DNA from: an uncultured Actinomycetes bacterium
GTDB taxonomy: Bacteria; Actinomycetota; Thermoleophilia; RBG-16-64-13
Direction of reading: 5' to 3'
DNA: 64,000 nucleotides
NCBI GenBank assembly: GCA_963841735.1
Contig: CAWJDT010000001.1
Coordinates: 1,312,001 to 1,376,000 of the forward strand
In this document: positions 1 through 64,000 of the stretch, piece after piece
Position numbering within the stretch: the stretch's first letter is position 1
Layout: the number at the start of each line of letters is the position of its first letter
Translations under genes and position numbers: made by a program
The notes under the pieces: generated by a model
What the model was told of the DNA's origin: nothing
Databases searched by the model: none
Seen by the model: the letters and a program-made list of their open reading frames with translations, nothing else

Positions 1-1827
1 CAGTTCCTCTAATTGGGCGCGGTGCTCGCGGCAGGTGAGGGCTTCGTAGGCCCCCTGGATGGAGGTGTTGCCCAGGTAGGTGAAGCGCTCCCAGGGGAGG
101 TCGGGGAGCAGGCCAATGTCGATGGCCTTCTCGATATCGATGTGGCGGCCGAAGCCGCCGCCGATCAGCACCCGCTCAACGTCACTCATTTGCACGCCCA
201 CGCTGTCGCACAGCACCGTCGCGCCTGCGTAGATGGACGCTTTGGCGCGCATCAGGTTGTGGATGTCGGCCTCGGCAAGAACGACGTCGCCGACGCCTTC
301 GGCGGTCTCCGCGGCCCAGGCCACTACGTATTCCGGGCCGTTCTCACCCCGGCGCGCCCGTTGGCTCAAGCCCTCCACGGCGATGCGGCCGCTCTTGTCT
401 ATGACCCCGGTGACCCTCATCTCGCCCAGCAGCGAGATCATGCCCGATCCGCAGATGCCTATGGGCGGAGCCTCGCCCAGGGCGGTGTAGGTGGGTTCGA
501 GGGTGCTCGGGTCGATCCAGACTTCGTCGATGGCTCCCTTGACGGCGCGAACGCCGCAGGCCGCTCCTGCTCCCTCAAAGGCCGGTCCGGCCGAGCAGGC
601 ACAGCTTATGAGCCATTCGGAGTTGCCCAGCACCATCTCGCCGTTGGTGCCCACGTCGATGAACAGCGTGACGCGCTCATCGTCGTGCATGCCCGAGCGG
701 AGCACCCCTGCCGTGATATCGCCGCCCACGTAGGCCCCGACCCCCGGCATGCAGTCCACGTTGGCCTCGGGGTGCACGTGCAAACCTAAGCGAATGGCGG
801 GCACCGGCACGAAACGCCCGGCGGCCGGCACGTACGGCTCGAGTCTGATGTAGTCGGGCCTGAGGCCCAGAAAGAGGTGGGTCATGGTGGTGTTGGCCGC
901 GACCGTCACGAACGTTATGTCCTCGGGGGCCAGGTCTTGGCGCGGCAGGATCTCGTCGATGAGCGAGTTGATGGTGGCGACCACGAGTTCCTGCAGCTCG
1001 CGGCGACGTTCGGGGTCGCGAGCGTAGATGATGCGCGAGATTACGTCTTCGCCGCGGGCCATCTGGCGGTTGTAGGCCGACGCTTCGTCGATGATCTGTC
1101 CGGTTGAGAGATCGCCCAGGTAGGCTTCCACGGTGGTTGTGCCGATATCCACGGCCAGACCAAGCGCCGACTTTCTGGCATGCCCTGGCAGTACGTCCAG
1201 CAGCCGGTAGGTATCGGCGTCACAGGGCGACGGGTAGCGTTCCACTTCGGCGGTGACGGCCCAATCCTTCTCGCGAATGACGTGGGGCAGATCGTCCAAA
1301 GCTGTAAGGGTGGGCGTCACGGGAGGGAGCGCGAACTGACGGGTGAGTTCGCGCTGCAGACGCTCGAGATCGGGGATGTTGTCGTCGATGGTGGGTGACT
1401 TCATCTCCACGCGGTAGCGGGAGACCCAGGGCGGAGCCTGGTGGTCGCACAGGATGGCCACCGCCGCCGTCTTGTCGGGCTTGCGCTCGCGCTGAAGCAG
1501 TTCCACCCGCTCATGTTCGGGCGGTATCCAGATGGTGGCGTCGTTGTTCACCAAAGTCTGGCAGGCAAGCGCGTAGCCGTGGGCGAGGTCCTCCTCGCTC
1601 AGTCGCACTGTCGATCGCCTTCTTACCGAGCCTTCGCGTACTTCCACCGCGCAACGGCCGCAACGTCCCTGGCCGCCGCACGGCAACGACACCCGCAGTC
1701 CGGCCTGAGAGATGGCGTCTCCCAAGGTGGTCCCGGCCGGCACCCTGACGGTCTGCCCGGCAGGCTCCAGCCGTACGGCCACTTGGCCGTCGGCGTCGGC
1801 GGTGATGGTGTCGTCGCGCTCCGGCAT
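1..1827 (-). CDS. acsV: ASKHA-family corrinoid reactivation ATPase (AcsV/RACo) with N-terminal 2Fe-2S domain; runs off the window edge
   Basis: Manual translation from ATG at 1827 gives LPCGGQGRCGRC...LACQT (2Fe-2S) and AVDIGTTTV (ASKHA). It overlaps the acsC stop (TGATG) and is absent from the ORF track because it is truncated. Confidence 0.9.
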   Translation of the reverse strand, partial: MPERDDTITADADGQVAVRLEPAGQTVRVPAGTTLGDAISQAGLRVSLPCGGQGRCGRCAVEVREGSVRRRSTVRLSEEDLAHGYALACQTLVNNDATIWIPPEHERVELLQRERKPDKTAAVAILCDHQAPPWVSRYRVEMKSPTIDDNIPDLERLQRELTRQFALPPVTPTLTALDDLPHVIREKDWAVTAEVERYPSPCDADTYRLLDVLPGHARKSALGLAVDIGTTTVEAYLGDLSTGQIIDEASAYNRQMARGEDVISRIIYARDPERRRELQELVVATINSLIDEILPRQDLAPEDITFVTVAANTTMTHLFLGLRPDYIRLEPYVPAAGRFVPVPAIRLGLHVHPEANVDCMPGVGAYVGGDITAGVLRSGMHDDERVTLFIDVGTNGEMVLGNSEWLISCACSAGPAFEGAGAACGVRAVKGAIDEVWIDPSTLEPTYTALGEAPPIGICGSGMISLLGEMRVTGVIDKSGRIAVEGLSQRARRGENGPEYVVAWAAETAEGVGDVVLAEADIHNLMRAKASIYAGATVLCDSVGVQMSDVERVLIGGGFGRHIDIEKAIDIGLLPDLPWERFTYLGNTSIQGAYEALTCREHRAQLEEL

Positions 1828-3176
1828 CAGCCGTTAGCTACCTGCTTCAGAAACGAGGGGATACCGATGGATTCCCGGGGCCCTACCAGCACCTGCCAGC
1901 CCGGCAACTCTTCCTCGAGCTCACCGGAGAGGCCGGCCACCATGCCCGGGATGACGATGCGGCGGTGAGAGATCTTGCCTTCGACTTCGGTGGTCTTGAC
2001 CGCCTTGGCGATGGCGGCGGCATCGAATTTGCCGGCGGCCCAAGCGGTGAGCACCGACATGCCTTCGGAGTCGGCCACCAGCAGCCAAGCCGGCCGGCCG
2101 CTACCCTCGACCTCTCCGGCAACGGAGAAGTAGGTGAGCGAGAAGTTGGTGGTCACCAGCAGCGGCGACTCCAGACCTGGTTCGCCCATCTGATACAGGC
2201 CAGGGCTGACCTGGATAGGTTTCTGCGGGTCGGTGTAGATGTTCTGCCGCAGTGCCAGCAGCGAGTAGATGGCGGCGGGCTCGAAGTTGTCGAGCACGAT
2301 GAAGCCCGCGTATCGGCCGATGAACTGGGAGGCGAGCATAGCCTCTTCCTCGGGGCTTTCGGCTCCTTCGCCGGCGAAGGCGATCACGGGATAGCCAAGC
2401 GCCTTGAAGTTCTTCTTGATGGCGAGACGCCGCAGGCGCGTAAGCGCGCTGAGCGAGTCGGCCCAGCCCCGGGTGCCGGGGTCGAGCACCAGGTCTTCGA
2501 CGCCCAGCTTGGTGATCTGTTCGGTCAGTTCGGCCAGGGCTCCCAGGTCGCCGTCGGGCACGCGCACGGCAAGCGGCACCGAGTGAGTCTTGGCGAGAGC
2601 CGCCATCTTCTCCCAGTTGTCCGCATCCGCGCCGTAGGCCAGCGGGCGCGCAGGCCCGGCGGCCGCAAGGCCGGCTTCCATGGCGGCGGGGTCGGAGGTC
2701 ATCAGAACGAGGGCCAATCCCTTGTCGGCCGCCTTCTTGACCCGGGCCGCAAAGTCTTCGGCTGAGGCTCCGGCTTCGATGGCGACTCCCTCGGGCCGCA
2801 GGGTCTGGCCCACCCGTTCGATGTGGTAGTCGGCCACCTGCTGCAGGTTGGCCTCGAAGTCCGCGTCGGCCATGCCGGCAGGTATGCGCAGAAAGAGCCC
2901 GGGCTGGTGCACGAAGGTCTTCTCGTGACGGAAGACCACGGTCTCGTTGCCCACTTCAAACTTGCGGTCACCGGTTCCCAGCGAGATCAGCCGGACGGGC
3001 GGCGCGGAGGCGTTGTCCAGCTGGGCCTTGACTTCGTCGGACACGTAGGGGCAGGCCGCCAGCTCCGCCTGCCGGGCAGCCAGTTTCATGGCGAAGGCAA
3101 GGCAGGTGGGATGGCCGCACTCCTTGCAGTTCGTCTGGGGGAGCATCTTGTAAATAGCTATTCCGCTCAGTGCCAT
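1827..3176 (-). CDS. acsC: Corrinoid/Fe-S protein large subunit
   Basis: MALSGIAIYKMLPQTNCKECGHPTCLAFA 4Fe-4S motif; TTNFSLTYF and SVLTAWAAGKF motifs. Confidence 0.96.
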   Translation of the reverse strand: MALSGIAIYKMLPQTNCKECGHPTCLAFAMKLAARQAELAACPYVSDEVKAQLDNASAPPVRLISLGTGDRKFEVGNETVVFRHEKTFVHQPGLFLRIPAGMADADFEANLQQVADYHIERVGQTLRPEGVAIEAGASAEDFAARVKKAADKGLALVLMTSDPAAMEAGLAAAGPARPLAYGADADNWEKMAALAKTHSVPLAVRVPDGDLGALAELTEQITKLGVEDLVLDPGTRGWADSLSALTRLRRLAIKKNFKALGYPVIAFAGEGAESPEEEAMLASQFIGRYAGFIVLDNFEPAAIYSLLALRQNIYTDPQKPIQVSPGLYQMGEPGLESPLLVTTNFSLTYFSVAGEVEGSGRPAWLLVADSEGMSVLTAWAAGKFDAAAIAKAVKTTEVEGKISHRRIVIPGMVAGLSGELEEELPGWQVLVGPRESIGIPSFLKQVANG

Positions 3177-3187
3177 GTGATTCTCCT

Positions 3188-4156
3188 TTACGCGGCCATG
3201 AGCTTGTCGATGACCCGTCTCACAAGGGGGATGGTTTCGGGGTGGCGCACCACCAAGATGTCGGCGCCAGTGCCCAGAAGTGTCAGGCTGGTGTTCGATT
3301 CCCAAAGGAGGGCCCGCTGCTTCCAGTCGCCCCACTCGGCCGGCACGTCCTCGTTTGTGCGGGCTTCCTTGGCGCGCCAGGCTTCGTAGCCCACGGTAAG
3401 CACCAGCGGCTGCTGCAGACTGGCGTCACCGCCCAGCGCGGCCAGGCGGATGCGTTCCATCACCGAGTAGCTGTACTCCAAACCGTAGCCGAGAGCTCCG
3501 GTAGTGGGGTCGATGAGCATGCGATCGCGGCTTAGGCCCATGTCGCCTATGAGCACGTTGAGCTGTTTGGCCAGGTTGACGTCTATGGGGCTCTTGGCGA
3601 CTATGAGGTGATCGTTGGCCATGGCGGCCGCGACGATGGTGCGGTAATTCTTGTCTTCGCAGTTGCCCAGGGCGATCCGTTCGCCGGCTGCCTCCTCGGC
3701 CGCCGCGACCAGCACCTCGTTGTCCTTTTCTCTCTGGCCGGGACCGTAGACGATGAGGGGCAGAGTGGTGGCCTCGAGTACGCGCCGCACCGTCTGTTTG
3801 GCCTCCTTGGCCCCGGTGTCGCCCCTCTCTGGATGAGCGCTGTCAAGCGACAGGGCTATGAGGTCGGCACCCGCCTTCTCGGCCGCCGCGGCCCAGACGG
3901 CCGGGTCTTTCACGGCGTCTCCCCAGGCGTCAAGCAGCAGGCGCGACCACTCGTCGGGGCTGCGGTCGCTCACCTCCACCGCGATGACCGGCCGGTGAGG
4001 CATGGATCCTTCGAAGTGCAGAAACGGCAGACCGGTCTGGCCACCTACCGTGACGGTACTACCTCGGGTGCCGCCGTTGGCCGGGCCGGCCCCAAGGGTC
4101 ACTTCAGTGATCTTGCCGCTCCAACTCTCTTTGACTTCGGGCACTGCTACAGACAT
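3188..4156 (-). CDS. acsD: Corrinoid/Fe-S protein small subunit
   Basis: DPTTGALGYGLEYSYSVMERIRLAAL, IDVNLAKQLN and RHP motifs; lies between acsB and acsC. Confidence 0.96.
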   Translation of the reverse strand: MSVAVPEVKESWSGKITEVTLGAGPANGGTRGSTVTVGGQTGLPFLHFEGSMPHRPVIAVEVSDRSPDEWSRLLLDAWGDAVKDPAVWAAAAEKAGADLIALSLDSAHPERGDTGAKEAKQTVRRVLEATTLPLIVYGPGQREKDNEVLVAAAEEAAGERIALGNCEDKNYRTIVAAAMANDHLIVAKSPIDVNLAKQLNVLIGDMGLSRDRMLIDPTTGALGYGLEYSYSVMERIRLAALGGDASLQQPLVLTVGYEAWRAKEARTNEDVPAEWGDWKQRALLWESNTSLTLLGTGADILVVRHPETIPLVRRVIDKLMAA

Positions 4157-4240
4157 CCGGAATCTCCTCTCCTCGTCGAGCAGATCTCAATCGCATCCTG
4201 CCGGCGTGACTTCATTTGAACTGAGATCTTCTCGCCGCCA

Positions 4241-6514
4241 TTAAAAAATCGGGTCCATGGTGAGCGCGGGGTGCTCGTGCTCTTCCAAGAAGGGCAGAAG
4301 CTCCTCCACCGTGGTCACCGAGCGCTCATCGGCGATCTTGTCCAACAGGCCGGGGTCGCCCTCGCGTTCGCAAACGGCCTTGAAGTCGTCGGCCATCATG
4401 GCCTTGAGGTTGCTCGACATCCAGACCACGCGTTTGAAGCCGCCCTCGGCCGAGATGAACTTGCGGCTGAGCAGGTAGTACTTGCCTACGCCCATCATGC
4501 CCGGAGTCTGCAGACCGCCGCCGGCGACACCCGCGAGCGTGGAGAAGGTCATGCCGGCCGGTGTCATACTCGGATCTTCGCGCGAGACCACCATGACCCC
4601 GTTGGCCTCGGGGACCACCATCACGATGCATTCAAAGCAGCCACAAGCAGTCATGGGGTCCTGCATGATGGAGTACAGCGCCAGGCGTTCCACCGACTGC
4701 TGCGTGTTCTGGTAGGCGAACTCGTTCGCTCCTTGGTACACGCCCAGCGTGGAATCGATGCAGATGCCCTTGGGGATGGGCTGGTTGGGACCTGTGGGGT
4801 TGATCTGGTTGGACGCCTTGCAGTCGAGCCAGTTGTAGGCACCGCACAGTCCCAAGCGCTCGGGCGAGATGACGCACACGTGGTTGGGCGCGAAGCTCTG
4901 GCACAGCGTGCAACTGTAGAACTCGTCCACCGAAGCGTCCACCATGTCGGCCAGCCGCAGGTTGCGGTTCTGGTAGGCCTGACGCGCCTTGGCCAGCCAC
5001 TCCTCGAACTTCTCTGGGTCGGTGAACAGCGTCACCTGGACCTTATCCACGATGGCGCCAAACTCGGCATGGAATCTGGCGTAGAGGATGTCACCCAGGT
5101 TCTTGAGCGCGAAGCCCTTCTCTATAGCTCCCTTGCTGAAGCGGATCCAGGTGATGTCGCGCTGGCCTATGTGCTGGATGCCCGACGCGCCGTTGACGAA
5201 GTAGTGCATCTGGCGCTCTAGCACCGGCTCGAAGTCTTCCTGCATCTTGCGTCCGGCCACCTCGACCAGGATGCCGAGGTTCGTGGCGGCGCCCTCAGGC
5301 ACGTCGTCGATGCCAGGCCCCACCACTTCTATGCGGCCGTCCTCGATCTCGTCCAGGCCGGCCATGCGCAGGTATTCGAAAGCCTTGGCTTTTGAGCCGC
5401 CGAACTCCAGGCGCATGTCGGCCTTGCGCACGCGTTCACCCTCGAACGCGCTGCCGTAGGCCACTGGGATGGGAACCTCGGTGATCTTGATCTTGACGCC
5501 CCGTACTTCGATGGCGCGCTGCACCAGCTTGCGGGCCTTCTCGGTGTCGTTGTCGGCCTCGATGTCGTCGAAGGGCATGCTGACCACATGCTCGTAGGCA
5601 GTCACCCCAGTAGGTAGGATCTGGGGGATGACGGTGTCGGCGATGACGGGGAAGCCGTAGTTGATGGCTCCGGCTGCCGCGGCGTACTTGAGGTCGTCCA
5701 CTTCACCCAGCGCGAGGACGAAGGCGAACACCCGGTACTTGTTGTAGAGCAGGATGTTGCGGATCTGGCCTCCGGACATGCCGCCGAAGGTCAGGGCTGA
5801 CCGAGTGGCAAAGCCCAGCGCGTATATAGCCGAGATGGTGTCGGTGCCGAAGGGCACGATGTAGGTGTCATAGCCCATCTCGACGCCCTCTTCCATCAAC
5901 TGATGGATGATGCTGCGTCCGTTCACGTTGCCCGAGAGGAACACCAGGATGTTGCGCTTCTGCAGCTCGCGCACGATAGACACGGCCGCTTCGTTGCTGC
6001 GGGCCGCGCCTACGATGGCGGCGAATCCGGGCATGCGCCCGTCGACCAACTGGATGCCCCAAGCGCGCAACTGGATGTCGTCGATAGGTCCGTTGGCGTA
6101 ACCACCCGGGCCGCCGTCGTTCCCTTGGGGGGCGCTGGTGCCGGTGAGGCTCAACCCAGGGATGGCCTCGGGTTGTTCGCCGCGGACGAAGCGCACGGCC
6201 TCGATGGCCTCCGCGGCAAGCAGAGTGGCGGCGCCGCTGTCCAGTGTCTCACCCAGATAGGGGAGCCACAGACTGTCGCCCGGGGCTTCGGCGAGCAGCC
6301 GGCGCGCCTGGGCGAGGGCCTGCTGCAGCTGCCCCAGGTTGTCTACTTCCATGCCGGTGAATCCCAGGATCACAGGTAGGTGGTAGGCGGTGTTGGTGAA
6401 CGCGACCGGTTTATCGGCGCCGAATTCGGCGATGGCCGCCTGCAGCATCTGCTCGGACTCGTTCACGATGCTGTTGGCGCCGCGCATGGCGGCTCTTGCT
6501 ATGTATCTCGACAT
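4241..6514 (-). CDS. acsB: Acetyl-CoA synthase, bacterial type
   Basis: A-cluster ligands CTLCQSFAPNHVC, GLCGAYNWLDC and PMTACGCFEC; 757 aa. Confidence 0.97.
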   Translation of the reverse strand: MSRYIARAAMRGANSIVNESEQMLQAAIAEFGADKPVAFTNTAYHLPVILGFTGMEVDNLGQLQQALAQARRLLAEAPGDSLWLPYLGETLDSGAATLLAAEAIEAVRFVRGEQPEAIPGLSLTGTSAPQGNDGGPGGYANGPIDDIQLRAWGIQLVDGRMPGFAAIVGAARSNEAAVSIVRELQKRNILVFLSGNVNGRSIIHQLMEEGVEMGYDTYIVPFGTDTISAIYALGFATRSALTFGGMSGGQIRNILLYNKYRVFAFVLALGEVDDLKYAAAAGAINYGFPVIADTVIPQILPTGVTAYEHVVSMPFDDIEADNDTEKARKLVQRAIEVRGVKIKITEVPIPVAYGSAFEGERVRKADMRLEFGGSKAKAFEYLRMAGLDEIEDGRIEVVGPGIDDVPEGAATNLGILVEVAGRKMQEDFEPVLERQMHYFVNGASGIQHIGQRDITWIRFSKGAIEKGFALKNLGDILYARFHAEFGAIVDKVQVTLFTDPEKFEEWLAKARQAYQNRNLRLADMVDASVDEFYSCTLCQSFAPNHVCVISPERLGLCGAYNWLDCKASNQINPTGPNQPIPKGICIDSTLGVYQGANEFAYQNTQQSVERLALYSIMQDPMTACGCFECIVMVVPEANGVMVVSREDPSMTPAGMTFSTLAGVAGGGLQTPGMMGVGKYYLLSRKFISAEGGFKRVVWMSSNLKAMMADDFKAVCEREGDPGLLDKIADERSVTTVEELLPFLEEHEHPALTMDPIF

Positions 6515-6518
6515 TCGC

Positions 6519-8507
6519 CTATACCTCCGACGCTACCGGCCGCTTGCCTGCCGAATAGATACTCACCGACTCGTCCGCGGGCACCTCGGGCTCAAGCTCT
6601 ACCATCTGACTGTCGCCGCTCTGGCCGAAACGCGCCGGGTCGTACTCGGTCAGACCGAGTTCGGCGCGCTTGGCGTCGATGTGCGCGATAGCCTTCTTGA
6701 TGAGTGCCGGGATGTCGGGCTCGAACTCGATTCCGCCTCCGAAGCGCGCCGTCCAGCCGTTCAGCATGAGGTCTTTGACCTCCGGGCTTCCGCCAACGGG
6801 GGAGGGCAGGCCGAAGAGCACGTAGGCGCCGGAAGCCGCGCAGTACGAACCGATGGCAAGTGCCTTCTCCGACATGTACTCCGGGCATATGCCCACCGCG
6901 GGCAGATCGGAGATGTCTTCTCCCAGACCGCCCTCAGTGGCGCACTCGGTAAGTATGGTGAGGATACGGGAGTTGTCCACGCAGGAACCGACGTGCAGCA
7001 CAGGCGGGATGCCGATGGCCTCGCACACCTCGCGCAGTCCGGCACCGGCTTGCTCCATGAACTCCGGCTTAAGATATCCGTACTTCGCCGCCCCCGTGGC
7101 CGCACAACCAGTGACTGCAACCAGCACGTCGTTCTTGATCAAGTCGGCGATGATCTCGGTAGTGGGGGCGTCCTGGGTCACCCGCGGGTTGTTGCAGCCC
7201 ACAACCGCGGCCAGACCCCGGATGCGGCCGGCTGCGATGGCGTCGTTCAAAGGACGGAACGAGCCGCGGAAGTGCCCGCCCTGCATGTAGCGCACGTATT
7301 CATGCGAGAAGCCGGCTATGAGCGCCTCGTCGGTCTGGGGGATGACCGTCTTCTTGCGATTGGGATAGTTGTCTATCGCGGCGCGCACGATGCCCTTCGC
7401 ACTTTGGTAGGCGTCGTGCTCGTCGAATTCCATGTGCACCGCTCCCTCGATCTTGGCCTTGGGGGAGGTGGTGATGAGTTTGGTGTGGTAATGGGTGGCC
7501 ACTTCGGCCAGAGCCTGCATGACGCACTGCACGTCGACGATCATAGCCTCGATGGCCCCGGTCGCGATGGCCAGCTCCTGCGAGAGGAAGTTGCCGGCGG
7601 GGGGGATGCCGTGTCGCATGAGCACCTCGTTGGCGGTGCAGCAGATGCCGGCCAGGTTGATGCCCTTTGCGCCCTTGCTCTTAGCGTACTCGATCAGTTC
7701 CGGGTCGGTGGAGGCCGCGACGATCATCTCCGCTACGATGGGCTCGTGGCCGTGGATAACGACGTTGACCTCGTCGTCCTTGAGCACTCCCAGGTTCACC
7801 CTGCTCTGTAGCGGAGTGGGGGTGCCGAACAGGATGTCGCTGATGTCGGTGGCCAGCATGGACCCGCCCCAGCCGTCCGCAAGGGACGTGCAGAGCACCT
7901 GGTCCAGAAGATGCTCTGCGTCCTGATCGACGCCCATGTGGGTACGATGCATCATCTCCACCACCTCGCGGTCGATGCCGCGGGGAGCGACCTTCTCTTT
8001 GTGCCAGCGCTCTTGCTGCGCCGCGCTCGCCCGCGAGAGATACATCAGCTCGCCGGTCTGCCTGCCGAACTCACCAAGGGCTGCCTCGGCGACATCAAGG
8101 GCGATGTCCAGCACCGGCCGGTCGCCGGTCTTGATGCCCATGTGGTCGGCTACGGCGCGGAGTTTCACCTCGTCGCGGATGCCGAAGCCATGCGTCTCGC
8201 CCTTGGCTACTGCCAGCAGGGCGAGCGCCATCCCGCGACCGTGGTCTGAGTGCGCGGAGGCGCCGGCGGCTACCGCCCGGGCGAAGTTGCGGGCCGAGAC
8301 AGTGGCTTGGGTGGCGCCGCATACTCCGCGCGTGGTCGTGCCTATGAGGCGGCAAGGACCCATTGCGCAGTTCTTGCAGCAGATGCCCTCAGCCCCTATG
8401 GGGCACGGTAGTATGTCGGCGGCCCGGTCGAAAGCGGTCTCAATCACACCTTCACATGAGCCGAGTACCTCACACGCCGCTGCGTCTGCACTTTTGCGTT
8501 CAGGCAT
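6519..8507 (-). CDS. cooS: Anaerobic Ni-CO dehydrogenase catalytic subunit
   Basis: CPIG..GICCKNCAMGPC, AHSDH, HGHEP, GICCTANE, GCNN and GSCVDN motifs. Confidence 0.97.
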   Translation of the reverse strand: MPERKSADAAACEVLGSCEGVIETAFDRAADILPCPIGAEGICCKNCAMGPCRLIGTTTRGVCGATQATVSARNFARAVAAGASAHSDHGRGMALALLAVAKGETHGFGIRDEVKLRAVADHMGIKTGDRPVLDIALDVAEAALGEFGRQTGELMYLSRASAAQQERWHKEKVAPRGIDREVVEMMHRTHMGVDQDAEHLLDQVLCTSLADGWGGSMLATDISDILFGTPTPLQSRVNLGVLKDDEVNVVIHGHEPIVAEMIVAASTDPELIEYAKSKGAKGINLAGICCTANEVLMRHGIPPAGNFLSQELAIATGAIEAMIVDVQCVMQALAEVATHYHTKLITTSPKAKIEGAVHMEFDEHDAYQSAKGIVRAAIDNYPNRKKTVIPQTDEALIAGFSHEYVRYMQGGHFRGSFRPLNDAIAAGRIRGLAAVVGCNNPRVTQDAPTTEIIADLIKNDVLVAVTGCAATGAAKYGYLKPEFMEQAGAGLREVCEAIGIPPVLHVGSCVDNSRILTILTECATEGGLGEDISDLPAVGICPEYMSEKALAIGSYCAASGAYVLFGLPSPVGGSPEVKDLMLNGWTARFGGGIEFEPDIPALIKKAIAHIDAKRAELGLTEYDPARFGQSGDSQMVELEPEVPADESVSIYSAGKRPVASEV

Positions 8508-8551
8508 CTTCTTCTCCTCTTCGAATCTGCTGTGCTGAGGGACGGCCGGGC

Positions 8552-8884
8552 CTAGTAGCGCCGGAAGTCCCCGGCCATCTCGCGGTCTTTGAGCTCAGTG
8601 GTTGTGTTTCTTCCGAGCACCGTGAACCAAGGCGAACCGTCCTCGTGCCTTCTTGGGAAAAGAGGAGCGGGGATTGTTTCGTCTGGTGTGTAGCCAGCCT
8701 TTTCCAGCGCGGCGCGGATGGAATCGACGGAGGCTACTGTCTCGTCGAACCTCACCGCGACTCGGCGCCGCGCCGCGCTCGCCGTCACCTGCTCGACGCC
8801 TTTGACCTCGAGTAGTGCTTGGCGGACGCGAAGCACATGATGGTCGCCATACATGGCCGGCAATTCTACGACTAGTGCGTTCAT
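8552..8884 (-). CDS. HMA/CopZ-fold protein with a His-substituted metal loop
   Basis: LPAMYGDHHVLRVRQALLEVKGVEQV...SIRAALEKAGY matches the HMA fold, with GDHH in place of CxxC. Confidence 0.8.
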   Translation of the reverse strand: MNALVVELPAMYGDHHVLRVRQALLEVKGVEQVTASAARRRVAVRFDETVASVDSIRAALEKAGYTPDETIPAPLFPRRHEDGSPWFTVLGRNTTTELKDREMAGDFRRY

Positions 8885-9318
8885 ACGCTTACATCTTCCT
8901 TCCCCCGGCGGGCCCGCTCGGCCAGCTCGGCTATGGTCGTCTGTTCAAAGTGGTCACGCACAATGTCCGCGGCTTCCACCCAGATGTGACGGGTGGGGCA
9001 GCCCGCGATGCGGTTGCAGTTTTGGCCCTCCTGACAAGGCGCTAGGCGGATGTCACCCTCCATCACCCGAAGCGCCTCCCCAACCGTGATGCTCTGAGGG
9101 GGCCGAGCTAGTTTAAAGCCTCCTTGCCTTCCGCGGAAGCCGACTACGAGACCGGCTGACTGAAGGTTACCCATAAGTTGCTGAACGTACGCGGGCGTCA
9201 GACCTTCGCAGTCTGCTATTTCCTGCTTGGTGAAGCACTTCGTCTCGGGGCCGGCCGCGAGCAGCACGAGTATTCTTGTGGCGAATCGACCTCGGCTCGA
9301 GAGACTGAACATGTCCAT
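8881..9318 (-). CDS. Rrf2-family transcriptional regulator (three-Cys, IscR-like)
   Basis: YVQQLMGNLQSAGLV..RGRQGGFKLARPPQSIT; CQEGQNCNRIAGC. Start is 9318 or 9312. Confidence 0.92.
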   Translation of the reverse strand: MDMFSLSSRGRFATRILVLLAAGPETKCFTKQEIADCEGLTPAYVQQLMGNLQSAGLVVGFRGRQGGFKLARPPQSITVGEALRVMEGDIRLAPCQEGQNCNRIAGCPTRHIWVEAADIVRDHFEQTTIAELAERARRGKEDVSV

Positions 9319-9331
9319 AGCCCCCAATAGT

Positions 9332-9368
9332 AAGTGACCTGATAATCTTATAGCGGTATAGGCCACTT
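9332..9368. promoter_or_regulatory. AT-rich imperfect inverted repeat, candidate Rrf2 operator
   Basis: AAGTGACCT-N19-AGGCCACTT just upstream of rrf2; the interior loosely resembles IscR-type boxes. Confidence 0.4.
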
Positions 9369-9491
9369 TTCAACTGGTGATATTGTATTGTGGTTCCCGG
9401 GGCGGGGTCGGCTGCCGAGCAGGCGCGGCTGCGTGCTTCCCGGCCCCTGATGGACTGTCTCATTATGCGGGATGTTAGGAGGCAAGCGTCT

Positions 9492-9725
9492 ATGTCCGAC
9501 GTACGCTGCCCAGGTCAAGATGGTAGAGACCTGAAAGTGAGCACCTGCTTCTGTCCCAATTGCGGGGTCGAGGTGGAGCTATTCTCCGATGAGCAACGAG
9601 TGAAGTGCCCCCAGTGCGGGGTATATGTCGATCAAGCTGAGGTGCCTTCGTGCGCTCAGTGGTGTGCCAAGGCCCGCGAGTGTCTAGGTGAGGAGCGATG
9701 GAGCCAGGTCAAAAAGTCGCAGTAG
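9492..9725 (+). CDS. Small Cys-rich zinc-ribbon-like protein
   Basis: AGGAGG RBS; RCPGQD...CPNC...CPQC...SCAQWC...C (nine Cys in 77 aa); overlaps cooC. Confidence 0.8.
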   Translation: MSDVRCPGQDGRDLKVSTCFCPNCGVEVELFSDEQRVKCPQCGVYVDQAEVPSCAQWCAKARECLGEERWSQVKKSQ

Positions 9726-10480
9726 CCGGAAAGGGCGGAGTCGGCAAGACCACGTTCAGCGCGCTTCTGGCATACGTGCTGGCGGAGGCGGGGAGGACGG
9801 TCTACGCCATCGACGCCGATCCCGACCCCACGCTGGGGGAAGCCCTCGGATTCCCCTCGTCTGTGCTGGCCCAGCTTGTCCCCATCGTTGAGATGAAGGA
9901 CCTAGTGGAAGAACGCACCGGTGCTCGTCCCGGTGAGTCCGGAGGTTACTTCCGTCTCAATCCACGTGTGGACGACATCCCGGCTAGGTTCTCGGTGTCG
10001 CACCGGGGCGTGCGTCTGCTCAAGATGGGCACGGTACGGGGGGCGGGCGCCGGGTGCGTATGTCCGGAGAACACCATGGTCCGCGCCTTGGTCACCCATC
10101 TGTTGCTGAGGGAGCAGGAGACCGTGCTCTTGGACATGGTGGCCGGCCTCGAGCATCTGGGACGGGGTACTGCCGGGGCGGTGGACGCCATGTACGTCGT
10201 GGTCGAACCCGGGCAGCGCAGTCTGGGAGTAGCCGCCGACATCGCGCACTTGGCCAAGGAAATAGGGATCCCCGCCATTTGGGCGGTGGCGAACAAGGTC
10301 CGTAGCGACGACGACCTGACCTTCATCCGCGAAAACCTTGCCGATCTGTCACTCGCCGGTTGGCTGCCATTGGACGGCCGCGTTGTAGACGCCGACATAC
10401 ATGCCGCGACGGCCTATGATGTCGCCCCGGAGTTGGCGGCGATTGTGAAAGAGATCGCCCGAGAGACCGGATTGCTCTAG
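9698..10480 (+). CDS. cooC: CODH/ACS nickel-insertion ATPase CooC (AcsF)
   Basis: GKGGVGKT, DADPD, GCVCP and DMVAGLEHLGRG motifs. Confidence 0.95.
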   Translation: MEPGQKVAVAGKGGVGKTTFSALLAYVLAEAGRTVYAIDADPDPTLGEALGFPSSVLAQLVPIVEMKDLVEERTGARPGESGGYFRLNPRVDDIPARFSVSHRGVRLLKMGTVRGAGAGCVCPENTMVRALVTHLLLREQETVLLDMVAGLEHLGRGTAGAVDAMYVVVEPGQRSLGVAADIAHLAKEIGIPAIWAVANKVRSDDDLTFIRENLADLSLAGWLPLDGRVVDADIHAATAYDVAPELAAIVKEIARETGLL

Positions 10481-10755
10481 GGCCTGCCCAGAAGATCCTG
10501 GAAGCGCTGCGCCGCCCTCTCCTGCTCGGCGTCTTTCGCCGCGAGAACCTTGGAGGCCGCTTCGTCGAGCGCGGGCTTCTTCCGCTGGGCGTGCTCCAAA
10601 AGGACGTCTATGGTGACCTCACCCTGGTCTTTGGCAGCCTGCTTGAGTATGACCAGCAGCTCTTCTTGTAGCGAGCGCTGATTGGCGGCCGCTCGATTGC
10701 GAAGACTCCGGGCTACGTCGTCGGGCACGTTCTTGATTGAGAGGCTGACTGACAT
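10477..10755 (-). CDS. FitA/Arc-like ribbon-helix-helix protein
   Basis: LSIKNVPDDVARSLRNRAAANQRSLQEEL. Confidence 0.8.
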   Translation of the reverse strand: MSVSLSIKNVPDDVARSLRNRAAANQRSLQEELLVILKQAAKDQGEVTIDVLLEHAQRKKPALDEAASKVLAAKDAEQERAAQRFQDLLGRP

Positions 10756-10786
10756 CCGGGTGGCTTCCCTCTGGTTTCTTGAGCCC

Positions 10787-10981
10787 CTAGTTGTATCTCC
10801 CCGGACCGGGGCTGGGTGCCCAGCAATGCCCCAAGCGGGATTGCTCGACCTTCACCTGGGCGGCGGCATCGCTCTCGGTGGGACTGAACCCCTGCGACAT
10901 GCGGCCGTTACACCACACTCTCCAGAGCCATAGGGGCCGCTCGGACGTCGATGATTCTGCCTCGCGGATCTCGATCCTCAT
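10787..10981 (-). CDS. Hypothetical protein
   Basis: ORF with a GAGGAA RBS-like sequence; no recognised motif. Confidence 0.45.
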   Translation of the reverse strand: MRIEIREAESSTSERPLWLWRVWCNGRMSQGFSPTESDAAAQVKVEQSRLGHCWAPSPGPGRYN

Positions 10982-11102
10982 TACAGGGTTTCCTCTCGTA
11001 TGTCAGCCGCAGCGGGGTCTCGGGCGGGTGCGCAAGAGCGGGCGGGTCAAATAAATAAAGCAATTGGAGTGTACCACCCGGCGCCCGCGAGCAGCGCCAG
11101 AC

Positions 11103-11420
11103 CTAGACTTCGGCGGACCGGCTCCCTTTGATGCCACCCTGGTAGAGGTTGCGGTTGGTCCATTCGGTCTGCCATTGACCGCGCCGTCTGTAAGGTCCGT
11201 CAAGGTGGTAAGTGCCCCCCTCGGCGTCAACACAGATGCCAACTCCCATCCGGTCGGCGTGCTTCTTGGCAAGATCCAGGTAAGGGTGCCAGCCGATAGG
11301 ATCGCGGGTGCTTTCGACATCATCCGGATCCTGCAGACGAGAGACGACGTAGCGTACCTCTTTGTAGCTGCTCACTGGCGGCCTCCCTTCGTGAGCATAT
11401 GCGTGCATGGACTCTATCAC
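11103..11420 (-). CDS. Hypothetical protein
   Basis: ORF with plausible composition; start uncertain. Confidence 0.4.
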   Translation of the reverse strand: MIESMHAYAHEGRPPVSSYKEVRYVVSRLQDPDDVESTRDPIGWHPYLDLAKKHADRMGVGICVDAEGGTYHLDGPYRRRGQWQTEWTNRNLYQGGIKGSRSAEV

Positions 11421-11566
11421 GCGCGGAGCGGCGGCGTGTTATACTGCGGCCAAGCATTCGTCAGGAATATGCTTTAGGCGCAGCGCCGAGCCTCTCAACC
11501 TCCCCGCTCAGTCTCCAGTCTTTCCCTCTCGTCTGTCGCAATGTAACTCCGTTCATGGAGGCTGTA

Positions 11567-11938
11567 GTGAATTCAGCAAAACTGTACGTGGGCAATCTCA
11601 GTTATGAGACGTCCGAAGCAAGTATCAGGACCGCTTTCGAGGCTCACGGCGAAGTGACTTCGGTCGCCCTGATCACCGACCGCGACACCGGCCGCCCCAA
11701 AGGCTTCGGTTTCGTGGAGATGGGATCACCCGACGAAGCGCAGAAGGCCAAGGCCGCTCTTGACGGCACCCAGATGGACGGTCGCGCTCTCAAGGTCGAC
11801 GTTGCCAAGGAGCAGGTGGCTCGCGCCCCTCGTTCCGGCGGCGGCTTCGGTGGTGGCGGCGGCGGCTACGGTGGTGGCGGCGGCGGCGGAAGCCGCGGCG
11901 GCTTCGGTGGCGGCGGCGGCGGCGGTAACCGCTGGTAG
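11567..11938 (+). CDS. RRM RNA-binding protein with Gly-rich tail
   Basis: KLYVGNLS (RNP2) and KGFGFVEM (RNP1); GGAGG RBS before GTG at 11567. Confidence 0.95.
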   Translation: MNSAKLYVGNLSYETSEASIRTAFEAHGEVTSVALITDRDTGRPKGFGFVEMGSPDEAQKAKAALDGTQMDGRALKVDVAKEQVARAPRSGGGFGGGGGGYGGGGGGGSRGGFGGGGGGGNRW

Positions 11939-11973
11939 TAGTCGCCCCGCGACTTACTCCTCACACTAGTGAC

Positions 11974-12001
11974 GAAACGCCGGCCTTCGGGCCGGCGTTT
12001 C
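11974..12001 (+). terminator. Intrinsic terminator hairpin
   Basis: GAAACGCCGGCC-TTCG-GGCCGGCGTTTC followed by T-rich sequence. Confidence 0.85.
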
Positions 12002-12017
12002 TGTTTGTAAGCACAAG

Positions 12018-12049
12018 AAGAAGAGGCCCGGAAATCCGGGCCTCTTCTT
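12018..12049. terminator. Second hairpin between convergent genes
   Basis: AAGAAGAGGCCCGGA-AA-TCCGGGCCTCTTCTT. Confidence 0.8.
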
Positions 12050-12143
12050 TGCTTTTGCTTTCACTGCCACCCGGGGTCACATGACCCCGGGAACGGCGGT
12101 TCGAGCCGCGCAGCCGGCCCTAGGGCCGGCTGCGCGCGCTGTC

Positions 12144-13736
12144 CTAGCTCTTCAGGATGGCTTCCGCCTCGGCGCGATTTGCGTCCATCAAGTAGGGGAT
12201 GCCGGTGACCCGGGTGCATTCTTCGGTGAGACTCATGAGGTCGGCACGGCGGATGGCGCCGATATTGAAAGCCCGCGCACCGGCCATCAGTTGTTGGAGA
12301 CCTACCCGAAGCTTCTGGGCGTAGGAGTAGAAGCCCACAGCGCCCAGCGGGAAGTTCTTCATCTCGTCCTTGCCGATGATGTCGGAGACTTCCTCCCAGC
12401 AGACGAAGATCTCTTCGGGAGTGCTGCCGTACTGGCCGACGGTGTTGGGTAGCCCGCCGTTGTTCATCCACATGCCGGCGTTCTTGCCCACCATGCCTGG
12501 GATCATGAGTGCTCGTCCCATGCAGACCGCCTTCGTGAAGGGCGCGCCCAGGGAGAGGGCCTTGAATATATGGTCCTCGGCGCTGAAGCCGCCGCCGAAG
12601 GCCAGGTCGGGCACGCGCTTGCCCAGGGCCGTCAGCTGGGCGGCAAAGTCGGCCGCGGCAGAGTGCAGGTAGAGGCTGGGCATGCCCCACTCTTCCATCA
12701 TGCGCCACGGGCTCATACCGGTGCCGCCGGGAGCACCGTCGATGGTGAGCAGGTCGATCTTAGCTTCGCTGCCCCACCTGAGTGCCATTGCCAGTTCGCG
12801 CAGCCCGTAAGCGCCTGTCTTGAGGGTGATGCGCTTGTAGCCAAGGCTGCGCAGCCGTTGGCACTCGGCCAGGAAGCCCTCTTCATCTATGAAGCCGAGG
12901 CGGCTGTGCCGCTCGAACTGCTTGAGAGCGCCGTCCTTGAAGGCCGCCTGGGTGATGGGGTCGGACGGATCGGGAGTGACGATGTAGCCACGCTTCTGCA
13001 GCTCGAGGGCCCGCTCGAGCGAGCCGACCTTGATCTCTCCGCCGATGCACTTGGCGCCCTGGCCCCACTTCAGCTCGATGGTGTCGAGGCCGTGCTTTTC
13101 GATGACATACTCGGCCACGCCCAGGCGCGTGTCTTCGACGTTCATCTGCACGAGAAGCTCACCGTAGCCGCGGTGATAGCGCTTGTAGGTCTCGATACGG
13201 CGGTCCATGTCGGGCGAGAGCTTGATCTTGCCCTTGGCGTCCAGTTCCAGTCCCGGATCGATGCCGCAGACGTTCTCGCCGCACACGCAGGTCACGCCGC
13301 TGATGGCAGCGCCCGTGGCGAAGTGCTCCCAGTTCTTGCGCGCGACTTCGGTGGAGCCCAGAGCGCCGGTGAACATCGGCGCCAGCATCTTCACCTTGAG
13401 GTCCCAGCCGTATTCGGTGCCGACGTTGACGTCGGGGAACGTGCAGGTGTCGGGGCTGGCCACAACGCCCTCGGGTAGGCCTTCGCCGCCAAGGGCGTAG
13501 CCCTGGATGTTCAGGTGTGAGTAGTCCACCGGGTAGTCTTTGTCGCCGCCGGCGGTGATGGAGCCGAATGGGCCGGGGTAGATGACCTCCCGTCCGCGGA
13601 AGGTGGCCTGAAAGACTTCGCAGTTGCCACGGCAACCGTCGATGCATCGGGTGCAAAGGCCAGAGCCGGGGACGACGCTACGTGAGCGGTTGGAAGTCTG
13701 GGATACGTCATTCGCATTGGGTCGCTGCAGATTCAC
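12144..13736 (-). CDS. Stand-alone FMN-binding glutamate synthase family protein
   Basis: IELKWGQGAKCIGG, IDGAPGGTG and GGF...MGRA motifs; N-terminal CTRCIDGCRGNC; no glutaminase domain. Confidence 0.9.
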   Translation of the reverse strand: MNLQRPNANDVSQTSNRSRSVVPGSGLCTRCIDGCRGNCEVFQATFRGREVIYPGPFGSITAGGDKDYPVDYSHLNIQGYALGGEGLPEGVVASPDTCTFPDVNVGTEYGWDLKVKMLAPMFTGALGSTEVARKNWEHFATGAAISGVTCVCGENVCGIDPGLELDAKGKIKLSPDMDRRIETYKRYHRGYGELLVQMNVEDTRLGVAEYVIEKHGLDTIELKWGQGAKCIGGEIKVGSLERALELQKRGYIVTPDPSDPITQAAFKDGALKQFERHSRLGFIDEEGFLAECQRLRSLGYKRITLKTGAYGLRELAMALRWGSEAKIDLLTIDGAPGGTGMSPWRMMEEWGMPSLYLHSAAADFAAQLTALGKRVPDLAFGGGFSAEDHIFKALSLGAPFTKAVCMGRALMIPGMVGKNAGMWMNNGGLPNTVGQYGSTPEEIFVCWEEVSDIIGKDEMKNFPLGAVGFYSYAQKLRVGLQQLMAGARAFNIGAIRRADLMSLTEECTRVTGIPYLMDANRAEAEAILKS

Positions 13737-13786
13737 TATCGGTCTCCTTCAGCGTTACTGGATTGCCTGATTGTCTCGTTATGCCG

Positions 13787-14491
13787 CTAGTTCTCGGCCA
13801 GGACCCCACGTAGCTGCCACCGGACGCACTGGAAACCTCGGCCCAGTTCGCACATGACGCAGGTGTCGGGGATGTTCTCGACCATAGTCGTTTGGGATTC
13901 GCAGAGCCCGCAGATGCCCGGCTCGGTCTGAGGGCCGGGGCAGGGGGTGATGGTCATGGGGCAGACCTCGACGCAGCTGTTGCAGCGCTTGCAGAGGTCG
14001 GGCCTTTTGTCGAAGGGCAGGGCCACGTGCCGGTCGGCGCCCCGTCCCACAAAGCCCAGGGAGTGCGACTGCCATACCTCGCCACAGATGCGCACGCACT
14101 TGCCGCAAAGGACGCAGTTGTTATTGCGCATGGGGTAGCGCGAACGGGTGACGCCCACCCGCGCGGCCAGGTCTTGGATGGCGCGGGAGTTCGGGGCCTC
14201 GGCCAGCAGGAGCTCCACGATGTTCCGCCGCGCGCGCATCACCGCTTCGGTGTGCGCCTCCACCACCAGGCCCTCTCGGGCCTCCAGGGTGCACGACGCG
14301 GTCATCTTGCGCCGGCCGTTCTCGACGACTTCTACGATGCAGACCCGGCACGCACCGATGGGGCTGACTCCGGGCATGTGACACAGATTGGGGATGCAGA
14401 TCCCCGCCTCGAGGGCCGCTTCCAGCACGCTGGATCCCTCTGGCGCCTGGATCTGGGCCCCGTCTACCGTGATTGTGACTGTCTTTGCCAT
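13787..14491 (-). CDS. Short NuoG/HydA-N-like Fe-S protein (2Fe-2S plus 4Fe-4S clusters, no catalytic domain)
   Basis: IPNLCH..GACRVCIVE..ASC; CVLCGKCVRIC; CKRCNSCVEVCP; extra Cys-rich tail. Confidence 0.9.
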   Translation of the reverse strand: MAKTVTITVDGAQIQAPEGSSVLEAALEAGICIPNLCHMPGVSPIGACRVCIVEVVENGRRKMTASCTLEAREGLVVEAHTEAVMRARRNIVELLLAEAPNSRAIQDLAARVGVTRSRYPMRNNNCVLCGKCVRICGEVWQSHSLGFVGRGADRHVALPFDKRPDLCKRCNSCVEVCPMTITPCPGPQTEPGICGLCESQTTMVENIPDTCVMCELGRGFQCVRWQLRGVLAEN

Positions 14492-14502
14492 GGAATGACC
14501 TC

Positions 14503-16350
14503 TCAGACTCTGCCAATGGCATCGGAGGGGCACGACTCCGTACATTCGCCGCATCCCTGGCACAACTCCGGGTCTATCCGGAAGGCGTCGTCCTCGCTGA
14601 TAGCGCTGTGCGGACAAGCGTCGAGACAGGCTCCGCACTGTGCGCAGAGATCCTGGTCGATCTCATACTTCACGAGCGCCTTGCAGACGCCGGCGGGACA
14701 GCAATGGTCTTTGATGTGAGCCTCGTACTCGTTCTCGAAGTAGCGCAAAGTCGAGAGCACCGGGTTGGGAGCTGTCTTGCCCAGCGCGCATAGCGACCCG
14801 ACCGACATAGTCCAGGCCAGGTCTCTCAGCGTGTCCAGTTGCCTGGCGTTGCCGCGGCCTTCGGTAATATCGGTGAGGATCTCGAGCATCCGGTCGGTGC
14901 CCAACCTGCAGGGCACGCATTTGCCGCAGGATTCCTCTTTGAGGAACTTGAGGAAGTACTTGGCCACGTCGACCATACAGGCCGATTCGTCCATGACCAC
15001 CATGCCGCCCGAACCCATCATCGAGCCGGCCTCCGCCAGGGCCTCGTAGTCCACCGGGAGGTCGAACTGCGAGACCGGCAGGCAGCCACCCGACGGCCCG
15101 CCCGTCTGCACCGCTTTGATGGTTTTGCCGTTCTGCGCGCCGCCGCCGATATCGAAGATGATCTGCCGGAGCGTCGTGCCCATCTCGACCTCGACCAGTC
15201 CGGTGTTCTTCACGTGACCGGTAAGGGCGAAGACCTTGGTGCCCTTGCTCTTCTGGGTGCCCTTGCCCGCGAACCAAGCCGCCCCGTTCAGGATGATGCG
15301 GGGGACGTTGGCCCAAGTCTCAACGTTGTTGAGAGCGGTCGGCAGGTCCAGATAGCCGCGTTCGACCGTGTGGACGTCCTTGGGCCGGGGTTCGCCGACT
15401 TCGCCCTCCAGAGAAGCCATGAGCGCGGTGGACTCTCCGCAGATGAAGGCCCCACCGCCCCGGGCCACTTTTACGTCGAAGCTATAGCCGGTGCCCAGGA
15501 TGTTGTCTCCCAAGAGGCCGAGGTCCCGCGCTCGTTCGATGGCCTCGCGAGTGTTCATAACCGCAAGGGGATACTCGTTTCGCACATAAACGTAGCCCTG
15601 ACGGGAACCGACCGCATACGCGCCGATCATCATCCCCTCAAGGATCGAATGCGGATTGCCCTCGAGCAGGCCGCGGTCCATGTAGGCCCCGGGGTCTCCC
15701 TCGTCGGCATTGCAGACTACATACCGCTCGCTGCCAGGAGCGCTGCGGCACTGTTCCCACTTGCGGGCCGTCGAGTATCCGCCGCCTCCGCGGCCTCGTA
15801 GGCCCGACAGCTTGATCTCGGCGATCACGGCTTCGGGGTCCATGGAAGTGAGCACGCGGCCCAACGCCGAGTAGCCTCCGGAAGCGATGTAGTCTCCGAT
15901 ATCGCAGGGGTCGACAAGCCGGTTACGGCCGATAAGCTCCCGGTCCTGCTTTGCGAAGAAGGGGAGGTCTGCCGGCGTGCGGGCTATCTGGCCGGTGGTG
16001 TCATCGGTGTAGCAGAGCCGATCGATCACTCGGCCGTTCATCACCGATTCGGAGACGATCTCGGCCACATCTGCTGGAGTGACCTTGCAGTACAGAACGT
16101 CGAGAGGCTCGACTATGAGCAGCGGCTCCTGCTGGCAGAAGCCCTGGCAGCCGGTGACGCGGACATTGACCTCGTCGGTCAGGCCGTTCTCGTCGAGACG
16201 GGCGCGCACTGCCTGAAGGACGGCCAGCGAGCCTGATGCCTCCCCGCACGTGCCGCTCGACAGCGTGATGCGCATGGGCCACGCCTGCCGCTCCCTGGCC
16301 AGTCCCTCCCTGAACGACGCTAGGGCCTCCGGGTCTTGCAGTCTAGGCAT
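14503..16350 (-). CDS. NuoF/HydB-like FMN/NADH-binding subunit
   Basis: GLRGRGGGG, CNADEGDPG, GAFICGE, ESCGKCVPCRLG and CPAGVC; C-terminal 2x[4Fe-4S]; N-terminal thioredoxin-like 2Fe-2S domain. Confidence 0.93.
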   Translation of the reverse strand: MPRLQDPEALASFREGLARERQAWPMRITLSSGTCGEASGSLAVLQAVRARLDENGLTDEVNVRVTGCQGFCQQEPLLIVEPLDVLYCKVTPADVAEIVSESVMNGRVIDRLCYTDDTTGQIARTPADLPFFAKQDRELIGRNRLVDPCDIGDYIASGGYSALGRVLTSMDPEAVIAEIKLSGLRGRGGGGYSTARKWEQCRSAPGSERYVVCNADEGDPGAYMDRGLLEGNPHSILEGMMIGAYAVGSRQGYVYVRNEYPLAVMNTREAIERARDLGLLGDNILGTGYSFDVKVARGGGAFICGESTALMASLEGEVGEPRPKDVHTVERGYLDLPTALNNVETWANVPRIILNGAAWFAGKGTQKSKGTKVFALTGHVKNTGLVEVEMGTTLRQIIFDIGGGAQNGKTIKAVQTGGPSGGCLPVSQFDLPVDYEALAEAGSMMGSGGMVVMDESACMVDVAKYFLKFLKEESCGKCVPCRLGTDRMLEILTDITEGRGNARQLDTLRDLAWTMSVGSLCALGKTAPNPVLSTLRYFENEYEAHIKDHCCPAGVCKALVKYEIDQDLCAQCGACLDACPHSAISEDDAFRIDPELCQGCGECTESCPSDAIGRV

Positions 16351-16858
16351 TGGCGATCACCTCATTGTTGCCGGCGTGGCTTTCACCAGCTGCTGCACCG
16401 TCCGTCGCGCGGACGTCGCCAAGCAGCGTTTTCAACTTGGCCGGGGTCATGTGGTCGTGATACACGCCGTCGATCACCACCACCGGGCTCAGAGCACAGG
16501 CTCCGAGGCAGTTGACGGTTTCGAGGGTGAACGCCCTGTCTTCGGTGGTATCGCCGGGCTGGACTTTGAGTTGCGCGGTCACCTCGTCGAGCAGCTTGGG
16601 TGCTCCCCGGACGTGGCAGGCCGTGCCCGCACAGACCGTCAAGAGATGACGTCCGCGGGGCTTTAGGCTGAAAGCCTTGTAGAAGTTGGCCAGGCGGAAT
16701 ACTTCGATGAGTGGCATGTCAAATGAGGCGGAGACCTGACGGAGCACCTCCTCAGGGAGGTATCCGCACTGCCCCTGGATGTCGTGCAAGACCTCCATGA
16801 TGGCGAACGGCTCCGTGCCGCGGTTTTCGATGATCGTTTCGAGGTTACTCGTTTCCAT
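16343..16858 (-). CDS. NuoE/HydC-like 2Fe-2S subunit
   Basis: VCAGTACHVRG...VNCLGACALSP. Confidence 0.93.
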   Translation of the reverse strand: METSNLETIIENRGTEPFAIMEVLHDIQGQCGYLPEEVLRQVSASFDMPLIEVFRLANFYKAFSLKPRGRHLLTVCAGTACHVRGAPKLLDEVTAQLKVQPGDTTEDRAFTLETVNCLGACALSPVVVIDGVYHDHMTPAKLKTLLGDVRATDGAAAGESHAGNNEVIANA

Positions 16859-17140
16859 GCTTTCTCCGGGCCCTCCTGACCTTCACGCGCTTCGCACCTT
16901 GCCGGGAGATTTGCGCGTCTCCTCGCTGTTTGACGCGTACCGGCCGTATCTTGCCAAGCCTTTCGCCCGCAAACGCAGAAGAGGGATCGAGCCATAAAGC
17001 CCTATCTCGCGGCCCTGCTCCGAAGACCGGCGCGCCATGCATCGGTGCTTGTGGCATCTAATTGCCGCGCCACTGTAGCAGCAGGTTGCGCAAACAGCAA
17101 CATAAGCAGCCAGTATTGGGCGCGGGGAGTTGGACTGCGG

Positions 17141-17318
17141 CGGCAATATTGCCGGTAGCGGTGCGGCAAGTGTCCTTCTTTCTGCCGGCCGTGGGAGCGG
17201 GAGACCTTCCCCCGTGTTGGGTGTGGCAGCGGGTGTTGGCGCGATTTGTTCCCGTCCACGCGACGGGCGACAAGCGGCATAATTGCCGCTGGCACTAAGG
17301 ACATCGGCAGATTTGCTG
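17141..17318. promoter_or_regulatory. Three CGGCA-N4-TGC(C/T)G palindromes, candidate NrpR operators
   Basis: CGGCAATATTGCCG at 17141-17154; AGCGGCATAATTGCCGCT at 17273-17290; CGGCAGATTTGCTG at 17305-17318. Confidence 0.55.
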
Positions 17319-17333
17319 GTAAGATTTGCTTGT

Positions 17334-18344
17334 ATGAGAGAGAGCACCGAAGAGAAACGTCTCGCTATCCTGCGGATACTCCGCGAGGCTGCAGGACCGC
17401 TGGGGAGCTCCAAGATCACGGAGCGGCTCTCGGCGATGGGTCACGATGTGAGCGAGAGAACCGTGCGCTTTCACCTGCTCGACATGGACAAGGGCGGGCT
17501 TACGCAGAACCTGGGCCGCAACGGGCGGGCCATCACGCCTCGGGGCCTGAGCGAGGTAGACACCTCCAGGGGCTTCGAGAGGGTCGGCATCCTGTCGGCC
17601 AAGATCGATCAGATGACCTACAAGATGGACTTTGATCTGGTCAAGAAGGCGGGCACGGTGGTGGTGAACGTGAGCGTCATCCCCAGAGACCAACTCGAGC
17701 GCTCCATTCCTCTTATGAGCCGGGTGTTTGCCGCCGGCTACGCCATGGGCAAGCTTATCGCGCTGCTGCAGCCCGGTGAGAGCGTCGGGCAGATGGCCGT
17801 ACCCGAGGGTAACGTGGGCATAGCCACCGTATGCTCGATCACGGTGAACGGAGTGCTGGTGGCCAACGGAATCCCCACCAACTCGCGTTTTGGGGGACTA
17901 CTGGAGATGCGTGAGCACAGAGCGACCCACTTCGCCGAGTGGATCAACTACGACGGCACGACCCTGGACCCGCTGGAGATATTTATCCGCAGCGTCATGA
18001 CCGACTATGTAGGGGCCACGCGGACGGGCAACGGCCTCATCGGCGCCAGCTTCCGGGAGGTGCCTGCCGACAGCCGCGATCACGTGCTGGAGCTTGGCCG
18101 CCAGATGGACCAGGTCGGTTTGGGCGCCATCCACTTGGTTGGTTGGCCTGGGCGCCCGCTTCTGGAGATCCCGGTGAGTGAGGGGCGCCTCGGCATTGTG
18201 GTGGTGGGTGGACTGAATCCGGTGGCCATCCTAGAAGAGAAGGGTATCCCGGTGTTTCGCACAGGGGCATTGGCCGGGCTTATGGACTACGGACGGCTGT
18301 TCCACTACGAAGAACTGGGCGAGCGCGCTCGTCTGCTCGACTGA
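17334..18344 (+). CDS. nrpR: NrpR-type (DUF128) nitrogen regulator: wHTH plus one NRD domain
   Basis: SERTVRFHL HTH; ATVCSITVNGVL, Y.GTTLDPLEIF and GGLNP motifs. Confidence 0.88.
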   Translation: MRESTEEKRLAILRILREAAGPLGSSKITERLSAMGHDVSERTVRFHLLDMDKGGLTQNLGRNGRAITPRGLSEVDTSRGFERVGILSAKIDQMTYKMDFDLVKKAGTVVVNVSVIPRDQLERSIPLMSRVFAAGYAMGKLIALLQPGESVGQMAVPEGNVGIATVCSITVNGVLVANGIPTNSRFGGLLEMREHRATHFAEWINYDGTTLDPLEIFIRSVMTDYVGATRTGNGLIGASFREVPADSRDHVLELGRQMDQVGLGAIHLVGWPGRPLLEIPVSEGRLGIVVVGGLNPVAILEEKGIPVFRTGALAGLMDYGRLFHYEELGERARLLD

Positions 18345-18445
18345 GCGCAAACGAGCATCCGACTCAGCTTGCGTGCCGGTGCTAACACAATCGGCCCTTC
18401 TCCCACTATCATATGACTGTCGCTACCCGGCACGAGAGGAAACAG

Positions 18446-19882
18446 ATGATCAAGTTCAGCGAGCGGCAGCTCAAGACGCCCAGGCAAATGCGGCCGGTGT
18501 ATCTGGTTACTGCCGGCCAGTCCAAGTACGCCAGGGCGATCCCAGAGAAGAGAACCGAGGAATTGTGCATCGACGCCTTCACCATGGCGGCGGATTTGCT
18601 CGGTCTCACTCCGGCCGACCTCAAGAAGTATATCCATACCTGCTACTACGGTCATTTCGCCGACCACTTCGGCGACCAGCTCCTGGGCGAAGCGGTTATC
18701 CACGACCGGCTGGGCCTTGATCCTCTAGGCAACGTGGGCATCAAGTCGGGCGGCGCCACCGGCGGCTCCACTCTGTGGGAGGCCGCCAAGGCCGTGGCCT
18801 CCGGGTACTCGGATTGCGTTCTTGCCATGGGCTGGGAGCGCATGGACGAGGTGCCCACCGATGAGGGCAACTTCCTTATAGCCTGCGCGGCCGACCGCGA
18901 CTGGGAGTCTCCCATGGGCCAGATCTACACTGGCTACTACGCGGTCATGGCTCAGAAGTACTGGCAGGTGTTCGGCAAGGCCGAAGCCTCGTTCAGGCGC
19001 ACTCTCGCTGAGATCTCGGTGAAGCACCACGGGTATGCCCGCTTCAATCCGTTCGCGCATGGCGCCATGAAGATCACCGTGGACGACGTGATGATGTCGC
19101 CCATGGTGGCCGATCCGCTGCGGGCCCTCGATGCCTGCCTCATGAGCGTGGGGGCGGCCTGCGCGATTCTCTGCGACGAGGATACGGCCATGGAGCTCAC
19201 CAAGAACAGCAAGAACAAGCCGCTCCGTATCTGTGTGACGGCCGGCTCGCACACTCTGCGCCCGGCCGATCGGCGGCCCATGGAGATCCCTCTGCTGCCC
19301 AACGAGTCGGCCGACCAGTACAAGAATCTGGGCAAGGAATTCCCCGGAGGCGACAGGTACCCGGGCTTCACCGGCTTTCTCGCGGCGAGGGTGGCGGCCT
19401 ACTATGCCTACCACATGACGGGTGTAGTCGATCCCACCGAGGACTTCGACGTCATCGAACTGCACGACGCCTTCACCATCAGCGACGTGCAAACCTACGA
19501 GGACATCGGCATCCGGCCCTACGGCCACGGCCGCGAATATGTGGAGTCGGGCGACTGTTACCACACCAACCCGCACACCGGCAAACCGGGCAAGCTGCCC
19601 TCCAACCTCTCCGGCGGGCTGATCGGTTGCATGCACGCGGTGGGTGCGAGCGGCATCATGCAGGTCTTCGAGATCGCCACCCAACTTTGGGGACGGTGGG
19701 CGGAAGTCCACGGCGATGAGAAACGCTGGAAGGAGTTCGGCCGGGAGAAACCGGCAGACTGGACCGACCTGCAGGTGAAGGGCGCCAAGAGGGCCCTATC
19801 CGTCAGTCACGCGGGCGTGGGCTCGCATGTGACGGCGACCATCCTCCAGGATCCCGATCATATGCTCAAGAAAGACGCGTGA
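18446..19882 (+). CDS. Thiolase-fold protein (SCP-x/Ltp2-like)
   Basis: IELHDAF and NLSGGLIGCMHAVGASG motifs; followed by a DUF35 gene. Confidence 0.85.
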   Translation: MIKFSERQLKTPRQMRPVYLVTAGQSKYARAIPEKRTEELCIDAFTMAADLLGLTPADLKKYIHTCYYGHFADHFGDQLLGEAVIHDRLGLDPLGNVGIKSGGATGGSTLWEAAKAVASGYSDCVLAMGWERMDEVPTDEGNFLIACAADRDWESPMGQIYTGYYAVMAQKYWQVFGKAEASFRRTLAEISVKHHGYARFNPFAHGAMKITVDDVMMSPMVADPLRALDACLMSVGAACAILCDEDTAMELTKNSKNKPLRICVTAGSHTLRPADRRPMEIPLLPNESADQYKNLGKEFPGGDRYPGFTGFLAARVAAYYAYHMTGVVDPTEDFDVIELHDAFTISDVQTYEDIGIRPYGHGREYVESGDCYHTNPHTGKPGKLPSNLSGGLIGCMHAVGASGIMQVFEIATQLWGRWAEVHGDEKRWKEFGREKPADWTDLQVKGAKRALSVSHAGVGSHVTATILQDPDHMLKKDA

Positions 19883-19895
19883 GAGAGGCCTTACG

Positions 19896-20486
19896 ATGAG
19901 TCAATACGGACAGGTCCAAGTCAAAGACGGCCGGTACAAGTTCAGGGGCGACTTCCATCGTCTTGAGCAGCACATGCCCATCAGGGACGCCGACCAGAAC
20001 TGGAAGCTGGTAGGGGTCACGAAGCCTCGGGACATGACCTACGTGCACACCTACGGGGGCGAAGCGGTGTTCTTCGAGTCGCTCTCCCAGGGCAAACTCC
20101 TGGCCACCAAGTGTGAGAACCCGGCTTGCGAGGCAAACGGCTCCATCTTCCAGCCGTTTAGGATCTACTGCCCCGACTGCCTTTCGAAGATGGCGGTCAT
20201 CGACATGACCGACCTGGCTAAGAAGTCGGCCGTCGTGCATACCTTCATGGTCTGCGAGCGTTCGGGCGCGTTCAACGTGCTCGACAAGCCCATCCGCTTC
20301 ATCAACATCGAATTCGACAACGTGTGCACGATCTTGTTCAGCTATCTGTTGCTGGGCGAGCCCCAGATTGGGCAGCGGGTGGTGCCTGTGTTCAAATATC
20401 ACAATCCTACGTATTCGATTCTTGATCTCTCCTGGGTGCCCGCGGGCACGAAGGCGGAGTCGCTGCCGGAGGGCTTCGGGTTCTGA
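19896..20486 (+). CDS. DUF35 Zn-ribbon/OB-fold protein
   Basis: GKLLATKCENPAC...RIYCPDC; typical partner of thiolases. Confidence 0.85.
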   Translation: MSQYGQVQVKDGRYKFRGDFHRLEQHMPIRDADQNWKLVGVTKPRDMTYVHTYGGEAVFFESLSQGKLLATKCENPACEANGSIFQPFRIYCPDCLSKMAVIDMTDLAKKSAVVHTFMVCERSGAFNVLDKPIRFINIEFDNVCTILFSYLLLGEPQIGQRVVPVFKYHNPTYSILDLSWVPAGTKAESLPEGFGF

Positions 20487-20892
20487 GTGACCGCTAGGGC
20501 GCGTAGGCCTCCCTCCCAAACGCTGAGTGACCGCGAGGACACGTAGACCTCCCGGGCGCTCAACGGAGTACCGCAATGCGCCCGGTAGGCCCACGCGCCC
20601 TCGCGGTGGCACTCCTTTCACGGGGGGAGGCCTACGCGCTCTCGCTGTGGCACTCCTCTTGTGGGGGGGCGCACGCGCCTCTCGGCCGTGCGTGGCTCAT
20701 CTGGGCGGGTTCTTGCTGTTTTGCCTTGGGCGGTGCACCATGGGAAGGGGTGCTGGCAAATGACGTTTCGTCGGCAGAGCGCAATGGACGAGTGCGAGAG
20801 TAGGATCGCAGGGAGCGCGCGTAGCAGTGCTACGCAAGTGACCAAGGACACACTATTGTGCCGCCCAGTGCGCTCTGGAGACCGGGGCTTCA

Positions 20893-20972
20893 TTTGCGGG
20901 CGGCCCAAAGGGTGGGCCGTCCGCAAACACCACTGAGGGCTGCCAAAGAACGAGGTCTCGCTCTTTGGCAGC
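20893..20972. other. Two strong hairpins upstream of the dehydratase gene
   Basis: TTTGCGGGCGGCCCA...TGGGCCGTCCGCAAA and GCTGCCAAAGA...TCTTTGGCAGC. Confidence 0.5.
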
Positions 20973-20990
20973 TTCGAGTCTGGAGGGTCG

Positions 20991-21971
20991 ATGGTGAGGA
21001 ATTACGAGGCACTCAGCGGCGACGTCAATCTGCTTGGCGTGATCAAGGCCCGGGCGGTCATCGGCCGCTATCTCAACCGGACGAACCTTACCTACTATTC
21101 TGAGCTCTCGCGCCTTGTGGGAGGCGAGGTCTTCGTCAAGCACGAGAACCACAATCCCACCGGCTCGTTCAAGATCCGGGGCGCGCTCAACTTCTTCCAC
21201 CATATGTCGGGGGAAGAGCTGGAGAGCGGCATATTGGTCGCCACGCGCGGCAATCACGGTTTGGCTATGGCTTGGGCGGGCAGGTTCTTCAACGTGCCCT
21301 GTACGGTGGTGGTGCCCGAGCACAACAACCCTGAGATCAACCGCATCGTGGAGAGCTTTGGCGCCGACCTCATAGTGCACGGGCACGATTTCTACGACGC
21401 CCAATCGTACTGCGACGAACTGGTGGACACCGCCGGCTACTACTACGTCGAGCAGGGCAACGAGCCTGAGATCTTGAACGGCCTGGGCACCATGGGACTC
21501 GAGATCTTCGAGGACCTGCCCGATGCGGACGTGATCATCTGCCCCATCGGCGGCGGCGCAGGGTGCGCCTCGCTGATCAAGGTGGCGCAGGCAGTCAACC
21601 CTCAGGTGGAGATCATCGGCGTGCAGGCGGAACGGGCGGCGGCCTTCTACGAATCGTGGAAGAAGGGCGAGCGGGTGACTCTGGAGGCGGCCGACACGGT
21701 GGCCGATGGTCTGGCCGCGCGCAGCGTCTACCAGCTGCCGTTCACCATCATGAAGGACACCATCACCGACGTGGTGTTTGTGAGCGAGGAAGAGATCCTG
21801 GAAGGTATCCGGCTGGCGCTACAGGTGACCCACAACCTGGCCGAGGGGGCCGGAGCGGCGTCGCTCGCGGCGGCGCTCAAGATCAAGGACCGGCTGGCCG
21901 GCAAGAAGGTGGCGCTCATCATGTCCGGGGGCAACCTGGACCACGAGCACCTGGTGCAGGCGCTGGCATAA
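20991..21971 (+). CDS. PLP-dependent threonine/serine dehydratase
   Basis: NPTGSFKIRG, RGNHG, PIGGG, ADGL and SGGN motifs. Confidence 0.9.
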   Translation: MVRNYEALSGDVNLLGVIKARAVIGRYLNRTNLTYYSELSRLVGGEVFVKHENHNPTGSFKIRGALNFFHHMSGEELESGILVATRGNHGLAMAWAGRFFNVPCTVVVPEHNNPEINRIVESFGADLIVHGHDFYDAQSYCDELVDTAGYYYVEQGNEPEILNGLGTMGLEIFEDLPDADVIICPIGGGAGCASLIKVAQAVNPQVEIIGVQAERAAAFYESWKKGERVTLEAADTVADGLAARSVYQLPFTIMKDTITDVVFVSEEEILEGIRLALQVTHNLAEGAGAASLAAALKIKDRLAGKKVALIMSGGNLDHEHLVQALA

Positions 21972-21979
21972 GAAGTCGC

Positions 21980-22500
21980 CTAGCGGGTCTTCAGATACTC
22001 GACAACAGCGTCGCTCTGGGCCCGAGTCAGTTGCCAGCGGGGCATCAACACCTCCAGAGTTCCTCCCTCGGGGTCTACGCCTTGAGTCACTGCAAAGAAG
22101 AAGCTGTCCGGGTCAAAGGCCTTCTCAGCCGGATCGGCGGGGGCGCAGTCAGCGCGCTCCAGCGGATATCGGGTACCTCCACCTGTCCCCTCATCATCTG
22201 GATGGTCTGGCCGCGGGCATCAGAGCCATGGCAGTTCGCACAGGCCGTCGCCGACCTCATCATCCCCGTGACCCCCGACCGAGTGATCAGGCGCCCATTG
22301 TCGTCCGAACCCGTTTGGAATATCTGCTCGCCCAGACCGACGCCTGGGGCCGGACTGGTGGATACAGACGACTCGCTCGGGTGCAACGGAGCACCAGCGG
22401 GGATCGACAGGGCGAGCAGAGCGACGGCGGTCACTATGCCCACCAGCAACAGGAGCAACCCCGTCTTCGCCTGGGTGCTCCACCCACCGGTTCGGCTCAT
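21980..22500 (-). CDS. Membrane-anchored monoheme cytochrome c (frameshift near 22140)
   Basis: N-terminal TM and CANCH; the alternative frame after a C-run gives ...GVDPEGGTLEVLMPRWQL...YLK with the Met ligand. Confidence 0.8.
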
Positions 22501-22781
22501 TGCCCGGACTCCCGGCTGCCAAGAAGGTCCTGCCTGCGTTGCAGGAACTCTTCTCGTTGGATCTCTCCGCGGGCGTAGCGTTGCTCAAGCACCTGCAGAG
22601 CACTTGAGCTGCCAAGACCGGTCGGCTGCCCTTGAGAGGAGCCCTCTTGAACATGGCTGTGAGTGGTCAGGCCTCTCACCAGAAGGACGACCCCGACTAC
22701 TATCAAGGCCAGGACCGCCAGCATGATTATCATCATCAACGCTCCGCCTGCATCGCCCCAACCGTCTCCCCAACCCCACAT
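22497..22781 (-). CDS. SHOCT-domain membrane protein
   Basis: MWGWG, a TM helix, then ALQVLEQRYARGEIQREEF. Confidence 0.88.
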   Translation of the reverse strand: MWGWGDGWGDAGGALMMIIMLAVLALIVVGVVLLVRGLTTHSHVQEGSSQGQPTGLGSSSALQVLEQRYARGEIQREEFLQRRQDLLGSRESGQ

Positions 22782-22960
22782 GATGGCATTCTCCTTTGGC
22801 TTGATGTCTTGCACTCAGCCGAGTCTTTGAGCTCGATGATGTCTATGTTCCCGATTTGGCTCGGGTGGAATCCCGGCGCACGGGCAGGGTAGCCATTCGG
22901 GCGGAGTAGCTACTGGGTATCTGTGGACGCCAGACCGGCGTCGTCACACGCGTCGCAGCT

Positions 22961-23794
22961 TCAGCCGCCCGACACTGCTTCGACGAGTGTGGCGGCCTCA
23001 AAACAGCTGGTGCTCCCGACGTTCTGCGTACCCGCCGGTTCTGCCTCAGGTTCAGGTTGCTCCCGCGCCGGCTGATGGTGCGGATGGTAGTCGCAGGCGG
23101 GCCCGCGGCAGCCGTGGGGGTGGCGATCGACGTCACGGCAGACAATGGCGTCGGACTCGGAGGGGTCGATGCCGAGCTTCTCCTTCAGAAAGACCTCTGT
23201 CTCGGCGAGGCAACTGCGGACAAAAGCCTTGCAGCAGCCGGGCTCGGCTTCCTCGGCTGTCGCGGCGGCAAGTCTGCTGACCAGCTGCATGCTGGCCCGC
23301 GTCTCCGCGCCCTTGCCGCATTGACCGCCCACCAACACGCTGTAGCAGGCGCCCAAGGCGGGAACCACGCCGCAGACCCCGCTCAATCCGCAGTACGCGC
23401 TTATGGCCTGGCATTCCGTGCGTTGCAGGACTTCAGCCACGTGCCGGTCGGTCACCCCCAGGTGGCCCCTGTTCTTGAGGGAGGTCATCAGGGCGCCCGC
23501 GGCGATCAGAGCGTGCTCGCAGCCGAGCATGGGAAGCTGCGGAAGCGACATTAGGCGCTCGGCCAGGTCGCCGGCTGATACTTCTTGGGAGGAGGAGAGC
23601 AGCTGCGGTAGCAGCTTTCGCATGCCGGCTCCGTGGCACGCTTCACACAGATAGTGGCCCTGGGCGCAATGCACGTGCCCGACCTCCGATCGGCCGCACA
23701 GCGAACAGGTGAACGGCGCGGCCTCTTCGAGGTAGGTGAGTACCTCACCGCAAAGGCCGCATTGCTCAGTATGTTGCTGATGGTTCTCGCTGAT
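22961..23794 (-). CDS. Cys-rich DUF5714-like protein
   Basis: CGLCG..CSLCG..HC..GHYLCEACH; MLGCEH; CGLSGVCG; GCCK. The frame is open back to an ATC codon at 23794. Confidence 0.75.
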   Translation of the reverse strand: MSENHQQHTEQCGLCGEVLTYLEEAAPFTCSLCGRSEVGHVHCAQGHYLCEACHGAGMRKLLPQLLSSSQEVSAGDLAERLMSLPQLPMLGCEHALIAAGALMTSLKNRGHLGVTDRHVAEVLQRTECQAISAYCGLSGVCGVVPALGACYSVLVGGQCGKGAETRASMQLVSRLAAATAEEAEPGCCKAFVRSCLAETEVFLKEKLGIDPSESDAIVCRDVDRHPHGCRGPACDYHPHHQPAREQPEPEAEPAGTQNVGSTSCFEAATLVEAVSGG

Positions 23795-23813
23795 GGTTGC
23801 ACACTCCCTCGGA

Positions 23814-24335
23814 CTACTTCTGCAGAAGCTCGTAGCCGGCCTCTTGCCAGGCGACGAAGCCCCCGTCTAAGTTGTAGAGGTTCGTGTATCCCGCTCGAAC
23901 CCACTCTTCTATCGAGATGCGGCTCATGCGGTCGCTGCGGCAGTAGACGACGATCTTGGCGTTCTTGTCGGCTGGGAGTTGGTCCAGCTGCTGAGCGGCT
24001 TGGTCGTAGGGAAGAAAGAGGTCGGTTTGCTCGATCTCGCCTTCGTAGGGCGTGTGGGTGTTGATGAAGAGGAAGTCCTTGTTCTTGAGCATGGCGGCGA
24101 GCTCGGCGGGGGTGATGTCGACGTAGGTCCCCGCTCCGTCGCTGGTGGTGACCACTGTACCCACCTTCTCGGGGCCGGCAGTGTCGACCGGAGGGACGGT
24201 CGCGCCGCCGCAGGCCGAGAGAGACGCCAGCGTGAGCGTCGTGGCTATGGCCACCCAGGGGATAAGCCGAGTGTTGCGGATTCTCCCTCTCCTCTTTGTG
24301 TGATCGCTAGATGGCAAGGTTCGCCCTCCCTCCAA
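23814..24335 (-). CDS. Rhodanese-domain lipoprotein
   Basis: Lipobox LSAC; VYCRSDRMS active-site loop; LDGGFVAW. Confidence 0.9.
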   Translation of the reverse strand: MEGGRTLPSSDHTKRRGRIRNTRLIPWVAIATTLTLASLSACGGATVPPVDTAGPEKVGTVVTTSDGAGTYVDITPAELAAMLKNKDFLFINTHTPYEGEIEQTDLFLPYDQAAQQLDQLPADKNAKIVVYCRSDRMSRISIEEWVRAGYTNLYNLDGGFVAWQEAGYELLQK

Positions 24336-24412
24336 CGACAGATACCCGCTCGCGGCCGGGGAGTAAACGGGTCTTCAGATTGCGGTCGAGCAGGTATGAG
24401 CTAGGGGACAAG

Positions 24413-24448
24413 CGGGGCGCAGACCCCTCAAGAGAGGTCTGCGCCCCG
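24413..24448 (-). terminator. Hairpin between the secreted-protein gene and the rhodanese gene
   Basis: CGGGGCGCAGACC...GGTCTGCGCCCCG. Confidence 0.6.
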
Positions 24449-24503
24449 AGTCGTCGTTTCGCTGCCTTTGGCGGCATTCGCTTCGGGCTAGCTCACCGAA
24501 GAG

Positions 24504-24989
24504 CTACCTCTGCGGGCCGGCACCGTCACAGGTACCATTGCCGACGCTGGCACCATTGCCGAAGGGGCCGGCGCCGATGCTCGTGGCGTCCTGCAGGCGC
24601 TGCTGGGCCTGAGTCTGGGGCTGAGTCTGCGCCTGGTCGCACGTGCCATCACACTCGGTGCTGCGATCGCGCGTCTGAGCCGTGGTGCCGTTCATCGCAC
24701 CGTTCGCTCCTGCGGTCTGACCGGCTCCAGCACCCCGCACGGCGCCGTTCTGAGAGGCCGTCCCTAGGGGCCCCGTGCTATCGCAAGTGCCGTCGCAGTT
24801 CGTTCCGGATGCATCCCGGGCTTGGTCCTGGGCCTGAGTCGCTGTGCTCACGGCTGCTCTTCCACCGCGATACCCATCCCCGTCACCGCTTCCGCTGGTG
24901 GCTGCGAACGCCACCCCGGCAACGGCCAATGACAGAGCTGCAGCTACGGCCACGCCGATGAGGATCTTTCTCTTTCTCTGCATTTTCAA
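24504..24989 (-). CDS. Secreted low-complexity protein with CDGTC repeats
   Basis: Signal peptide ending AFA; G/Q/T-rich; NCDGTCD, ECDGTCD, GTCDG. Confidence 0.75.
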   Translation of the reverse strand: MKMQRKRKILIGVAVAAALSLAVAGVAFAATSGSGDGDGYRGGRAAVSTATQAQDQARDASGTNCDGTCDSTGPLGTASQNGAVRGAGAGQTAGANGAMNGTTAQTRDRSTECDGTCDQAQTQPQTQAQQRLQDATSIGAGPFGNGASVGNGTCDGAGPQR

Positions 24990-25080
24990 CCTCCTAGTCT
25001 TTGTTGGTCAGTGGACGGCTGAAAACCGTCCGCCGCTTCAACGGGTTCTAACCCGTCTTCGTGAGTCTAGAGGGGCCTTG

Positions 25081-25119
25081 TGAGACGAAGCTAAGAGTCG
25101 GATGAGAACATTCTTAAGA
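25081..25119 (-). promoter_or_regulatory. 11-bp-phased TCT(C/T)A direct repeats, candidate response-regulator boxes
   Basis: + strand TGAGA 25081, TAAGA 25092, TGAGA 25103 and TAAGA 25115. Confidence 0.5.
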
Positions 25120-25130
25120 ACGCGAACGGC

Positions 25131-26495
25131 CTAAACGGGGAGAGAGACGGTGAAACGGGCGCCCTCTCCGGGCCGGCTTTCCAGGGTGAGGGAACACTCA
25201 TGGGCTTCCACGATGGCCTGGGCGATGGCGAGGCCAAGACCTGCTCCGCCGTCCTTCCTGCCGGCTCCTCGATAGAAACGCTCGAAGACGTGCTTGACCA
25301 CGGCGTCACTCATCCCCTCGCCCTCGTCTCTCACCCACAGCTCAACGCCACTCGGCGTGCGTTTGCCTCCCAGGGCGATGACCTGTCCAGGTTGAGTGTG
25401 CTGAACGGCGTTCTGGACGAGATTGAGGAATACCTGGGTGAGGCGATCTTGATCAGCCTGCACCGAGCCACCCGGAAGAGAGTCAAGCAGCCACTCGCGC
25501 TCGCCGAGATGGGGGCCCTGCGAGAGCAACGACTGAAGGAAGGCGTCCAGGCCAATGCTTTCTTTGCGCAGAAAATCGACTCGGGTCGCCCGCGCCAAGG
25601 TGAGCAGGTCGGCCACTAAGCGGTTCATCCTGTCTAACTCGTCGAGCACCAAGGCATGTTCCTGCTTAACGAAGGCAGGGTCCGGTGATTCTTGCCGGTC
25701 GAGCACCTGCAGATGGCCCTTGATGATGGTAAGCGGCGTCCGCAACTCATGGGACGCGTCGGAGATGAACTGCTCTTGAGCGCTGAAGGCCGATTGGAGC
25801 CGGTCAAACATGGCGTCCATGGTGTGCGCCAGTTCCCCGATCTCGTCGGCGGGTCCCGAGTACCCGATCCTGCGGGATAGGTCCTCGTGGGAAATGGCGG
25901 CGGCGGTCCTCGTGATCCGGCGTACCGGGCCCAGGGCTCTTCCCACCAGCAGCCACGAGCCCAGTCCCACCACGAGGCAGCCGAGCGCGCCGCCGACGGC
26001 CAGTAGCATGAGCAAGTTACGCAACGTGTCGGTGATATTGGCGAGCGAGCCGGCGATCTCAACCGCGCCCACTTGTTCTCCTGCCAGAACTATCGGTGTG
26101 CCGGCCACCCGCAGGGATCGTCCGCCCACCGACACATCGAGCAGGTAAGAATCGCCTGACTCGAGGAGAAGGAGCGTGGCCTGCAGGTCTTCCAGGCGGA
26201 TGTCGTTGGAATTGGAGACGACTGTTCCATCCATGGTCTGCAGGGAGAAGACATAGGCGCTTTGGCGTAGCGAGTTCGATTGCGGTCCCGAAAGGTAGCT
26301 CTCGGTGACCGCGGCCAGAGTCTGTTCGTCTGCCGCCGAGCCTACCACCTGCTGATAGTGGTTCAGCTGCTGAATGAGCTTCGAGTCGAGTTCACCGCGT
26401 AGCTGCTGGCCCATGATGGCGTACATCCCGACAGCTCCGGCGACCGTGATCAGGATCACGCCGAACACGAACCACAGGGTCAGACGTAGTCTCAA
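25131..26495 (-). CDS. HAMP sensor histidine kinase
   Basis: Two TMs; SHELRTPL, NLVQNA, DEGEG and GAGLGL. Start inferred from a TTGA overlap. Confidence 0.92.
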   Translation of the reverse strand: MRLRLTLWFVFGVILITVAGAVGMYAIMGQQLRGELDSKLIQQLNHYQQVVGSAADEQTLAAVTESYLSGPQSNSLRQSAYVFSLQTMDGTVVSNSNDIRLEDLQATLLLLESGDSYLLDVSVGGRSLRVAGTPIVLAGEQVGAVEIAGSLANITDTLRNLLMLLAVGGALGCLVVGLGSWLLVGRALGPVRRITRTAAAISHEDLSRRIGYSGPADEIGELAHTMDAMFDRLQSAFSAQEQFISDASHELRTPLTIIKGHLQVLDRQESPDPAFVKQEHALVLDELDRMNRLVADLLTLARATRVDFLRKESIGLDAFLQSLLSQGPHLGEREWLLDSLPGGSVQADQDRLTQVFLNLVQNAVQHTQPGQVIALGGKRTPSGVELWVRDEGEGMSDAVVKHVFERFYRGAGRKDGGAGLGLAIAQAIVEAHECSLTLESRPGEGARFTVSLPV

Positions 26496-27181
26496 GCCTC
26501 TGGCGCTTCTGGCGAGCGGAACCGGTAGCCTCCCCCTCGCACGGTCTCGATCATGGACTCTCCGTGGGGCTCGTCGATCTTGCCGCGGAGATAGCCTACG
26601 TAGACGTCGACCACATTGGTCTGTGGGTCGAAGTCGTACCCCCATACCCCGCCCAGAAGCTGCGACCGAGTAAGAACCTGCCCCTGGTGGCGGAGGAAGA
26701 ACTCAAGCAGTGCGAACTCTCGGGAGGTCAGATCGAAGGCACGATCACCCCGGAGGGCTCTGCGCGCCTTCAGGTCGAGGGTCAGATCGCCGGCCTGAAG
26801 CACCGACCCGTGCTCTTGGCGATCGTGCCGCAGCTGCGCCCGGATGCGGGCGACCAACTCGTCGAAGTCAAAGGGCTTGGGGAGATAGTCGTCGGCTCCG
26901 AGGTCTAGGCCCTTGACTCGCGAGGGCACGTCACCGCGCGCGGTGAGCATGATGATGGGGGTGACTTGATCGGTCTTGCGGACCTCCGCCAGTACCTGGA
27001 ACCCGTCCATATCGGGCAGGCCTACGTCAAGCAGGATGAGATCCCAGCGTTGGCCCTGTCGCAGCCGGTCGAGCGCCTCTGCTCCCATCCCGACAACATC
27101 GGTGAGGTACCCGGCGCCCTCGAGGCCCTTGGCGATGAAGGAAGCCACCCGGTTTTCGTCCTCGACTAGTAGCAGTCGCAC
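26492..27181 (-). CDS. OmpR-family response regulator
   Basis: LLVEDE, LLDVGLP, GADDYLPKPF, VDVYVGYLR and ETVRGGGY. Confidence 0.94.
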   Translation of the reverse strand: MRLLLVEDENRVASFIAKGLEGAGYLTDVVGMGAEALDRLRQGQRWDLILLDVGLPDMDGFQVLAEVRKTDQVTPIIMLTARGDVPSRVKGLDLGADDYLPKPFDFDELVARIRAQLRHDRQEHGSVLQAGDLTLDLKARRALRGDRAFDLTSREFALLEFFLRHQGQVLTRSQLLGGVWGYDFDPQTNVVDVYVGYLRGKIDEPHGESMIETVRGGGYRFRSPEAPEA

Positions 27182-27188
27182 GGCCGGA

Positions 27189-27506
27189 TCACCTGCCCGA
27201 GCCGGTGGAGGGGGGGCCTCCCTGATAACCGTGCCCCGGCTGGACTCGGATGTCACCCGAGATGACCGTTGTGTTGCCGGCCCGCATCGTCGACCCCGTC
27301 GAGCCGCCCTGGCCTAGGGTCGTGCCGGTTCCCTGCCCCTGGTCGGCAGGTGCGCTTCCAATTTGGATGGTCGGCAATGAAGAGGCCGAGTTATCGGAGT
27401 CGCCGAGGTCGAACGCCACCATGGCGATGATGATGACCACCACGACAAGGCCTGTTCCAACGAGGGGTACGGCCAAGCGGCGAAGCAAAGTCAAGGATCT
27501 CACCAA
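27189..27506 (-). CDS. Small single-TM accessory protein
   Basis: Hydrophobic N-terminus; first gene of the two-component operon. Confidence 0.55.
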   Translation of the reverse strand: MVRSLTLLRRLAVPLVGTGLVVVVIIIAMVAFDLGDSDNSASSLPTIQIGSAPADQGQGTGTTLGQGGSTGSTMRAGNTTVISGDIRVQPGHGYQGGPPSTGSGR

Positions 27507-27562
27507 CCTTCCGGGGGAGTACCTGGAGGCAATGTTAGCAGAGGCATTTGGATCGACAGGAT

Positions 27563-27600
27563 TCTAAGAGGATTCTCATCCCTGTCTAACGCGGACCTCA
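27563..27600 (+). promoter_or_regulatory. Four 11-bp-phased (T/C)CT(A/C)A direct repeats
   Basis: TCTAA 27563, TCTCA 27574, TCTAA 27585, CCTCA 27596. Confidence 0.55.
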
Positions 27601-27694
27601 TGCTGCCTACCTACACTTGGCTCGAAGCCCCGGGAGGAGCGGCAATCGCATTTCCAGGAAGGGGCAAGACCCATAAACAAGGCAAGCGAGGTAC

Positions 27695-28319
27695 GTGATG
27701 ATGGATACCACTTCTCTTGAGCGTCGCCGCCGACCAAGCGCGAGGCTTGTAACGCGCTGGGCCACGGCCATCCTGCTATGTGTGTCGGGGCTGGTCACGG
27801 CCCTCACCGGCATCTACTTCCTGTTTCTGCCCAACGGCGGCTACCAGGGGGGGCGCAACGCAGCCTACGCGACAACGCTGCTCTTCAGTAGAGGCACCTG
27901 GAGAGACCTTCACACCTGGACGGGCGTCACGATGCTGGCGCTGGCCGTTCCTGCATCTAGTGCTTCATCGCAAGTGGTTGGCCCAAATGGTGCGGCGCTC
28001 AGGGGCGGTTCTCACCGGACGTCGGAAACCTTGCCTGACGAGGGTCTGGCCTAGGGATATCGTGATTTGGAGTGTTACAGCCTCCTTTCTCGTGCTCACC
28101 GCTTCGTCGCTCTACTTCCTGTTTGCAGGGGGCGCTCACTCAGGCGGTGGCCTCGGCGGCTCCTCGCTCCTATTTGGCGGCTCCACATGGCATCTTCTGC
28201 ACACATGGGGAGCCATCGCCTTCATGGTCGCCATCGGCTCTCACCTGGCTTTGAGCTGGAAGCGGCTGGCGCGGGCGACACCCATAGTCTTTGGCGCCTC
28301 GTCTGCCAGAACGTCCTAG
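27695..28319 (+). CDS. Tandem DUF4405-like membrane protein (frameshift near 27950)
   Basis: Two W..LHTW...H repeats split across the ORFs starting at 27695 and 27780. Confidence 0.75.
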
Positions 28320-28409
28320 CAGAACGGCACAAAGGTGAGAACCGCACAATAGTGGGTATGCTTCTATTGTTCGGCAGCAACCAAGGCTTCAGAACGGAAG
28401 GGAACCGAG

Positions 28410-29580
28410 ATGAAACGTGCGGTCGTTCTGGGTGGAGGGATCGGCGGTGTCGAGGCCGCCATTGAGCTGAAGAAGAGGGGCTTGGAGGTCGAGCTGGTCT
28501 CCGACAGGGATTACCTCTTCGTCTATCCCCTCGCCATCTGGATCCCAACAGGGGAGCGGTCTGTCGATCGGGTGAGTATCGGACTCACCGATATCGCCAG
28601 GGCGCATGGGTTCAGCGTGACCATCGATGAGGTCGTCGGGGTGAGTGCCCGCGGACGTAGTTTCACCCTCAAGACCCGCGGCGAGCGCCAAGACTTCGAC
28701 TACCTGGTGCTGGCTCTCGGCGGAGCCAAGATGCCCCACAAGGGCAAGGAGCACACGCTCTCGATTTGCGGTGCGCCTGAGGAGAGCGTCCGGCTGCTCG
28801 AGCGACTCGACGCACTCATCGCTGTGGGCGGCGGCACGATCGCGGTCGGCTTCGGGGGCAATCCGAAGGACAGCAGCGCAGTGCGGGGCGGCCCGGGGTT
28901 CGAGTTTCTGTTCAACGTGCACCATCGGCTCGAAGAAGCTGGGAGTTCGCAGAGGCTTCGACCTCGTGTTCTTTGCGCCCATGCCTCAGCCCGGCATCCG
29001 CATGGGGGAGAAAGCGGTGCGCGCAATGGACCGCATGCTCGCATCCCTTGGCATCCGTTCCTATACAGGCAAGAAGATCAGTGAGTTCGTCGAAGGCGCA
29101 GTCATTCTCGAGGACGGGACCAGGCTCGACGCGGATCTCATCATGTTCATCCCCGCGGGAGATGGCCACGGTGTTATGAAGTCTTCAGACCTGCCGCTGA
29201 GCGACGCCGGTTTTGTCTTGATAGACCGGGCCTGCGAGGTGAAGGGGTATCCGTGGCTCTACGCCATCGGCGATATGGCCGCCTTGGAGGGGCCGGAGTG
29301 GAAGGCCAAGCAGGGCCATGTGGCCGAAGTGATGGCTCGGACTGCCGCGCGGGATATCGCCCAGAAGGAGGCCGGCCGCGAGCGGAGCGGGAGCTACGTC
29401 GATGAACTCTGCATCATCTGCGTTATGGACATGGGCAACGGCGCCGGATTCGTCTATCGGAACGAGAAGCGGGCGCTGTTTGTGCCGCTGCCCATCGTGG
29501 GGCATTGGCTGAAGAAGAGTTGGGGCACGTATTACCGGCTGCGCAAGCTAGGGAAAATGCCTCGTATCCCCGGCATGTGA
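28410..29580 (+). CDS. sqr: Sulfide:quinone oxidoreductase-like flavoprotein (frameshift near 28930)
   Basis: VLGGGIGG; TLSIC; RGGPGFE; AIGD...WKAKQGH; CVMDMG. Split across two frames. Confidence 0.8.
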
Positions 29581-29585
29581 AGTCG

Positions 29586-29971
29586 CTAGCAGCAGGCCCC
29601 GGCCTGACTGTCTGCGCCTTCGGTGGTGCTCTTGTTGTCCTTGAGCGCGCAGCCAATCGTCGCAGTCGCCGCCGCAGATCACTCTTCTCTTCGGCCGTCA
29701 CCGCCCGGGATAGCGCATCGACGATGGCCGCCTGCGCCCCAGACAAGCGGGATGAGACGCGGTAGTACATCCATAGCCCCTCTCGGCGGTCTTCCACCAG
29801 CCCAGCATGGTAGAGATAGCGCAAATGGCGAGAGGCTTTCGATTGGGTCAATCCCAGAGCCCCGACAAAATCGCAGACACAGAGCTCCTCTCGTTCGAGG
29901 AGTAGCGTCATTATCTGCAACCTTGTTTCGTCGGAGAGCGCTTTGAAGGTGTCGGCCAAGTGGTTCATCAT
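29586..29971 (-). CDS. arsR: ArsR As(III)-sensing repressor (indel near the 3' end)
   Basis: FKALSDETR, ELCVCD and SRHL; the alternative frame ends ...QAGACC-stop at 29586. Confidence 0.85.
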
Positions 29972-30396
29972 GACACGCCTTCCGCGGGACTGGGCGTCTC
30001 GAGGATCTCGTCGACTGTCGACGCTATCGCGTCGGCTACCAGGCGCACAGCCTCGTCGTCCGCCGGACCGCGTGACCGCGACGACCGTTGACAGCCGGCA
30101 GCGCTCGTCCCAAGGATATCCCGCACGACCAGAGCGCGCGCCACCGGTCCGCCGTGCTTCTCGGTGCCCCATCTCGCGCATTGCTTGTCGCATCCGTCGA
30201 TGGTGATGGTGGGATGAGTGCGGGCGAAGTTACGTTCGCCCTCATTGCCCGCCAGGAACAGGGGTAGGCAGAGAGTGACTGTCTCGTGAGGTCTTAGGGA
30301 TTCCAGCACCCGGCGGACGGCATTGCGGGAAATGGTGCCCTCGGCTATTTCCTCACCGCTGCAGGAGATGATGCCCACCTTGGTGGTCTTGTTCAT
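29968..30396 (-). CDS. DGC-domain putative zinc-binding protein
   Basis: IISCSG...TLCLP...IDGCDKQCA. Confidence 0.88.
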   Translation of the reverse strand: MNKTTKVGIISCSGEEIAEGTISRNAVRRVLESLRPHETVTLCLPLFLAGNEGERNFARTHPTITIDGCDKQCARWGTEKHGGPVARALVVRDILGTSAAGCQRSSRSRGPADDEAVRLVADAIASTVDEILETPSPAEGVS

Positions 30397-30408
30397 TTCG
30401 TGCGGTCA

Positions 30409-30835
30409 TCACGCCACCTCTTCGCCGGCGCGGAGTCGAGCGGCCTCGTCGGCCACCGCTTCGGCGATCTCTCGACTGATAGTCCAGCCTTCCTCGGTGA
30501 GTTCTGTCCCGCTACCTGGCTGGACGCCCCGGCGAGCTGCTTAGGAATCGAGCGACCTGAAAGGCTTTTGCCACCTGGCCGCCCGCGATCTCGACGTTCT
30601 TCTGCGCGCAGGCCTTGCCACAACCGTCGATGGTTACGCAGGGGTGCGTCCGCACCTTGGCCAAAGTCTCTCCATCTTCTCTCACCAGCAGTGCCAAGCA
30701 GACCACGTCGGTTTCGGCCGGCGCAAGCTCGTCGGTGGCCAGATAGGCGGATTCCCGGCTGAGAAGCCCGTGGACTTTGCCGATGCCGCTGCACGGGATC
30801 ACCAGCACCTTGTCCGAGACTTCATTCATGTCCAT
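30409..30835 (-). CDS. DGC-domain putative zinc-binding protein (frameshift near 30530)
   Basis: IPCSG...VVCL...IDGCGKACA; the alternative frame ends ...EAARLRAGEEVA-stop. Confidence 0.82.
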
Positions 30836-30841
30836 GTGTCC

Positions 30842-31703
30842 TTAGTATTCGGCGGCTTTGTGCTCGACGTCGGCAGCGTATGCCGGACCGTCGACCAGTA
30901 GTTCGCGGTCCTCTTCCCAGGCGGTAAGCTGCAATTCGACGATCCAACTGCCATACGGGTCCTCATTGATCCATTCCGGGGCGTCGTCTACTGCCTGGTT
31001 GATGCGCACCACCGTACCGCTCACGGGCGACACCAGCTCGAAGGCGGCCTTGGCCGACTCGATGGTGCCCACCTCGCCGAACTGCTCGATGCTCGCGCCG
31101 ATCTCGGGCGGGTCCACGTAGGTGATATCAGTGAGCCGTTGCTGCAGGTAGTCGGAGATGCCTACCCGGGCCCTGGCTGCCGGCCACCCGCACCCAGACG
31201 TCGTTCGCGTTGAAGAAGTATCCGGTCAAGGGGATGCGGAACTCGTACTTGTCGTGGACCACCACCGCAAAATCCGAGGGCGTTTCGAACTCTGCCTCCG
31301 GCGGTGCTTCCCTCGCGTTCTCCGTGGTCGCGGGCACGCCGGTCTCGGACGCTTTGATGCCGTCGACTATGGTCCGGGCAAGCTCGAGAGCGTCAGTACC
31401 AAGGCGGAGCCCAGGTTCCAGCGCGCGGCCGGACTTCTTGACGGCGTCGGTCACCAGCACCTTTTGCGCCGGTTTGGCCTGGGCGGCCACGGCCAGCCTG
31501 GTGGCGCACTGGGTTGCGCATCCATCGACCACGATAAGCCGTTTCTCGGTGAGCGCCTTCTTGTAGCGCGCGGGAGTGCGGTTGAGCACCACCGGGCAGA
31601 TGATCTGCGCCCCCGTTTCTTCTGCCAGTATGATGGCCACTTCGCGGGCCACCGAACCCTCGGGCTTGTCGAGACCCGTGCAGGAGAGGACTGCGTAGCT
31701 CAT
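30842..31703 (-). CDS. DGC-domain / glycine-cleavage H-protein (lipoyl domain) fusion (frameshift near 31175)
   Basis: N-terminal LSCTG..ICP..VDGCATQCA; W.RV..ARVGISDYLQQRLTDITYV spans the shift; TIESAKAAFELVSPVSG...NEDPYG.W. Confidence 0.82.
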
Positions 31704-32008
31704 TGCCCACCATCCTCGGTGAGCGACTCGTCGGCCGCGGTTCGCAGCTGCTTGATGATAGCCACGGTCTCGGGCTTATCGGGAAACGAAAGCGCGTCGG
31801 GGCCGCAGGTCTTGGAGCACGCCCGGCAGAAGACCACACAATTGTGGGGATTGGCTACTACAAGCTTGGTGTCGCCCTCTCGGCGTTCGAAGACCCGGTG
31901 CGGGCAGAACTCGTCGCACTCCATGCAGAAATCGCACTTGTCGTAGTCGATGGTGGGCGCCCACGGGATCCTGCTGCGCGGCACCCCCATGAAGGTGGTC
32001 TCAGCCAT
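31700..32008 (-). CDS. 2x[4Fe-4S] ferredoxin
   Basis: CDFCMECDEFCP and CVVFCRACSKTC. Confidence 0.9.
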   Translation of the reverse strand: MAETTFMGVPRSRIPWAPTIDYDKCDFCMECDEFCPHRVFERREGDTKLVVANPHNCVVFCRACSKTCGPDALSFPDKPETVAIIKQLRTAADESLTEDGGQ

Positions 32009-32435
32009 TGTCGCCACCGTCCTCCTCGACGCCCATGTCGCGCAGCGCGGCCGCCACCTTGTCGAACGCCTCGTCGGTGGTCATCTCGCGGATGTCGAGG
32101 GGTACCATGTCTTTCTTCACGTCCATGCCCTCGGCGGCGAACGCGTCGCGGAACATCTTGTTCTGCATGTTGGGGGCGCAGGCGGCGATGACCAGGGGCC
32201 GCTTGGCCTGCAGGATATCGGCCAGAAAACGGTCGCCGTCTTCCTCGCACAACTGCGGGTGGATCATCCCGAACTCCACCGGCAACTCGATACGGACCCG
32301 GTTGATGAAGTCCCAGATGTCCATCTTCTCGAAACCGGGACACTTGCCGGTGCACACGCACATGATCAGGCCGGGGCGGACCGGCGGGGTGCCGGCCGCG
32401 GCTTTTGCTTCAGAGTTCTGTTGGGTGTCGCTCAT
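32001..32435 (-). CDS. Stand-alone protein resembling the N-terminal domain of HdrA
   Basis: CVCTGKC...HPQLC..DG...VIAACAP..Q...F...LDIRE parallels the HdrA N-terminal CxCG..C..AACSP..NIRE pattern. Confidence 0.7.
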   Translation of the reverse strand: MSDTQQNSEAKAAAGTPPVRPGLIMCVCTGKCPGFEKMDIWDFINRVRIELPVEFGMIHPQLCEEDGDRFLADILQAKRPLVIAACAPNMQNKMFRDAFAAEGMDVKKDMVPLDIREMTTDEAFDKVAAALRDMGVEEDGGDNG

Positions 32436-32503
32436 CGGTCATCTGCCTCCTTGGGCTTGTCCGATCCGGCGTGGATCGCGGCCAAGCATAAGATACCGTT
32501 TCA

Positions 32504-32527
32504 TTATAACCGGATAAACGGGTATAA
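32504..32527. promoter_or_regulatory. ArsR-type operator, copy 1
   Basis: TTATAACCG-GATAAA-CGGGTATAA. Confidence 0.7.
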
Positions 32528-32657
32528 ACGAGCCCACCCCAGGCGATGCCTTCGTCGTGGTTGCCAAGGCTGCTTTTCAGGCCATGACCCCGAATAAGGG
32601 CGATCACCCCGTTGGGGTATGCGCTGTAGCCCACCAGATCACCCCGGCCTCAGCCTG

Positions 32658-33506
32658 CTATCGGGGCTTAGTCGCGCAGATGTTGGCCGACAACACGTAG
32701 TCCTCCAGCCGGGTCCCCGGCTCCCATTCCCGTATGAACTCCCGGCTTTCTTCCTTGGCGTGGATGTCGATATCCACAAAACCGGCCGCCCGGAGCATCG
32801 TCTCCACCTCGTCCACCGTGGCTGCTCCCGAGATGCAGCTCGACAGCGCGTGCATGTCTTCTCGCCATTCTTCAGGCAGTTCCGCCGTGGCTACCACGTC
32901 GCTGACCGCGAGGCGTCCGCCCGGCCGCAGCGCCCGGAACGCCTCCCTGAACACCGCCGGCTTATCCGGGGAGAGGTTGATCACACAGTTGGAGATGATC
33001 ACGTCGGCAGTCGCGTCGGCCACCGGCAGGTGCTCGATCTCGCCCAGCCGGAAGTCGACGTTGGCATAGCCCGCCTTGCGCGCGTTGTCGCGGGCCTTGG
33101 TCACCATCTCCGGGGTCATGTCCACCCCGATGACGTTACCGTTGCCCCCAACCGCACGAGCCGCGAGGAAGCAGTCGAAGCCGGCGCCCGCTCCCAAGTC
33201 CAGCACTACTTCACCCGGCTTGAGCGCCGCGATAGCCTGTGGGTTGCCGCACCCCAGCCCCAAGTTGGCGCCTTCGGGCGCCGCCGCCAGCTCTTCCGCG
33301 GTGTAGCCCAGGGTGTGCGAAGTGGCGTTCGCGTCGGAGATCGCTCCAGGAGCCAGCGTCCCGCAGCACGACGAGGACGACCCGCAGCAGCCAGTGCTTG
33401 AGCCCGAGTCCGCTTGGGCGATGCCTGCGTAGCGTGAGCGCACCGCGTCCCGTACGTAGTCCTCACGCGCGCCGTCACCCGCCGCTTTTTGGTCTTGGTC
33501 TTTCAT
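32658..33506 (-). CDS. arsM: Arsenite S-adenosylmethionine methyltransferase
   Basis: [29 protein letters not shown] and SCISGA motifs. Confidence 0.95.
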
Positions 33507-34576
33507 CACTCCTCCTTGGAGATATGGGAGTCGCCGATCACGGCCGGGACCGGCCAGTATCGCCGCCGGAACCAGAAGGCCACATTCACCAGCCCTATCA
33601 TCACGGGCACCTCCACCAGCGGGCCTATCACGGCCGCGAAAGCCTGGGCCGAGCCCAGCCCGAAGACCGACACCGCTACGGCGATGGCCAGCTCGAAGTT
33701 GTTCGACGCCGCGGTGAAGGCAAGGGTGGTGCTCTTGCCGTAGTCGGCCCCTATCTTCTTGCCCATGTAGAAGCTCACCAGGAACATGATGACGAAGTAG
33801 ATCAAAAGCGGGACGGCCACCCTGAGCACATCCAGAGGCAGTTGCACGATGATCTCGCCCTTGAGCGAGAACATCACCAGGATGGTGAACAGGAGCGCGA
33901 TCAGAGTGATAGGGCTGATGCGGGGGATGAACTGGGTGTGATACCACTCTTTGGTCTTGAACCTCAGCAGCGTGAAGCGGGTGAGAATGCCGGCCGCGAA
34001 GGGGATGCCCAGGTAGATGCCCACGCTCTTCGCGATCTGCCCGATGCTCACGTCTACGGCCACTCCCTCCAGGCCGAACCAACGGGGTAGCACGGTGATG
34101 AACACGTAGGCGTAGACGGAATAGAAGAGTACCTGGAACACCGAGTTGAAGGCCACCAGCCCGGCGGCATATTCGCTGTCGCCCTTAGCCAGCTCGTTCC
34201 AGACGATGACCATGGCGATGCAGCGAGCGAGCCCGATCATGATCACGCCCTGCATGAGGGCCGACTTGTCCGAGAGCAAAAGGATGGCCAGGAAGAACAT
34301 GAGGATGGGACCGATGATCCAGTTCTGCACCAGGGAGAGCACGAGAATCTTCCAATTGCGAAAGACGTCGCCCAGTTCTTCGTAGTGGATCTTGGCCAGG
34401 GGCGGGTACATCATCACGATAAGCCCGATGGCGATGGGGATAGAGGTGGTGCCGATAGAGGCGCGCTCTATCGCCTTGCCGATCTGGGGCCACAAGTACC
34501 CAGCCGCCACCCCGATGCCCATGGCCAGGAAGATCCACAGGGTTAAGAATCGGTCAAGAAATGAAAGACGCTTCAT
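33506..34576 (-). CDS. acr3: Acr3 arsenite efflux transporter
   Basis: [35 protein letters not shown] and GPLVEVP. Confidence 0.97.
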
Positions 34577-34628
34577 CCGCTGCCTCGCCTTGCGCCGGAA
34601 CAGAGCCGCTGGTCATGTCATGCTCGCG

Positions 34629-34650
34629 TACAACCGCTTGCACGGTTGTA
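34629..34650. promoter_or_regulatory. ArsR-type operator, copy 2
   Basis: Perfect 8-6-8 palindrome TACAACCG-CTTGCA-CGGTTGTA upstream of acr3. Confidence 0.75.
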
Positions 34651-34696
34651 TTGTAGCGCGAATCACGTCTGTTGTGGAGGGAAGTGGCCGGGCAAC

Positions 34697-34858
34697 TCTG
34701 GACGCCTCGTTCTGCACCCAGGCACTAGAAGAAGCTCTGGATCGTCACGGAGCCCCGGAGATCATGAACACCGACCAAGGCTCTCGGTTTACCTCGGAAT
34801 GTTTCACCGGTCTGCCGCACGCCTCCGGCGTCAAGATCATCATGGACGGCCGGGGCGC
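34697..34858 (+). pseudogene. IS3-family transposase (rve) fragment
   Basis: FCTQALEEAL..HGAPEIMNTDQGSRFTS...MDGRG with no flanking transposase sequence. Confidence 0.8.
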
Positions 34859-35188
34859 TGTTTCTTCGGTCGTCAGGAAGCTTTTCTCACCCGCAAGGAG
34901 TCTGCGCAACCGTGGAGCTTTGTTTGGAGTACGCCGGTGCCGTATTGACTTCGTGGTTACGCATTTGATAGTGTCACACCAAGCCGTAATGGGGTATCAG
35001 CGTTGCCGAACGCGGAGCCACAGAGCCCGGCTCGGGGGGGGGGCGCCTTTGGAGCACAAACAGAGGATTGCCGTAGCGGTCTTGGGCCGAATCGCTGCGA
35101 TTGCCCTCTAGCCGTGCGCGGCTTCAGCATTCTCAACGTCTCCGTGTCGTATCGCGAGATCTCGTTCTACAATGGGAGAGAGTGAGAG

Positions 35189-35599
35189 ATGAAGAAGACT
35201 GTCTTGGTTCTGATCCTTTGCATCGCGTTTCTGCTTGCGGCTGCGGCTCCCGCCCTAGCCGACATCTACTACAGCGGGAACTGCTATCACTACTTCAACA
35301 CCTCCTACACCGACGAGGCTTTCGAAGTGGGCAAAGTGGTGATGGTGCAGGCTACGCAGTACAGGATAACTGGCCCGACGGCGAGCGTCTTGTATCAGCT
35401 CTACAATGCCCAAGGATATCAGTCCAGTGATGCTGATTGGCTTGGGGGGAACTGCACGGGAGTCGCCTGGTTGACTCCCAAGTGGACCACAATCTCATAT
35501 CTCCGTGTCACGAATCTCAACTGGACAAGTAGCAACCCTTACGGCAGCAGAATCCACTCCGATGGAGCTGTCTGGAATAACACCGTTCCAGCAGACTGA
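35189..35599 (+). CDS. Secreted hypothetical protein
   Basis: Signal peptide MKK...APALA; Tyr/Asn/Trp-rich. Confidence 0.75.
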   Translation: MKKTVLVLILCIAFLLAAAAPALADIYYSGNCYHYFNTSYTDEAFEVGKVVMVQATQYRITGPTASVLYQLYNAQGYQSSDADWLGGNCTGVAWLTPKWTTISYLRVTNLNWTSSNPYGSRIHSDGAVWNNTVPAD

Positions 35600-35625
35600 G
35601 CATCGGCTATTCGTAGGTGAGTTCG

Positions 35626-35656
35626 CCCGGAGGGGGCCGTTGAGGCCCCCTCCGGG
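35626..35656 (+). terminator. Hairpin
   Basis: CCCGGAGGGGGCC-GTTGA-GGCCCCCTCCGGG. Confidence 0.6.
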
Positions 35657-35812
35657 TAACGAGGCCCCGTTGCGGCGGGCATCAGCATAGGGATATCCCC
35701 ACATGTGATGGGATGGCTTACGAGTGCTAGGGGGAGGCATTGCACAGGCGTTCACTACAGCTCAACTTGTCCGGGGCGGGTCTCGGCCCTTCTTGGAGGT
35801 AATGGAGGTTCG

Positions 35813-37189
35813 ATGCGCGGCACGCGGTTTGCCACGATTTTTGTCCTGCTAGCTGTTCTGTTTGCTGGCCTAGGCCAGGCATGCTCCGACACCGCAGACG
35901 GCAGCACCCTTACGCTTGGCTGCGTCACGCGGGAACAGGCCGACGCGCTGGAGAGTCTGGTGGTGAAGCCGTATCTGGCCGAGAACCCGGATGCGCGCAT
36001 CCGGGTGGTCTGCCTTTATGAAGACAGCAGTGAGATGCCCGCTGACATTGACGCGACCCTTCCCGACAAGATCGCCGCCGGGCTGAAGAACGACTTCGAT
36101 GTGTTTGCCGGGCTCTCTGCCGAAGGTTTGGGCAAGTTGGTGGAGCAAGGGATCGTCGCCGGACTGGACACCTATCTCGAGCGGACTCCAGAAGTTGTGG
36201 AGAACATGGCGCTTCCGGTAGAGTCCATCCTGCGAGCAGAGGGTGACGGCAAGCTCTATGCTGTGGCGCCGGCCTTCTATGGTATGGCCCTAGCCTACAA
36301 TGCGGACATGTTCGACGCAGCAGGGGTCAAGTATCCCCAGGGTCTCTTGACTTGGGAGGAGGCTTTCAATCTGGGGCAAGAGGTTGCCACAAAGACCCCC
36401 GGCCGAGTGGCAGCCTTCTCGTTCGGCCCTGGGCGGGGGGAAGCAGGCTTCTGCGACACCTTCTTGCAGCACGTCCCGAGTGCCGGCGTGTACGTGATCG
36501 ACGGCGATCAAGTGGCCGTTGACGGGCGGTTTGCCGAGCTTTGGGATTTGTTCATGGACGCCGAAGTGCGTTACGCTCTGTCGAAGGACGGCGATGCATT
36601 CTGGCGCGGCGAGACTGCTCTTGCCCTTATTTACAACGGGCAAGTGGACGACCCGGCCACTTTTCAATCGGCGCCCACGTACACTCGGTTCAGGTGGGAC
36701 ATAGCGGAGCCCCCGGTCTTCGACAAGGCGCGGCCGGTGTCGTATGCGGGCATCTCGAACACTTTTGTCATGTCATCGTCCAGCAACCTAAAGGAAGAGG
36801 CATGGGGGTTTCTGGAGTATGTCTCCGGGCCACAACTGGGCGAGAGTATCGCGGCAATGAAGAACCCTGGTATGCCGTTCGGTGGGAGTCTACCCTCCTG
36901 CGTCACGGACGAGATGTTCGTGGCCATGAAGACTCGTGTGGACAAGAACTACGAGAGCTTCTATGTGTATGCGGCGCCTAGGGCGCGTGCATACCCGCGC
37001 AACCTCGGTGGTGCCAACTACGTGTTCACCCTTCTGGATAGACTGATGTACGAGACTCTGAACGGCCGCCTCGACGGGGCGGAAGTCGCCGCCATAATCA
37101 ACGAGCGTGGTCCGGGGCTGCTGGCGTCGACTGAGGTGGTTGACCCCATGGAGAATCCCGAGGCTTTACGGGATCTCATTGGGTTTTGA
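35813..37189 (+). CDS. Extracellular solute-binding lipoprotein (family 1)
   Basis: Lipobox GQAC; GKLYAV...YNADMFDAAG..P..TWEE; KEEAWGFLEY. Confidence 0.85.
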   Translation: MRGTRFATIFVLLAVLFAGLGQACSDTADGSTLTLGCVTREQADALESLVVKPYLAENPDARIRVVCLYEDSSEMPADIDATLPDKIAAGLKNDFDVFAGLSAEGLGKLVEQGIVAGLDTYLERTPEVVENMALPVESILRAEGDGKLYAVAPAFYGMALAYNADMFDAAGVKYPQGLLTWEEAFNLGQEVATKTPGRVAAFSFGPGRGEAGFCDTFLQHVPSAGVYVIDGDQVAVDGRFAELWDLFMDAEVRYALSKDGDAFWRGETALALIYNGQVDDPATFQSAPTYTRFRWDIAEPPVFDKARPVSYAGISNTFVMSSSSNLKEEAWGFLEYVSGPQLGESIAAMKNPGMPFGGSLPSCVTDEMFVAMKTRVDKNYESFYVYAAPRARAYPRNLGGANYVFTLLDRLMYETLNGRLDGAEVAAIINERGPGLLASTEVVDPMENPEALRDLIGF

Positions 37190-37591
37190 CTTGGCACGTC
37201 TTCGGCGGTTTGCTCGGCTAGGGAGGACAGTCGGAGAGCAGCGCGGGTTGCACAACTAACTAGGCCGCGAGTGTCTCTCTGTGCAATGCGTAGAGATGAT
37301 CCGGATCGTTGATGTGCTCGCCGGTGGACTCCAGCACGTAGGTGCGGGGTCCCCCGGGCGGAGCGCCTCGGCAAACGGGGCCGAACAACGTGGCTGGCCT
37401 TCTTCGCGCAGGTCTACCTTGAGCCCTTGGTGAAGGTAGAAGACGAGTGTGCGTTCCCACCACTGTCCGCGCCCCATCTCGCTTCCGTCGGGGCCGAACA
37501 CTGTGATGTCGAGAAAGACGGTCTCGCCGATAGCCGAAGGGTCCGTGTTGTAAAATGCTACCTGCGCATCCCCCGCAGGTAGTCCGGCTAG

Positions 37592-38494
37592 CTACTCGTT
37601 CGCCCGGTAGTACGCCGCCCACTTGGCGTCCACCTGGGCCTGGATATCGGCGATCTTGTCGTCGGTGAGCAGTTTGAAGCGCGCCTGAGGCTTAAGGTAG
37701 TCGGCTACGGGCACCAACTGCCGCTTTTCCAGGAGCTTCTCCGAAGCGCCGGTGAGCCGGAACTCGCCCTGCACCACCTCGTACAGATCGAAGTAGCCCG
37801 TCTCCACAGCCAGCCGGCCCAGCTTTATGCTGTAGCGCGGGTCGAAGCCCCAGCCCGGTGGGCAGGGCGTGTGGATGTGGATGTACTTGGTGCCCTTTAG
37901 GGTGAGGGCCTTCTTGATCTTGTCGTAGAGGTCGAGCGGGTAGGCCCCCGAGGCAGTGGCCACGTAGTCGATGCCGTGCGCGGCCATGATGGCCGGCACG
38001 TCCTTCTTCTGCTGCAGCTTGCCCTTGATGGGGGTGGTGGCGGTGATGGCTCCCTGGGGTGTGGTGCCCGAGCGCTGCACCCCGGTGTTCATGTAGCCTT
38101 CGTTGTCGTAGCAGATGAAGAGGAAGTCGTCGCCGCGCTCGGCCGCGCCCGAGAGCGCCTGGATGCCGATGTCGGCGGTGCCGCCGTCGCCGGCCCACGC
38201 CACCACCTTGGTGTGTTCCCTGCCCTGGGCCTTGAGGGCCTCGAGCACGCCTGTGGCCGCCGCCGCCGTGGAGGCGAACGTCACGTTGAGGCAAGGCAGC
38301 TTGGTGGAGGCTACCGGGAAGAGACCTTGTAGCACTGTGAGGCAACTGGGCGGCACCACCAGGATGGTGTCGGGCCCCAGGGCCTTCAGGCCGATGCGGT
38401 AGGCGATGCTGAGGCCGCAGCCCGTGCAGGCTCGGTTGCCCGGGTACACGTACTCCTCTTTGGGGAGCGCGAGGATGGTGGTCTTGGTGCTCAC
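37592..38494 (-). CDS. porB: Pyruvate/2-oxoacid:ferredoxin oxidoreductase beta subunit (TPP)
   Basis: ACTGCG, GDGGTADIG, YDNEGYMNTG and PCPPGW. Confidence 0.92.
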   Translation of the reverse strand: MSTKTTILALPKEEYVYPGNRACTGCGLSIAYRIGLKALGPDTILVVPPSCLTVLQGLFPVASTKLPCLNVTFASTAAAATGVLEALKAQGREHTKVVAWAGDGGTADIGIQALSGAAERGDDFLFICYDNEGYMNTGVQRSGTTPQGAITATTPIKGKLQQKKDVPAIMAAHGIDYVATASGAYPLDLYDKIKKALTLKGTKYIHIHTPCPPGWGFDPRYSIKLGRLAVETGYFDLYEVVQGEFRLTGASEKLLEKRQLVPVADYLKPQARFKLLTDDKIADIQAQVDAKWAAYYRANE

Positions 38495-39702
38495 AGCTTG
38501 TTCCCTATCCAGACGGGCCCATCTTGCAGCGTGCCATTGACGGCGGCGCGCAGGGTGTCGGTGAGGTCGGGGGTGCGGATGTCGCGGCCGCCGATGCCGG
38601 CGATGAGGCCCTTGACTGGGGGCGCCGCGCTGCCGCCGGCGGCGCGGCTCAGCAGTTGCCCGTAGAGGGCGGCCTTGACGTCGGAGCAGAGGGCTCCCTC
38701 GTAGCCATAGGAGAGAGCCTTTTCTATGACAAACACCCCCTGGGCATGCCGCACGGCCTGGGCCAGGGCCTCGTCGGGGAAGGGCCGGTAGAGCCTCACT
38801 CCTAGCACGCCCAGCTTGAGCCCCTCGGCCCGCAGGGTCTCGACCACGTCGCGCAACTGGTAGGTGAGCGAGCCAAGGCCGACGACGATGTACTCGGCGT
38901 CGTCACAGCGGTAGGGCTCCAGAAGGGCGTCGCCGCCCCGGCCGAAGACCGCCTTGAAGTCATCTTCAACCTGTTGGGCGACGGTGAGGGCGCCGCGCAG
39001 GTCTTCCTGCAACAGATAGCGGATCTCCATGTAGCCGTGGGCCATCTCGCCCGTGGTGTCCATGCGCACGTCGGGCAGGGTGACGGTATTGAGGTTGGCC
39101 GGATTGGCGGGATCTAGAGCATAGGAGGGCTTGAATGGCTTCAGGAAGCGAGAGACATTCTCGGCCTCTGGAACCTCGAAAGGCATGTAGGTGTGCGAGA
39201 GCAGATAGCCGTCGTAGCAGACCATGACGGGGATGCTCACGGTCTCGGCCAGGGCGAAGGCTTTGAGTACGGTGTCGATGATCTGCTGGTGATCGCAGCA
39301 GTACATCTGGATCCAGCCGGTGTCGCGCTGCGAGATGGAGTCTTGGTGGTCGTTCCAGATGCACCACGGGGCTCCCACGGCGCGGTTGACCACGCACATC
39401 ACCAGGGGGAGCCTGGCGCCCGCCGCCCAGTGGATCTGCTCGTGCATGTAGAGCAGGCCGTTGGCGCTGGTGGCGGTAAACGCCCGCGCGCCCGTGGAAC
39501 TCGCGGCGATGCAGGCCGCCAAGGCGGAGTGTTCGCTCTCCACGGGGATGTACTGTGCCTTCATCTCGCCGGCCTCGATGAGTTCCGAGAGTTTCTCGGT
39601 GAGGGGGGTCTGTGGGGTGATGGGGTAGGCTGCGATAACCTGGGCTTGGGCCAGCTTGACCCCCAAGGCCGCCGCGACGTTGCCGTTCTCGATTATGTGC
39701 AT
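38491..39702 (-). CDS. porA: Pyruvate/2-oxoacid:ferredoxin oxidoreductase alpha subunit
   Basis: AYPITPQT, ESEHSA and YRPFP. Confidence 0.92.
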   Translation of the reverse strand: MHIIENGNVAAALGVKLAQAQVIAAYPITPQTPLTEKLSELIEAGEMKAQYIPVESEHSALAACIAASSTGARAFTATSANGLLYMHEQIHWAAGARLPLVMCVVNRAVGAPWCIWNDHQDSISQRDTGWIQMYCCDHQQIIDTVLKAFALAETVSIPVMVCYDGYLLSHTYMPFEVPEAENVSRFLKPFKPSYALDPANPANLNTVTLPDVRMDTTGEMAHGYMEIRYLLQEDLRGALTVAQQVEDDFKAVFGRGGDALLEPYRCDDAEYIVVGLGSLTYQLRDVVETLRAEGLKLGVLGVRLYRPFPDEALAQAVRHAQGVFVIEKALSYGYEGALCSDVKAALYGQLLSRAAGGSAAPPVKGLIAGIGGRDIRTPDLTDTLRAAVNGTLQDGPVWIGNKL

Positions 39703-40071
39703 GGCCGCGGTCCTTCGGTTGAGCAGGCTTCGGGGATGTCGGCGCCCTCGGCGGGTAGCGCGGCGCCGTCACCGGCGCCGTCGGCGGCGGCCTCGTCGAC
39801 CATGGTGATGGCCTTGGTGGGGCACTCCTCGGCGCAGATGGCGCAGCCCTTGCAGTACTCGTAGTCGATGGTGGGCGGGAATGGTGCGCGAGATCACGCA
39901 GTCGGGGCAGTAGAGCCAGCAGATGAAGCAGGCCTCGGTGCCCCGCTTGGCCGGGGTGCAGCGTTCCAGGTCGATGACCGGGCGCTGGACGCGCCAGGAG
40001 CCGGTCTTGCCGCCGTCGCCGGGGCCGGACAGGCTGTGTGAAGTCTTGAACCGGTATTCTCGGGTGCCCAT
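39693..40071 (-). CDS. porD: POR delta subunit (frameshift near 39876)
   Basis: KTGSWR..RPVID..C..C.LYCPD; the alternative frame gives DYEYCKGCAICAEECP. Confidence 0.85.
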
Positions 40072-40694
40072 CAGTCGCCTCCGCCGGCGGGCTTCGCGCC
40101 GCCGCCTGTGTCGCCGCCGGCCGCGCCGCCCGCGCCGGCCGCGTCGCCGCCGCTCACGGTCGTCTTGCCGTAGGCCAGCCGGGCGGCCTGGGAGTTGGCT
40201 TGCGGCCGCTTAGTCTTGAACTCGGCCTCGATCTCGGCGAGCACCAGGTCGAACGGCACGATGTCGAACGCCCGGCACAGCGATCCGATGATGCCTGAGT
40301 TCACTACACCGCGTGGCAGCCCCGCCTCGACGGCCAAGGTGGTGACGTCGGCCACGGCCAGCCGCATGCCGGCGAAGTCATAGGCCGAAGCGGGCTTCGG
40401 GGTGTTCAGCACGATGAGCCCGCCGGGCTTCAGCCCGCTGGTGACATCCGCCTCGGTCAGAAGCAGATGGTCCAGTACCACCACGATGTCGGGAGTCTCG
40501 ATGGGAGAGATGTCGTAGATCTTCTCTTTGGATAGCTTGAGCGAGGTGAAGACCGGAGCTCCGCGCCTTTCGGTGCCGAACGTGGGGGCCATGACCACCC
40601 CGGTGTATCCGGACTTGAACGCCGCCGTGGCGAATATCTTCGCCGCGGTGATGGCGCCCTGCCCTCCTCTGCCGTGCCAACGTAACTCGATCAT
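40071..40694 (-). CDS. porC: POR gamma subunit
   Basis: HGRGGQG and FGTERRGAPV. Confidence 0.92.
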   Translation of the reverse strand: MIELRWHGRGGQGAITAAKIFATAAFKSGYTGVVMAPTFGTERRGAPVFTSLKLSKEKIYDISPIETPDIVVVLDHLLLTEADVTSGLKPGGLIVLNTPKPASAYDFAGMRLAVADVTTLAVEAGLPRGVVNSGIIGSLCRAFDIVPFDLVLAEIEAEFKTKRPQANSQAARLAYGKTTVSGGDAAGAGGAAGGDTGGGAKPAGGGD

Positions 40695-40848
40695 GCAGTC
40701 TTCCTACTGTGTCGCGAACGCGCGTGCGAGGTATTCTAACTTGCCTTCGGCATCCGCGGGGCTTTTTCGAACTGGTTTCAAGATGAAGCTCCGCCGCAAG
40801 GGACGCCTTGGGCATGCGCGAGAGAAGGATCGAGGGAGCGTGAATAGC

Positions 40849-41619
40849 ATGCATATCGACATCAAGACATCCGAGGGGGTGGCTCTCCTCACCATCAACC
40901 GGCCTGACGTGCTGAACGCCATGGACGGCGCTCTGCTCGATGAGTTGTCCGAGGCTCTGGAGCGGGTGCGGGAAGATGACGAGGTGCGGGTGCTCGTGAT
41001 CACGGGCAGCGGGCGGGCTTTCATAGCCGGCGCGGACATCGCTCACATGCGCACCCTCACTCCTCAGCAGGCCAAGGAGTGGTCGGAATTCGGCCAACGC
41101 ACGGTGGGCATGATCGAGAGCATGAAGAAGCCTGTCATCGCGGCCATCAACGGTTACGCGCTGGGCGGGGGCACCGAGTTGGCTCTGGCCTGCGATATCA
41201 GGGTGGCCTCCGACAAGGCCGTGTTCGGCCAGCCCGAGGTCAAGTTGGGCATGATCGCCGGATTCGGGGGTACGCAGCGGTTGCCCCGGCTGGTGGGCCC
41301 CGGCAGAGCCAAGGAGATGCTCTTCACCGGCGATCACTACGACGCCCAGGCGGCCTATCAGATGGGCTTGGTGAACAAAGTCGTCCCGGCGGATGAGCTC
41401 TTGGACTATTGCCTGGCTATGGCCAAGAGGATCGCCACTCGGGGTACGGAGGCCGTCAGTCTAAGCAAGGAAGCGGTGAACAAGGGTCTCGATCTAGCGT
41501 TGGAGCAGGCGCTCGAGTTGGAATCCGATTTGTATGGCGCGGTGTTCTCCAGCGGTGAACCCGTCGAGGGTTGTGGTGCGTTTCTAGAGAAAAGGGAGCC
41601 AAAGTGGACTTCGAGCTAA
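40849..41619 (+). CDS. crt: Enoyl-CoA hydratase (crotonase)
   Basis: AFIAGADI, GGGTE and QPEVKLG..GFGGTQRLPR. Confidence 0.9.
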   Translation: MHIDIKTSEGVALLTINRPDVLNAMDGALLDELSEALERVREDDEVRVLVITGSGRAFIAGADIAHMRTLTPQQAKEWSEFGQRTVGMIESMKKPVIAAINGYALGGGTELALACDIRVASDKAVFGQPEVKLGMIAGFGGTQRLPRLVGPGRAKEMLFTGDHYDAQAAYQMGLVNKVVPADELLDYCLAMAKRIATRGTEAVSLSKEAVNKGLDLALEQALELESDLYGAVFSSGEPVEGCGAFLEKREPKWTSS

Positions 41620-42743
41620 CAGAAGATCAACAGCTGATAAGGGATACGGTCAAGGACTTCGCCGACCGGGTAGTCGCGCCGCGGGCGGCCGAGATCGACA
41701 AGACCGGCGATTTTCCCGTGGACATCCTGGGTCAGATGGCAGAGCTCGGGCTGATGGGTCTGCCCATAGCCGAGGAATACGGGGGATCGGGCGCCGACTA
41801 CCTGAGCTACTGCATGGCGCTGGAAGAGATCAGCCGGGCCTGCGGGTCCACCGGACTCACCTATGAGGCGCACATCTCGTTGGGCTGCATGCCTATCTAC
41901 TACTTTGGCACCGAGGAGCAGAAGAAAGAGTACCTGCCGCAGCTCTGCAGTGGGGAGAGCATGGGGTCGTTCGGCCTAACCGAGCCGGAGGCCGGCTCCG
42001 ACGCCGGCGGCACCAAGACCACCGCCGTCTTGGACAACGGCGAGTGGGTGATCAACGGCGGCAAGTGCTTCATCACCAACGCCAGCTACGCCAAGTTCGT
42101 CACCATCACGGCCCTCACCGACAAGGGCCAGGGCACCCGCGGCATCAGCGACATCATCGTGCCCACGGACGCGCCGGGTTTCACCATCCGAGCGGCCTAC
42201 GAGAAGATGGGTCTGCACGGCTCCAACACGACCGAGTTGACCTTCGACGGCGTGCGGGTGCCCGAGAAGAACCTGCTGGGCAAACGCGGCGAAGGTTTCA
42301 AACAGTTCCTCAAGGTGCTCGACGGTGGCCGCATCGCAATCGGTGCCATGGGAGTGGGCATCGCCCAGGCCTGTCTGGACGCCAGTCTCAAGTACGCCAA
42401 GGAACGCGTCCAGTTCGGTCAGTCCATCGGCAAGTTCCAGGCCATCCAGTTCAAGCTGGCCGACATGGCCATGAACATCGAGCTGGCGCGACTGATGTAC
42501 CAGAAGGCGGCTTGGCTGAAAGAGCAGGGCCGTCCCTACTCCAAAGAGGCCAACTACGCCAAGCTCTTTGGCTCGGAGATGTCCACCAAGGCGGCTCTGG
42601 AGGCCATCCAGATCCACGGCGGTTACGGGTACATGAAGGAATTCCCGGTGGAGCGCTACCTGCGCGACTCCAAGCTGCTGGAGATCGGCGAGGGCACCTC
42701 TGAGGTAATGCGCCTGGTGATCGCGAGGGGTCTGGGTTTGTAG
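41604..42743 (+). CDS. Acyl-CoA dehydrogenase (butyryl-CoA DH-like)
   Basis: LTEPEAGSD, KMGL, R.QFG, QIHGGYGY and IGEGTSE. Confidence 0.93.
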   Translation: MDFELTEDQQLIRDTVKDFADRVVAPRAAEIDKTGDFPVDILGQMAELGLMGLPIAEEYGGSGADYLSYCMALEEISRACGSTGLTYEAHISLGCMPIYYFGTEEQKKEYLPQLCSGESMGSFGLTEPEAGSDAGGTKTTAVLDNGEWVINGGKCFITNASYAKFVTITALTDKGQGTRGISDIIVPTDAPGFTIRAAYEKMGLHGSNTTELTFDGVRVPEKNLLGKRGEGFKQFLKVLDGGRIAIGAMGVGIAQACLDASLKYAKERVQFGQSIGKFQAIQFKLADMAMNIELARLMYQKAAWLKEQGRPYSKEANYAKLFGSEMSTKAALEAIQIHGGYGYMKEFPVERYLRDSKLLEIGEGTSEVMRLVIARGLGL

Positions 42744-42769
42744 CGTGCACACGGCAAGGAGGCGTTGAA

Positions 42770-43213
42770 ATGGCTGAGCAAGTGAAGTTCTACCCCGCGT
42801 ACTGGGGCGGGAAGAAGCTGTGCTATCCCAACGTTCCCGCGGAGGCGCCCAAGTTCGCCAATTCCGTCGTGGCCGGCAACCTCATCTTCGTCTCGGGGTG
42901 CCAGGGCCAGAACGACGAGACCGTGAGTGTCGATACCGACGTCTTCGAGGAACAGATGATCATCGCCCTCGACAAGGTGCGGCACTGCATGGAAGAGGCG
43001 GGCAGCAGTATGAACAACGTCATCAAGACGCTCATCATGCTCAAGAATGTCCAAGACTACCCGCGTATGCGCAAGACCGAGCTGGAGTACTACCAGAAAC
43101 ACGCACCCCTGCTTGTGGAGGATCCACCGGCCAGTACCTTCATGGTGGTGGGTCTCGCCAAGCCGGAGTTTCTGATAGAGATCGACGTGGTAGGGGTGGT
43201 CTCCAGGGGCTGA
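42770..43213 (+). CDS. RidA/YjgF family protein
   Basis: LIFVSG.QG, PPAST and LIEID. Confidence 0.85.
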   Translation: MAEQVKFYPAYWGGKKLCYPNVPAEAPKFANSVVAGNLIFVSGCQGQNDETVSVDTDVFEEQMIIALDKVRHCMEEAGSSMNNVIKTLIMLKNVQDYPRMRKTELEYYQKHAPLLVEDPPASTFMVVGLAKPEFLIEIDVVGVVSRG

Positions 43214-43238
43214 CCGCCTGCCCGCCTGCCGATGCCGG

Positions 43239-43661
43239 CTAGAGTTCCGTCAGCAGCTTTACGACGGTCTTCTCGTCGTCGGCCGTGTCCACCCCGATAT
43301 GCGCGACGAACTTGGTGCCCAGACCGGCAGCGGAAAAGCCGCGCATGTTGACTCCGGCATCTCCAATGGCCCCCGCAAGGGCGGCTGCGACTCCGGGCTC
43401 GTTGGGCCCCTCTACGCGAACCGAGTGCAGCCTGGAGGTGACGGCAAACCCGACTGCCGCCGCCGCCTGGATCTCGCGGTCGCCTCGGAGTGGGGTCACG
43501 AAGATGACGCCGGTGCCGGACTTCTCGGGTGCGCGCCGCACTATGACGAAGTCGAGATCCACGCCGGCGGCGTTCAGCGCCGACAGCACAAGTGCCAACG
43601 CCCCCGGCTTGTCATTCATGCTCGCCGCCCAGACGTCCTCTCTCTCCACGAGCAAGTCCAT
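43239..43661 (-). CDS. Tandem ACT-domain protein
   Basis: DKPGALA and NEPGVAA ACT motifs. Confidence 0.85.
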   Translation of the reverse strand: MDLLVEREDVWAASMNDKPGALALVLSALNAAGVDLDFVIVRRAPEKSGTGVIFVTPLRGDREIQAAAAVGFAVTSRLHSVRVEGPNEPGVAAALAGAIGDAGVNMRGFSAAGLGTKFVAHIGVDTADDEKTVVKLLTEL

Positions 43662-44120
43662 GATCACTCCTTCCCGCGTAGCCTGCATGGATTCTCAAGC
43701 CAGAGACTACCCACATCCCTCGGGCCTCATTCGCGCGGTCAGAAAGTCACGACTTCGGCCTATCCCGGCGCCTGGGATACCGGACGGCATTCGAACCCAA
43801 GGCTAGGGCCCCAGCCCGCCCGCTCCTCAGCCGTCCACTTGCGCGAGGAGGCCAAGGGCCGCTTCCCTTTGTCTTGGAGCGCGTCTCGACGAGTGTCTTG
43901 CTGGCGTTTCGGGGAGGCCGACCCTCGCACGTCATCTTCGAACGTCGCATCTCCCCGAGGCTGTAATGTCAGGCGGAAGTGGCAAGGCGTGCCGCCCCGC
44001 CCCGCTTGACTCCCCGTGGGGCGGCATATACAGATGGGATGAGAAGGCCGACCTCCCCCGGAGTACCGTGAGGTCCCCAATCAGAGTCGGGCTCGTGGGC
44101 CCAAATGAAGGAGGCCAGCC

Positions 44121-45203
44121 ATGTGCGATGCTAGCACCACCGAGCAAGCGAAGGTGACCGTGGGTCTCGATCTGAGCGACCGTTGTTGTCAGATCTGTGT
44201 GCTCGACGAAGCGGGCGAGGTGACCGAGGAGGGCCGGGTGACGACCAAGCCGGAAGCCTTGCGTCGCCGCTTCTCCGGGGCGGATCCGCTACGCATCGTG
44301 ATCGAGGCCGGCACCCACTCCCCCTGGGTTAGCCGTCTGCTTTCCGAACTTGGACACGACGTTGTCGTGGCCAATCCCCGCAAGCTCCGCTTCATCTACC
44401 AGAACGACTCGAAGTCAGACCGGGTGGACGCCGAGTACCTGGCCCGGGTCGGTCGTCTGGACCCGGAGCTGCTGGCCCCCCTCACCCATCGGAGAGCCGA
44501 GACCCAGTCCGACCTCGCGCTTGTGCGCAGTCGCAATGCCCTGGTCAGGGCTCGCACCCGTCTGATCAGTCATGCCCGCGGCTGCACGAAGTCCTTGGGC
44601 AGCCGCCTGCCCACCTGCGCGAGCGACGTCTTTGCCCAAAAGGCCGGGCCGTGTGTCCCCGAGGAGCTTGCTCCCGCCCTGGCTCCGGTCCTCACCGTCA
44701 TCCAGAACATCTCCGATGAGATCCGCGCTCTCGATCAGAAGATCGAAGACATGGCCAAGGAGCGCTACCCAGAGACCGCGCTTCTCTCCCAGGTGCCCGG
44801 CGTGGGCACGCTTACGGCCACAGTCTATGTCCTTACCGTGGAAGATCCCGAGCGCTTCCCCAAGTGCCGCTCGGTGGGCTCGTATCTCGGCCTCAGGCCC
44901 CGGCAGGCAAGCTCCGGTTCCCTGGAGCCTCAGCTGCGCATCACCAAAGCCGGGGACGAGCACCTGCGCTGGCTCCTCGTGAGCGCCGCCCACTACATCC
45001 TCGGGCCCTTCGGCCCGGACTCGGATCTCAGGCGTTGGGGTCTTGCCTTGGCCGCGCAGGGCGGCAAGCGGGGCAAGAAGCGAGCGGTAGTGGCGGTGGC
45101 CCGCAAGCTCTCGGTGCTCCTCCTGCACCTCTGGAGGACCGGTGAGGTCTACGAGCCACTGCGCAACGTCCGGCTCCGCGGCGAGACTGCGCCCACCACC
45201 TAG
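44121..45203 (+). CDS. IS110-family DEDD recombinase/transposase
   Basis: GLDLS, IEAG, KSDRVDA (DEDD); VPGVG; GLRP..SSG; AVARKL. Confidence 0.95.
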   Translation: MCDASTTEQAKVTVGLDLSDRCCQICVLDEAGEVTEEGRVTTKPEALRRRFSGADPLRIVIEAGTHSPWVSRLLSELGHDVVVANPRKLRFIYQNDSKSDRVDAEYLARVGRLDPELLAPLTHRRAETQSDLALVRSRNALVRARTRLISHARGCTKSLGSRLPTCASDVFAQKAGPCVPEELAPALAPVLTVIQNISDEIRALDQKIEDMAKERYPETALLSQVPGVGTLTATVYVLTVEDPERFPKCRSVGSYLGLRPRQASSGSLEPQLRITKAGDEHLRWLLVSAAHYILGPFGPDSDLRRWGLALAAQGGKRGKKRAVVAVARKLSVLLLHLWRTGEVYEPLRNVRLRGETAPTT

Positions 45204-45568
45204 GAGCGGTGAAGATGAGAGATGCCGACGGGAAGGATCGATAACCAAGGAAGACCGGCGGGTGAACCCATCGCAGGAGACCAGCAAAAAGACCAACCGC
45301 CCAGGGTGAAAGCGACTGCGCACACAGACTCGGCCGTACAGAACGACACCAACCCGGTGCCGTCCCCAAGGCCGCTATACAGATAGCAGCGCTTCCCCCC
45401 GGCCGGACCCCAACGTGCACCGGGTCCCGCCATAGGTTCCCGACAAAAAGTGCGAATGGAAGCGTGGCCGTGGTCTTGGCTCTTCGCGGCGGAAGAGGGA
45501 TGATAGAAACCGAGCAGAGGAGGAAGAAGCAACCCAAGAATCGCTCTTGACACCGGCCGGCTTCTCAT
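45204..45568 (+). ncRNA. Putative bridge/seek RNA region
   Basis: Contains 6-7 nt segments matching both target arms and both donor arms of this element (see findings). Confidence 0.6.
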
Positions 45569-45572
45569 GGAA

Positions 45573-45675
45573 GTCTGCATAACCCCAAGACCGCGCGAGC
45601 GTCTTGGGCCCAGAAACCGCTCGGCAGGCCGACCAGGGGGGCCGTTTTGAGATTCGCACCCGGAGTTATGCAGAC
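45573..45675. repeat. 103-bp element bounded by 11-bp inverted repeats (MITE-like or attC-like)
   Basis: GTCTGCATAAC at 45573 and GTTATGCAGAC ending at 45675. Confidence 0.5.
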
Positions 45676-45837
45676 ACCCTGGTGCTTCGTCGGTCTATTT
45701 GGGCAGACTGGATAAGCATTGTTGGGCAGACGCTCGGGACTGTGCCGAGAAACGGACCCGTGTTCATGGAACGACCCCATGAACCAGGATGGACTGGACT
45801 GATGCGTAGACACGTCAAGATGAGAGGGACTACCACG

Positions 45838-46341
45838 GTGAAACCGGCGAACGGAGAAGGACCTTGGTTCACTGAGCTGGATGAAGGTTCGCCCCTCTTC
45901 CTCGAGGCCGTCCGACGGGCCAGGGCGACCGCCCCGTCATTCATCCAGGCCTACACCGCGAAGAAGTACCCAGAGGCTGCTTTCCTCATAAAGGTCCCCT
46001 TCGACAGGATGGGCCCCGAAGGTCGCTGCAGAGTCCGGAGCGCAGACGATGCAGGAGCACTCGGCGAGGCCTACATGCATCTCTGGATGCTTGTGCACGA
46101 CGCGCTCGATGATCTTCTGTTTGCACACACCTTCGAGTTCCCAGAGGGCTTGGTCGGCCTTGACGTCGGCCAAACCTATGTGATAGGCCCAGACAGAATC
46201 GAAGACTGGATGATCAATGAGCAGGGAGTCGTGTTCGGTGCCTTCACTCTGAGGCTCCAAAGGGACGCGCTTCCCGAAGCCGAGCGGCCACGCTTTGATG
46301 CTCACACTGGCATCGTGCGCTTTTCCGACGAGCTGCCGTGA
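45838..46341 (+). CDS. DUF2314-like cassette protein
   Basis: AVRRARAT..F; HLWM; IEDWMI...G.FT; bounded by GTTGGGC (45721) and an attC. Confidence 0.7.
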   Translation: MKPANGEGPWFTELDEGSPLFLEAVRRARATAPSFIQAYTAKKYPEAAFLIKVPFDRMGPEGRCRVRSADDAGALGEAYMHLWMLVHDALDDLLFAHTFEFPEGLVGLDVGQTYVIGPDRIEDWMINEQGVVFGAFTLRLQRDALPEAERPRFDAHTGIVRFSDELP

Positions 46342-46367
46342 AGGGCTGAACTGCTCGATGCCTCGCT

Positions 46368-46428
46368 GCCCAACAAGCCGGTGCAACGGACGCCCTTCGG
46401 GCGCCGCTGACCGGCTGAGACGTTAGCC
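46368..46428 (+). repeat. attC site 1
   Basis: GCCCAAC...CGCCC-TTC-GGGCG...GTTAGCC imperfect palindrome, 61 bp. Confidence 0.85.
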
Positions 46429-46484
46429 GCACTCGTCCCAAGGTTGCATGTGTACGTGTCCGATTCGCGAGGTATCATCAAGCC

Positions 46485-46697
46485 ATGAGCATGCCTGCTA
46501 TCGATATCAACGCCATGGAGCCCGAAGAGCGTCTGCGACTCATCGGTGATCTCTGGGACTCCCTCACTGAGAGCCAGGAGGACGTCGGCCTTACGCCGGG
46601 TCAGCGCGCTGAACTCGACCGTCGCCTAGACAGACTGGAGTCTGGTAAGGCGAAGCTAGTGTCTTGGGACGAGCTCAAGGCGCGACTTGTCGGCTGA
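46485..46697 (+). CDS. Addiction-module antitoxin (TIGR02574-like)
   Basis: ERLRLIGDLWDSL...ELDRRL...SWDE. Confidence 0.88.
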   Translation: MSMPAIDINAMEPEERLRLIGDLWDSLTESQEDVGLTPGQRAELDRRLDRLESGKAKLVSWDELKARLVG

Positions 46698-47001
46698 GCC
46701 GGCTCGTGCGGTCTGGCTTCTCGATGAGGCGGAAGACGATATCGCCGCCGCGTTCGAATGGTATGAATCCAGACGTCTCGGGCTTGGTGCGGAGTTCATA
46801 CACGCAGTCGACGGGGTGCTTGTCTCGTTGCTTGACTTCCCAGAATCACGCGAGGCCGTCCACCGGAGTACTCGCCGCTGTCTCGTGGGGAGATTCCCTT
46901 TCGAGATCTTCTACCGCTTGGAGCCGGGTCTTCTGGTCGTCGTCGCGTGCATGCACGCTGCTCGCGATCCCAAGGCTGTGCTTAGGCGTATCGGCGGCTA
47001 A
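46687..47001 (+). CDS. RelE/ParE-family toxin
   Basis: EAEDDI....WYE...GLG.EF; RFPF.IFY; H.ARDP. Confidence 0.88.
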   Translation: MSAEPARAVWLLDEAEDDIAAAFEWYESRRLGLGAEFIHAVDGVLVSLLDFPESREAVHRSTRRCLVGRFPFEIFYRLEPGLLVVVACMHAARDPKAVLRRIGG

Positions 47002-47056
47002 CAAGTCGGTGCAGCAGACGCCCTTCGGGCGCGGCTGACGCGCTGAGTCGTTGGCG
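46996..47056 (+). repeat. attC site 2
   Basis: GGCTAAC...GTTGGCG, 61 bp, very similar to attC1; overlaps the toxin stop codon. Confidence 0.85.
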
Positions 47057-47074
47057 ACATCTTCGGGAGGTCAG

Positions 47075-47506
47075 ATGGAGCCGCGGATCAGCATCGTTTC
47101 GCTTGGCGTTGACGACTTGCCTCGCGCGATTCGCTTCTACCGTGATGGGTTGGGTCTGCCCACATCGGCGGCTGACGACGCGAGCATTGCGTTCTTTCAG
47201 ACTTGGGGCACGTGCTTCGCGTTGTATCCAAGAGACGGCCTCGCGGCTGACATCTCCTCCGACCTTGCGTCCGCGGCTTCACCGTTCTCGGGCGTGACGC
47301 TCGCGTACGTGGCGCGTTCCGTGCAGGAGGTCGATGACACGCTGGCGTTGGCAGAGCGTGCCGGCGGCACGATTGCCAAGCCTGCGCAGAAGGTGTTTTG
47401 GGGCGGATACAGCGGCTACTTCAGGGATCCAGATGGACACTACTGGGAGGTTGCGTACTGGGACGAGTGGGTGTTCAAGTCTGACGGAAGTCTGGTCATC
47501 GAGTAG
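47075..47506 (+). CDS. VOC/glyoxalase-family protein
   Basis: ISIVSLGV..L.RAIRFY; FWGGYSGYFRDPDGHYWEVA. Confidence 0.92.
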   Translation: MEPRISIVSLGVDDLPRAIRFYRDGLGLPTSAADDASIAFFQTWGTCFALYPRDGLAADISSDLASAASPFSGVTLAYVARSVQEVDDTLALAERAGGTIAKPAQKVFWGGYSGYFRDPDGHYWEVAYWDEWVFKSDGSLVIE

Positions 47507-47507
47507 T

Positions 47508-47686
47508 CGCTAACGAGCGCGATGCCGCGCCCAAAACAGTCCCGATGCGGCCGGGTCATCGAAGCCGACTTCGGAGCCCATTGCGTGGCGGTTGCGGTGT
47601 AGGATTGATATAGGAGCAACAGCCGACTTCCTGCGTTGTCATATATCACGGCCGACGGGCGCGGCTGACCGGCATGAACGTTGGGT
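47508..47686 (+). repeat. attC site 3 (interrupted or degenerate)
   Basis: CGCTAAC at 47508; right half CGGGCGCGGCTGACCGGC...GTTGGGT matches attC1/2. Confidence 0.6.
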
Positions 47687-47705
47687 GCAGAATGTTGGAG
47701 CGGAT

Positions 47706-48225
47706 ATGCAGATGATAACTGGAAGCTGTTTGTGCGGTCATATTGCATACGAGTACACAGGGGAGCCTGGCCCTTCAAGTTATTGCCATTGTTCGGACTG
47801 CAGGAAAGTAACAGGAACTGCCTTTATGGTAAGCGTTCGTTTTGAAGCAAGATTCTTTAGAATCACTACCGGCAATAATACTAAGAGCTATACCAAAATC
47901 GCTGACAGCGGCAATAGCATTACAAGGGACTTTTGTCCAAATTGTGGTTCTCCGATTTTCACAGCATCACCACACTGACCCGGAATATATCTGGGTAAGA
48001 GCAGGTACTTTGGACGATTCAAGCTTTATCAAGCCGGCCCATCAAAGCTGGACTGATTCAAAAGTCGAGTGGGCTGATATTCCGGACGATATAGAAAGCT
48101 TTCGAAAAGGTCGTCCACAAGACGGAGTTATCACCCAACACCGGCATCAAGACCGACCGCTATCGCGGCGGTCTATGGTATGCGTTAGGCAGGCTCGTGC
48201 GACGCTTCAATGCTCTGAGGTCTAG
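47706..48225 (+). CDS. GFA-family (Mss4-like) protein, AT-rich, frameshift near 47975
   Basis: GSCLCG..CHCSDCRK..FCPNCGS; continues as VRAGTLDD..W.D.K..W in another frame. Confidence 0.82.
48133..48190 (+). repeat. attC site 4
   Basis: ACCCAAC...GACCG.CCGC-TATC-GCGGCGGTC...GTTAGGC, 58 bp. Confidence 0.8.
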
Positions 48226-48414
48226 ACCCTGGCTGTCGCCCGACCTTGCGAAGAGGTTGGATGGATGCTTTCTTGTATGGTGTTTGCCGGGTGGCAACAG
48301 CCATTCATGAACTCCCGGCCATTGCGTACACGCGCGGAATGAGACTGACTGGGGCGGGTCGGATTCTGAGTCAGGACTGCACGGTGAAAACGAGAACAAG
48401 AAGGAGCCGATAAG

Positions 48415-50097
48415 TTGAAGACAAGAACAGGAACACTCTGCCTTCTGATCGCCTGCGCTATGGCTCTGATGTTCACTCTTGCGGGCTGCGGTGGATCAAG
48501 TGAAACCACGGCGGCCGCGATAGATCCCGAAGACGAAGCGCTCTCGTTTGCCGGTGTGGCTGGTGAAAAGTACGACGTGATGCTCGACGGGGCACCTATC
48601 GGCATAACCAAGTACTTGGTCACCTACGTTGCCAGTCCTATTCAGATGTCCGATGAGGTGGCAGTCAAAGACGACACCACGCAGTCGAAGATGGACCTCT
48701 ATGCAAGGCAGAAGATGTACATCTATGTGCCTGACGTCTCGGCTGATGATCAGGGCGCGGCTATCATCCTGCAGGTGGACAACGCTGGTTGGGTGAGCAG
48801 CCCGGTGCGGGACGTTCTGCCGGTAGGCAGCAAGGCGGTCAGCAATTCGGACAAGGACCCACTCGGTGCCGCCTTGAAGGCCGGTTACATCATCGTCAGG
48901 GCCGGCACGCGCAGCCGCGGACTCACTGCCGCGGACGGCACGTATGCCGGTCATGCTCCGGCGGTCGTCGTAGACGCAAAAGCGGCGATACGGTACCTCA
49001 AGCTCAATGACGAGAAGATGCCCGGATCGGCAGGCAGGATCGTCATCACCGGGACAAGCGGCGGCGGTGGCCTCTCGGTGGCAGTGGCGGCCAGCGGTAA
49101 CAGCCCCGACTACTACCCGTATCTGCAAGAGATCGGGGCCGCGGGAATCGACGCGAACGGCAATAGCACGCTCACCGACGACGTATTCGCAACGGTCGCC
49201 TATTGCCCGATCACCGACCTCGACCACGCGGACATCGCCTACGAGTGGCAGTATGGAGCGACGAGGCTGCTTGGTGACTACACCAAAGGCGAGCCTGAGA
49301 CCCCGGTTTCCGATGACATGAAGGCTGTATCCGCGGAACTTGCGGCCCAATACCCCGCGTATCTTGCCGGCCTCGGGCTGAAGCTCGATGATGGCACGGC
49401 GCTTACCGCCGAAACCATGCCGAGCGCGATTGAAGCGCTGGTAAGAGCCGGAGTCGAAAAGGCGATGGCAGGCGGCGATACTGTGCCGGATCTGGGCGAA
49501 CAGTGGACATTCGGCGCCAGTAGTGCGACCAACGAATGGCTGGATGTTGACAATGACGCTGACACCGTTGTGAGTATCGACTACACCAAGTACCTTGAAT
49601 TCGTAGTCACGATGACTCAGCTCAAGACGGCCCCCGCGTTCGAGAGCTATGGCACGCCGCTCCAGGGCATAATGAATGAGTCCAGCCTCGCCGGCGACGA
49701 AACACAGGAGTACAACCACTGGTTGCGTTGGTCGTGGGAAAACGACGCCAAGCCCGGTAACGGAGTAGGTTTGGACGACACCGCACTAGCCTTTGATCAG
49801 TTCATGAGCACCGACGCCGGCAAGGCAGTGACGAAGCAGATGAAAATGATCAACCCGCTGCCATACCTCTTGAGCAACGAAGAAGGCGACAGCGCGCCGT
49901 ACTGGTATGTCCGTCACGGAATGCGCGACCGCGACACGTCATTTGCAGTCGAGGTGGCGTTGTTCTACGCGATCCAGAGCGATCCGACCGTCAAGGGTGC
50001 CAACTACGCACTGGCCTACATGCAACCGCACGCCGGCGACTACGACGTCCAGGAGGCCTACGCCTGGCTCGCGGGAGTCTTGGCGACGGCGGAGTAG
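48415..50097 (+). CDS. Subtype-B tannase-like alpha/beta-hydrolase lipoprotein
   Basis: Lipobox LAGC; DAKAAIRYL, GTSGGG, YCPITDL.HAD.AYEW, RHG..DRDTS and H.GDY. Confidence 0.82.
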   Translation: MKTRTGTLCLLIACAMALMFTLAGCGGSSETTAAAIDPEDEALSFAGVAGEKYDVMLDGAPIGITKYLVTYVASPIQMSDEVAVKDDTTQSKMDLYARQKMYIYVPDVSADDQGAAIILQVDNAGWVSSPVRDVLPVGSKAVSNSDKDPLGAALKAGYIIVRAGTRSRGLTAADGTYAGHAPAVVVDAKAAIRYLKLNDEKMPGSAGRIVITGTSGGGGLSVAVAASGNSPDYYPYLQEIGAAGIDANGNSTLTDDVFATVAYCPITDLDHADIAYEWQYGATRLLGDYTKGEPETPVSDDMKAVSAELAAQYPAYLAGLGLKLDDGTALTAETMPSAIEALVRAGVEKAMAGGDTVPDLGEQWTFGASSATNEWLDVDNDADTVVSIDYTKYLEFVVTMTQLKTAPAFESYGTPLQGIMNESSLAGDETQEYNHWLRWSWENDAKPGNGVGLDDTALAFDQFMSTDAGKAVTKQMKMINPLPYLLSNEEGDSAPYWYVRHGMRDRDTSFAVEVALFYAIQSDPTVKGANYALAYMQPHAGDYDVQEAYAWLAGVLATAE

Positions 50098-50101
50098 GGC
50101 G

Positions 50102-50150
50102 GGTCAACACTTAGTCGCAACACCTTCGCTGACGCGCTGGGACGTTAGTG
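50102..50150 (+). repeat. Degenerate attC-like site 5
   Basis: GCTGACGCGCTGGGACGTTAG matches the right half of attC2. Confidence 0.5.
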
Positions 50151-50229
50151 TCGCCGGTCCGGCCCCAGGAATGAGTACAGGTCGTGCGTCAGGAACTGCA
50201 CCCGGTCTTCTCCGCCTGATGCGGGCAGA

Positions 50230-52779
50230 CTACGGGTTGCCGCTTGTCCAGGCAGCAGCGTGCGGGTTCTCGCCCTCCCGACGCGACCATCCGACTGCGA
50301 CTAGGCGGTCGCCGATGCCGACGACGTCGGAGACTATGCCGTAGAGAGCCAAGTGGTCGTTGGCCCCGCCTGCCTGGGGAAGCGGTTCCCACCGGGCCCA
50401 GAAGGCAAGGTCCGCGGTAGACCACACGGCCGGGTGATCGTGACCGGCCCTGGGGATTGCGCCGCTCACGAACAGGCGGGAGCCGATGACCGAGAGACCC
50501 GCCACTTCCCCTTCCTCGCCGGCGGCCTCGAGGGCGGAGACGGCGTCGAAGGCAATGAGGGCCCAAGATCGGAGGTCCGCAGTCACCAGCACCACCGGCG
50601 ACCAGGTGCCGTTGGTGACCCTGTCGCCGACGATCACCAAGCGGTCGTCGAATGTGATGGGGTGGGTGCTAACCCGGAAGCCGGCGAACGCGGGGTCATC
50701 CGGCAGGCGGGTCCAACCCTGCCCGTCTGGGGAGGCCCACAGCGAGAGAGACCCGGTCTTGGCGTCGGTGCGCACAAGAACGAGTTGTCCTGCCACTTCG
50801 AGGATGCCGCCCACAGGGTCGCTCCCCGGTGGTTGGGCGACGGCGGTATCGGTCCAAGTCCGGCCATCCGCGGAGGTCCACAGTGCCGGCGTGGTGAAGT
50901 CGGAGAACCCGTACGCGTACAACTGCCCGCGACCCTGCCAGATACCCTGAATGTCACCTCTGGTCGCACTCGGTACGACCGCCTTCTGCCACGAAGACAG
51001 GTCCGTAGACCACCAGATGGCTCCGCGCAAGTCCCACCCTGTCGTGATGATGGTGCCGTTGAAAGAGGCTACGCTCTCAAGGCCGATGACGACGCCCCGG
51101 GGGGGCACGGGGGCGGCGCGGCGGGACCAGATGCTCCCATCCACCGACGTCCACACGAATGCTTCCGTCGCCGCGGAGGACTGAGTGGAGTTGCTCCCGA
51201 CTGCGACGATCCCGTTCTCACCGGCGACCGCGCTCGCGATCCAACTGAAGTCGGGCGCCTCGAACCGGGGGGCTTCACGCCAGGTACCCGTGGGCGTGAC
51301 ATCGGCTCTTGGAGAGGCGACCCAGATCGCCCCGTCCCCAGCGCCGTACGTTCCCTGCTCGCCGACCACGATGAGGGTCCCGTTCTGGGCGAGAGCGTGG
51401 TGAGGATACTGAGGACCGGGGAGCGCCCCCACTGCTCCCTGATGCCAGGTGGACCCGTCTTTGGATTCCCACACTATGAGATCCGGATCGGTGGGCGCCC
51501 CGGTGCGGCCCACGACGACAAGGGTCCCGGCGCTCTCCACGACCGTATCCATCACGGTCCATGGACCCCGTCCGGCGAAGTTGGCGTGCAGCATGCTGGG
51601 GGTGTACTCGGTCTCGTTGCCCAATCGGATCCAGCTCTCGCCGTCGGCGGAGGTCCACACTGCCGCGACCGACGTGCCGGCTGTGGTCTGATCGGCGCCT
51701 ACAGCTACAAACCCGGGACTCCCCGCGGCGATATCCCAGGCGAACACCCTGGCATCGGCATTGGCCGGGTTGAAGTCGCTGACCGCGGTGGTGAGATTGA
51801 CGTGGTCTACCCGGGTGAACCCGCTGCCGACCGCGCCGCGCCAGATGCCGGCATTCGGACGATCCTCGCCTGTAGCGACCATCACACCATCGGAAACCGC
51901 GACGCCCAACATCTGCTGGACCCCGGGTTCGGCGATCGTACCCGCCACCCAGAGGGAACCGTCGGAACTAGTCCACCACGCAGAATCGATGTCGCCGTTG
52001 TTGTTTACCAACCCGACGGCTACATATCCGCCTGGGTACGCCACCAGATCGGAAATCTGCTGAGCTCCGGCCGGAAGGATGCCGTCCGGGGCGGGCTGGC
52101 GGACCCAGGTGATGCCGTCGTCCGAGGTCCATGCCGCGAACACAGGCGGGTCGGTCAGGCTCCGGCCTACCCCCACCAGAGTCCCGTCGGGTGCCGACAC
52201 CACATGGAGCAGATGCGCCCCCTCCAGACCAAGGGCAGGCTCCGGGGTCCACGACACGCCATCGGGGCTCATCCACACCGTCGCCTGAGCCGAGATGCCG
52301 ACCGCGACATAGCCTTCACCGAGCGCGGCAACGTCCCACAGACTTTGACCACCCTCGCCACCGAGACCCGCGTCGGCGACCGTGTGCCAAGCTGCCCCCG
52401 ATACCGTCACCGGCCCCGGTAGCGGGACCGTCGTGACAGGCGCGGATGTCGAGGGTGGGGTGGTGCTCGAGGTCGAAGACGACACCGCACCCGACGTCTG
52501 AAGAGTCGACGATGTCACCGGCAGCGTCGCCGCTGCTCCGTCGTCTTTTCCTCCGCGGGTGAGCATGAACACGATCGCCACGGCAGCGGCAGCCAGAACC
52601 ACCACGACTATAAGGGTCACCCACAACCCCACATGAGACCGAACTGGGGGCGGAGGTAGCGGCTGCCCCTGTATCGGTACCCTTCCGGGAGCGCCGCACA
52701 CCTTGCAGAACCGGTCGCCCGCCGAAATGGGATGTCCGTTCACACAAAACACTGCCGTCCCCTTTGGTCGCTCCACCAT
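50230..52779 (-). CDS. Zn-ribbon / TM / Ser-Thr linker / Asp-box repeat surface protein
   Basis: C.NGH..CKVC; one TM; many W.S.DG..W repeats. Confidence 0.8.
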   Translation of the reverse strand: MVERPKGTAVFCVNGHPISAGDRFCKVCGAPGRVPIQGQPLPPPPVRSHVGLWVTLIVVVVLAAAAVAIVFMLTRGGKDDGAAATLPVTSSTLQTSGAVSSSTSSTTPPSTSAPVTTVPLPGPVTVSGAAWHTVADAGLGGEGGQSLWDVAALGEGYVAVGISAQATVWMSPDGVSWTPEPALGLEGAHLLHVVSAPDGTLVGVGRSLTDPPVFAAWTSDDGITWVRQPAPDGILPAGAQQISDLVAYPGGYVAVGLVNNNGDIDSAWWTSSDGSLWVAGTIAEPGVQQMLGVAVSDGVMVATGEDRPNAGIWRGAVGSGFTRVDHVNLTTAVSDFNPANADARVFAWDIAAGSPGFVAVGADQTTAGTSVAAVWTSADGESWIRLGNETEYTPSMLHANFAGRGPWTVMDTVVESAGTLVVVGRTGAPTDPDLIVWESKDGSTWHQGAVGALPGPQYPHHALAQNGTLIVVGEQGTYGAGDGAIWVASPRADVTPTGTWREAPRFEAPDFSWIASAVAGENGIVAVGSNSTQSSAATEAFVWTSVDGSIWSRRAAPVPPRGVVIGLESVASFNGTIITTGWDLRGAIWWSTDLSSWQKAVVPSATRGDIQGIWQGRGQLYAYGFSDFTTPALWTSADGRTWTDTAVAQPPGSDPVGGILEVAGQLVLVRTDAKTGSLSLWASPDGQGWTRLPDDPAFAGFRVSTHPITFDDRLVIVGDRVTNGTWSPVVLVTADLRSWALIAFDAVSALEAAGEEGEVAGLSVIGSRLFVSGAIPRAGHDHPAVWSTADLAFWARWEPLPQAGGANDHLALYGIVSDVVGIGDRLVAVGWSRREGENPHAAAWTSGNP

Positions 52780-52986
52780 GGATCAGCCAAGGTGGGGTTC
52801 TCTAAGGGTACAGCAATGCTTGAACGCGCGGGGGGATGCTGGATGGAGTCCGAATACTGTGAACTGAGTTCTGCTCGCTGCAGCGCGGACACTTCAGCAA
52901 TCTCCAGACGCCTTATGAGCTTCGGGTCTAGCAGGAAGATACAGGCCGCGGGCAAGTCGCCGAAGCCTCTCAGAAACCTTCAGCGA

Positions 52987-53157
52987 CTACAGCTTCTTGG
53001 CGACTGACCCCACCAGCATCAAGGCAAGGCCGGCAATGGCAAACCAGAACGCGTATTGGGCCAAGCCGCCAATGATGTCATAGTGACCGAGCAAGGCAAG
53101 AACACCAAGAACCACAGCGATCACCCAGGTTACGTACTTCACAGACCTGACCTTCAT
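52987..53157 (-). CDS. Small two-TM membrane protein
   Basis: Two hydrophobic helices; RBS AAGGGGA. Confidence 0.6.
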   Translation of the reverse strand: MKVRSVKYVTWVIAVVLGVLALLGHYDIIGGLAQYAFWFAIAGLALMLVGSVAKKL

Positions 53158-53199
53158 CTTCGTATCCCCTTCCAGGTGGACATTTGTCGAGCGAGATTC

Positions 53200-53356
53200 C
53201 CAGACACCTAGCTGCGATGCTGCCGACCCCCCCAACGGCCACTCCGAAGCTGCGCCGGTCTCATCCGGTCACGCCGGCCTCTCCGAACTGGTTCATGATG
53301 AACCTGGCTACCAAGCCCGCCAAGCCACCGAAAACGATCCAGGCCAAAATCCCCAT
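53200..53356 (-). pseudogene. GlsB/YeaQ/YmgE-family remnant
   Basis: MGILAWIVFGGLAGLVA..., then an internal deletion and a premature TGA. Confidence 0.6.
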
Positions 53357-53467
53357 ATCGGAGTGTTTTCTGTCTGTCTCTCTTACTTTCTCTGGCTATA
53401 CCATTAAAAGAACAGCAATAAACCTCCGCCGGTCGACGGGTCTGATCCTAGGTGGGGCTGTCAGACA

Positions 53468-54397
53468 CTACCTGACCTTTTCGGGAGGGTCGCCGGAAGC
53501 CTCGGACTCCGTCTCGGCTGGTTCGACGTGCACCACCACGTCTGCGAGTTCTGGGAAGCGCGCACGTAGCGCGGCCTCGACGTCATGCGCGAGGCCATGT
53601 CCGTGCTCGACGGTGGTGTCGGGATCCACCAGCACGTGAAGGTCCGCCGAGATGGAGGTCTCGGGGCCGCGCGTGCGGACTTCGTGACACCCAGCTACGC
53701 CTTCGATGCTCAGGCCGATTGCGATCACTTCTTCCACCGGAAGCCGCGCGGCGTCGCTGAGTGTGCGTCCGACTCCCCTGAGGATGGTGAGAGCGGTGTA
53801 GGCGATTGCCACCGCCACCAGCAGCGCCAGCACGCCGTCGGCCTTCTCGAACCCGACCTTGACCAAGATGAGGCTCACGATCACGCCGGAACTCACCAGC
53901 ACGTCGCTGAGGGTGTGGCGGGCGTCGGCCTTGAGCACCTCGCTGCCCAGCCTTCGGCCTTCCCGGGCCTCCCAGGTGGTCACCCCGAGGTTCACAGCGA
54001 GCGTGATCGCCATCACCACGAACGAGCCGATGCCCACTCGGGCGTCGCCCTCCCCCTGAAGGCTGTTGATAGCGCCTCGAGCAACGGTGTAGCCGGCGAT
54101 TCCCAACATCGCCGCGATGGCGGCGGCGGTGAAGGTCTCGAATTTGCCGTGCCCGTAGGGGTGACTCTTGTCGGCCGGCCGGGCGGCGAACCACATGCCG
54201 ATGAGCCCGACGATGTTCGAGGCCCCGTCAAAGAAAGAGTGGATGCCGTCTGCCTGCATTGCCATCGAGTGGCTGAAAAGTCCGTACAAGAGCTTGGCCA
54301 CGGCCACGGCGATGTTGAGGGCAAGAACGACCCACAGCACGCGGCGGATATCGCGCTCGCGACCTTTTGGCCCGGCAGGCTTCTCCGCGGCGCTCAT
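53468..54397 (-). CDS. Cation diffusion facilitator (FieF-like)
   Basis: ADGIHSFFD, HPYGHGKFE, ADARHTLSD and VVHVEP. Confidence 0.93.
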   Translation of the reverse strand: MSAAEKPAGPKGRERDIRRVLWVVLALNIAVAVAKLLYGLFSHSMAMQADGIHSFFDGASNIVGLIGMWFAARPADKSHPYGHGKFETFTAAAIAAMLGIAGYTVARGAINSLQGEGDARVGIGSFVVMAITLAVNLGVTTWEAREGRRLGSEVLKADARHTLSDVLVSSGVIVSLILVKVGFEKADGVLALLVAVAIAYTALTILRGVGRTLSDAARLPVEEVIAIGLSIEGVAGCHEVRTRGPETSISADLHVLVDPDTTVEHGHGLAHDVEAALRARFPELADVVVHVEPAETESEASGDPPEKVR

Positions 54398-54398
54398 G

Positions 54399-54827
54399 CT
54401 AGATGTTGTAGACCTCACGCCCCAAAGTCTTGACCCAGTTCTGGGCCAGGATCTTCTGGGCCTCTTCGGTGCGGTCCACTCCCAGGATGACGATAGCGGC
54501 GTTGTCCATGCGGCCCAGGTGTGGATAGAGGTAGTGGACGTTTACGCCGCCGGCCCTGAGAGGCTTCAGCATGGCGTTCATGCCACCGGGATGGTCGGGG
54601 GTCACGACGGCGAGCACGTCGGTCTCCTTGGGATGGTACCCGTTGCCGGTGAGGATGTTCTTCGCCTTCTCGGGATCGTCCACCACAAAACGCACGGTGC
54701 TGATGTCGGAGGTGTCGGCCACCGAGATGGCTCGGATGTTTACGCCTTCTCGCCCCAGGACCTCGCTGACGGTGGAGAGGCTGCCGGGGCTGTTGTCGAG
54801 GCTGACAGAAAGCTGCTTAATGACCAT
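54399..54827 (-). CDS. ACT-domain protein
   Basis: IKQLSV.LDN.PG.L and DHPGG. Confidence 0.88.
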   Translation of the reverse strand: MVIKQLSVSLDNSPGSLSTVSEVLGREGVNIRAISVADTSDISTVRFVVDDPEKAKNILTGNGYHPKETDVLAVVTPDHPGGMNAMLKPLRAGGVNVHYLYPHLGRMDNAAIVILGVDRTEEAQKILAQNWVKTLGREVYNI

Positions 54828-55371
54828 AAGCCCTGTCCTTTGCGTAGTTGTAGCCCACCGCGAGGGCTTCGCGGTTGAGTTTGAGGAGCTTCGCCTTACC
54901 TTCGCCGAGTATTCCGGTGAGGTTCTCCAGCATGGCGTCGTACGAGATCACGCCGCTTGCCCTAAGGAGCCCCCCAAGCATGACCATGTTGGCCACTTTG
55001 ATGGTTCCCAGGCCCTCGGCCAACTCGCTGGTGGGAATGGCCAAGATCTCGATGTCGCTGCGGGCCGACTCGGTGTTGACCAGTGAGGAGTTGGCGCATA
55101 GCAGGCCACCGGCTTGGAGGATGCTCTGAAACCGGGCGAACGACGGTTGATTCATGGCCACCAGGAATTCGGGCTCGGAGGCTACCGGAGAGGCTATCTC
55201 CTCGTCGGAGACCACCACGGTGCAGTTGGCGGTGCCGCCCCGCACTTCGACGCCGTAGGTGGGCAGGTAGGTGACGTACTTGTTCTCGAGCATGGCAGCG
55301 GTGGCCAAAGTGGTGCCCATGGACAGGACGCCCTGGCCTCCGAATCCGGAGAATATGGTGCTTATGAGCAT
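54817..55371 (-). CDS. 2-oxoacid:ferredoxin oxidoreductase gamma subunit
   Basis: SGFGGQG and YGVEVRGGTANC. Confidence 0.92.
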   Translation of the reverse strand: MLISTIFSGFGGQGVLSMGTTLATAAMLENKYVTYLPTYGVEVRGGTANCTVVVSDEEIASPVASEPEFLVAMNQPSFARFQSILQAGGLLCANSSLVNTESARSDIEILAIPTSELAEGLGTIKVANMVMLGGLLRASGVISYDAMLENLTGILGEGKAKLLKLNREALAVGYNYAKDRAYGH

Positions 55372-56105
55372 GGCAGGTCCTTGATGACGCCCAGCGGGAA
55401 CTGCTTGGTCATGACCTCATCGATCCACTTGCAGGCCTCCAGGGGGCCCATCTTCCAGTTGACGGGGCACGGGGAGAGGATCTCGACGAGGGAGAAGCCG
55501 CGCCCGTCGAGCTGGCGCTGGAAAGCCTTGGCGATGGCCTTCTTGGTCTTCACCACCGCCGCCGGTTTGTTCACAGCCACGCGCTCCAGATAGGAGGTGC
55601 CGTCGAGCATGGCGAACACTTCGCAGACCCGAACGGGATGGCCGGCGAGGATGGGGTCTCGCCCGGCCGGCGTGGTGGTGGTCACCTGGTCGAGCAGGGT
55701 GGTCGGCGCCATCTGGCCGCCTGTCATGCCGTACACGCCGTTGTTGACGAAGATCACCGTGATGTTCTCGCCCCGGTTGGCGGCGTGAAAGCCCTCGGCG
55801 GTGCCGATGGCGGCCAGGTCGCCGTCACCCTGATACGAGAAGATCAGGTTGTCGGGCTGCACCCGCTTGATGCCCGTGGCGACGGCGGCTCCGCGGCCGT
55901 GGGCCGACTCGAGCACGTCGATCTCGAAGTAGTTGTAGAGCAACATGCCGCATCCGGCGGGAGCGACGCACACCGCCTTGCCCTGCAGGTCCATCTCCTC
56001 GATGACTTCCATCAGCAACCGGTTGATGATGCCGTGACCGCAGCCGGGGCAGTAGTGAAAGTGCGCTTCCTTCAGAAGCTTCGGCCTCTGGTAGACGGTG
56101 CTCAT
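55362..56105 (-). CDS. 2-oxoacid:ferredoxin oxidoreductase beta subunit
   Basis: YCPGCGH, YQGDGDL and NN..YGMTGGQ. Confidence 0.92.
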   Translation of the reverse strand: MSTVYQRPKLLKEAHFHYCPGCGHGIINRLLMEVIEEMDLQGKAVCVAPAGCGMLLYNYFEIDVLESAHGRGAAVATGIKRVQPDNLIFSYQGDGDLAAIGTAEGFHAANRGENITVIFVNNGVYGMTGGQMAPTTLLDQVTTTTPAGRDPILAGHPVRVCEVFAMLDGTSYLERVAVNKPAAVVKTKKAIAKAFQRQLDGRGFSLVEILSPCPVNWKMGPLEACKWIDEVMTKQFPLGVIKDLPCS

Positions 56106-57181
56106 GGCTTCTTCCTCTTGCCGGTCGACTGCGCCTGGTAGTAGTGGCGCGAGATGATGCGGAAGAGTTCGATGGGCATGGGGGTGACGCCTCCGGGTCG
56201 GCCGTAGAAGTGCACGTTGCCTTTGCCCTCCAGGGCCAGCTTGACATCGTCCACCATCTGGCCGGTGCTCATCTCAAAGACAAAGAAGTCGTCCACCGTC
56301 TTGGCCATTTCCTGCAGGGCCTCAGTGGGGAAGGGCCAGAGGGTGATGGGCCGCAACAGGCCGACCTTGAGGCCCTCTTGGCGCAGCCGCTTGACGGCAC
56401 CCTTGGCGATACGGGCGCCGATGCCGTAGGCGACCACCACCATCTCGGCGTCATCGGTGAGGAAGGTCTCGAACCGGACCTCGTTCTGCTCCATGAGCTG
56501 GAACTTTCGGAAGAGCTTCCAGTTGTGCTCCTCCTGAAGTCTGGTGTCGAATATCAACGAATGCACCTTGCGGGCCGGCCGGTCTTTGGCTCCGTCGAGC
56601 ACGTACTCCTTCGCATAGTCAGGAGGGCGGACGAGACCTTCGAAATCTATAGGCTCCATCATCTGGCCCAACATGCCGTCGCCCAGGATGACCACGGGGT
56701 TGCGGTACTTGTCGGCCAGGTCGAAGGCTAGGGGCACGATCTCGGTAAGTTCCTGCACCGAGCCGGGAGCGAGGACCACGGTCTTGTAGTCGCCATGGCC
56801 GCCGCCTCGGGTAGCCTGAGAGTAGTCTGACTGGGAGGGGGCGATGTTGCCCATGCCGGGGCCGCCCCGCATGATGTTGACGATGACGGCCGGAAGCTCG
56901 TCGGCGGCTAGATACGAGATGCCTTCTTGCTTGAGGCTGATGCCGGGCCCGCTGGAGGAAGTCATGGCTCGTGCTCCCGACACGGCCGCTCCGAGCACCA
57001 TGTTGATGGCGGCGATCTCGCTCTCCGACTGGATGAAGACGCCGCCGACCTCGGCCATGCGCTTGGCCATATACTCAGTGAGTTCGTTCTGCGGGGTGAT
57101 GGGATAGCCGAAGTAGCAGTTGCATCCGGAGAGCACTGCCGCCTCCCCAAGGGCGGCGTTGCCGCTCATGAGGCGCTTCAC
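56102..57181 (-). CDS. 2-oxoacid:ferredoxin oxidoreductase alpha subunit (Vor-type)
   Basis: GYPITPQ, QSESE, SSSGPG, RGGPG.G and LWPFP. Confidence 0.92.
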   Translation of the reverse strand: MKRLMSGNAALGEAAVLSGCNCYFGYPITPQNELTEYMAKRMAEVGGVFIQSESEIAAINMVLGAAVSGARAMTSSSGPGISLKQEGISYLAADELPAVIVNIMRGGPGMGNIAPSQSDYSQATRGGGHGDYKTVVLAPGSVQELTEIVPLAFDLADKYRNPVVILGDGMLGQMMEPIDFEGLVRPPDYAKEYVLDGAKDRPARKVHSLIFDTRLQEEHNWKLFRKFQLMEQNEVRFETFLTDDAEMVVVAYGIGARIAKGAVKRLRQEGLKVGLLRPITLWPFPTEALQEMAKTVDDFFVFEMSTGQMVDDVKLALEGKGNVHFYGRPGGVTPMPIELFRIISRHYYQAQSTGKRKKP

Positions 57182-57411
57182 AGCTTGTTCACTTCGATGG
57201 CGACATCCGGGCACATGAGTGCACAGGTGCCGCAGCCGTTGCATCCGGCTCCGTCGTCGGACGAGGTGCTGAACGCAGCTACGTAGTAGCCCTTGAGGTT
57301 GAGCTCCTCCGACAGCGAGATGCTGTCCCTGGGACAGAAGTCGATGCACAGGCCGCAGCCCTTGCAGCGCTCCTTGTCGATTTGAACGTCGCCTCTCAAC
57401 TCACCTCTCAA
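57178..57411 (-). CDS. 2x[4Fe-4S] delta subunit
   Basis: CKGCGLCIDFCP and CNGCGTCALMCP. Confidence 0.9.
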   Translation of the reverse strand: MRGELRGDVQIDKERCKGCGLCIDFCPRDSISLSEELNLKGYYVAAFSTSSDDGAGCNGCGTCALMCPDVAIEVNKL

Positions 57412-58661
57412 TGATCCACGTCTAGCGTCCTATTCAAGGATGCCATATCGGCGGCGATCCTCGCCGGGCATTTCTGCGTCGCGGGGTTGAGCCGCAGCGT
57501 CACGAAGAAGGCCACCACTGCCACCCCGCAGGCGGCGAAGAAGGGAATCCGGTAGCCGACGTAGTTGAGGACAAACCCGGCCGCCACCGGCACCACCACC
57601 GCGGTGGCGTGGGAGAGGGCTTGTCCCATGGCCAGACTCGGCGCGAGGTCTTTGGGGGCACAGATCTTGCGCAGGTAGGTGGAGCAGCCTATGTACGACA
57701 CAGGCCCGATGATCGCGTAGATGCAGTAGAAGACGCAGGCCATGTACACATTGTTGGCGAGGGCATATCCCACGAGTGCCACGATGTAGGCGATGTTGAC
57801 CAGCGAAAGCGCGCGGCGCTCGCCGTAGCGGTCGATGGCCCGGCCTAGCCGGGGGGTGGTGATGATGCAGGTGAAGCCGATTATGAACATGACGATAGAT
57901 ATGTGCTGTACGTCCAGACCGAAGCGCTTGACCAACACCATGAGCCCGAAGGAAAAGAACACCTGCATCCTGGCTCCATCCAGTATGGAGATCAAGTAGT
58001 ACAGGTGATAGTGCCGGCTCCACACAAGACGCTGGCGCTCGGGGGCCACTTTGCACAACTCTCCCTCATGTAAATGGGGGAAGGGGAGTATCGCCAGTGC
58101 GGCCAACAGGGCTACTCCTCCCAAGATGATGAAGATCGGCCGGTAGGAGAGCCATTGAAATCTGAACAGCACAAAGACCATTGCCAGGGCGGCCATGTTG
58201 CCCATCTGCCCGAGGGCTCCCAAGCGGCCGAGGATGTTGCCGGTCCGCTCAACGGTGGTCAGACTCATGGCCAGGGAGGTCTGCGTCTGGAGGACCGTGT
58301 GCATCCCCAGGCTGGTCAACAGGACCCAGGGCACCACCGATCCGAAACCATCCGCCAGAGAGAAGAGCGCGTAGCCTACACCCACCACCGCCAGCGCGAC
58401 GGCGGTGAGTCTTTGGAGTGAGACGCGGTAGCACAACGCCATGACAAGGATGAGCACGAGCCCGCCGGTCTCCCGCAGGGCCGTGATATATCCGAATTGG
58501 GGCGCCGACATGTGGAGAATGTCGTTGAAGTAGTTGGTGACGATGTTGCTGTGCGCGCTTCCGGCGAAGCCGAAGGCGGCCGACATGACAGCGAGCATGA
58601 TAAAGCCACGGCCGGCCGGGGTTCGCCACATAGTGCGCAAAGGCAGTCCTTTCCTGAGCAT
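57408..58661 (-). CDS. MFS transporter
   Basis: About 12 hydrophobic segments; GRAIDRYGER motif. Start uncertain. Confidence 0.85.
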   Translation of the reverse strand: MLRKGLPLRTMWRTPAGRGFIMLAVMSAAFGFAGSAHSNIVTNYFNDILHMSAPQFGYITALRETGGLVLILVMALCYRVSLQRLTAVALAVVGVGYALFSLADGFGSVVPWVLLTSLGMHTVLQTQTSLAMSLTTVERTGNILGRLGALGQMGNMAALAMVFVLFRFQWLSYRPIFIILGGVALLAALAILPFPHLHEGELCKVAPERQRLVWSRHYHLYYLISILDGARMQVFFSFGLMVLVKRFGLDVQHISIVMFIIGFTCIITTPRLGRAIDRYGERRALSLVNIAYIVALVGYALANNVYMACVFYCIYAIIGPVSYIGCSTYLRKICAPKDLAPSLAMGQALSHATAVVVPVAAGFVLNYVGYRIPFFAACGVAVVAFFVTLRLNPATQKCPARIAADMASLNRTLDVDH

Positions 58662-58809
58662 TTGAAGTGAGGGGCTCCATCCTTCGGGCATGGGGCGACC
58701 TTCTATAAAGATATATTGTAACGCATCGGATTGCGACAAAGCGACGAGTTCGCGCAACACTTCCAGCTACGTGCGGGCGGAGGTGCTGCGCCCGAGGAAG
58801 CGGAGCCGG

Positions 58810-60372
58810 TCAGACGAGCGGGAGTCTTAGCTCAAAGCGCGACCCCGACCCCGAGCTTCCGGCGGAGGCATCGGAGGCGGTGCCGCTCTGTGCCGTGCGG
58901 CTCTGTACGGAGACCGTACCCCCGTGGAGTTCCACGGTGGCTCGTACGATGGCCAAGCCAAGACCGCTGCCGGGGTAGGCCGCTGCATTGCGTCCCCGGT
59001 GAAAACGGGAAAAGAGACCCTCCAGATCGCCAGCCGGGACGCCGATGCCTGTGTCTTCCACCCAGACCAGGGCCGTGTGGCCGTCGGCCTTGGCGCCCAG
59101 GACCACGGAACCGCCGGCGGGAGTGAACTTGAGCGCGTTGTCCAGGAGATTAGCGGCAGCGTTGCGGAGGGCGTCTGCATTGCCTTTCACCAGGAGATCG
59201 CCGGCCGGAAGGTCGAGGCTGAAGTCTACGCCGGCCTGCTCCGCCCGGGACGCGATGTCATCGGCCAGCCGTCTGGCGAGAGGCACCAGGTCGAGCGGTT
59301 CCACCGGCATCGAAAGGGAGCCCCGCTCAAGCCGGGAAAGTCGGAGCAGGTCGATCGATAGATGCTGGATGCGGTCGGTCTGACCGAGCGAACGGCGGAT
59401 CAGTCTTTGCACGCTTGGTTCGCTACTGCCTTGCTGGGCCAGCTCGAGATCGGCCTGGAGCGCGGTCAGCGGCGTTCCCAACTCGTGCGCGGCGTCGGCC
59501 ACAAAGCGGCGAAGGGCTTCCACCGTGTTCTGAGTGGTGGTGGCCATCGCATTGAAGGATGTAGCCAGCCTGCCGATCTCGTCGGCGCGGTCGATCTCGG
59601 CTCGGACCCCCAGGTCGCCGCGGGCCATACTGTCGCTGGCCGCGGTGATCGCCAGCAGGGGCCGGGTCAGCCGCCGGCTGATCATCCAGCCCGCCAGCGC
59701 CGCCAGGATCACCGCGCCGATACCCGCCAACAGCCAGGCGACAACGGTGGTGCGCAGCACAGTGGCGCCGTACGCCGGTCCTTCCGACAGGCGGACCATG
59801 GCTACCGTTTGCCCGTTGGTGGTAAGTGTGGCCGTGGCCGAGCGGTCCGAGCGGGAGCCCCGTGATTCGTCCGCGGCCAAGAGGCCGGAGCCCACAGGGC
59901 TGGGTAGCCGTGCGGAGCCATCTTCTCTGACGGGGTCGTCGTCTCCGTCGGTTCTGCCGTCAGCGTCGTTGCCACCATCATGGGAGTCGACTATGCCGGT
60001 GGGGTCGATGTCGTTCACCGGTCCCGAATCGATCAGGAGGAGCCCTTGGGGATCGAAGACCTCGATGCGCAACTGCAGGGAGAGGGCTTCGATCTTCACT
60101 CTCTGGAGGGCCGCGGCTGTCTCCAGCACGTTTGCGTCTCCACCTGCCGTGACCGAGACCCAGTCAATCGTAGAGAGCTGCTTGATGGCATCCGCGGTTC
60201 CCGCGGCAAGGTAAGACCCCTCTGCCCGGTCGTAGTGGTTGTTGAGCAGCGGCATCAAAATCGCTCCCAGCACGAGCATGGTGAGGAGGGCTACGCCGGC
60301 GAAACTCGCCGGCAGCCGGAGACGTAAGGACATGCCGCGCATCTTGGACGCAAGGCCGGCTGGGAAGCTCAT
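58810..60372 (-). CDS. HAMP sensor histidine kinase
   Basis: AHELGTPL, NLLDNA, DTGIG and GSGLGL. Confidence 0.92.
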   Translation of the reverse strand: MSFPAGLASKMRGMSLRLRLPASFAGVALLTMLVLGAILMPLLNNHYDRAEGSYLAAGTADAIKQLSTIDWVSVTAGGDANVLETAAALQRVKIEALSLQLRIEVFDPQGLLLIDSGPVNDIDPTGIVDSHDGGNDADGRTDGDDDPVREDGSARLPSPVGSGLLAADESRGSRSDRSATATLTTNGQTVAMVRLSEGPAYGATVLRTTVVAWLLAGIGAVILAALAGWMISRRLTRPLLAITAASDSMARGDLGVRAEIDRADEIGRLATSFNAMATTTQNTVEALRRFVADAAHELGTPLTALQADLELAQQGSSEPSVQRLIRRSLGQTDRIQHLSIDLLRLSRLERGSLSMPVEPLDLVPLARRLADDIASRAEQAGVDFSLDLPAGDLLVKGNADALRNAAANLLDNALKFTPAGGSVVLGAKADGHTALVWVEDTGIGVPAGDLEGLFSRFHRGRNAAAYPGSGLGLAIVRATVELHGGTVSVQSRTAQSGTASDASAGSSGSGSRFELRLPLV

Positions 60373-61097
60373 GTTGACGCCGCCAGCCGGTATCCCAGGC
60401 CCGTCACCGTGAGCACCAACTTGGGATCGCTGGGCTCCAACTCGATCTTCTCGCGCAGCCGCCGGATGTGGACGCTGACCGTCTTCTCGTCGTAGCAGTC
60501 GGCGGAATATCCCCACACCTGTTCCATGAGCTGCGTCCGGCTAAAGACCTGGCCCGGGTGCTGGGCCAGAAACACCAACAGCCGGAACTCGGTGGGTGTG
60601 AGGTTGATCTGCTTGTCACCCCGGGTGACCCGGGCCAGGGTGCGGTCGACCACCAGATCGGCTACGTAGAGAAGGTCGGCCTCGGCCGCGGAGAGTTCTC
60701 CATAGGCTCGGCGGAGCAAAGCTCTCACCCGGGCGATGAGCTCGCGCAGTCGGTACGGCTTGGTGAGGTAGTCGTCGGCCCCCATCTCCAGCCCGAGCAC
60801 CTTGTCCACTTCGTCGTTCTGCACCGTGAGGATCAGGATGGGCTGGCGCATTCCCAGGCGACGGATGTCCCGGCAGAAATCGAAGCCCGAGCCATCGGGA
60901 AGGCGCACGTCGAGCACGACGAGGCGGGGGTTCTTGTCGCGCGCATAGGCGACTCCTCCAGCACCGGTGGATTCCCAGTGCACCGTGTAGCCCTCTTGGC
61001 CCAGGCCTTCGCTCAGGCTCTCGGCGATGGCCGGATCGTCCTCGATAAGTAGGATGAGGGTTTCGGTCTTGCCGCTGGTGTCGATTCTGTCTGCCAT
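60369..61097 (-). CDS. OmpR-family response regulator
   Basis: LIEDD, LDVRLP, GADDYLTKP and VHIRRLREK. Confidence 0.94.
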   Translation of the reverse strand: MADRIDTSGKTETLILLIEDDPAIAESLSEGLGQEGYTVHWESTGAGGVAYARDKNPRLVVLDVRLPDGSGFDFCRDIRRLGMRQPILILTVQNDEVDKVLGLEMGADDYLTKPYRLRELIARVRALLRRAYGELSAAEADLLYVADLVVDRTLARVTRGDKQINLTPTEFRLLVFLAQHPGQVFSRTQLMEQVWGYSADCYDEKTVSVHIRRLREKIELEPSDPKLVLTVTGLGYRLAAST

Positions 61098-61139
61098 GGC
61101 TTTGAGCGTACCACCTGGTTCGCCGTGCTAGTAGGGAGA

Positions 61140-61171
61140 GGCGCCGGAGCCTCAGCTGAGGCTCCGGCGCC
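61140..61171. terminator. Perfect 32-bp palindrome
   Basis: GGCGCCGGAGCCTCAG/CTGAGGCTCCGGCGCC. Confidence 0.6.
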
Positions 61172-61204
61172 GGAACGAGGGGGGGTGTAGTAGGGGGCTA
61201 GGTC

Positions 61205-61696
61205 TTAGGAGCCGCTGGTGGAAGTGGAATCGTCGGTGTCCGCACAGTTGTCGCCACGCCCGTGATGGCCGCCGTTGCCGCCGGCCTGGTCGCCGGTCGC
61301 CACGCTGACTACGTTGTAGGAGTCGTCGACATACACGGTGAGCTTGGTGCCGTCGGCCTTCTGCATATGCACTTCATACTTGGCGTTGCCGTCGCCGTCG
61401 GTCTCGACGCGCACTACTGTGACGCCGGGTTCTTTGGCTACTGCCGCCGCCTGCACCTTGGCAAGCGCGTCACCGGTGAGAAGGGTCTCGTCGGCGCGCT
61501 GCTGATCTTTGTCGGTGGTGGCCGTCGTGGCCTCGGTCGCGCCGGTGGCGGTGATTTGCATGATGGCCGTTGAGGTGGCGGGGTCAGTGACGGTAGTCGA
61601 CGATCCGGTCGCGGCAAAGGCCGCCGAACCGATGGACACGGTGAGGACAAGTGCCGCTACCGGTACCACCCACTTCGCTCTGAGGGATTTCTTCAA
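61205..61696 (-). CDS. Secreted PepSY-like protein
   Basis: Signal peptide; AAVAKEPG..V.RVETD...YEV....DG....V.VD. Confidence 0.75.
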   Translation of the reverse strand: MKKSLRAKWVVPVAALVLTVSIGSAAFAATGSSTTVTDPATSTAIMQITATGATEATTATTDKDQQRADETLLTGDALAKVQAAAVAKEPGVTVVRVETDGDGNAKYEVHMQKADGTKLTVYVDDSYNVVSVATGDQAGGNGGHHGRGDNCADTDDSTSTSGS

Positions 61697-61980
61697 CTTG
61701 GTCTCCTTGCACTGTTTGCTGCTGCCCGCGGTTCCCCGGCACCCCTTGGGGTCCCGGCCGCTGGACTCAGTGTGCCCGGCGAAAGATGTGCTGGGGTTAG
61801 CGCGCGGCTACGGTCTCGTAACCGGCTTGGGCGTCTTGGAGCGCATGGTGAGGTTGCGACTCCGCCGCTGAGCACATCAGGCCGGCTGCGGGCGGGCGAC
61901 CTCTTACGCAGGCTCCAGCGGGGCGAGCTGCTTGGCTTTCCTCATTCGCGTCCCATGGGGACCATCGGCGCAAGATGCCC

Positions 61981-62130
61981 CAAGAAGATGCAACAGGAGG
62001 CCGCGGGCTGGTGCGTGGGGAACGCGGCTGAGTTTCTTGGATTGACCCCAGAGGAAGCGGCCTTCGTGGAACTGCGGTTGGATCTCGCGCTCTACCTTCG
62101 AGAACTTCGTCGGACAAACGGGTGGGCCGG
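61981..62130 (+). pseudogene. XRE/HigA-like antitoxin remnant
   Basis: EAAGW.VG.AAEFLGLTPEEAAFVELRL.L; truncated before the HTH. Confidence 0.6.
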
Positions 62131-62583
62131 ATCATCGGGAAGGTGGCCTAGGCACTTCTCCACGTGTAGCTGAGAAGAAGCCGGTAAGTATTGGTGCGTG
62201 GACGGGCCGGCGTTCTCCATGGCGGAGCTTAAGGAGCTGCCGGACGAGTTGTAGGCGCCGACGCCGACCTGCCGAGGTGCGGGGGCCCGGGCGGTGATGC
62301 TTACCGCGGCGGTGACCAGCCGCCGGTCACGAATAGCCACCCCGGGTGTGACGACGACCGTTGAGGTTTTGGGCAAAGTCTTGTGATGTTCGTATTGGGA
62401 CGCCGAAAGGCGCCCCTCATGTTGGGGAACATATGCTTGACGGGCCACAAGGGCGCAGATAGAGTTCTGGAGGGCTTGCTGGCCTCTGCTGTCTGCTGGG
62501 GCAGGAAGTATCGCTGTTGTTTGCCCTGGACCCTGTTGTGGCGAAGTCGTGTGAGGAAGGGTGCTGCATGGACTACTTGACTC

Positions 62584-63093
62584 ATGTCTGACGAGGTCTT
62601 GGCCGCAGTCATCATCGGTGCGGCAACCATCTTGGCTACCGTGGTCGGTGTCGTGCTGGCCGGGATTAGGCGCAAGGACAAGCGTATGGCCTCGACTGAG
62701 CAGTCCACGAGGTCCTATGGCTTGAGGATTGTCTCGCCAGCTTCCGGCTCCCTGGTTGCCCGCGGAGAGGTCAAAGTCTCCGGCGTATTTATGGAGAAGC
62801 CGCCAAACGATTCGCTGTTCCTAATCAACGCTAGCCTGAACGCACCTCTCTACTGGCCATGCGTTGGGCGGCCACCGACAGAGGTGTCGCCACCGACCAA
62901 GACCTGGAGGGCCAGCAGCTGGGTGAATGATGACACGCGGATATTGGTCGTAACGGTTGGCCCTTCGGCTCGTGCTCTGTTTGACTACTACGAGAAGGTT
63001 GGTCAACAAACGGGGCAATGGCCACCGATCACGCGGCTTACACCCGACGTGATTGAGCACGACGAAATAACGGTTCGAGTGCAACGAGCCTGA
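62584..63093 (+). CDS. Hypothetical protein (N-terminal TM plus Ig-like region)
   Basis: ORF with a hydrophobic N-terminus. Confidence 0.55.
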   Translation: MSDEVLAAVIIGAATILATVVGVVLAGIRRKDKRMASTEQSTRSYGLRIVSPASGSLVARGEVKVSGVFMEKPPNDSLFLINASLNAPLYWPCVGRPPTEVSPPTKTWRASSWVNDDTRILVVTVGPSARALFDYYEKVGQQTGQWPPITRLTPDVIEHDEITVRVQRA

Positions 63094-63139
63094 CGCGAAC
63101 TTGCGCTGCATGGAGCCGGAGCGAGGGGTCGGGGGTGGG

Positions 63140-63406
63140 GCCGAGAAGGAGCTCAAGGACACCAAGGAGCGCATCAATGCACTCACGCGTCAGGCGCGGT
63201 TGGCGGTGACGCCCGAAGAGCAGCACGGAGTGCAGGAGCAGATCCGCGAGTTGGAGAAGAAGAAACGCTATCAGCGCCAGCGCATCTTCGAAGTCGACGA
63301 TGAGATCATGGCCAAGCGTGACGCGTTAATAGAGAGACTGGAGAGACGGATGCAGCAACAGACGACGGTGGAGCCACTGTTCACGGTGCAGTGGGCTATC
63401 GTTTGA
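63140..63406 (+). pseudogene. C-terminal remnant of an SNF2-related helicase
   Basis: EKELKDTK...RQRIFEVDDEI..KRD.LI..LE......LFT.QW resembles the tail of SNF2 proteins found with RM/defence loci. Confidence 0.6.
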
Positions 63407-63407
63407 A

Positions 63408-63513
63408 ACAAGTGCTAGAGCTTGTAATGGCCAATTACAAGTGCCATAAGTTGTAATCGCCGGTTACAAGTGCCAAAGCTTGTAATTGTCGGCTGCAAGT
63501 GTTAGAAGTTGTA
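63408..63513. repeat. Tandem 29-bp repeats (about 3.6 copies), each with a TTACAAG-N8-CTTGTAA-like palindrome
   Basis: Units start at 63408, 63437, 63466 and 63495. Confidence 0.85.
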
Positions 63514-63535
63514 CGGCGTCGTACAGACCGTCGAG

Positions 63536-64000
63536 GTGGGCGGCATCAGAACACCAAAGGACAACATATACGCCGTGGTGACAGGCGATGTAGTGGGATA
63601 TACGGCCCTGTCTGAGGATGGGCGCGCCGGTGTTCTGGGCACGCTGCGCTACGCGCACAGTCGGGTTCACCGGCACTACACAGAAAGTATGTCGGCAACG
63701 CTCACCATGTTCCGCGGGGACGGCTGGCAGTTCACAATGTCCACACCGGATCAGTCGCTACGCGCCGCCCTCTTGTTCCGGGCGACGGTGATCTCGCGCT
63801 CTTTGGACACGCGCCTAGCAATCGGCATCGGTACAGTAGACATCTTGCCCGAGGCCCCTGTCTCGGCGGGTGACGGCGAAGCGTTCTGGAGGTCCGGAAG
63901 GGCTTTGGACGATATGTCCCGAGACGAGCGCATGGTTCTCAAAGCACAAGGGTCGCTCGGCTCGATGGACCCGGCCACTGTGGACGTGCTTGTCGCTCTC
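63536..64000 (+). CDS. SatD-family protein (runs off the window edge)
   Basis: YAVVTGDVV, FRGDGWQ, RLAIGIG and GEAF.RSG..LD. Confidence 0.8.
   Translation, partial: MGGIRTPKDNIYAVVTGDVVGYTALSEDGRAGVLGTLRYAHSRVHRHYTESMSATLTMFRGDGWQFTMSTPDQSLRAALLFRATVISRSLDTRLAIGIGTVDILPEAPVSAGDGEAFWRSGRALDDMSRDERMVLKAQGSLGSMDPATVDVLVAL

Follow-up and report, generated by a model that had tools for sequence, protein, structure and literature searches.

A Bfu-type diaphorase operon with a glutamate synthase-like flavoprotein beside nrpR: a candidate for ammonia-dependent glutamate formation in an uncultured actinobacterium

What reaction is catalyzed by a HydABC-like diaphorase whose genes are followed by a gene for a glutamate synthase-like (Glt-like) flavoprotein, and which is encoded divergently from the nitrogen regulator gene nrpR? 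This question is raised by a locus in the genome of an uncultured actinobacterium, located in a stretch of 64,000 nucleotides (hereafter, the window). A first-pass annotation had suggested an NADH- and ferredoxin-dependent enzyme that aminates 2-oxoglutarate with ammonia, or oxidizes glutamate or a related amine. Overall, this interpretation is partly supported by the analyses presented here. Literature searches retrieved no paper on this type of operon.

Gene content and the diaphorase core

The five genes recognized previously were all confirmed: a four-gene operon on the minus strand (12144-16858) and a divergent nrpR gene. The features are:

12018-12049, minus strand: terminator-like hairpin with a 14-pair stem, 9 G-C pairs and a T-rich tail
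12144-13736, minus strand: gene for the Glt-like Fe-S flavoprotein, 530 aa, GTG start
13787-14491, minus strand: bfuA, similar to the N-terminal part of NuoG, short and Fe-S only, 234 aa
14503-16350, minus strand: bfuB, long and NuoF-like, FMN/NADH subunit, 615 aa
16343-16858, minus strand: bfuC, NuoE-like, 171 aa (PF01257, E 5.5e-46)
17334-18344, plus strand: nrpR, HTH_12 and PF01995 (E 4e-77), with a winged helix and NRD1/NRD2

The gene spacing fits a single operon, with an 8-nt overlap between bfuC and bfuB, 11 nt ahead of bfuA and 50 nt ahead of the Glt-like gene. The hairpin, read from 12049 to 12018, lies about 95 nt past the Glt-like stop codon and probably marks the operon end; it is bidirectional and shared with a convergent gene for an RRM-domain protein. 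The open reading frame listed for bfuA (13787-14638) is overlong, and the gene was shortened to 234 codons because its relatives begin at MAKTV. For nrpR, the ATG at 17334 is a more likely start than the TTG at 17283. In agreement with the previous annotation, no H-cluster, molybdopterin, GltD or amidotransferase domain was found in domain searches of the four operon proteins, nor was a GXGXG domain.

The bfuC product is a NuoE/HoxE-like, thioredoxin-like 2Fe-2S protein. BfuB consists of an N-terminal thioredoxin-like ferredoxin region followed by Complex1_51K, SLBB and NADH_4Fe-4S domains, and it contains the B1 motif, the sequence CCPAGVC at residues 550-556 and two CxxCxxCxxxCP (4Fe-4S) motifs at the C-terminus. 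The long NuoF architecture described earlier was thus recovered, except that the extra N-terminal 2Fe-2S domain carries a non-canonical motif, SSGTCG rather than CxxxxC, and this degeneration is a feature of the clade. BfuB aligns over its full length with solved BfuB subunits of proven bifurcating enzymes, best with 7t2r_B (E 2e-215, residues 28-615), followed in order by 9mqx_B, 8a6t_B, 7q4v_B and 9n5u_B, whereas NuoF of complex I aligns to residues ~148-550 only. The ligands of the B2 site, as named in A. mobile, correspond to C458, T496, H545, C551 and C556, and the Bfu-specific pair A202/M204 to A222/M224; roughly two of every three BfuB sequences are stated to have threonine at the C476 position (PMC9304861). 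Judged from these alignments, the features that separate bifurcating BfuB from non-bifurcating NuoF and HoxF homologs are all present, namely the B2-site ligands including the histidine, the C-terminal ferredoxin domain and the A/M pair, as expected from the earlier assignment to the HydB/BfuB architecture.

BfuB and BfuC are homologous over their full lengths to the subunits of NiFe-HydABCSL, FeFe-HydABC and NfnABC (PDB 7T2R, 8A6T, 7Q4V, 7P5H, 9N5U), with conserved B1, B2-site, B3/B4 and FMN motifs. Unlike those enzymes, the system studied here lacks an H-cluster, NiFe subunits and an NfnA-type FAD domain, its B5 motif is a variant, and motifs A3 and A5 are missing from its BfuA. The absence of these two motifs defines Type 2 Bfu enzymes (PMC9304861), and BfuA is therefore of the Type 2 kind. 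It contains a Fer2_4 (2Fe-2S) domain and two CxxCxxCxxxC (4Fe-4S) motifs, while motif and domain searches identified neither a His-ligated cluster motif nor a catalytic domain.

The top solved match to BfuA was WorA (9mqx_A, 247 aa, E 2e-34), a subunit of WorABCSL from Acetomicrobium mobile and Eubacterium limosum (PDB 9MQX). That enzyme is likewise of Type 2, with a BfuBC core and an Fe-S-only BfuA of ~240 aa that feeds a separate catalytic module, and its BfuA also ends in a cysteine-rich tail, which recruits the partner and places cluster S4 10.7 Å from A4 (PMC12318220). In BfuA, the tail (residues 184-222) contains six cysteines that are invariant in all 15 Glt-linked BfuA sequences, and residues 186-234 do not align with WorA. 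By analogy with the zinc-finger/helix tail of WorA that docks WorS, the BfuA tail probably docks the catalytic subunit. The partners differ, being the tungstopterin protein WorL and the polyferredoxin WorS in one case and the FMN/Fe-S Glt-like protein in the other, and so does the expected direction: WorABCSL is an oxidative, tungsten-containing aldehyde oxidoreductase, whereas the enzyme considered here is expected to be reductive (confurcating) and its operon to be under nitrogen control.

The glutamate synthase-like flavoprotein

The match of the Glt-like protein to PF01645 is weak and partial (residues 294-412, E 7e-13), and no matches were obtained to NCBIfam or to PDB sequences. A phmmer search against solved GltS gave no match, and the family profile only a marginal one (E 0.067). 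A comparison of the Glt-like family with the FMN domain of archaeal-type GltB by hhalign yielded a probability of 98.5% (E 2e-15, 268 columns). From these profiles, the protein is a member of a very conserved, uncharacterized family that is distantly homologous to the FMN domain of glutamate synthase, and its fold is an FMN TIM barrel distantly related to the synthase domain.

We compared the protein to the FMN domains of A. brasilense GltB (1EA0, 2VDC, 6S6S), Synechocystis Fd-GltS (1OFD) and the split archaeal/Thermotoga-type GltB2. All of them, the Glt-like protein included, are FMN (beta/alpha)8 barrels that share the motifs K-x-G-Q-G-A-K, IDG-x-x-GGTG and GG-x, have an Fe-S cluster as electron donor to the FMN and occur in nitrogen-assimilation contexts. 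In contrast to glutamate synthase, the 3Fe-4S motif (CX5CX4C) has been lost and an N-terminal CX2CX3CX3C motif (C28-x2-C31-x3-C35-x3-C39) gained, and the operon offers no glutaminase, central or GXGXG domains. E154, K229 and R249, each retained in at least 90% of 30 sequences, align with the Glu of SGEGG, the Lys of QGAKPG and the Arg of IARLR in A. brasilense GltS. These three residues presumably have catalytic roles in GltS, and it is from their alignment that 2-oxoglutarate and ammonia are suggested as substrates.

In fold comparisons with the structural model of the Glt-like protein, the Z-scores were 26.0 for IDI-2, 25.5 for mandelate dehydrogenase, ~23 for IMPDH and 21.3 for GltS (6s6s), with the longest aligned stretch for GltS (346 residues), and the Foldseek E-values were all in the range of 1e-8 to 1e-9. 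By the fold of the model, GltS is thus no nearer than other FMN barrels.

Conservation of the cassette and candidate NrpR operators

We examined the neighborhood of bfuA in 13 loci with BfuA at a sequence identity of at least 63%. The genes for NuoE and NuoF were present in all 12 loci with upstream sequence, the Glt-like gene adjoins bfuA in 12 of the 13, in three different gene orders, and a divergent nrpR gene was found in eight. At the exceptional locus (L095), two amt genes occupy this place, and a Glt-like gene (72% identity) lies on another contig. None of seven loci with BfuA at 34-36% identity carries a Glt-like gene. The cassette was found across MAGs labeled as several phyla, in line with the conservation that the first-pass annotation had proposed to examine.

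The reverse comparison started from 80 loci with a Glt-like gene. NrpR is encoded nearby in 34 of these and Bfu in 8; a Bfu neighbor is lacking in the other 72, and in 34 of the 39 loci with at least 4 kb on both sides. Other neighbors include genes for P-II, archaeal-type GOGAT and Amt.

The nrpR gene is the only one found in the assembly, and its previously noted linkage to the operon is conserved and backed by candidate operators. The spacer between nrpR and bfuC contains:

17053-17066: palindrome O3, GGCA-N6-TGCC, covering the point where transcription of the bfu operon probably starts
17072-17077, minus strand: -10-like hexamer TACAGT, with no variation at T, A and the final T across all nine orthologous spacers
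17100-17095, minus strand: -35-like TTGCTG, 17 nt upstream of the -10-like hexamer
17142-17153: palindrome O2, GGCA-N4-TGCC
17276-17287: palindrome O1, GGCA-N4-TGCC, 47 nt upstream of the nrpR ATG

These three conserved palindromes are new here, and they recur in the same order in all nine orthologous spacers, in which 23 of 24 half-site columns are invariant, as compared to 1 of 14 in the palindrome spacers and 20 of 357 elsewhere. Six AT-rich-spacer sites of these two kinds occur in the 2.82-Mb assembly, three here and three inside long open reading frames. In the 80 loci with a Glt-like gene, GGCAA-N4-TTGCC was counted 14 times, and the other spacings of 0-8 averaged 2.75. One palindrome abuts the -10-like box; a consensus promoter scan listed no promoter. 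From their positions, O1 is a candidate autoregulatory NrpR site and O3 a candidate NrpR operator of the bfu operon.

In archaea, NrpR mediates 2-oxoglutarate-dependent repression of nif and glnA (PMC9765008). The bacterial protein shares the winged helix and NRD1/NRD2 with NrpR of Methanococcus maripaludis and Methanosarcina mazei, the candidate operators are palindromic, and the 4-6-4 layout of O3 is that of GGAA-N6-TTCC, the consensus quoted in bioRxiv 10.1101/2024.03.05.583561. It differs from the archaeal systems in its bacterial host, in the half-site (GGCA/TGCC), in the N4 spacing of two of the three sites and in that the sites in this assembly are found only at the regulator's own divergent operon; the exact archaeal operator does not occur in the nrpR-bfuC spacer.

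A possible route to glutamate and its alternatives

Our preferred reading, to which we give a somewhat less than even chance, is that the four genes encode one soluble BfuABC (HydABC-type) Type 2 flavoenzyme that performs NH4+-dependent amination of 2-oxoglutarate with NADH and reduced ferredoxin under the control of NrpR. In such an enzyme, the cut-down BfuA would do no more than connect a separate catalytic subunit with the BfuBC core. NADH would reduce the FMN of BfuB and reduced ferredoxin its two C-terminal 4Fe-4S clusters; both electron streams would meet at the B1-FMN-C1 site and continue via the clusters of BfuA to the N-terminal CX2CX3CX3C cluster and the FMN of the Glt-like subunit. 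There, 2-iminoglutarate formed from 2-oxoglutarate and free ammonia would be reduced to glutamate, with neither glutaminase nor ATP. NrpR bound to the three palindromes would repress both the operon and nrpR itself until released by 2-oxoglutarate, the signal of nitrogen starvation.

The 2-oxoglutarate + NH4+/glutamate couple lies at about -0.12 to -0.13 V at 1 M (our own estimate from GDH equilibrium data), falls by ~30 mV per tenfold drop in NH4+ and is lower again at high glutamate/2-oxoglutarate ratios. At micromolar ammonium, the couple would by this estimate be near or below NADH, so that electrons from ferredoxin would keep the amination favorable without ATP. With CODH/ACS and a 2-oxoacid:ferredoxin oxidoreductase also encoded in the window, a supply of reduced ferredoxin is to be expected. 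Confurcation onto an acceptor with a standard potential above that of NADH departs from the classic Bfu case and counts against the proposal. Oxidation of glutamate or an amine seems thermodynamically unattractive, as it would require the module to reduce NAD+ and ferredoxin alike.

The same genome encodes GS and a split archaeal-type GOGAT; beside the GS gene are genes for a GXGXG protein and for a protein in which GATase, Fer4 and FMN domains are fused. These proteins are compatible with a glutamine-dependent variant, in which the Glt-like core recruits a separate GltB1 amidotransferase and GltB3 (GXGXG), or a HisH-like glutaminase, to form a Bfu-driven GOGAT without direct use of ammonia. 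Each of the six genomes in the family sample that have a Glt-like gene (G000, G058, G004, G010, G016, G040) also has a GXGXG gene, which in G010 and G016 lies ~2 kb from a Glt-like gene of 45-46% identity. Glutamine use is further kept in play by Dehalococcoidales, where Glt-like genes neighbor hisH and GltB1-type amidotransferase genes, in four loci co-directionally with hisH, a GltB1-like GATase gene, hisF and archaeal-type gltB. We nevertheless consider this variant quite unlikely: no amidotransferase match was obtained in the cassettes of the 13 close-BfuA loci (the Pfam scan covered the window's own proteins), the canonical GOGAT encoded elsewhere comes with an FMN subunit of its own, and hisH and hisF are probably histidine genes, as they exceed the NCBIfam equivalog cut-offs. 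That the Glt-like protein is instead an FMN/Fe-S reductase of another 2-oxo acid with ammonia, of a cyclic imine or of another C=N or C=C bond, resembling GltS by common descent only, is unlikely. Such a role would suit the weak Pfam match, the fold searches, in which IDI-2, alpha-hydroxy-acid oxidases and IMPDH/GMPR rank no lower than GltS, the replacement of the GGQL glutamine of GltS by Glu234, the substrate loop that is shorter by one residue, and the absence of the QGAK motif from some divergent members; it fits less well with profile-profile homology specific to the GltB FMN domain, with the conserved Glu, Lys and Arg, and with neighbors that act at the glutamate/glutamine/2-oxoglutarate node next to a 2-oxoglutarate-sensing type of regulator.

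Very improbable, in our view, is that BfuCBA acts as an ordinary diaphorase, supplying the Glt-like enzyme with electrons from a single donor, NADH (or ferredoxin), or that separate enzymes share an operon. Most Glt-like genes lack Bfu, and in some Dehalococcoidales the adjoining genes encode a PadH-like NAD(P)H flavoprotein together with a HydN/PadI-like ferredoxin, by appearance a simple module for NAD(P)H input; the N-terminal BfuB motif is degenerate, and no fused BfuA-Glt protein was found, which is weak evidence. Against this, the features of bifurcating BfuB are complete, the proven bifurcating NfnABC has zinc in its B5 site and a minimal bifurcation site of B1-FMN-C1 (PMC11829005), and the Glt-like gene stays beside bfuA in nearly all close loci despite reordered genes.

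The confurcating amination that we prefer had been described as an alternative to GS/GOGAT. There is indeed no glutaminase in the operon, and ELFV-type GDH was found neither in this genome (89.7% complete) nor in a 96%-complete congener; as GS and a split GOGAT are present, the pathway would rather be an additional route, and among the Glt-like-positive relatives checked we found no genome in which the Bfu/Glt-like enzyme must supply glutamate. If the proposal is true, this anaerobic actinobacterium may obtain glutamate from scarce ammonia with no expenditure of ATP.

The bfu operon and its electron module

Four genes oriented in the same direction occupy positions 12144-16858 on the minus strand of the window, with nrpR divergent from them. 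The gene set described in the first-pass annotation is real: all of its genes were recovered, with corrections to two start sites. The start of bfuA was placed at the methionine of MAKTV because 15 relatives start at this residue, and the start of nrpR was placed at 17334 because nine orthologous regions share an invariant CAT triplet there, which reads ATG on the opposite strand.

Features of the operon and of the divergent nrpR gene (window coordinates)
16343-16858, minus strand: bfuC, NuoE/HoxE-like thioredoxin-like 2Fe-2S protein (PF01257, E 5.5e-46, positions 2-144 of 145; HoxE/NuoE NCBIfam matches)
14503-16350, minus strand: bfuB, 615 aa, NuoF core with Complex1_51K, SLBB and NADH_4Fe-4S
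13787-14491, minus strand: bfuA, 234 aa from the MAKTV methionine (listed ORF, 13787-14638)
12144-13736, minus strand: Glt-like gene, GTG start
12049-12018, minus strand: strong terminator-like hairpin with a T-rich tail, 3' of the last gene (Glt-like)
start at 17334, divergent from the bfu operon: nrpR, ATG start, not TTG at 17283

The bfuC and bfuB genes overlap by 8 nt; bfuA follows after 11 nt, and the Glt-like gene after a further 50 nt. The last gene encodes a 530-aa protein distantly related to the FMN synthase domain of glutamate synthase (GltS), and its N-terminus, MNLQRPNAND, agrees with those of its relatives. As noted before, the four operon proteins contain no H-cluster, molybdopterin, GltD or amidotransferase domains, and a GXGXG domain is likewise absent from them. 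An Rfam scan of positions 11000-19000 returned only sub-threshold matches to terminator hairpins at 11923-12085, and nothing in the bfu leader. A gene for an RRM_1-domain protein (11399-11938) is convergent with the operon and is retained as a neighbor in the closest relative (L090).

Over its full length, the NuoF-like protein, BfuB, can be aligned with the solved BfuB subunits of proven bifurcating enzymes, which bears out the bifurcating-type architecture assigned to it earlier. The best solved match is the NiFe-HydB of A. mobile (7t2r_B, E 2e-215, residues 28-615), and further full-length matches are the B subunit of the tungsten aldehyde oxidoreductase WorABCSL (9mqx_B), HydB of T. kivui, HydB of A. 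woodii and NfnB, while NuoF of complex I covers residues ~148-550 only. BfuB contains an N-terminal thioredoxin-like ferredoxin region, a CCPAGVC motif and two C-terminal CxxCxxCxxxCP motifs. The FMN/NADH site and the B1 [4Fe-4S] motif are present, with C475, C478, C481 and C522 aligned to 7t2r_B. As described in PMC9304861, the B2-site ligands of A. mobile BfuB are C438, C476 (a Thr in roughly two thirds of the sequences), H525, C531 and C536, and the histidine is reported there to be absent from non-bifurcating homologs of HydB. All five positions are kept in the alignment with 7t2r_B, as C458, T496, H545, C551 and C556. Other marks of bifurcating BfuB named by Schut et al. 2022 (PMC9304861) are the C-terminal B3/B4 clusters, A202/M204 and F182. 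The C-terminal ferredoxin domain (two [4Fe-4S] clusters, B3 and B4) was identified from two Fer4 matches that span residues 562-612 and contain CAQCGACLDACP and CQGCGECTESCP as cluster motifs, and A222 and M224 are the counterparts of A202 and M204; position 182 of 7t2r_B counts as Lys, so that F182 is unmapped.

The N-terminal thioredoxin-like domain that holds the B5 site is recognized by NF041612. The canonical B5 [2Fe-2S] site reads CX4C...CX3C, and the first cysteine pair in BfuB of the window reads S31...C35-G36 (SSGTCG). This variant is found in the window and eight relatives, with CxxxxC retained in five other Glt-linked BfuB sequences. The surrounding segment, LSSGTCG[EQ]ASGS (residues 28-40; window ~16232-16270), is clade-specific and stands in place of CxxxxC in 9 of the 14 Glt-linked BfuB sequences. 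The variant site may be empty or may bind metal differently. For NfnABC of C. saccharolyticus, a proven bifurcating enzyme, zinc was reported at both B5 and B2, and B1-FMN-C1 was given as the minimal site of bifurcation (PMC11829005), so that the B5 deviation in BfuB may be of no consequence. The [2Fe-2S] cluster site C1 of BfuC was identified from the PF01257 and NCBIfam matches. Judged by sequence, the NuoE/NuoF-like electron module is of the Bfu kind, that is, of the BfuABC (HydABC-type) electron-bifurcating family.

The motifs of BfuA comprise one 2Fe-2S and two CxxCxxCxxxC (4Fe-4S) motifs; no HxxxCxxC stretch, His-ligated cluster or catalytic domain was found in it. According to PMC9304861, the BfuA of Type 2 Bfu enzymes retains A1, A2 and A4 and lacks A3 and A5, the third substrate being left to a separate subunit. 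The motif content fits this definition, and we therefore classify BfuA as Type 2. Its best solved match is WorA (9mqx_A, 247 aa; E 2e-34, residues 4-185). Six cysteines within residues 184-222 are invariant in all 15 Glt-linked BfuA sequences. WorA is described as having a C-terminal zinc finger followed by a helix to which WorS is recruited, whereby cluster S4 is placed 10.7 Å from A4 (PMC12318220), and the Cys-rich tail of BfuA may dock a catalytic subunit in the same manner. We infer this role from the likeness to WorA, since the predicted structure of BfuA (mean pLDDT 55; residues 119-234 below 50) is too poor to use and provides no basis for describing the tail.

The Glt-like protein family

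Relatives of the Glt-like protein were identified in at least 589 species-representative genomes among the matches listed. The best 80 relatives share 73-91% identity and derive from MAGs labeled Chloroflexota, Planctomycetota, Nitrospirota, Bacillota, Spirochaetota and others; the family is thus compact and extremely conserved. At 50% clustering, in a search covering 1.8 billion representatives, the best 150 of 1053 matches contain only some dozen divergent lineages of full length (31-58% identity). Database names are restricted to "FMN-binding glutamate synthase family protein" or similar, and matches in the ESM Atlas belong to the protein's own family, with automatic "glutamate synthase" names. 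No fused forms of 929-2650 aa were found at E <= 1e-30, which is weak evidence.

The relationship to GltS is distant. No match to solved GltS was obtained with phmmer at E <= 1, and the family profile gave a marginal E of 0.067. The PF01645 model (synthase FMN barrel) scored 48.9 bits against a cut-off of 20.4, over residues 294-412 only. The predicted structure (mean pLDDT 83) is an FMN (beta/alpha)8 barrel. Fold comparison of this model gave Z scores of 26.0 for type-2 IPP isomerase and 25.5 for mandelate dehydrogenase, with flavocytochrome b2 and IMPDH also near; GltS (6s6s) scored 21.3, yet with the longest aligned stretch, 346 residues. With hhalign, the family was matched to eight archaeal-type GltB FMN subunits at a probability of 98.5% (E 2e-15, 268 columns), and the archaeal-type GltB profile was matched to A. 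brasilense GltS at E 2e-74.

Chaining these two alignments, via archaeal-type GltB, allowed residues to be mapped onto A. brasilense GltS. E154 of the Glt-like protein aligns with the Glu of SGEGG, K229 with the Lys of QGAKPG (K937 in A. brasilense, by our own count) and R249 with the second Arg of IARLR (A. brasilense R957), and each is conserved in at least 90% of 30 Glt-like sequences. In GltS, these three residues have assigned roles in the binding of 2-oxoglutarate and the reduction of 2-iminoglutarate. The general GltS mechanism is treated in PMC8097209. The Gln of GGQL in GltS corresponds to E234. No cysteine of the [3Fe-4S] motif of GltS was found in the aligned region, where C470, C473 and C478 of archaeal-type GltB are without counterpart. 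Four cysteines near the N-terminus (C28, C31, C35 and C39; CX2CX3CX3C) are nearly invariant in the family, including members without a Bfu neighbor, and probably bind the cluster through which electrons enter.

Gene linkage and candidate NrpR operators

The association between the Glt-like gene and the bfu genes was examined from both sides. Seen from the Glt-like gene, 8 of the 80 best loci have bfu genes at a distance of up to 6 kb, as do 5 of the 39 loci with at least 4 kb on both sides, and NrpR is nearby in 34 of 80 and 17 of 39, respectively. Other recurrent neighbors are P-II, archaeal-type GltB with a GltB1-like amidotransferase, hisH and hisF, a HydN/PadI-like ferredoxin, a PadH-like NAD(P)H flavoprotein and a PPDK_N-type protein of 884 aa. 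Seen from BfuA, 20 loci were surveyed, 13 of which have a BfuA of at least 63% identity and seven one of 34-36%. In the former, a Glt-like gene is adjacent in 12 of 13 loci, a divergent NrpR is present in 8 of 13, and NuoE and NuoF are present in all 12 loci with upstream sequence. In L095, the one locus without an adjacent Glt-like gene, bfuA is followed by two ammonium transporter genes, and a Glt-like gene (72% identity) is on another contig. No Glt-like gene was found in the seven loci with a more distant BfuA (Eubacterium, Sporomusa).

The Glt-like gene follows bfuA in most loci and precedes bfuC in one (L098). Among loci found from the Glt-like side, nrpR lies between bfuA and the Glt-like gene in L030, and the Glt-like gene comes first in L016. 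Records with the cassette are labeled Actinomycetota, Planctomycetota, Verrucomicrobiota, Methylomirabilia and Thermodesulfobacteriota/"Deltaproteobacteria", MAG labels that may be wrong. Of the 13 Bfu-linked sequences in a tree of 87 Glt-like proteins, eight form one well-supported clade and the rest are scattered, and linkage to Bfu changes state at least three times. The BfuA clade of the cassette thus appears dedicated to the Glt-like enzyme, which itself appears to draw electrons from different donors in different lineages; this asymmetry is as expected for a catalytic subunit with exchangeable input modules.

Other gene arrangements were also observed. In four Dehalococcoidales MAGs (L024, L045, L052, L061), genes for a ferredoxin, the PPDK_N-like protein, the Glt-like protein, hisH, a PadH-like flavoprotein, a GltB1-like amidotransferase, hisF and archaeal GltB are co-directional, and the hisH and hisF genes interleaved with the glutamate synthase genes are bona fide, scoring above the NCBIfam cut-offs. 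The 884-aa protein contains only PPDK_N, the nucleotide-binding domain of PEP synthase, and in nine loci (L018, L024, L036, L037, L040, L046, L054, L061, L067) a median of 17 nt separates the end of its gene from the Glt-like gene; in those lineages it could point to a step that depends on ATP or to a regulatory kinase. Four Nitrospirota MAGs (L041, L042, L058, L068) have tandem Glt-like paralogs followed by nrpR and a P-II gene, with an HTH-cupin regulator gene upstream of the paralogs in three of them (L041, L042, L068).

The nrpR gene of the window, the only copy in the assembly, encodes a protein with a winged helix (PF08461, E 4.5e-16) and NRD1/NRD2 domains (PF01995, E 4e-77). The spacer of 475 bp between nrpR and bfuC contains three palindromes.

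Candidate operator palindromes in the nrpR-bfuC spacer (window coordinates)
17276-17287: O1, palindrome GGCATAATTGCC, GGCA-N4-TGCC
17142-17153: O2, palindrome GGCAATATTGCC, GGCA-N4-TGCC
17053-17066: O3, palindrome GGCATCTAATTGCC, GGCA-N6-TGCC

The palindromes occur in the same order in all nine orthologous spacers. In the alignment of these spacers, 23 of the 24 half-site columns are invariant, as compared to 1 of 14 columns in the palindrome spacers and 20 of 357 other intergenic columns. GGCA-W4-TGCC has three copies in the whole assembly, two of them in the spacer, and GGCA-N6-TGCC with at least five A/T in N6 has three copies, one in the spacer. Other genomic copies of the palindromes (C1:242523, C1:227733, C1:968427 and C5:63356, on contigs of the same assembly) all lie within long ORFs, and no wider regulon was found. 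In the 80 Glt-like loci taken together, 14 copies of GGCAA-N4-TTGCC are present, as compared to an average of 2.75 at the other spacings of 0-8. Several of the copies are next to nrpR or a short way upstream of the Glt-like gene (L030, -62; L035, -83; L043, -232; L044, -248).

O3 starts 5 nt after a conserved TAnAnT hexamer (TACAGT, 17077-17072), which has TTGCTG 17 nt upstream, and a protein bound to O3 would therefore cover the likely bfu transcription start. A sigma-70 consensus scan of 11900-17400 listed no promoter, and the -10/-35 assignment comes from conservation alone. O3 shares its 4-6-4 layout with GGAAN6TTCC, given as the archaeal NrpR operator in bioRxiv 10.1101/2024.03.05.583561. 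That sequence itself, at up to one mismatch, is absent from 16859-17333 and occurs 10 times in the window against ~20 expected. For archaeal NrpR, 2-oxoglutarate-dependent repression of nif and glnA is described (PMC9765008). O1-O3 are candidate NrpR sites, and we infer both binding and a response to 2-oxoglutarate from sequence. The three conserved palindromes offer a directly testable candidate operator for a bacterial NrpR. A conserved island (TTGGCAAG ... GGCCG; window ~16930-16955, columns 503-521 of alignment A4) lies inside the bfu leader of ~200 nt in most of the nine relatives; Rfam returned nothing there, and the island might act as one more half-site or as an RNA element.

Proposed reaction, alternatives and metabolic context

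The window is C1:1312001-1376000 of the assembly (2.82 Mb, 8 contigs, 89.7% complete), whose nearest public records are MAGs labeled Actinomycetota. Positions 1827-10480 of the window hold a Wood-Ljungdahl gene set that comprises two CdhD-family corrinoid Fe-S protein genes and the genes for ACS/CODH beta (757 aa), a CooS-type CODH (662 aa), a protein with an HMA domain, an Rrf2 regulator and a CooC/ParA-like ATPase. A 2-oxoacid:ferredoxin oxidoreductase is encoded in the window as well. Given CODH/ACS, the CooC-like ATPase and this oxidoreductase, the host is an anaerobe that should make reduced ferredoxin, and the Wood-Ljungdahl set marks it as possibly acetogenic.

We suggest that the operon encodes a Bfu enzyme of Type 2. 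In it, electrons from both NADH and reduced ferredoxin would reduce the FMN of the Glt-like subunit, 2-oxoglutarate and free ammonia would form 2-iminoglutarate, and the FMN would reduce the latter, with NrpR derepressing the operon at high 2-oxoglutarate. Of the readings considered, we hold this sequence-based one as the most likely, if somewhat short of probable. Its energetic rationale is an estimate of our own: from the GDH equilibrium, the standard potential of the amination couple is about -0.12 to -0.13 V; it falls by ~30 mV per tenfold less ammonium and is lower still at high glutamate/2-oxoglutarate. The glutamate or amine oxidation offered earlier as a side option is unlikely, since NAD+ and ferredoxin would both have to be reduced from a high-potential couple. 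It is also conceivable, though very unlikely, that the enzyme is a true bifurcase with NADH as sole donor, driving both amination and ferredoxin reduction. With ammonium not scarce, the downhill reduction of 2-iminoglutarate would then pull one electron from the BfuB flavin site and the other would be pushed uphill onto ferredoxin, comparable to crotonyl-CoA reduction in Bcd/Etf; glutamate synthesis would regenerate reduced ferredoxin and conserve energy at no ATP cost.

Action of the Glt-like enzyme on another substrate is doubtful: the modeled fold, as near to other FMN barrels (IPP isomerase, mandelate dehydrogenase, flavocytochrome b2, IMPDH) as to GltS, speaks for it, and the conservation of the residues aligned with SGEGG, QGAKPG and IARLR speaks against it. 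That confurcation does not occur, or that no complex is formed, is as improbable as the bifurcase; the complex prediction for BfuA and the Glt-like protein gave no answer (score 0.00) and carries no weight for or against. A glutamine-dependent form with glutaminase subunits encoded elsewhere is decidedly unlikely. The operon has no Class II glutaminase or GXGXG domain or subunit; both are encoded at other loci of the genome, together with an FMN subunit of their own. At ~C5:165-171 kb, a fused amidotransferase-ferredoxin-FMN GltB, a GXGXG protein and glutamine synthetase are encoded, and a second cluster at ~C5:174-181 kb (L087 12503-19000) has Glu_synthase and GXGXG followed by an HdrD-like protein (Fer4 and CCG) and a GltD-like flavoprotein. 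A glutaminase partner is neither required nor excluded by these data. In the split GOGAT and GS cluster at C5:165818-170700 (L087 3458-8713), the Glu_synthase domain and glutamine synthetase are each split over two overlapping frames, which may be assembly frameshift errors or real breaks.

No ELFV-type GDH was found in the assembly or in a 96%-complete congener, which also has the Glt-like gene. In a family sample of 21 genomes, GDH is present in 18 and GXGXG genes in 17, including all six Glt-like-positive ones, and none has the Glt-like gene as its only route to glutamate. Because GS and GOGAT genes are present in the same genome, the proposed enzyme would be an extra route; the earlier suggestion of an alternative to GS/GOGAT stands in this sense and falls as a replacement.

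Bfu types named in PMC9304861 include FeFe, NiFe, Nfn, Fdh, F420, Wor, FdhFeFe, Bam, Codh, Por, Mbh, Nuo and Rub, with hydrogen, formate, NADP, F420, aldehydes, CO, pyruvate, quinone and peroxide among the substrates. That study distinguishes 57 BfuB clades, 18 of them uncharacterized; "glutamate", "GltB" and "Glt" do not occur in its main text, and its Supplementary Table 1, where the clades are listed, may already include the cassette neighborhood. Literature searches for a bifurcating or ammonium-dependent glutamate synthase found no paper, and broader searches returned nothing on a Glt-Bfu enzyme. Papers on acetogenic Chloroflexi and Actinobacteria mention GltD/Nfn only, and in Baymann 2018 GltS appears only among flavoprotein structures. 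A Glt-like catalytic partner and nitrogen regulation would be new for the Bfu family.

Ammonium assimilation has two textbook routes, GDH, which is cheap and of low affinity, and GS/GOGAT, which is of high affinity and costs one ATP per nitrogen. If the proposed reaction is true, low-potential electrons from ferredoxin would force reductive amination when ammonium is low, which would add a third route, one suited to energy-starved anaerobes. The Bfu family would then gain a biosynthetic, nitrogen-regulated member, whose Glt-like subunit has widespread close relatives.

Follow-up and report, generated by a model that had tools for sequence, protein, structure and literature searches.

Why should a gene cluster for arsenic efflux and methylation also hold a ferredoxin, a lipoyl carrier and a series of cysteine-rich proteins? 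We addressed this question in the 64,000-nt stretch of DNA under analysis (the window), in the 2.82-Mb genome of the soil actinobacterium to which it belongs and in 80 related loci, whose neighbouring genes were counted within 10 kb.

Layout of the locus and its putative operators

The genes lie on the minus strand in the order acr3, arsM, 144-aa Cys-rich protein, ferredoxin, DGC-GcvH, DGC, DGC and arsR, and Pfam and NCBIfam profile matches agree with the gene list of a first-pass annotation made from the sequence. The acr3 gene (33506..34576) encodes a 356-aa arsenite efflux transporter (TIGR00832, 453.9 bits against a cut-off of 282.8; Pfam SBF), and arsM (32658..33506), whose start overlaps the acr3 stop by 1 nt, encodes a 282-aa arsenite methyltransferase (NF008823, 354.6 bits against a cut-off of 263; Methyltransf_31). 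The cassette that follows begins with a 144-aa protein without a Pfam or NCBIfam family (32001..32435) and a 105-aa 2x[4Fe-4S] ferredoxin with two CxxCxxCxxxCP motifs (31700..32017; Fer4 families). Next come a fusion of a DGC domain to a GcvH-type lipoyl carrier (30842..31703; DGC 66.6 bits, GCV_H 97.5 bits), a second DGC gene (30409..30835; 49.2 bits; relatives ~142 aa) and a third, short-form DGC gene of 142 aa (29968..30396; 60.2 bits). The last gene, arsR (29586..29971; HTH_5; NF033788, 95.1 bits), is of the ELCVCD type, as annotated, with the sequence ELCVCDF. From the 144-aa gene through arsR, the genes overlap by 17 nt (144-aa gene and ferredoxin), 4 nt and 4 nt or are separated by 6 and 12 nt, so the claim of six tightly coupled genes holds. 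The annotation made no mention of the fact that three of the six are not intact open reading frames in the assembly.

Between arsM and the cassette lies a remnant of a YfcE-type metallophosphoesterase gene (32539..32643, minus strand), which matches residues 40-74 of the protein from locus L010 at 68.6% identity (tblastn). An intact gene of this type occurs in 8 of the 80 loci, in some relatives between arsM and the cassette. This remnant and a transposase remnant flank the cluster. The window also contains a 2-oxoacid:ferredoxin oxidoreductase 3 kb from the cassette, and an SQR-like flavoprotein gene and a rhodanese gene within 6 kb of it.

Two operator-like palindromes of 22 bp precede the two gene groups. 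The first, TACAACCGTGCAAGCGGTTGTA (TACAACCG-N6-CGGTTGTA; 34629..34650), lies ~53 nt upstream of acr3 and immediately follows a -10-like TACAAT; the second, TATACCCGTTTATCCGGTTATA (TATACCCG-N6-CGGTTATA; 32505..32526), lies 69 nt upstream of the 144-aa gene and holds a TATAAT inside its right arm, an arrangement shared with locus L009. With up to two mismatches, a pattern itself taken from these two sites occurs in the window only there, against 0.02 expected (the sites count as four matches since each reads on both strands), and with up to one mismatch it is found nowhere else in the genome. The annotated sharing of one palindrome by both units is therefore sound, and the motif is unique to them genome-wide. 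In L001, L002, L004, L009, L010 and L052, acr3 has a similar palindrome upstream. The region is best read as a small ArsR regulon with two promoters under the same putative operator, one for acr3-arsM and one for the cassette through arsR.

As assembled, DGC-GcvH changes frame near 31173-31177 and the second DGC gene near 30500-30540, and arsR departs from the frame of its relatives after ~29678, its open reading frame continuing to 29423. Only the alternative arsR frame stops at 29586 with a C-terminal ..ACC, like its relatives, which end in ..ACC or ..SCC. All three genes are whole in relatives, with the length of DGC-GcvH deviating by no more than 12% from the 281-aa median in 68 of 75 loci, and the frameshifts are probably long-read assembly errors. 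It is quite improbable, in our judgement, that they are real and that this genome carries a decaying pseudogene set, whatever the role of the cassette elsewhere. Three frame changes within 2.1 kb and the two remnants on the cluster's flanks fit such decay, but the adjoining SQR-like gene is likewise frameshifted, two of the breaks fall at short G/C runs and, frame changes aside, the coding sequence is 60-96% identical to that of relatives. Across the 80 loci, moreover, split genes are nearly confined to MAGs with 'MFD' isolate names, which we take to be long-read assemblies.

Recurrence of the cassette beside arsenic genes

The five-gene cassette is widespread and undescribed; a literature search found no account of it. 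Its order (144-aa protein, ferredoxin, DGC-GcvH, DGC, DGC) is retained in 75 of the 80 loci, with four of the five exceptions truncated by a contig end, and the hosts that keep it include Actinomycetota, Acidobacteriota, Armatimonadota, Planctomycetota, a Desulfovibrio MAG and the isolate Neomoorella carbonis. The neighbourhood comparison proposed in the first-pass annotation gave an enrichment: 73 of 80 loci have an ArsR-family gene within 10 kb, against a background of ~2 per Mb (52 HTH_5 genes counted over 25.5 Mb from five host genomes), and 41 of 80 have an arsenic structural gene. Neighbours within the same distance include an ArsE-type thioredoxin-like gene (63 loci), an LplA-type lipoate ligase (43 loci), arsM (26), ArsG (26), acr3 (24), ArsF (23) and thioredoxin-type ArsC (17). 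Two of the seven acr3 copies in the five host genomes lie within 10 kb of the cassette.

These counts also bear on a broader role, in which the cassette would be a low-potential disulfide reductase or dithiol system responding to thiophilic-metal or disulfide stress, with arsenic one of several inducers among soft metals or oxidants. Other metal efflux genes (ChrA, CDF or OEP) occur in 33 of 80 loci, 39 of 80 lack arsenic structural genes at the thresholds used, and 19 of 52 adjacent same-strand ArsR copies have a non-canonical C-terminal PCVC motif. We nonetheless regard this broader role as unlikely: the other 33 of these regulators carry CVC, the usual motif of As(III)/Sb(III) sensors, the commonest partners bear ars names (ArsE, ArsF, ArsG, ArsC, ArsM and Acr3) and, in this genome, the operator is common only to acr3-arsM and the cassette.

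The cassette had also been proposed to act in place of Trx, Grx, ArsC or ArsD. The annotated absence of arsC extends to the whole genome (89.7% complete), in which PF01451, PF03960 and TIGR00412 have no match, and an ArsE-type protein is likewise not recognisable there. Replacement does not describe the relatives, most of which carry an ArsE-type gene and some an ArsC (see counts above): there the cassette is usually a companion of such genes, not a substitute, and of these genomes only this one is without them.

Predicted cofactor-binding features of the encoded proteins

The 144-aa protein belongs to a family that numbers at least 1348 clusters. It is an HdrA N-terminal domain that stands alone as a protein, with the four cluster cysteines aligned, and its annotated label 'HdrA-N-like' is right. 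VIA-align matched it to residues ~2-140 of seven HdrA chains (Z 9.1-10.4; 113-118 residues aligned, rmsd 3.2-3.5 A), and in a profile search of PDB sequences HdrA was the sole match (E 0.008, four Cys aligned). Its fold thus resembles the HdrA N-terminal domain/MvhD of methanogen heterodisulfide reductase complexes (5odc, 7bkb, 8rvy), with four cysteines falling on the HdrA CxC...C...C pattern. Unlike HdrA, it is a separate protein of 125-144 aa with a fifth invariant cysteine (C26, C28, C32, C63 and C86 are invariant); longer, fused forms were looked for and none was found, which is weak evidence.

The cassette ferredoxin is 60-93% identical across the 80 loci, and the lipoyl lysine of DGC-GcvH is invariant in 38 of 38 relatives. 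The predicted DGC-GcvH structure (pLDDT 94) has a fold match for its GcvH domain (Z 22.4), and the closest fold match of DGC is an uncharacterised protein, 3pu6_A (Z 9.6). The genome has three DGC domains, all inside the cassette, and alignments show four invariant cysteines in each paralog. The third DGC protein is 142 aa here versus a median of 229 aa in relatives, most of which have an additional C-terminal CxC domain of ~85 aa; in one locus it is fused to a Trx-like domain.

A possible lipoyl relay and its alternatives

These features suggest, tentatively and at a little under even probability, that the cassette uses ferredoxin to generate a protein-bound dithiol on which arsenic enzymes draw. 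The proposal starts from what is observed directly, namely gene content and order, ArsR/ars linkage, the common palindrome, the HdrA-N fold and the lipoyl lysine with the relatives' dedicated ligase; from these we infer the DGC cofactors, complex formation, direction of electron flow, clients and arsenic induction. Low-potential electrons would come from the cassette ferredoxin (the organism makes reduced ferredoxin, a 2-oxoacid:ferredoxin oxidoreductase being encoded nearby), travel via the HdrA-N-type [4Fe-4S] protein and the three DGC domains with their four-cysteine centres, and arrive at the lipoyl arm on the GcvH part of the DGC-GcvH fusion. The dihydrolipoyl arm would then reduce disulfides arising in arsenic-enzyme turnover and may additionally hold As(III) and hand it over. 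In this genome ArsM would be the client; in relatives the clients would be ArsE-type thioredoxin-like proteins, thioredoxin-type ArsC and ArsF. If so, the lipoyl group, the classic target of arsenic, may serve as a tool against it.

Several observations count against such a relay. Among them are the 39 of 80 loci without a recognised arsenic structural gene within 10 kb, the 33 of 80 with other metal efflux genes and the three frameshifted genes of this assembly. Pfam treats DGC as a zinc site, and a profile comparison of DGC with the Fe-S protein found no similarity. The genome encodes a normal NAD-linked lipoamide dehydrogenase, which leaves no obvious need for another route to dihydrolipoyl, and since no ArsE-type protein is recognisable in the genome, such an intermediate would be missing here.

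Vicinal dithiols, dihydrolipoamide among them, bind As(III) tightly, and the cassette could instead be an arsenite sink or chaperone, its dihydrolipoyl arm and DGC cysteines binding As(III) or MAs(III) directly. It would then buffer the cell's own lipoyl enzymes, or pass arsenic to Acr3 or ArsM as ArsD does to ArsA, with the Fe-S proteins merely keeping the arm reduced. The three four-cysteine DGC paralogs favour this, as does the position of the cassette immediately after acr3-arsM, here and in the window's relatives. We find it rather doubtful: in half of the relatives neither a pump nor a methylase lies within 10 kb, and a stoichiometric sink leaves the ferredoxin, the Fe-S protein and the Trx-like partner unaccounted for.

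The relay has partial counterparts in known systems. ArsR-regulated ars operons with thiol accessories (thioredoxin-coupled ArsC, ArsD-ArsA, ArsEFG) share its regulator family and motif and an operator common with acr3-arsM, and in relatives genes of the ArsE, ArsF and ArsG families and thioredoxin-type ArsC are lined up with the cassette in a single row. We know of no described ars operon with a lipoyl carrier, a DGC protein or an HdrA-N-type Fe-S protein as a component. The ArsEFG system was reportedly described by Chen, Zhang and Rosen in 2019. Our comparison with it rests on NCBIfam family names and on an excerpt of a citing text (PMC9144182).

In a second counterpart, the Mycobacterium tuberculosis Lpd-DlaT(SucB)-AhpD-AhpC peroxidase relay, said to have been reported by Bryk et al. 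in 2002, a protein-bound dihydrolipoyl group likewise reduces a small thiol protein. In 15 of 80 loci the ligase gene is followed by one of the CMD/AhpD family, and NCBIfam includes an ArsM/AhpD fusion family. The CMD proteins of cassette loci, however, have SxxC rather than CxxC, the window contains no CMD gene, and the M. tuberculosis relay draws electrons from NADH via Lpd, not from ferredoxin as proposed here.

The sHdr-LbpA system, as excerpts of its descriptions present it, likewise combines an Hdr-related Fe-S component, a GcvH-like lipoate-binding protein outside glycine cleavage, a dedicated lipoate ligase (present in many cassette loci) and an ArsR-type repressor (PMC6067878; PMC11094781). 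According to a further excerpt, ArsR-type repressors that sense sulfane sulfur control this lipoate-dependent system (PMC12423496), so an ArsR neighbour is by itself no proof of arsenic. By the same logic, the lipoyl carrier could handle sulfane sulfur under persulfide-sensing regulators, and the SQR-like and rhodanese genes of the window would suit that role. We consider it most improbable: compared with the system in those excerpts, the cassette lacks HdrB/C, a flavin domain and sulfur transferases and has DGC domains, one fused to the lipoyl carrier, and arsenic-gene neighbours. HdrB/C CCG-domain proteins, flavin-bearing HdrA, DsrE and TusA were absent from the cassette and the 36 recurrent neighbour families scanned, the SQR-like gene occurs in just 2 of 80 loci, and the window ArsR reaches 37 bits with the BigR model, for which the cut-off is 155, and 86 bits with the ArsR model of the E. 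coli type.

The relay reading gains from the arsR5-arsP-ArsE-like-DGC operon of Pseudodesulfovibrio mercurii ND132, in which a DGC protein is likewise encoded with a thioredoxin-like protein (PF13192) under an ArsR (bioRxiv 10.1101/2022.10.17.512643). In the portion of the preprint available, this operon has one stand-alone DGC and, unlike the cassette, no lipoyl carrier, ferredoxin or HdrA-N protein; its authors assign it no function there and report its up-regulation by As(III) and As(V).

Gene order and the shared palindrome

The arsenic cluster consists of eight genes, all on the minus strand and spanning 34650 to 29586: acr3 (33506-34576) and arsM (32658-33506), a five-gene cassette, and an arsR with the motif ELCVCDF (from 29971). 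The cassette encodes a Cys-rich 144-aa protein that no Pfam or NCBIfam family covers (32001-32435), a ferredoxin carrying a pair of four-Cys motifs (31700-32017), a protein in which GcvH follows a DGC domain (30842-31703), and a second (30409-30835) and third (29968-30396) DGC protein. Genes overlap or are spaced 6-12 nt apart; the sole exception is arsM and the 144-aa gene, which are separated by 222 nt. This gap carries the remnant of a YfcE-type metallophosphoesterase (32539-32643, by tblastn); some relatives have an intact gene at this place. An ORF immediately before the acr3 promoter (34690-34860, plus strand) matches the integrase core (rve) weakly, with E 3e-4 and 21.4 bits against a cut-off of 32.6, and is probably a transposase remnant beside the arsenic cluster.

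The first-pass annotation noted that one palindrome precedes both units, and we indeed find a 22-bp site upstream of acr3 (TACAACCGTGCAAGCGGTTGTA, 34629-34650) and of the 144-aa gene (TATACCCGTTTATCCGGTTATA, 32505-32526) and nowhere else in the genome. The pattern TAYAMCCG-N6-CGGTTRTA, which was built from the two sites themselves and makes the test of uniqueness partly circular, matched only these sites in the window at up to two mismatches (four matches on both strands vs 0.02 expected) and, at up to one mismatch, had no further match in the 2.82-Mb genome. Immediately ahead of the acr3 site stands a -10-like TACAAT, and 17 nt upstream of that a -35-like hexamer. The earlier assignment of arsR to the ELCVCD type also holds, given its sequence (EELCVCDF) and its score on NF033788 (95.1 bits vs a cut-off of 55); on PRK10141 it reached 86, below the cut-off of 97. 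The cassette thus resembles a member of the ars regulon in its As(III)-type repressor motif and in the operator it has in common with acr3-arsM.

Among cassette loci in other genomes, similar palindromes lie upstream of acr3 (L001, L002, L004, L009, L010, L052) and, at L009, upstream of the 144-aa gene. In other lineages, the arsR linked to the cassette is preceded at 21-65 nt by a different palindrome of 8-N6-8 build (23 of 36 regions), for example TATTTGG..CCAAATA and TATATGGCC..GCCATATA. These palindromes differ from one ArsR subtype to the next, and many enclose a TATAAT-like spacer (L033, L051, L058, L068, L079, L036, L044 and others).

Three genes are broken as assembled. The reading frame shifts near 31173-31177 in the DGC-GcvH gene and near 30500-30540 in the second DGC gene. 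The arsR product diverges from its relatives past about residue 97, and their C-terminal ..ACC is reached only in another frame, which ends at 29586. DGC and GcvH lie in one frame in same-genus and same-family relatives. Such breaks could reflect local decay, with the cassette copy in this genome reduced to pseudogenes, a reading we consider improbable. The convergent gene for an SQR-like/pyridine-nucleotide-disulfide oxidoreductase (28410-29580, plus strand) is likewise split over two frames, two of the breaks sit at short G/C runs, and split genes in related loci are almost confined to MAGs with 'MFD' isolate names, which we take to be long-read assemblies; we therefore think that the three frameshifts are assembly errors and not decay. 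Homologues of the SQR-like gene occur downstream of the cassette at L002 and, at 25% identity, at L077. Between a two-component system and this gene, a rhodanese-domain protein and pieces of a DUF4405 membrane protein (23814-24335, minus strand, and 27695-28319, plus strand) may form a small sulfur-related neighbourhood with no relation to the cassette.

Predicted folds of the 144-aa protein and the DGC-GcvH protein

The 144-aa protein belongs to a family of at least 1348 clusters (E <= 0.001), the best 120 of which are 74-95% identical to it and lack any Pfam domain; five Cys are invariant in the family (16 sequences). Using VIA-align, residues 17-140 of its model (pLDDT 78.9) were superimposed on residues about 2-140 of seven HdrA chains (Z 9.1-10.4, rmsd 3.2-3.5 A, 113-118 residues aligned), the next unrelated match having Z 8.4. 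The family profile, searched against PDB sequences, matched HdrA only (E 0.008), and C26, C28, C63 and C86 aligned with HdrA Cys. A Foldseek search with the model gave no match at E <= 0.001, and the HdrA assignment rests on VIA-align and the profile search; this fold match and the profile match with its aligned Cys show that the label 'HdrA-N-like', given at first pass, was correct. The N-terminal domain of HdrA in solved complexes holds a [4Fe-4S] cluster, and the 144-aa protein is predicted to have the features of an HdrA-N/MvhD-like domain, namely a flavodoxin-like fold with putative Cys ligands after strands 1, 2 and 3. Our searches recovered no fused, longer forms of the protein, which is weak evidence that it is free-standing, and no plasmid records encoding it.

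All three DGC domains in the window score well above the PF08859 cut-off of 27 (66.6, 49.2 and 60.2 bits) and are the only ones in the genome. Their four conserved Cys, including the DGC motif, are invariant in three alignments of DGC-containing families (A2, A3 and A4). A fold model of DGC-GcvH, computed from the intact relative at L010 with 38 sequences (pLDDT 94.2), predicts a canonical GcvH domain (Z 22.4 to 1dxm_A; the window's own domain scores 97.5 bits on PF01597) and a flavodoxin-like DGC domain whose best solved match is 3pu6_A, an uncharacterised Wolinella protein (Z 9.6, rmsd 3.2 A, 116 residues). Remaining fold matches of the DGC domain were generic, and no solved relatives were found by sequence. 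All 38 DGC-GcvH sequences retain the lipoyl lysine and the four DGC Cys. Judging from the secondary structure of the model, these Cys would follow strands 1, 2 and 3, and because this placement matches that of the HdrA-N domain, a metal or Fe-S site in the DGC domain is plausible. Profile comparison of the DGC and 144-aa families found no sequence relation (probability 0.2%), which led us to abandon a divergent DGC as an explanation of the 144-aa protein.

We saw little sign that the DGC protein is an ArsC-like enzyme: its match to pI258 ArsC, our test for the LMW-PTP type (1jf8_A), is in the noise (Z 6.9, inside the generic flavodoxin-like band), and the loop after its first Cys lacks the Arg at +6 of a CX5R motif. 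In relatives, the third DGC protein typically runs to about 229 aa, with an extra C-terminal ~85 aa that has a CxC motif and no Pfam family; the short form is found in the window and its nearest relatives and the long form in most other loci (e.g. L014:11927-12622). At L005:11981-12643, one ORF encodes both the third DGC domain and a Thioredoxin_3 domain, which may be a natural fusion or an artefact of deletion or assembly in the MAG.

Conservation and neighbours of the cassette

A scan of 185,579 species genomes found relatives of the 144-aa protein encoded at 304 places, and we examined the best 80, a sample that leans to close relatives. At 75 of these 80 loci all five genes stand in the order 144-aa protein, ferredoxin, DGC-GcvH, DGC, DGC; of the five exceptions, four are truncated by the end of a contig and the fifth, L020, has an interruption. 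The interruption at L020:10452-13052 starts past the ferredoxin start and extends for ~2.3 kb; next comes a partial second copy of the 144-aa gene, after which the cassette resumes. Hosts comprise Actinomycetota, Acidobacteriota, Armatimonadota, a Planctomycetaceae MAG, a Desulfovibrio MAG and the isolate Neomoorella carbonis ACPs. Within the window's own class, the 144-aa gene was present in 10 of 121 genomes searched (its own included), with 9 of 20 other genomes of its family positive vs none of 100 from nine other families, a patchy occurrence that fits an accessory trait.

Neighbours within 10 kb were counted by tblastn with one representative per family, to which alone the family names were assigned. 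An ArsR-family gene was found at 73 of the 80 loci, and at 63 it shares the cassette's strand and lies between -3.5 and +6 kb. The 25.5 Mb of five host genomes contain 52 HTH_5 genes, or about 2 per Mb, so ~0.04 would be expected by chance per 20-kb locus. Adjacent same-strand arsR genes occur at 50 of 80 loci by one definition; a slightly wider one gave 52 genes, of which 33 carry C-V/I/A/L-C-D/E/G and 19 a PCVC motif at the C terminus. LplA-type ligases (43/80) are usually directly downstream; the window genome has one LplA only, about 300 kb from the cassette, as well as a second, stand-alone GcvH on another contig and a normal lipoamide dehydrogenase.

Arsenic genes counted at these loci include arsM (26/80), acr3 (24/80), thioredoxin-type ArsC (17/80), ArsP (8/80) and ArsA (5/80). 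In the five host genomes, 2 of 7 acr3 copies lie within 10 kb of a cassette. At least one arsenic structural gene is present at 41 of 80 loci, and ChrA, CDF or OEP efflux genes at 33. A general soft-metal response is, in our view, distinctly unlikely as the cassette's role. CMD/AhpD-family genes (15/80) had raised the idea of an AhpD-like activity, which is weakened by their single Cys (SxxC) and by the small number of loci. The first-pass annotation had reported no arsC near the cassette, a statement that extends to the whole genome (89.7% complete), where both LMW-PTP ArsC and PF03960 ArsC are missing.

Components of the organoarsenical system ArsEFG differ between the window genome and its relatives. 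In the former there was no TIGR00412 match for an ArsE-type protein, a score of only 40.9 bits on NF040495 (ArsG; cut-off 200) and no ArsF by tblastn. Among relatives, an ArsE-type thioredoxin-like gene (TIGR00412, 105 bits on the representative) occurs at 63 of 80 loci, usually directly upstream, with an ArsF-family nitroreductase subunit (NF040494, 97.7 bits) at 23 and an ArsG-family permease (NF040495, 285.8 bits) at 26. A radical SAM/SPASM gene lies near the cassette at nine of 80 loci (L001, L004, L009 and L010, upstream of acr3; L030, L045, L051, L053 and L055), its best NCBIfam matches being maturase families, below their cut-offs.

A possible electron path to arsenic enzymes

To our knowledge, the supply of reducing power to ArsM, ArsC and organoarsenical enzymes in anaerobes is poorly known. 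We tentatively favour a role for the cassette as a ferredoxin-driven lipoyl dithiol relay serving arsenic enzymes, though our confidence falls somewhat short of even. Protein-bound lipoate is a classic target of arsenite, and the cassette might instead act as a sink or chaperone for arsenite, which we regard as unlikely. A disulfide relay fits better than a pure sink because the most regular partner after ArsR in relatives is a small CxxC thioredoxin-like protein and because one such domain is apparently fused to a DGC protein.

A described parallel is sHdr-LbpA, a lipoate-dependent sulfur-oxidation system, which likewise pairs a GcvH-like lipoate-binding protein carrying the conserved Lys with a dedicated ligase, LplA-type at 43 of the 80 cassette loci. 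However, sHdr-LbpA has HdrB/HdrC CCG-domain subunits and a flavin-bearing HdrA, none of which occur among the window genes or the 36 recurrent neighbour families scanned, and the 144-aa protein covers only an HdrA N-terminal domain. The sulfur transferases of sHdr-LbpA (DsrE, TusA, rhodanese) did not appear among the recurrent neighbours scanned; one rhodanese gene lies 5 kb off in the window. We consider it highly improbable that the cassette is a sulfur system. The GCV_H fold and lipoyl lysine are shared with the glycine cleavage H protein, but the latter is a stand-alone protein of about 130 aa with P, T and L partners, whereas the cassette GcvH is fused to DGC (68 of 75 relatives) and the cassette has no gcvP or gcvT; its C-terminal piece scores 99-102 bits on NCBIfam GcvH models, below the cut-offs of 116-117.

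Returning to the relay, a wider proposal, which we advance as doubtful, is that anaerobes, strict and facultative, from many phyla employ protein-bound lipoate as the active element of a redox machine induced by arsenic. The DGC domain would be a new Fe-S or metalloid-binding centre coupling ferredoxin to the swinging dithiol arm, in place of NAD(P)H-dependent thioredoxin reductase or lipoamide dehydrogenase, and the arm would drive arsenic methylation, arsenate reduction or organoarsenical reduction. Both replaced enzymes are dithiol enzymes themselves and may be vulnerable to arsenic. If true, the relay would provide a function for the DGC domain family, a second role for lipoate outside central metabolism after sHdr-LbpA, and a concrete electron path from ferredoxin to arsenic chemistry, in a cassette tied to ArsR sensors whose 144-aa protein has relatives at 304 places among species-representative genomes. 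The methylation of arsenic by anaerobes in paddy soils and peat has consequences for arsenic in rice and water. Since the cultured isolate Neomoorella carbonis carries the cassette, tests are feasible.

The literature searched contained no published description of the cassette. The only relevant item was a preprint on P. mercurii ND132 (bioRxiv 10.1101/2022.10.17.512643), which describes a DGC gene in an arsR-arsP-ArsE-like operon reported to be up-regulated by arsenic.

In the window, 3 kb from the cluster, the alpha and beta subunits of a 2-oxoacid:ferredoxin oxidoreductase (POR_N, PFOR_II, TPP_enzyme_C; 37592-39702, minus strand) constitute a local source of reduced ferredoxin.

Follow-up and report, generated by a model that had tools for sequence, protein, structure and literature searches.

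An IS1111-type insertion sequence on the integrase-proximal side of chromosomal integrons, with a predicted bridge/seekRNA

An RNA-guided mechanism has already been published for IS1111 elements (PMC11187229, PMC11208160). In this group, the seekRNA is encoded downstream of tnp and its match to the top strand lies 5' of its match to the bottom strand, the two overlapping in the target (PMC11187229). The C-terminal domain of the recombinase carries a motif defined for the IS1111 group as GL-P----S(t)G (PMC11187229). Moreover, many IS1111 bridge RNAs are described, in the available part of PMC11208160, as having their donor-binding bases in a multiloop. As the mechanism of IS1111 elements is in print (PMC11187229, PMC11208160), the locus studied here is not a new kind of system. 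Our findings leave the known mechanism unchanged; what is new is the member and its target site.

The locus lies in a 64,000-nt stretch of DNA, analysed as a whole and called the window below; all coordinates are positions on its + strand (Table 1). The insertion sequence has 5 near-identical copies in the genome, their only differences being one synonymous SNP and one 1-nt indel in a C-run. Its left junction reads TATAC-AG/ATGGG (44027-44038) and its right junction ATGGA-AG/TCTG (45567-45577). Junctions and orientation do not differ among the five copies, each of which lies between ...TATAC-AG and TCTG.... Occupied sites have AG on both sides and empty sites a single AG, which means that the target is not duplicated. 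In placing the boundary at 44034, one AG is assigned to the element; a shift of 2 nt to the left is equally valid. The subterminal repeats ATGAGAAG (44039-46) and CTTCTCAT (45561-68) form a perfect 8-bp repeat, 5 nt inside each terminus; for the IS1111 group, the length of such repeats is 7-17 bp. In most relatives the repeat reaches 11 bp (GGCCTTCTCAT), and their left end is conserved as ATGG(G/A)ATGAGAAGG. The non-coding regions measure 370 nt on the 3' side of tnp and 87 nt on its 5' side. The element is very likely an IS1111-type insertion sequence that is active or was so until recently, belonging to the IS110 family of RNA-guided DEDD/Ser recombinases and equipped with a bridge/seekRNA. 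In a first-pass annotation, the locus had been read as an element of IS1111 type with its target and donor spelled out in a 3' non-coding RNA. The core of that reading is supported, and the junctions, guides and TTGACA hexamer that it listed are all present where it had placed them.

Table 1. Coordinates of the element, its predicted RNA and its target in the window.
Feature	Coordinates	Strand	Basis or remark
Left target half TATAC + core dinucleotide AG	44027..44033	+	Junction reading, copy flanks
Insertion sequence	44034..45573	+	1540 bp; 5 genomic copies
Left end: ATGGG as terminal extension, followed by subterminal inverted repeat ATGAGAAG(GCCG)	44034..44050 (repeat 44039-44050)	+
Recombinase gene, 360 aa, DEDD (RuvC-like) + Tnp domains	44121..45203	+	PF01548, PF02371, NF033542
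CCCATC, first annotated as right donor guide	45267..45272	+	Probable chance match, outside the conserved RNA
Closing stem P1, 5' strand AAGACCA	45289..45295	+	Predicted to pair with 45471-45477; minimum-free-energy folds
Target-arm outer helix, 5' strand	45310..45319	+	Predicted to pair with 45386-45394
Target-loop 5' strand, right target guide	45320..45330	+	CAGACT 45325-45330 would pair with top-strand AG+TCTG
Inner stem-loop of target arm	45331..45374	+	Helix 45331-45335 with 45370-45374
Target-loop 3' strand, left target guide	45375..45385	+	TATACAG 45376-45382 would pair with bottom strand of TATAC+AG
Target-arm outer helix, 3' strand	45386..45394	+	Predicted to pair with 45310-45319
Proposed right donor guide CCCA(A)C	45409..45414	+	Complementary to left-end positions 2-5 + core G
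Donor-side hairpin, closing stem GCAC/GTGC (helix 3)	45417..45453	+	Invariant in 35/35 sequences
Candidate left donor guide ATGGAAG	45456..45462	+	Identical to last 5 right-end nt + core
Closing stem P1, 3' strand TGGTCTT	45471..45477	+	Folds, duplex energies
Outward -35 hexamer TTGACA	45548..45553	+	Would lie 17 nt upstream of GAAG-AT after circularisation
Right end: subterminal inverted repeat CTTCTCAT, terminal GGA, core AG	45561..45573	+
Right target half (TCTG...) + conserved attI-like module	45574..45727	+	Copy comparison

Matches in Pfam (PF01548, 63.9 bits; PF02371, 67.4 bits) and NCBIfam (NF033542, 217.7 bits for a cutoff of 140) place the predicted recombinase in the IS110 RNA-guided transposase family. 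Alignment points to D17, E62, D100, D103 and S265-G266 as the catalytic residues, the roles of these residues in the IS110 family being taken from the available part of PMC11208158. All of them are given by alignment with the ISCro4 transposase (9t56), which covers both domains. Alignment with the IS621 transposase (8wt6) gives E62, D100, D103 and S265-G266; it begins at residue 54, and D17 falls outside it. E-values against IS110-group structures are 1e-10 to 1e-11. The stretch G257-L-R-P-R-Q-A-S-S265-G266 fits the motif of the IS1111 group. Identity to the IS5075/IS4321 protein is 28% over 78% of the length of the recombinase, and the best plasmid match in a tblastn search has 35.6% identity, so that plasmids yield distant relatives only. 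As first annotated, the gene is intact: its reading frame is unbroken and the encoded protein is identical in 5/5 copies.

The target deduced from the junctions is the 11-bp sequence TATAC-AG-TCTG; a target DNA for the element would read TATACAGTCTG. In copies that keep intI, its left half lies 15 bp past the stop codon of the integron integrase. When 60 other genomes of the family were searched for the uninterrupted 20-mer, allowing ≤3 mismatches, 13 had it (one match for the reversed-pattern control). Two of these matches are exact, both in a genome of the same genus without the IS, and one of the two exact empty sites lies 8 nt past the end of an intact integron-integrase ORF. The empty target proposed from the junctions is thus found uninterrupted in IS-free sister genomes, and comparison of the flanks shows all five insertions sharing TATAC-AG and TCTG. 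The host genome itself has no unoccupied exact 11-mer, and each of its 15 one-mismatch sites is empty. A near-cognate site, CATACAG/TCTG, with its mismatch in a distal position, is naturally empty.

Together with the right half of the target, 45574-45727 holds a conserved attI-like module containing an attC-like hairpin (TCTGCATAAC...GTTATGCAGA) and ending at CATTGTTGGGC, where the similarity between copies stops. There are 6 such modules in the 2.8-Mb genome, 5 of which are occupied by the IS. The target is at the foot of the hairpin, ~150 bp ahead of the first cassette. All five copies sit within the module that runs from intI to the first cassette, just downstream of the integrase genes; none is in a cassette attC, and two attC-like sites further downstream in the window (~46365-46430 and 46995-47055) are uninterrupted. 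The element is a specialist of the integrase-proximal side in chromosomal integrons and not of cassette attC sites, and occupancy of 5/6 modules could alter cassette expression or integron function. A search of 80 diverse IntI loci for clade members adjoining intI gave loose motif matches at 3 loci and no insertion at the equivalent site.

The five occupied sites share far more than 11 bp, and the target belongs to a conserved structured module. Both observations would suit a protein that reads palindromic or hairpin DNA beside intI, with no RNA involved, the apparent guides then being coincidental. As the shared flanks extend well beyond 11 bp, a comparison of the element's own copies does not tell a code of 11 bp from a wider sequence context. 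The comparison with relatives bears on this question, first through the structure of the RNA and then through its loops.

The RNA is modelled as a three-way junction of ~200 nt that extends from about 45289 to 45477 and shares its strand with the recombinase gene. In an alignment of 35 sequences, 92% of cells are paired, vs 21-48% in slid controls; double-change cells number 68 vs 10-21, and none of 500 shuffles matches the observed covariation. The outer helix of the target arm (helix 1) is paired in 96.8% of cells and shows compensatory changes at 4 pairs, and the inner helix (helix 2) is paired in 76.6% of cells with compensatory changes at 3 pairs. Helix 3, which closes the donor-side hairpin, is invariant, so the covariation analysis is mute on it, for or against. 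The closing stem P1 was tested by duplex energies: in relatives, cognate upstream and downstream strands average -19.8 kcal/mol vs -14.0 kcal/mol for non-cognate ones (permutation p≤1e-4). Of these helices, RNAalifold retrieved just the outer one and the invariant GCAC/GTGC stem from a MAFFT alignment, and the inner helix was specified by hand; L105, whose 3' stem was mis-anchored, was omitted from alignment A1. As a single sequence, the region folds no more stably than shuffles (z = -0.98 and -1.68). Rfam covariance models run over 43500-46200 gave no match at E≤1. An RNA read from the minus strand was also considered; it was rejected because the U-G pairs found in the inner helix of 9 sequences fit the + strand only.

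Between the covarying helices 1 and 2, an 11x11 internal loop carries both target guides, on opposite strands. The first-pass annotation had named CAGACT and TATACAG as target guides, and folding with homologues puts both in this loop and not in stems. Their correspondence with the flanks was observed directly across families. Over 36 families among the matches listed, the right guide agrees with its cognate flank at 6.31 of 8 positions, vs 3.90 for non-cognate flanks (p≤1e-4). For the left guide, the values are 4.27 of 6 vs 2.78 (p≤1e-4; 22 families among the matches listed), with an exact match over 5 nt plus core in 11 of the 22. L048 was left out of the left-guide test owing to a mis-registered left end, and L024 and L025 have no recognisable ends. 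The families are mutually related and were collected, among the matches listed, with a pattern based on the donor-guide motif; they do not form an unbiased sample. Relatives from the same bacterial family, at 66-84% nucleotide identity, carry different loops. The agreement is not uniform: among the matches listed, L067 reaches 3/8 and L058 and L065 4/8, and L022 has a right guide matching at 4/10, yet its left guide matches over 7 nt. The right guide of the window pairs over 6 contiguous nt, and those of relatives often over 8-10. The AT that follows the core in the left loop strand (45383-45384) equals the first bases of the left end, and AT is found there in 27/35 rows; it may act as a handshake-like guide.

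Each of the four guides that had been named occurs once in the 363-nt non-coding region (NCR), on the + strand only. Dinucleotide shuffling of this region (5000 shuffles) returned CCCATC in 12% of cases, CAGACT in 6.9%, ATGGAAG in 4.1% and TATACAG in 0.16%; the two target guides never occurred together (0/5000). This last figure weighs against a DNA-reading protein acting without RNA, as does the covariation of the helices around the target loop. Moreover, the same loop positions match unrelated flanks, both in the 36 families among the matches listed and in most of 11 further, closer relatives that could be parsed (10/10 for L167 and L170, partial for L160 and L163), and RNA guidance was shown experimentally for IS1111 members (PMC11187229). 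We therefore regard coincidence as the least probable of the explanations considered, so improbable that it hardly competes with an RNA-guided element.

The donor side of the RNA is less easily read: the evidence for donor guides is thin because the ends of the element are nearly invariant. The heptamer ATGGAAG, first annotated as the left donor guide, sits in a conserved motif, GTGCG-N-AT-N-GAAGC. Its variable base agrees with the right end in 34 of 36 families among the matches listed. There, a right end in ATAGAAG goes with ATAGAAG in the RNA (4/4 families) and a right end in ATGGAAG goes with G (30/30). Among the same matches, it follows right-end variants in 4 of 6 cases, L019 and L022 being mismatched. 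The assignment of ATGGAAG as left donor guide is thus supported, two variant families notwithstanding.

The right donor guide has to be moved. The annotation had placed it at CCCATC, the donor guides then bracketing the target guides. CCCATC is indeed the exact reverse complement of G+ATGGG and occurs only once in the NCR. However, a match of this kind is expected by chance in 12% of shuffles, and the hexamer lies outside the predicted stem P1, which is the 5' limit of the structure conserved among relatives. Furthermore, of the 23 families with a known left end among the matches listed, only one, that of the window itself, has a comparable 6-mer in the 150 nt that precede the target arm, for which reason CCCATC is judged a chance match. 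The bracketing layout is accordingly very improbable. From sequence comparison, we propose that CCCA(A)C at 45409-45414 is a better candidate than CCCATC at 45267. It lies in a conserved motif between the target arm and the conserved hairpin, and would provide a guide of 4 nt plus 1, with one position unpaired. Among the matches listed, 12 families have the left end ATGGG and 11 of these carry CCCA; in the 9 families with variant left ends, it follows the change in 4 (as TCCA or CTCA) and fails in 5. In the table of right donor guides, L105, L127 and L132 are mis-anchored. With the right donor guide at 45409-45414 and not at 45267, target guides would no longer be nested inside donor guides, as had been claimed; the order would be the target loop and then the donor strands, within a three-way junction that a long-range stem closes.

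These failures, in 5/9 variant families for the right guide and 2/6 for the left among the matches listed, raise the question of whether the RNA reads the donor at all. It might read the target (and flank) only, the protein recognising the element ends via the subterminal repeats while CCCA(A)C and ATGGAAG serve as a protein-binding or structural scaffold. The ends of the clade are almost invariant, and conservation alone could explain the donor matches. In ISEc11, a short seekRNA of 82 nt supported movement at 42% (PMC11187229), so donor strands may be dispensable in IS1111 elements; reprogramming ISEc11 also needed donor-flank changes besides the target matches (PMC11187229). It should, however, be noted that the variable base of ATGGAAG is A in all four ATAGAAG families and G in all thirty ATGGAAG families among the matches listed, and that CCCA becomes TCCA or CTCA in 4 families together with a matching change of the left end. 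Multiloop donor-binding strands are, in addition, reported for IS1111 orthologues in the available part of PMC11208160. A seekRNA restricted to the target therefore appears unlikely to us, if well short of negligible.

By analogy with published relatives, an RNA specifying both target and donor would be transcribed, the element would form a circle, and recombination would depend on the RNA and make use of its donor strands. The element would excise as a circle joining ...ATGGA-AG-ATGGG..., the circle junction reading ...CTCATGGA-AG-ATGGGATG.... This would set TTGACA 17 nt from GAAGAT and so create a junction promoter for recombinase and RNA alike. In the target loop, ..CAGACU on the 5' side would pair with the top strand of AG+TCTG, and UAUACAG on the 3' side with the bottom strand of TATAC+AG. 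The junction strands flanking the hairpin would match the ends, CCCA(A)C recognising left-end positions 2-5 plus the core G, and AUGGAAG the right end plus core. The RNA-protein complex would finally join the circle junction and the 11-bp target, with strand exchange at the AG core and no target duplication.

For the junction promoter, which had been predicted from TTGACA and GAAGAT, the -35 part is conserved: the hexamer is in position, and 30 of 36 families among the matches listed have TTGAC in the terminal 45 nt on the right, 26 of these at a distance of 21-22 nt from the end. The -10 element would be GAAGAT, which agrees with the consensus at 3/6 positions. A scan of the integrated element for a complete sigma-70-like promoter gave 0 sites, and two terminator-like sites were found there, no more than in shuffles. 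Public sequencing runs were searched as contigs only. The best run holds 0.25 of the sampled words, in short fragments 90-99% alike that come from relatives; among these contigs, no record spanning the element, no circle junction and no empty site was seen. In one RNA library (X19), contigs extend over 45286-45561, which is at most a weak hint and no proof of transcription.

The element offers a clean natural case of specificity encoded by guides in the IS1111 branch, which is the less studied one and has its RNA at the 3' end and its guides in reversed order. The comparative set (36 families among the matches listed and 11 closer relatives) fixes which loop bases read which target bases. This loop-to-target assignment, the corrected guide and the three-way-junction layout are prerequisites for reprogramming such an element. 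A wider reading, possible but put forward tentatively and as one joint proposal, would make the element and at least ~45 guide families an undescribed IS1111 clade with a three-way-junction bridge RNA. Its readable code would comprise 8-10 nt in the right target guide and 5 nt plus core in the left one, donor strands in the junction, and a handshake-like extension of 2-3 nt copying the first left-end bases. The IS would be a dedicated parasite of the chromosomal intI-attI spacer, with every perfect site filled. Integrase promoters are often stress-induced. In the same joint reading, because the IS lies co-oriented right after intI, read-through from the integrase promoter could couple its activity to that of the integron.

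Compared with ISEc11, ISPa11, ISKpn4 and ISPst6 (Siddiquee et al., 2024, PMC11187229), the element has the same kind of DEDD recombinase with a GL-P----SG motif, a long NCR downstream of tnp, subterminal inverted repeats and no target duplication. These IS1111 elements form a promoter at the circle junction, as is predicted here, and, as in the present case, have relatives naturally redirected by changed loop bases. Unlike them, its protein is distant from the named members and longer (360 aa vs 330-350 aa), and its target is new; in particular, it differs from the targets of ISKpn4 and ISPst6 (PMC13604230, Table 1).

As far as the available parts of the two reports on IS621 and the IS110-group bridge RNA go (Durrant et al., 2024, PMC11208160; Hiraizumi et al., 2024, PMC11208158), the predicted RNA would resemble that of IS621 in being one molecule bispecific for target and donor. 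Each DNA would be read on both strands around a 2-nt core, left guides addressing the bottom strand and right guides the top strand; like its IS621 counterpart, the proposed right donor guide is interrupted, and the catalytic residues are the same. On the same sources, the RNA is at the 3' end here and at the 5' end in IS621, and its guides come in the opposite order, right before left. In contrast to IS621, the long guide here is the right one (8-10 nt in relatives; the left has 5 nt plus core), and the donor strands would lie in a three-way junction instead of an internal loop. The core is AG vs CT in IS621, and the subterminal repeats are long here.

Finally, the IS1111-attC group (ISPa21, ISKpn4, ISPst6, ISPa25; Tetu & Holmes, 2008; Post & Hall, 2009), in the available accounts of it, is likewise specialised on integron recombination structures, and likewise enters sites that can form a hairpin at one of their ends, always in a single orientation. 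Unlike the members of that group, as described there, the five copies found here lie between intI and the first cassette, and not in a cassette attC.

The insertion sequence (IS) has a perfect 8-bp subterminal inverted repeat set 5 nt back from either tip, a non-coding region of 363-370 nt downstream of the recombinase gene versus 87 nt upstream, and a GL-P----SG motif in the recombinase. These are hallmarks of the IS1111 group (PMC11187229), to which the first-pass annotation had already attributed the element. The open reading frame scores 217.7 bits (cutoff 140) against NCBIfam NF033542, 'IS110 family RNA-guided transposase'. In an alignment to the ISCro4 transposase (9t56), D17, E62, D100, D103 and S265-G266 stand opposite matching residues. 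E62, D100, D103 and S265-G266 are also matched in the IS621 transposase (8wt6), D17 lying outside this alignment, which begins at residue 54; the catalytic residues of IS621 are D11, E60, D102, D105 and S241-G242 (PMC11208158). At the level of sequence, the element therefore has the defining features of the IS110 family and of the IS1111 group; identity to the named IS1111 members IS5075 and IS4321 is only 28%.

The genome (2.82 Mb, 8 contigs) contains five copies encoding identical proteins. Their DNA shows a single synonymous substitution and a 1-nt indel, in a C-run at 45395 just 3' of the RNA target arm; the indel separates copies L002 and L004 from the others. The same deletion is present in contigs of two public runs; this length difference may be genuine or may stem from a sequencing error in the homopolymer. 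Comparison of the flanks, as initially proposed, gave the same junctions in all five copies, and the same orientation relative to the flanks. The coordinates of both junctions and of four short matches, put forward as guides by the first-pass annotation, were confirmed, each match occurring once in the non-coding region and on the + strand only.

Features of the element (window coordinates)
Feature	Position	Strand	Remarks
Left junction	44027-44038		TATAC-AG/ATGGG
Recombinase ORF	44121-45203		360 aa; PF01548 + PF02371
CCCATC	45267	+	right donor guide of the first-pass annotation
Closing stem	45289-95 with 45471-77		fold
Outer helix of target arm	45310-19 with 45386-94		fold
CAGACT	45325	+	right target guide
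Inner helix of target arm	45331-35 with 45370-74		fold
TATACAG	45376	+	left target guide
GGAC-CCCA-AC	45405-45414		conserved motif between target arm and GCAC hairpin
ATGGAAG	45456	+	probable left donor guide; conserved motif GTGCG-N-AT-N-GAAGC
Right junction	45567-45577		ATGGA-AG/TCTG

The empty target deduced from these junctions exists: the exact 20-mer is found twice in an IS-free genome of the same genus, one site being 8 nt past an intact integron-integrase ORF. With up to 3 mismatches it occurs in 13 of 60 further genomes from the same family (one match for the reversed-pattern control). The uninterrupted sites show that the target, TATAC-AG-TCTG, carries AG once and that the element measures 1540 bp; its position is ambiguous by 2 nt because AG is shared by both sides.

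Three copies are flanked on the left by the 3' end of an integron-integrase gene (TIGR02249, 484.5 bits versus a cutoff of 265), intact in two cases and a remnant in one; for the window's copy and one other, just the last few dozen bases of this gene are left. The insertion point is 15 bp downstream of the integrase stop codon. To its right lies a conserved module of ~150 bp. Its first part is a hairpin, TCTGCATAAC...GTTATGCAGA, and its last bases read ...CATTGTT(A/G)G(A/G)C; past this point the copies diverge. Downstream of the module, the window has short ORFs on the same strand, encoding DUF2314, an Unstab_antitox (antitoxin) and ParE pair, a glyoxalase/bleomycin-resistance-like protein and GFA. 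Between them are two mutually similar hairpin sites (~46365-46430 and ~46995-47055) ending with CGTTAGCC and CGTTGGC. The region 45574-48225 resembles a cassette array. Upstream of it there is no intact integrase, only the end of intI preceding the IS. Integrons with the integrase oriented towards the cassettes are an existing arrangement. Given the succession of integrase end, module and cassette-like array, the module can be read as the attI side of such integrons.

Six modules of this kind are present (C1:809259-810572, C6:31559-32533, C5:151587-151748, C1:~392040 and C1:~403870 on the contigs of this genome, G000, and ~44001 in the window), and five contain the IS. Only two intact integron-integrase genes accompany these six modules in the 2.8 Mb. 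In the C5 and C1:81x copies (L002, L003), identical sequence continues past the module, which could reflect a segmental duplication or an assembly duplicate. The sole module without IS carries the one uninterrupted near-cognate site of the genome (L007, G000:C1:392020-392039, minus strand; 2 mismatches in 20 nt), with CATACAG instead of TATACAG and one base changed further right. The former mismatch lies opposite the outermost base of the left target guide. Either insertion needs every one of the seven pairs that this guide forms, or the site has merely not yet been hit. Across the genome, no unoccupied exact 11-mer target was found, and 15 of 15 one-mismatch 11-mers are empty. A near-palindromic motif, TTATACAG-(T/A)-CTG(T/C)ATAA, is found within ~7-15 nt after the integrase gene at 12 of 80 diverse IntI loci (L193-L272, many phyla). 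This suggests that the IS exploits a conserved functional site, e.g., a protein-binding site or a terminator.

In 5000 dinucleotide-preserving shuffles of the non-coding region, CCCATC recurs in 12%, CAGACT in 6.9%, ATGGAAG in 4.1% and TATACAG in 0.16%, so that by frequency alone CCCATC is unremarkable and TATACAG remarkable; CAGACT and TATACAG never recur jointly (0/5000). In the fold of 45250-45475, CAGACU and UAUACAG face each other across a symmetric 11x11 internal loop in a hairpin, the target arm. Protein-based and motif-based searches gave relatives from many phyla; among the matches listed, 47 elements were parsed into 35 distinct guide pairs (36 families with the window). These relatives share an RNA scaffold, an AG core at either side and the ends ATGG(G/A)ATGAGAAGG and CTTCTCATGGAAG. 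In a structure alignment of 35 sequences (L105, mis-anchored, excluded) with three helices specified by hand, 92% of cells are paired versus 21-48% with a slid partner, and double-sided changes number 68 versus 10-21. None of 500 shuffles reaches the observed covariation, which concerns the helices flanking the loop, the third helix (GCAC/GUGC) being uninformative because it is invariant. The inner-helix U-G pairs are compatible with + strand RNA only.

The loop bases follow the flanks, as expected if CAGACT and TATACAG are the target guides. On the right, the 13 nt that follow the outer helix were scored against the reverse-complemented 8 nt beyond the core: on average, 6.31 positions match the own flank versus 3.90 for the flanks of others (n = 36). 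On the left, the 10-nt stretch just upstream of the outer helix's 3' strand shares 4.27 positions with the own 6-nt flank abutting the core, versus 2.78 with those of others (n = 22, one mis-registered element dropped). Permutation gives p<=1e-4 in both cases, values that measure correspondence and not independent events, because the set was partly collected by a donor-guide-motif pattern and many members are related. Exactly five core-adjacent bases are matched on the left in 11 of 22 families, the sixth never; the left guide is thus 5 nt plus AG, as in the window (TATAC+AG). On the right, pairing in the window extends over the core and four further bases (6 nt), with one more base set apart; this guide is short for a clade in which 8-10 nt are common. 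Right-flank matches are poor in L067 (3/8), L058 and L065 (4/8). L022, on the Saltatorellus ferox chromosome, has a left guide that matches over 7 nt and a right guide that matches at only 4/10, possibly after a post-insertion rearrangement or an off-target event.

Relatives from the same bacterial family (66-84% nucleotide identity) differ in their loop bases, and most of the 11 parsed match their own flanks (L167 and L170, 10/10; L165, 9/10 with a 7-nt left match), L160 and L163 only partially. Such changed loops among close relatives amount to natural redirection. A contig of a close relative from a public RNA library (X19) has two base differences at 45323-45324, in the right-guide loop strand, within a nearly identical scaffold, as would be expected of a guide variant. 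The guides of L157 (~1683-1856 plus flanks) match CCTGCAG followed by CCTAACACGC. The right half of this target resembles the end of an attC-type site, so other clade members may also target integron-like structures. Eight guide families (L053, L058, L077, L082, L090, L105, L117, L149), mostly from MAGs labelled Acidobacteriota, resemble one another closely in right guide (TTAATCGCCT or variants of it) and also have similar targets; a sequence repeated in their genomes is the probable insertion site.

The first-pass annotation had nested the target guides inside the donor guides, but they are not so arranged. A stretch of 30 nt preceding the target arm pairs with the ~40 nt after ATGGAAGC (mean -19.8 kcal/mol for cognate versus -14.0 for non-cognate partners; cognate partner top-ranked in 11 of 36 families, permutation p<=1e-4). 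Since sequences outside both the target arm and the donor strands pair, the modelled bridge RNA is a three-way junction, with the donor strands within the junction. This agrees with the donor-binding bases located in the multiloop of many IS1111 bridge RNAs (PMC11208160). Directly 3' of the closing stem, a small hairpin (CTCTTC...GAAGAG, 45480-45497) might be the RNA 3' end or a processing site.

Concerning the donor, the variable base of ATGGAAG is G in 30 of 30 families with the right end ATGGAAG and A in 4 of 4 with ATAGAAG, only L019 and L022 being mismatched. Because this base tracks the right end, ATGGAAG is supported as the left donor guide. CCCATC, proposed as the right donor guide, has an equivalent 6-mer in the 150 nt preceding the target arm in only one of 23 families with a known left end, the window itself; it is the one wrong assignment of the four. 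A likelier candidate is the CCCA of GGAC-CCCA-AC, complementary to left-end positions 2-5, which would leave an unpaired base opposite position 1. CCCA is found in 11 of 12 families with the left end ATGGG, and becomes TCCA in 2 of 3 with ATGGA and CTCA in 2 of 3 with ATGAG (L023 and L149 match at 3/4 positions, L146 at 2/4; L105, L127 and L132 are mis-anchored). The right donor guide of IS621 is likewise interrupted (PMC11208158). AT, the first left-end bases, follows the left target guide and core in 27 of 35 sequences; in L023, the left end begins with GT and GT stands at that RNA position. By analogy, this extension may be conjectured to resemble the handshake guides described for IS621 (PMC11208158). 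For ISEc11, transposition needed no more than an 82-nt RNA with the target matches (PMC11187229), so the donor strands may not be essential in IS1111 elements.

As to the promoter proposed to form on circularisation, joining the ends in the window does give TTGACA-17 nt-GAAGAT. Of the 36 families, 30 keep the -35, with TTGAC in the terminal 45 nt of the right end; in 26 of these its distance to the tip is 21-22 nt. GAAGAT is a weak -10, with 3 of 6 consensus positions, including positions 2 and 6. A promoter scan found no complete promoter inside the integrated element, whose expression would start in the circle or come from intI read-through. Public runs yielded only short contigs of relatives.

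Strand use follows the logic of IS621, in which the left guide is directed to the bottom strand and the right guide to the top strand (PMC11208158). The top-strand match comes first, as in IS1111 seekRNAs and reversed relative to the IS110 type (PMC11187229). The element is predicted to share the mode of action of published IS1111 elements with a seekRNA or bridge RNA. It falls outside the IS1111-attC group, whose members insert in cassette attC sites, whereas it targets the integrase-proximal module; among the 15 papers listed of the 20 matched by a full-text literature search, no title or abstract reports this niche. The system is already known in principle, and the element is a further member with another target.
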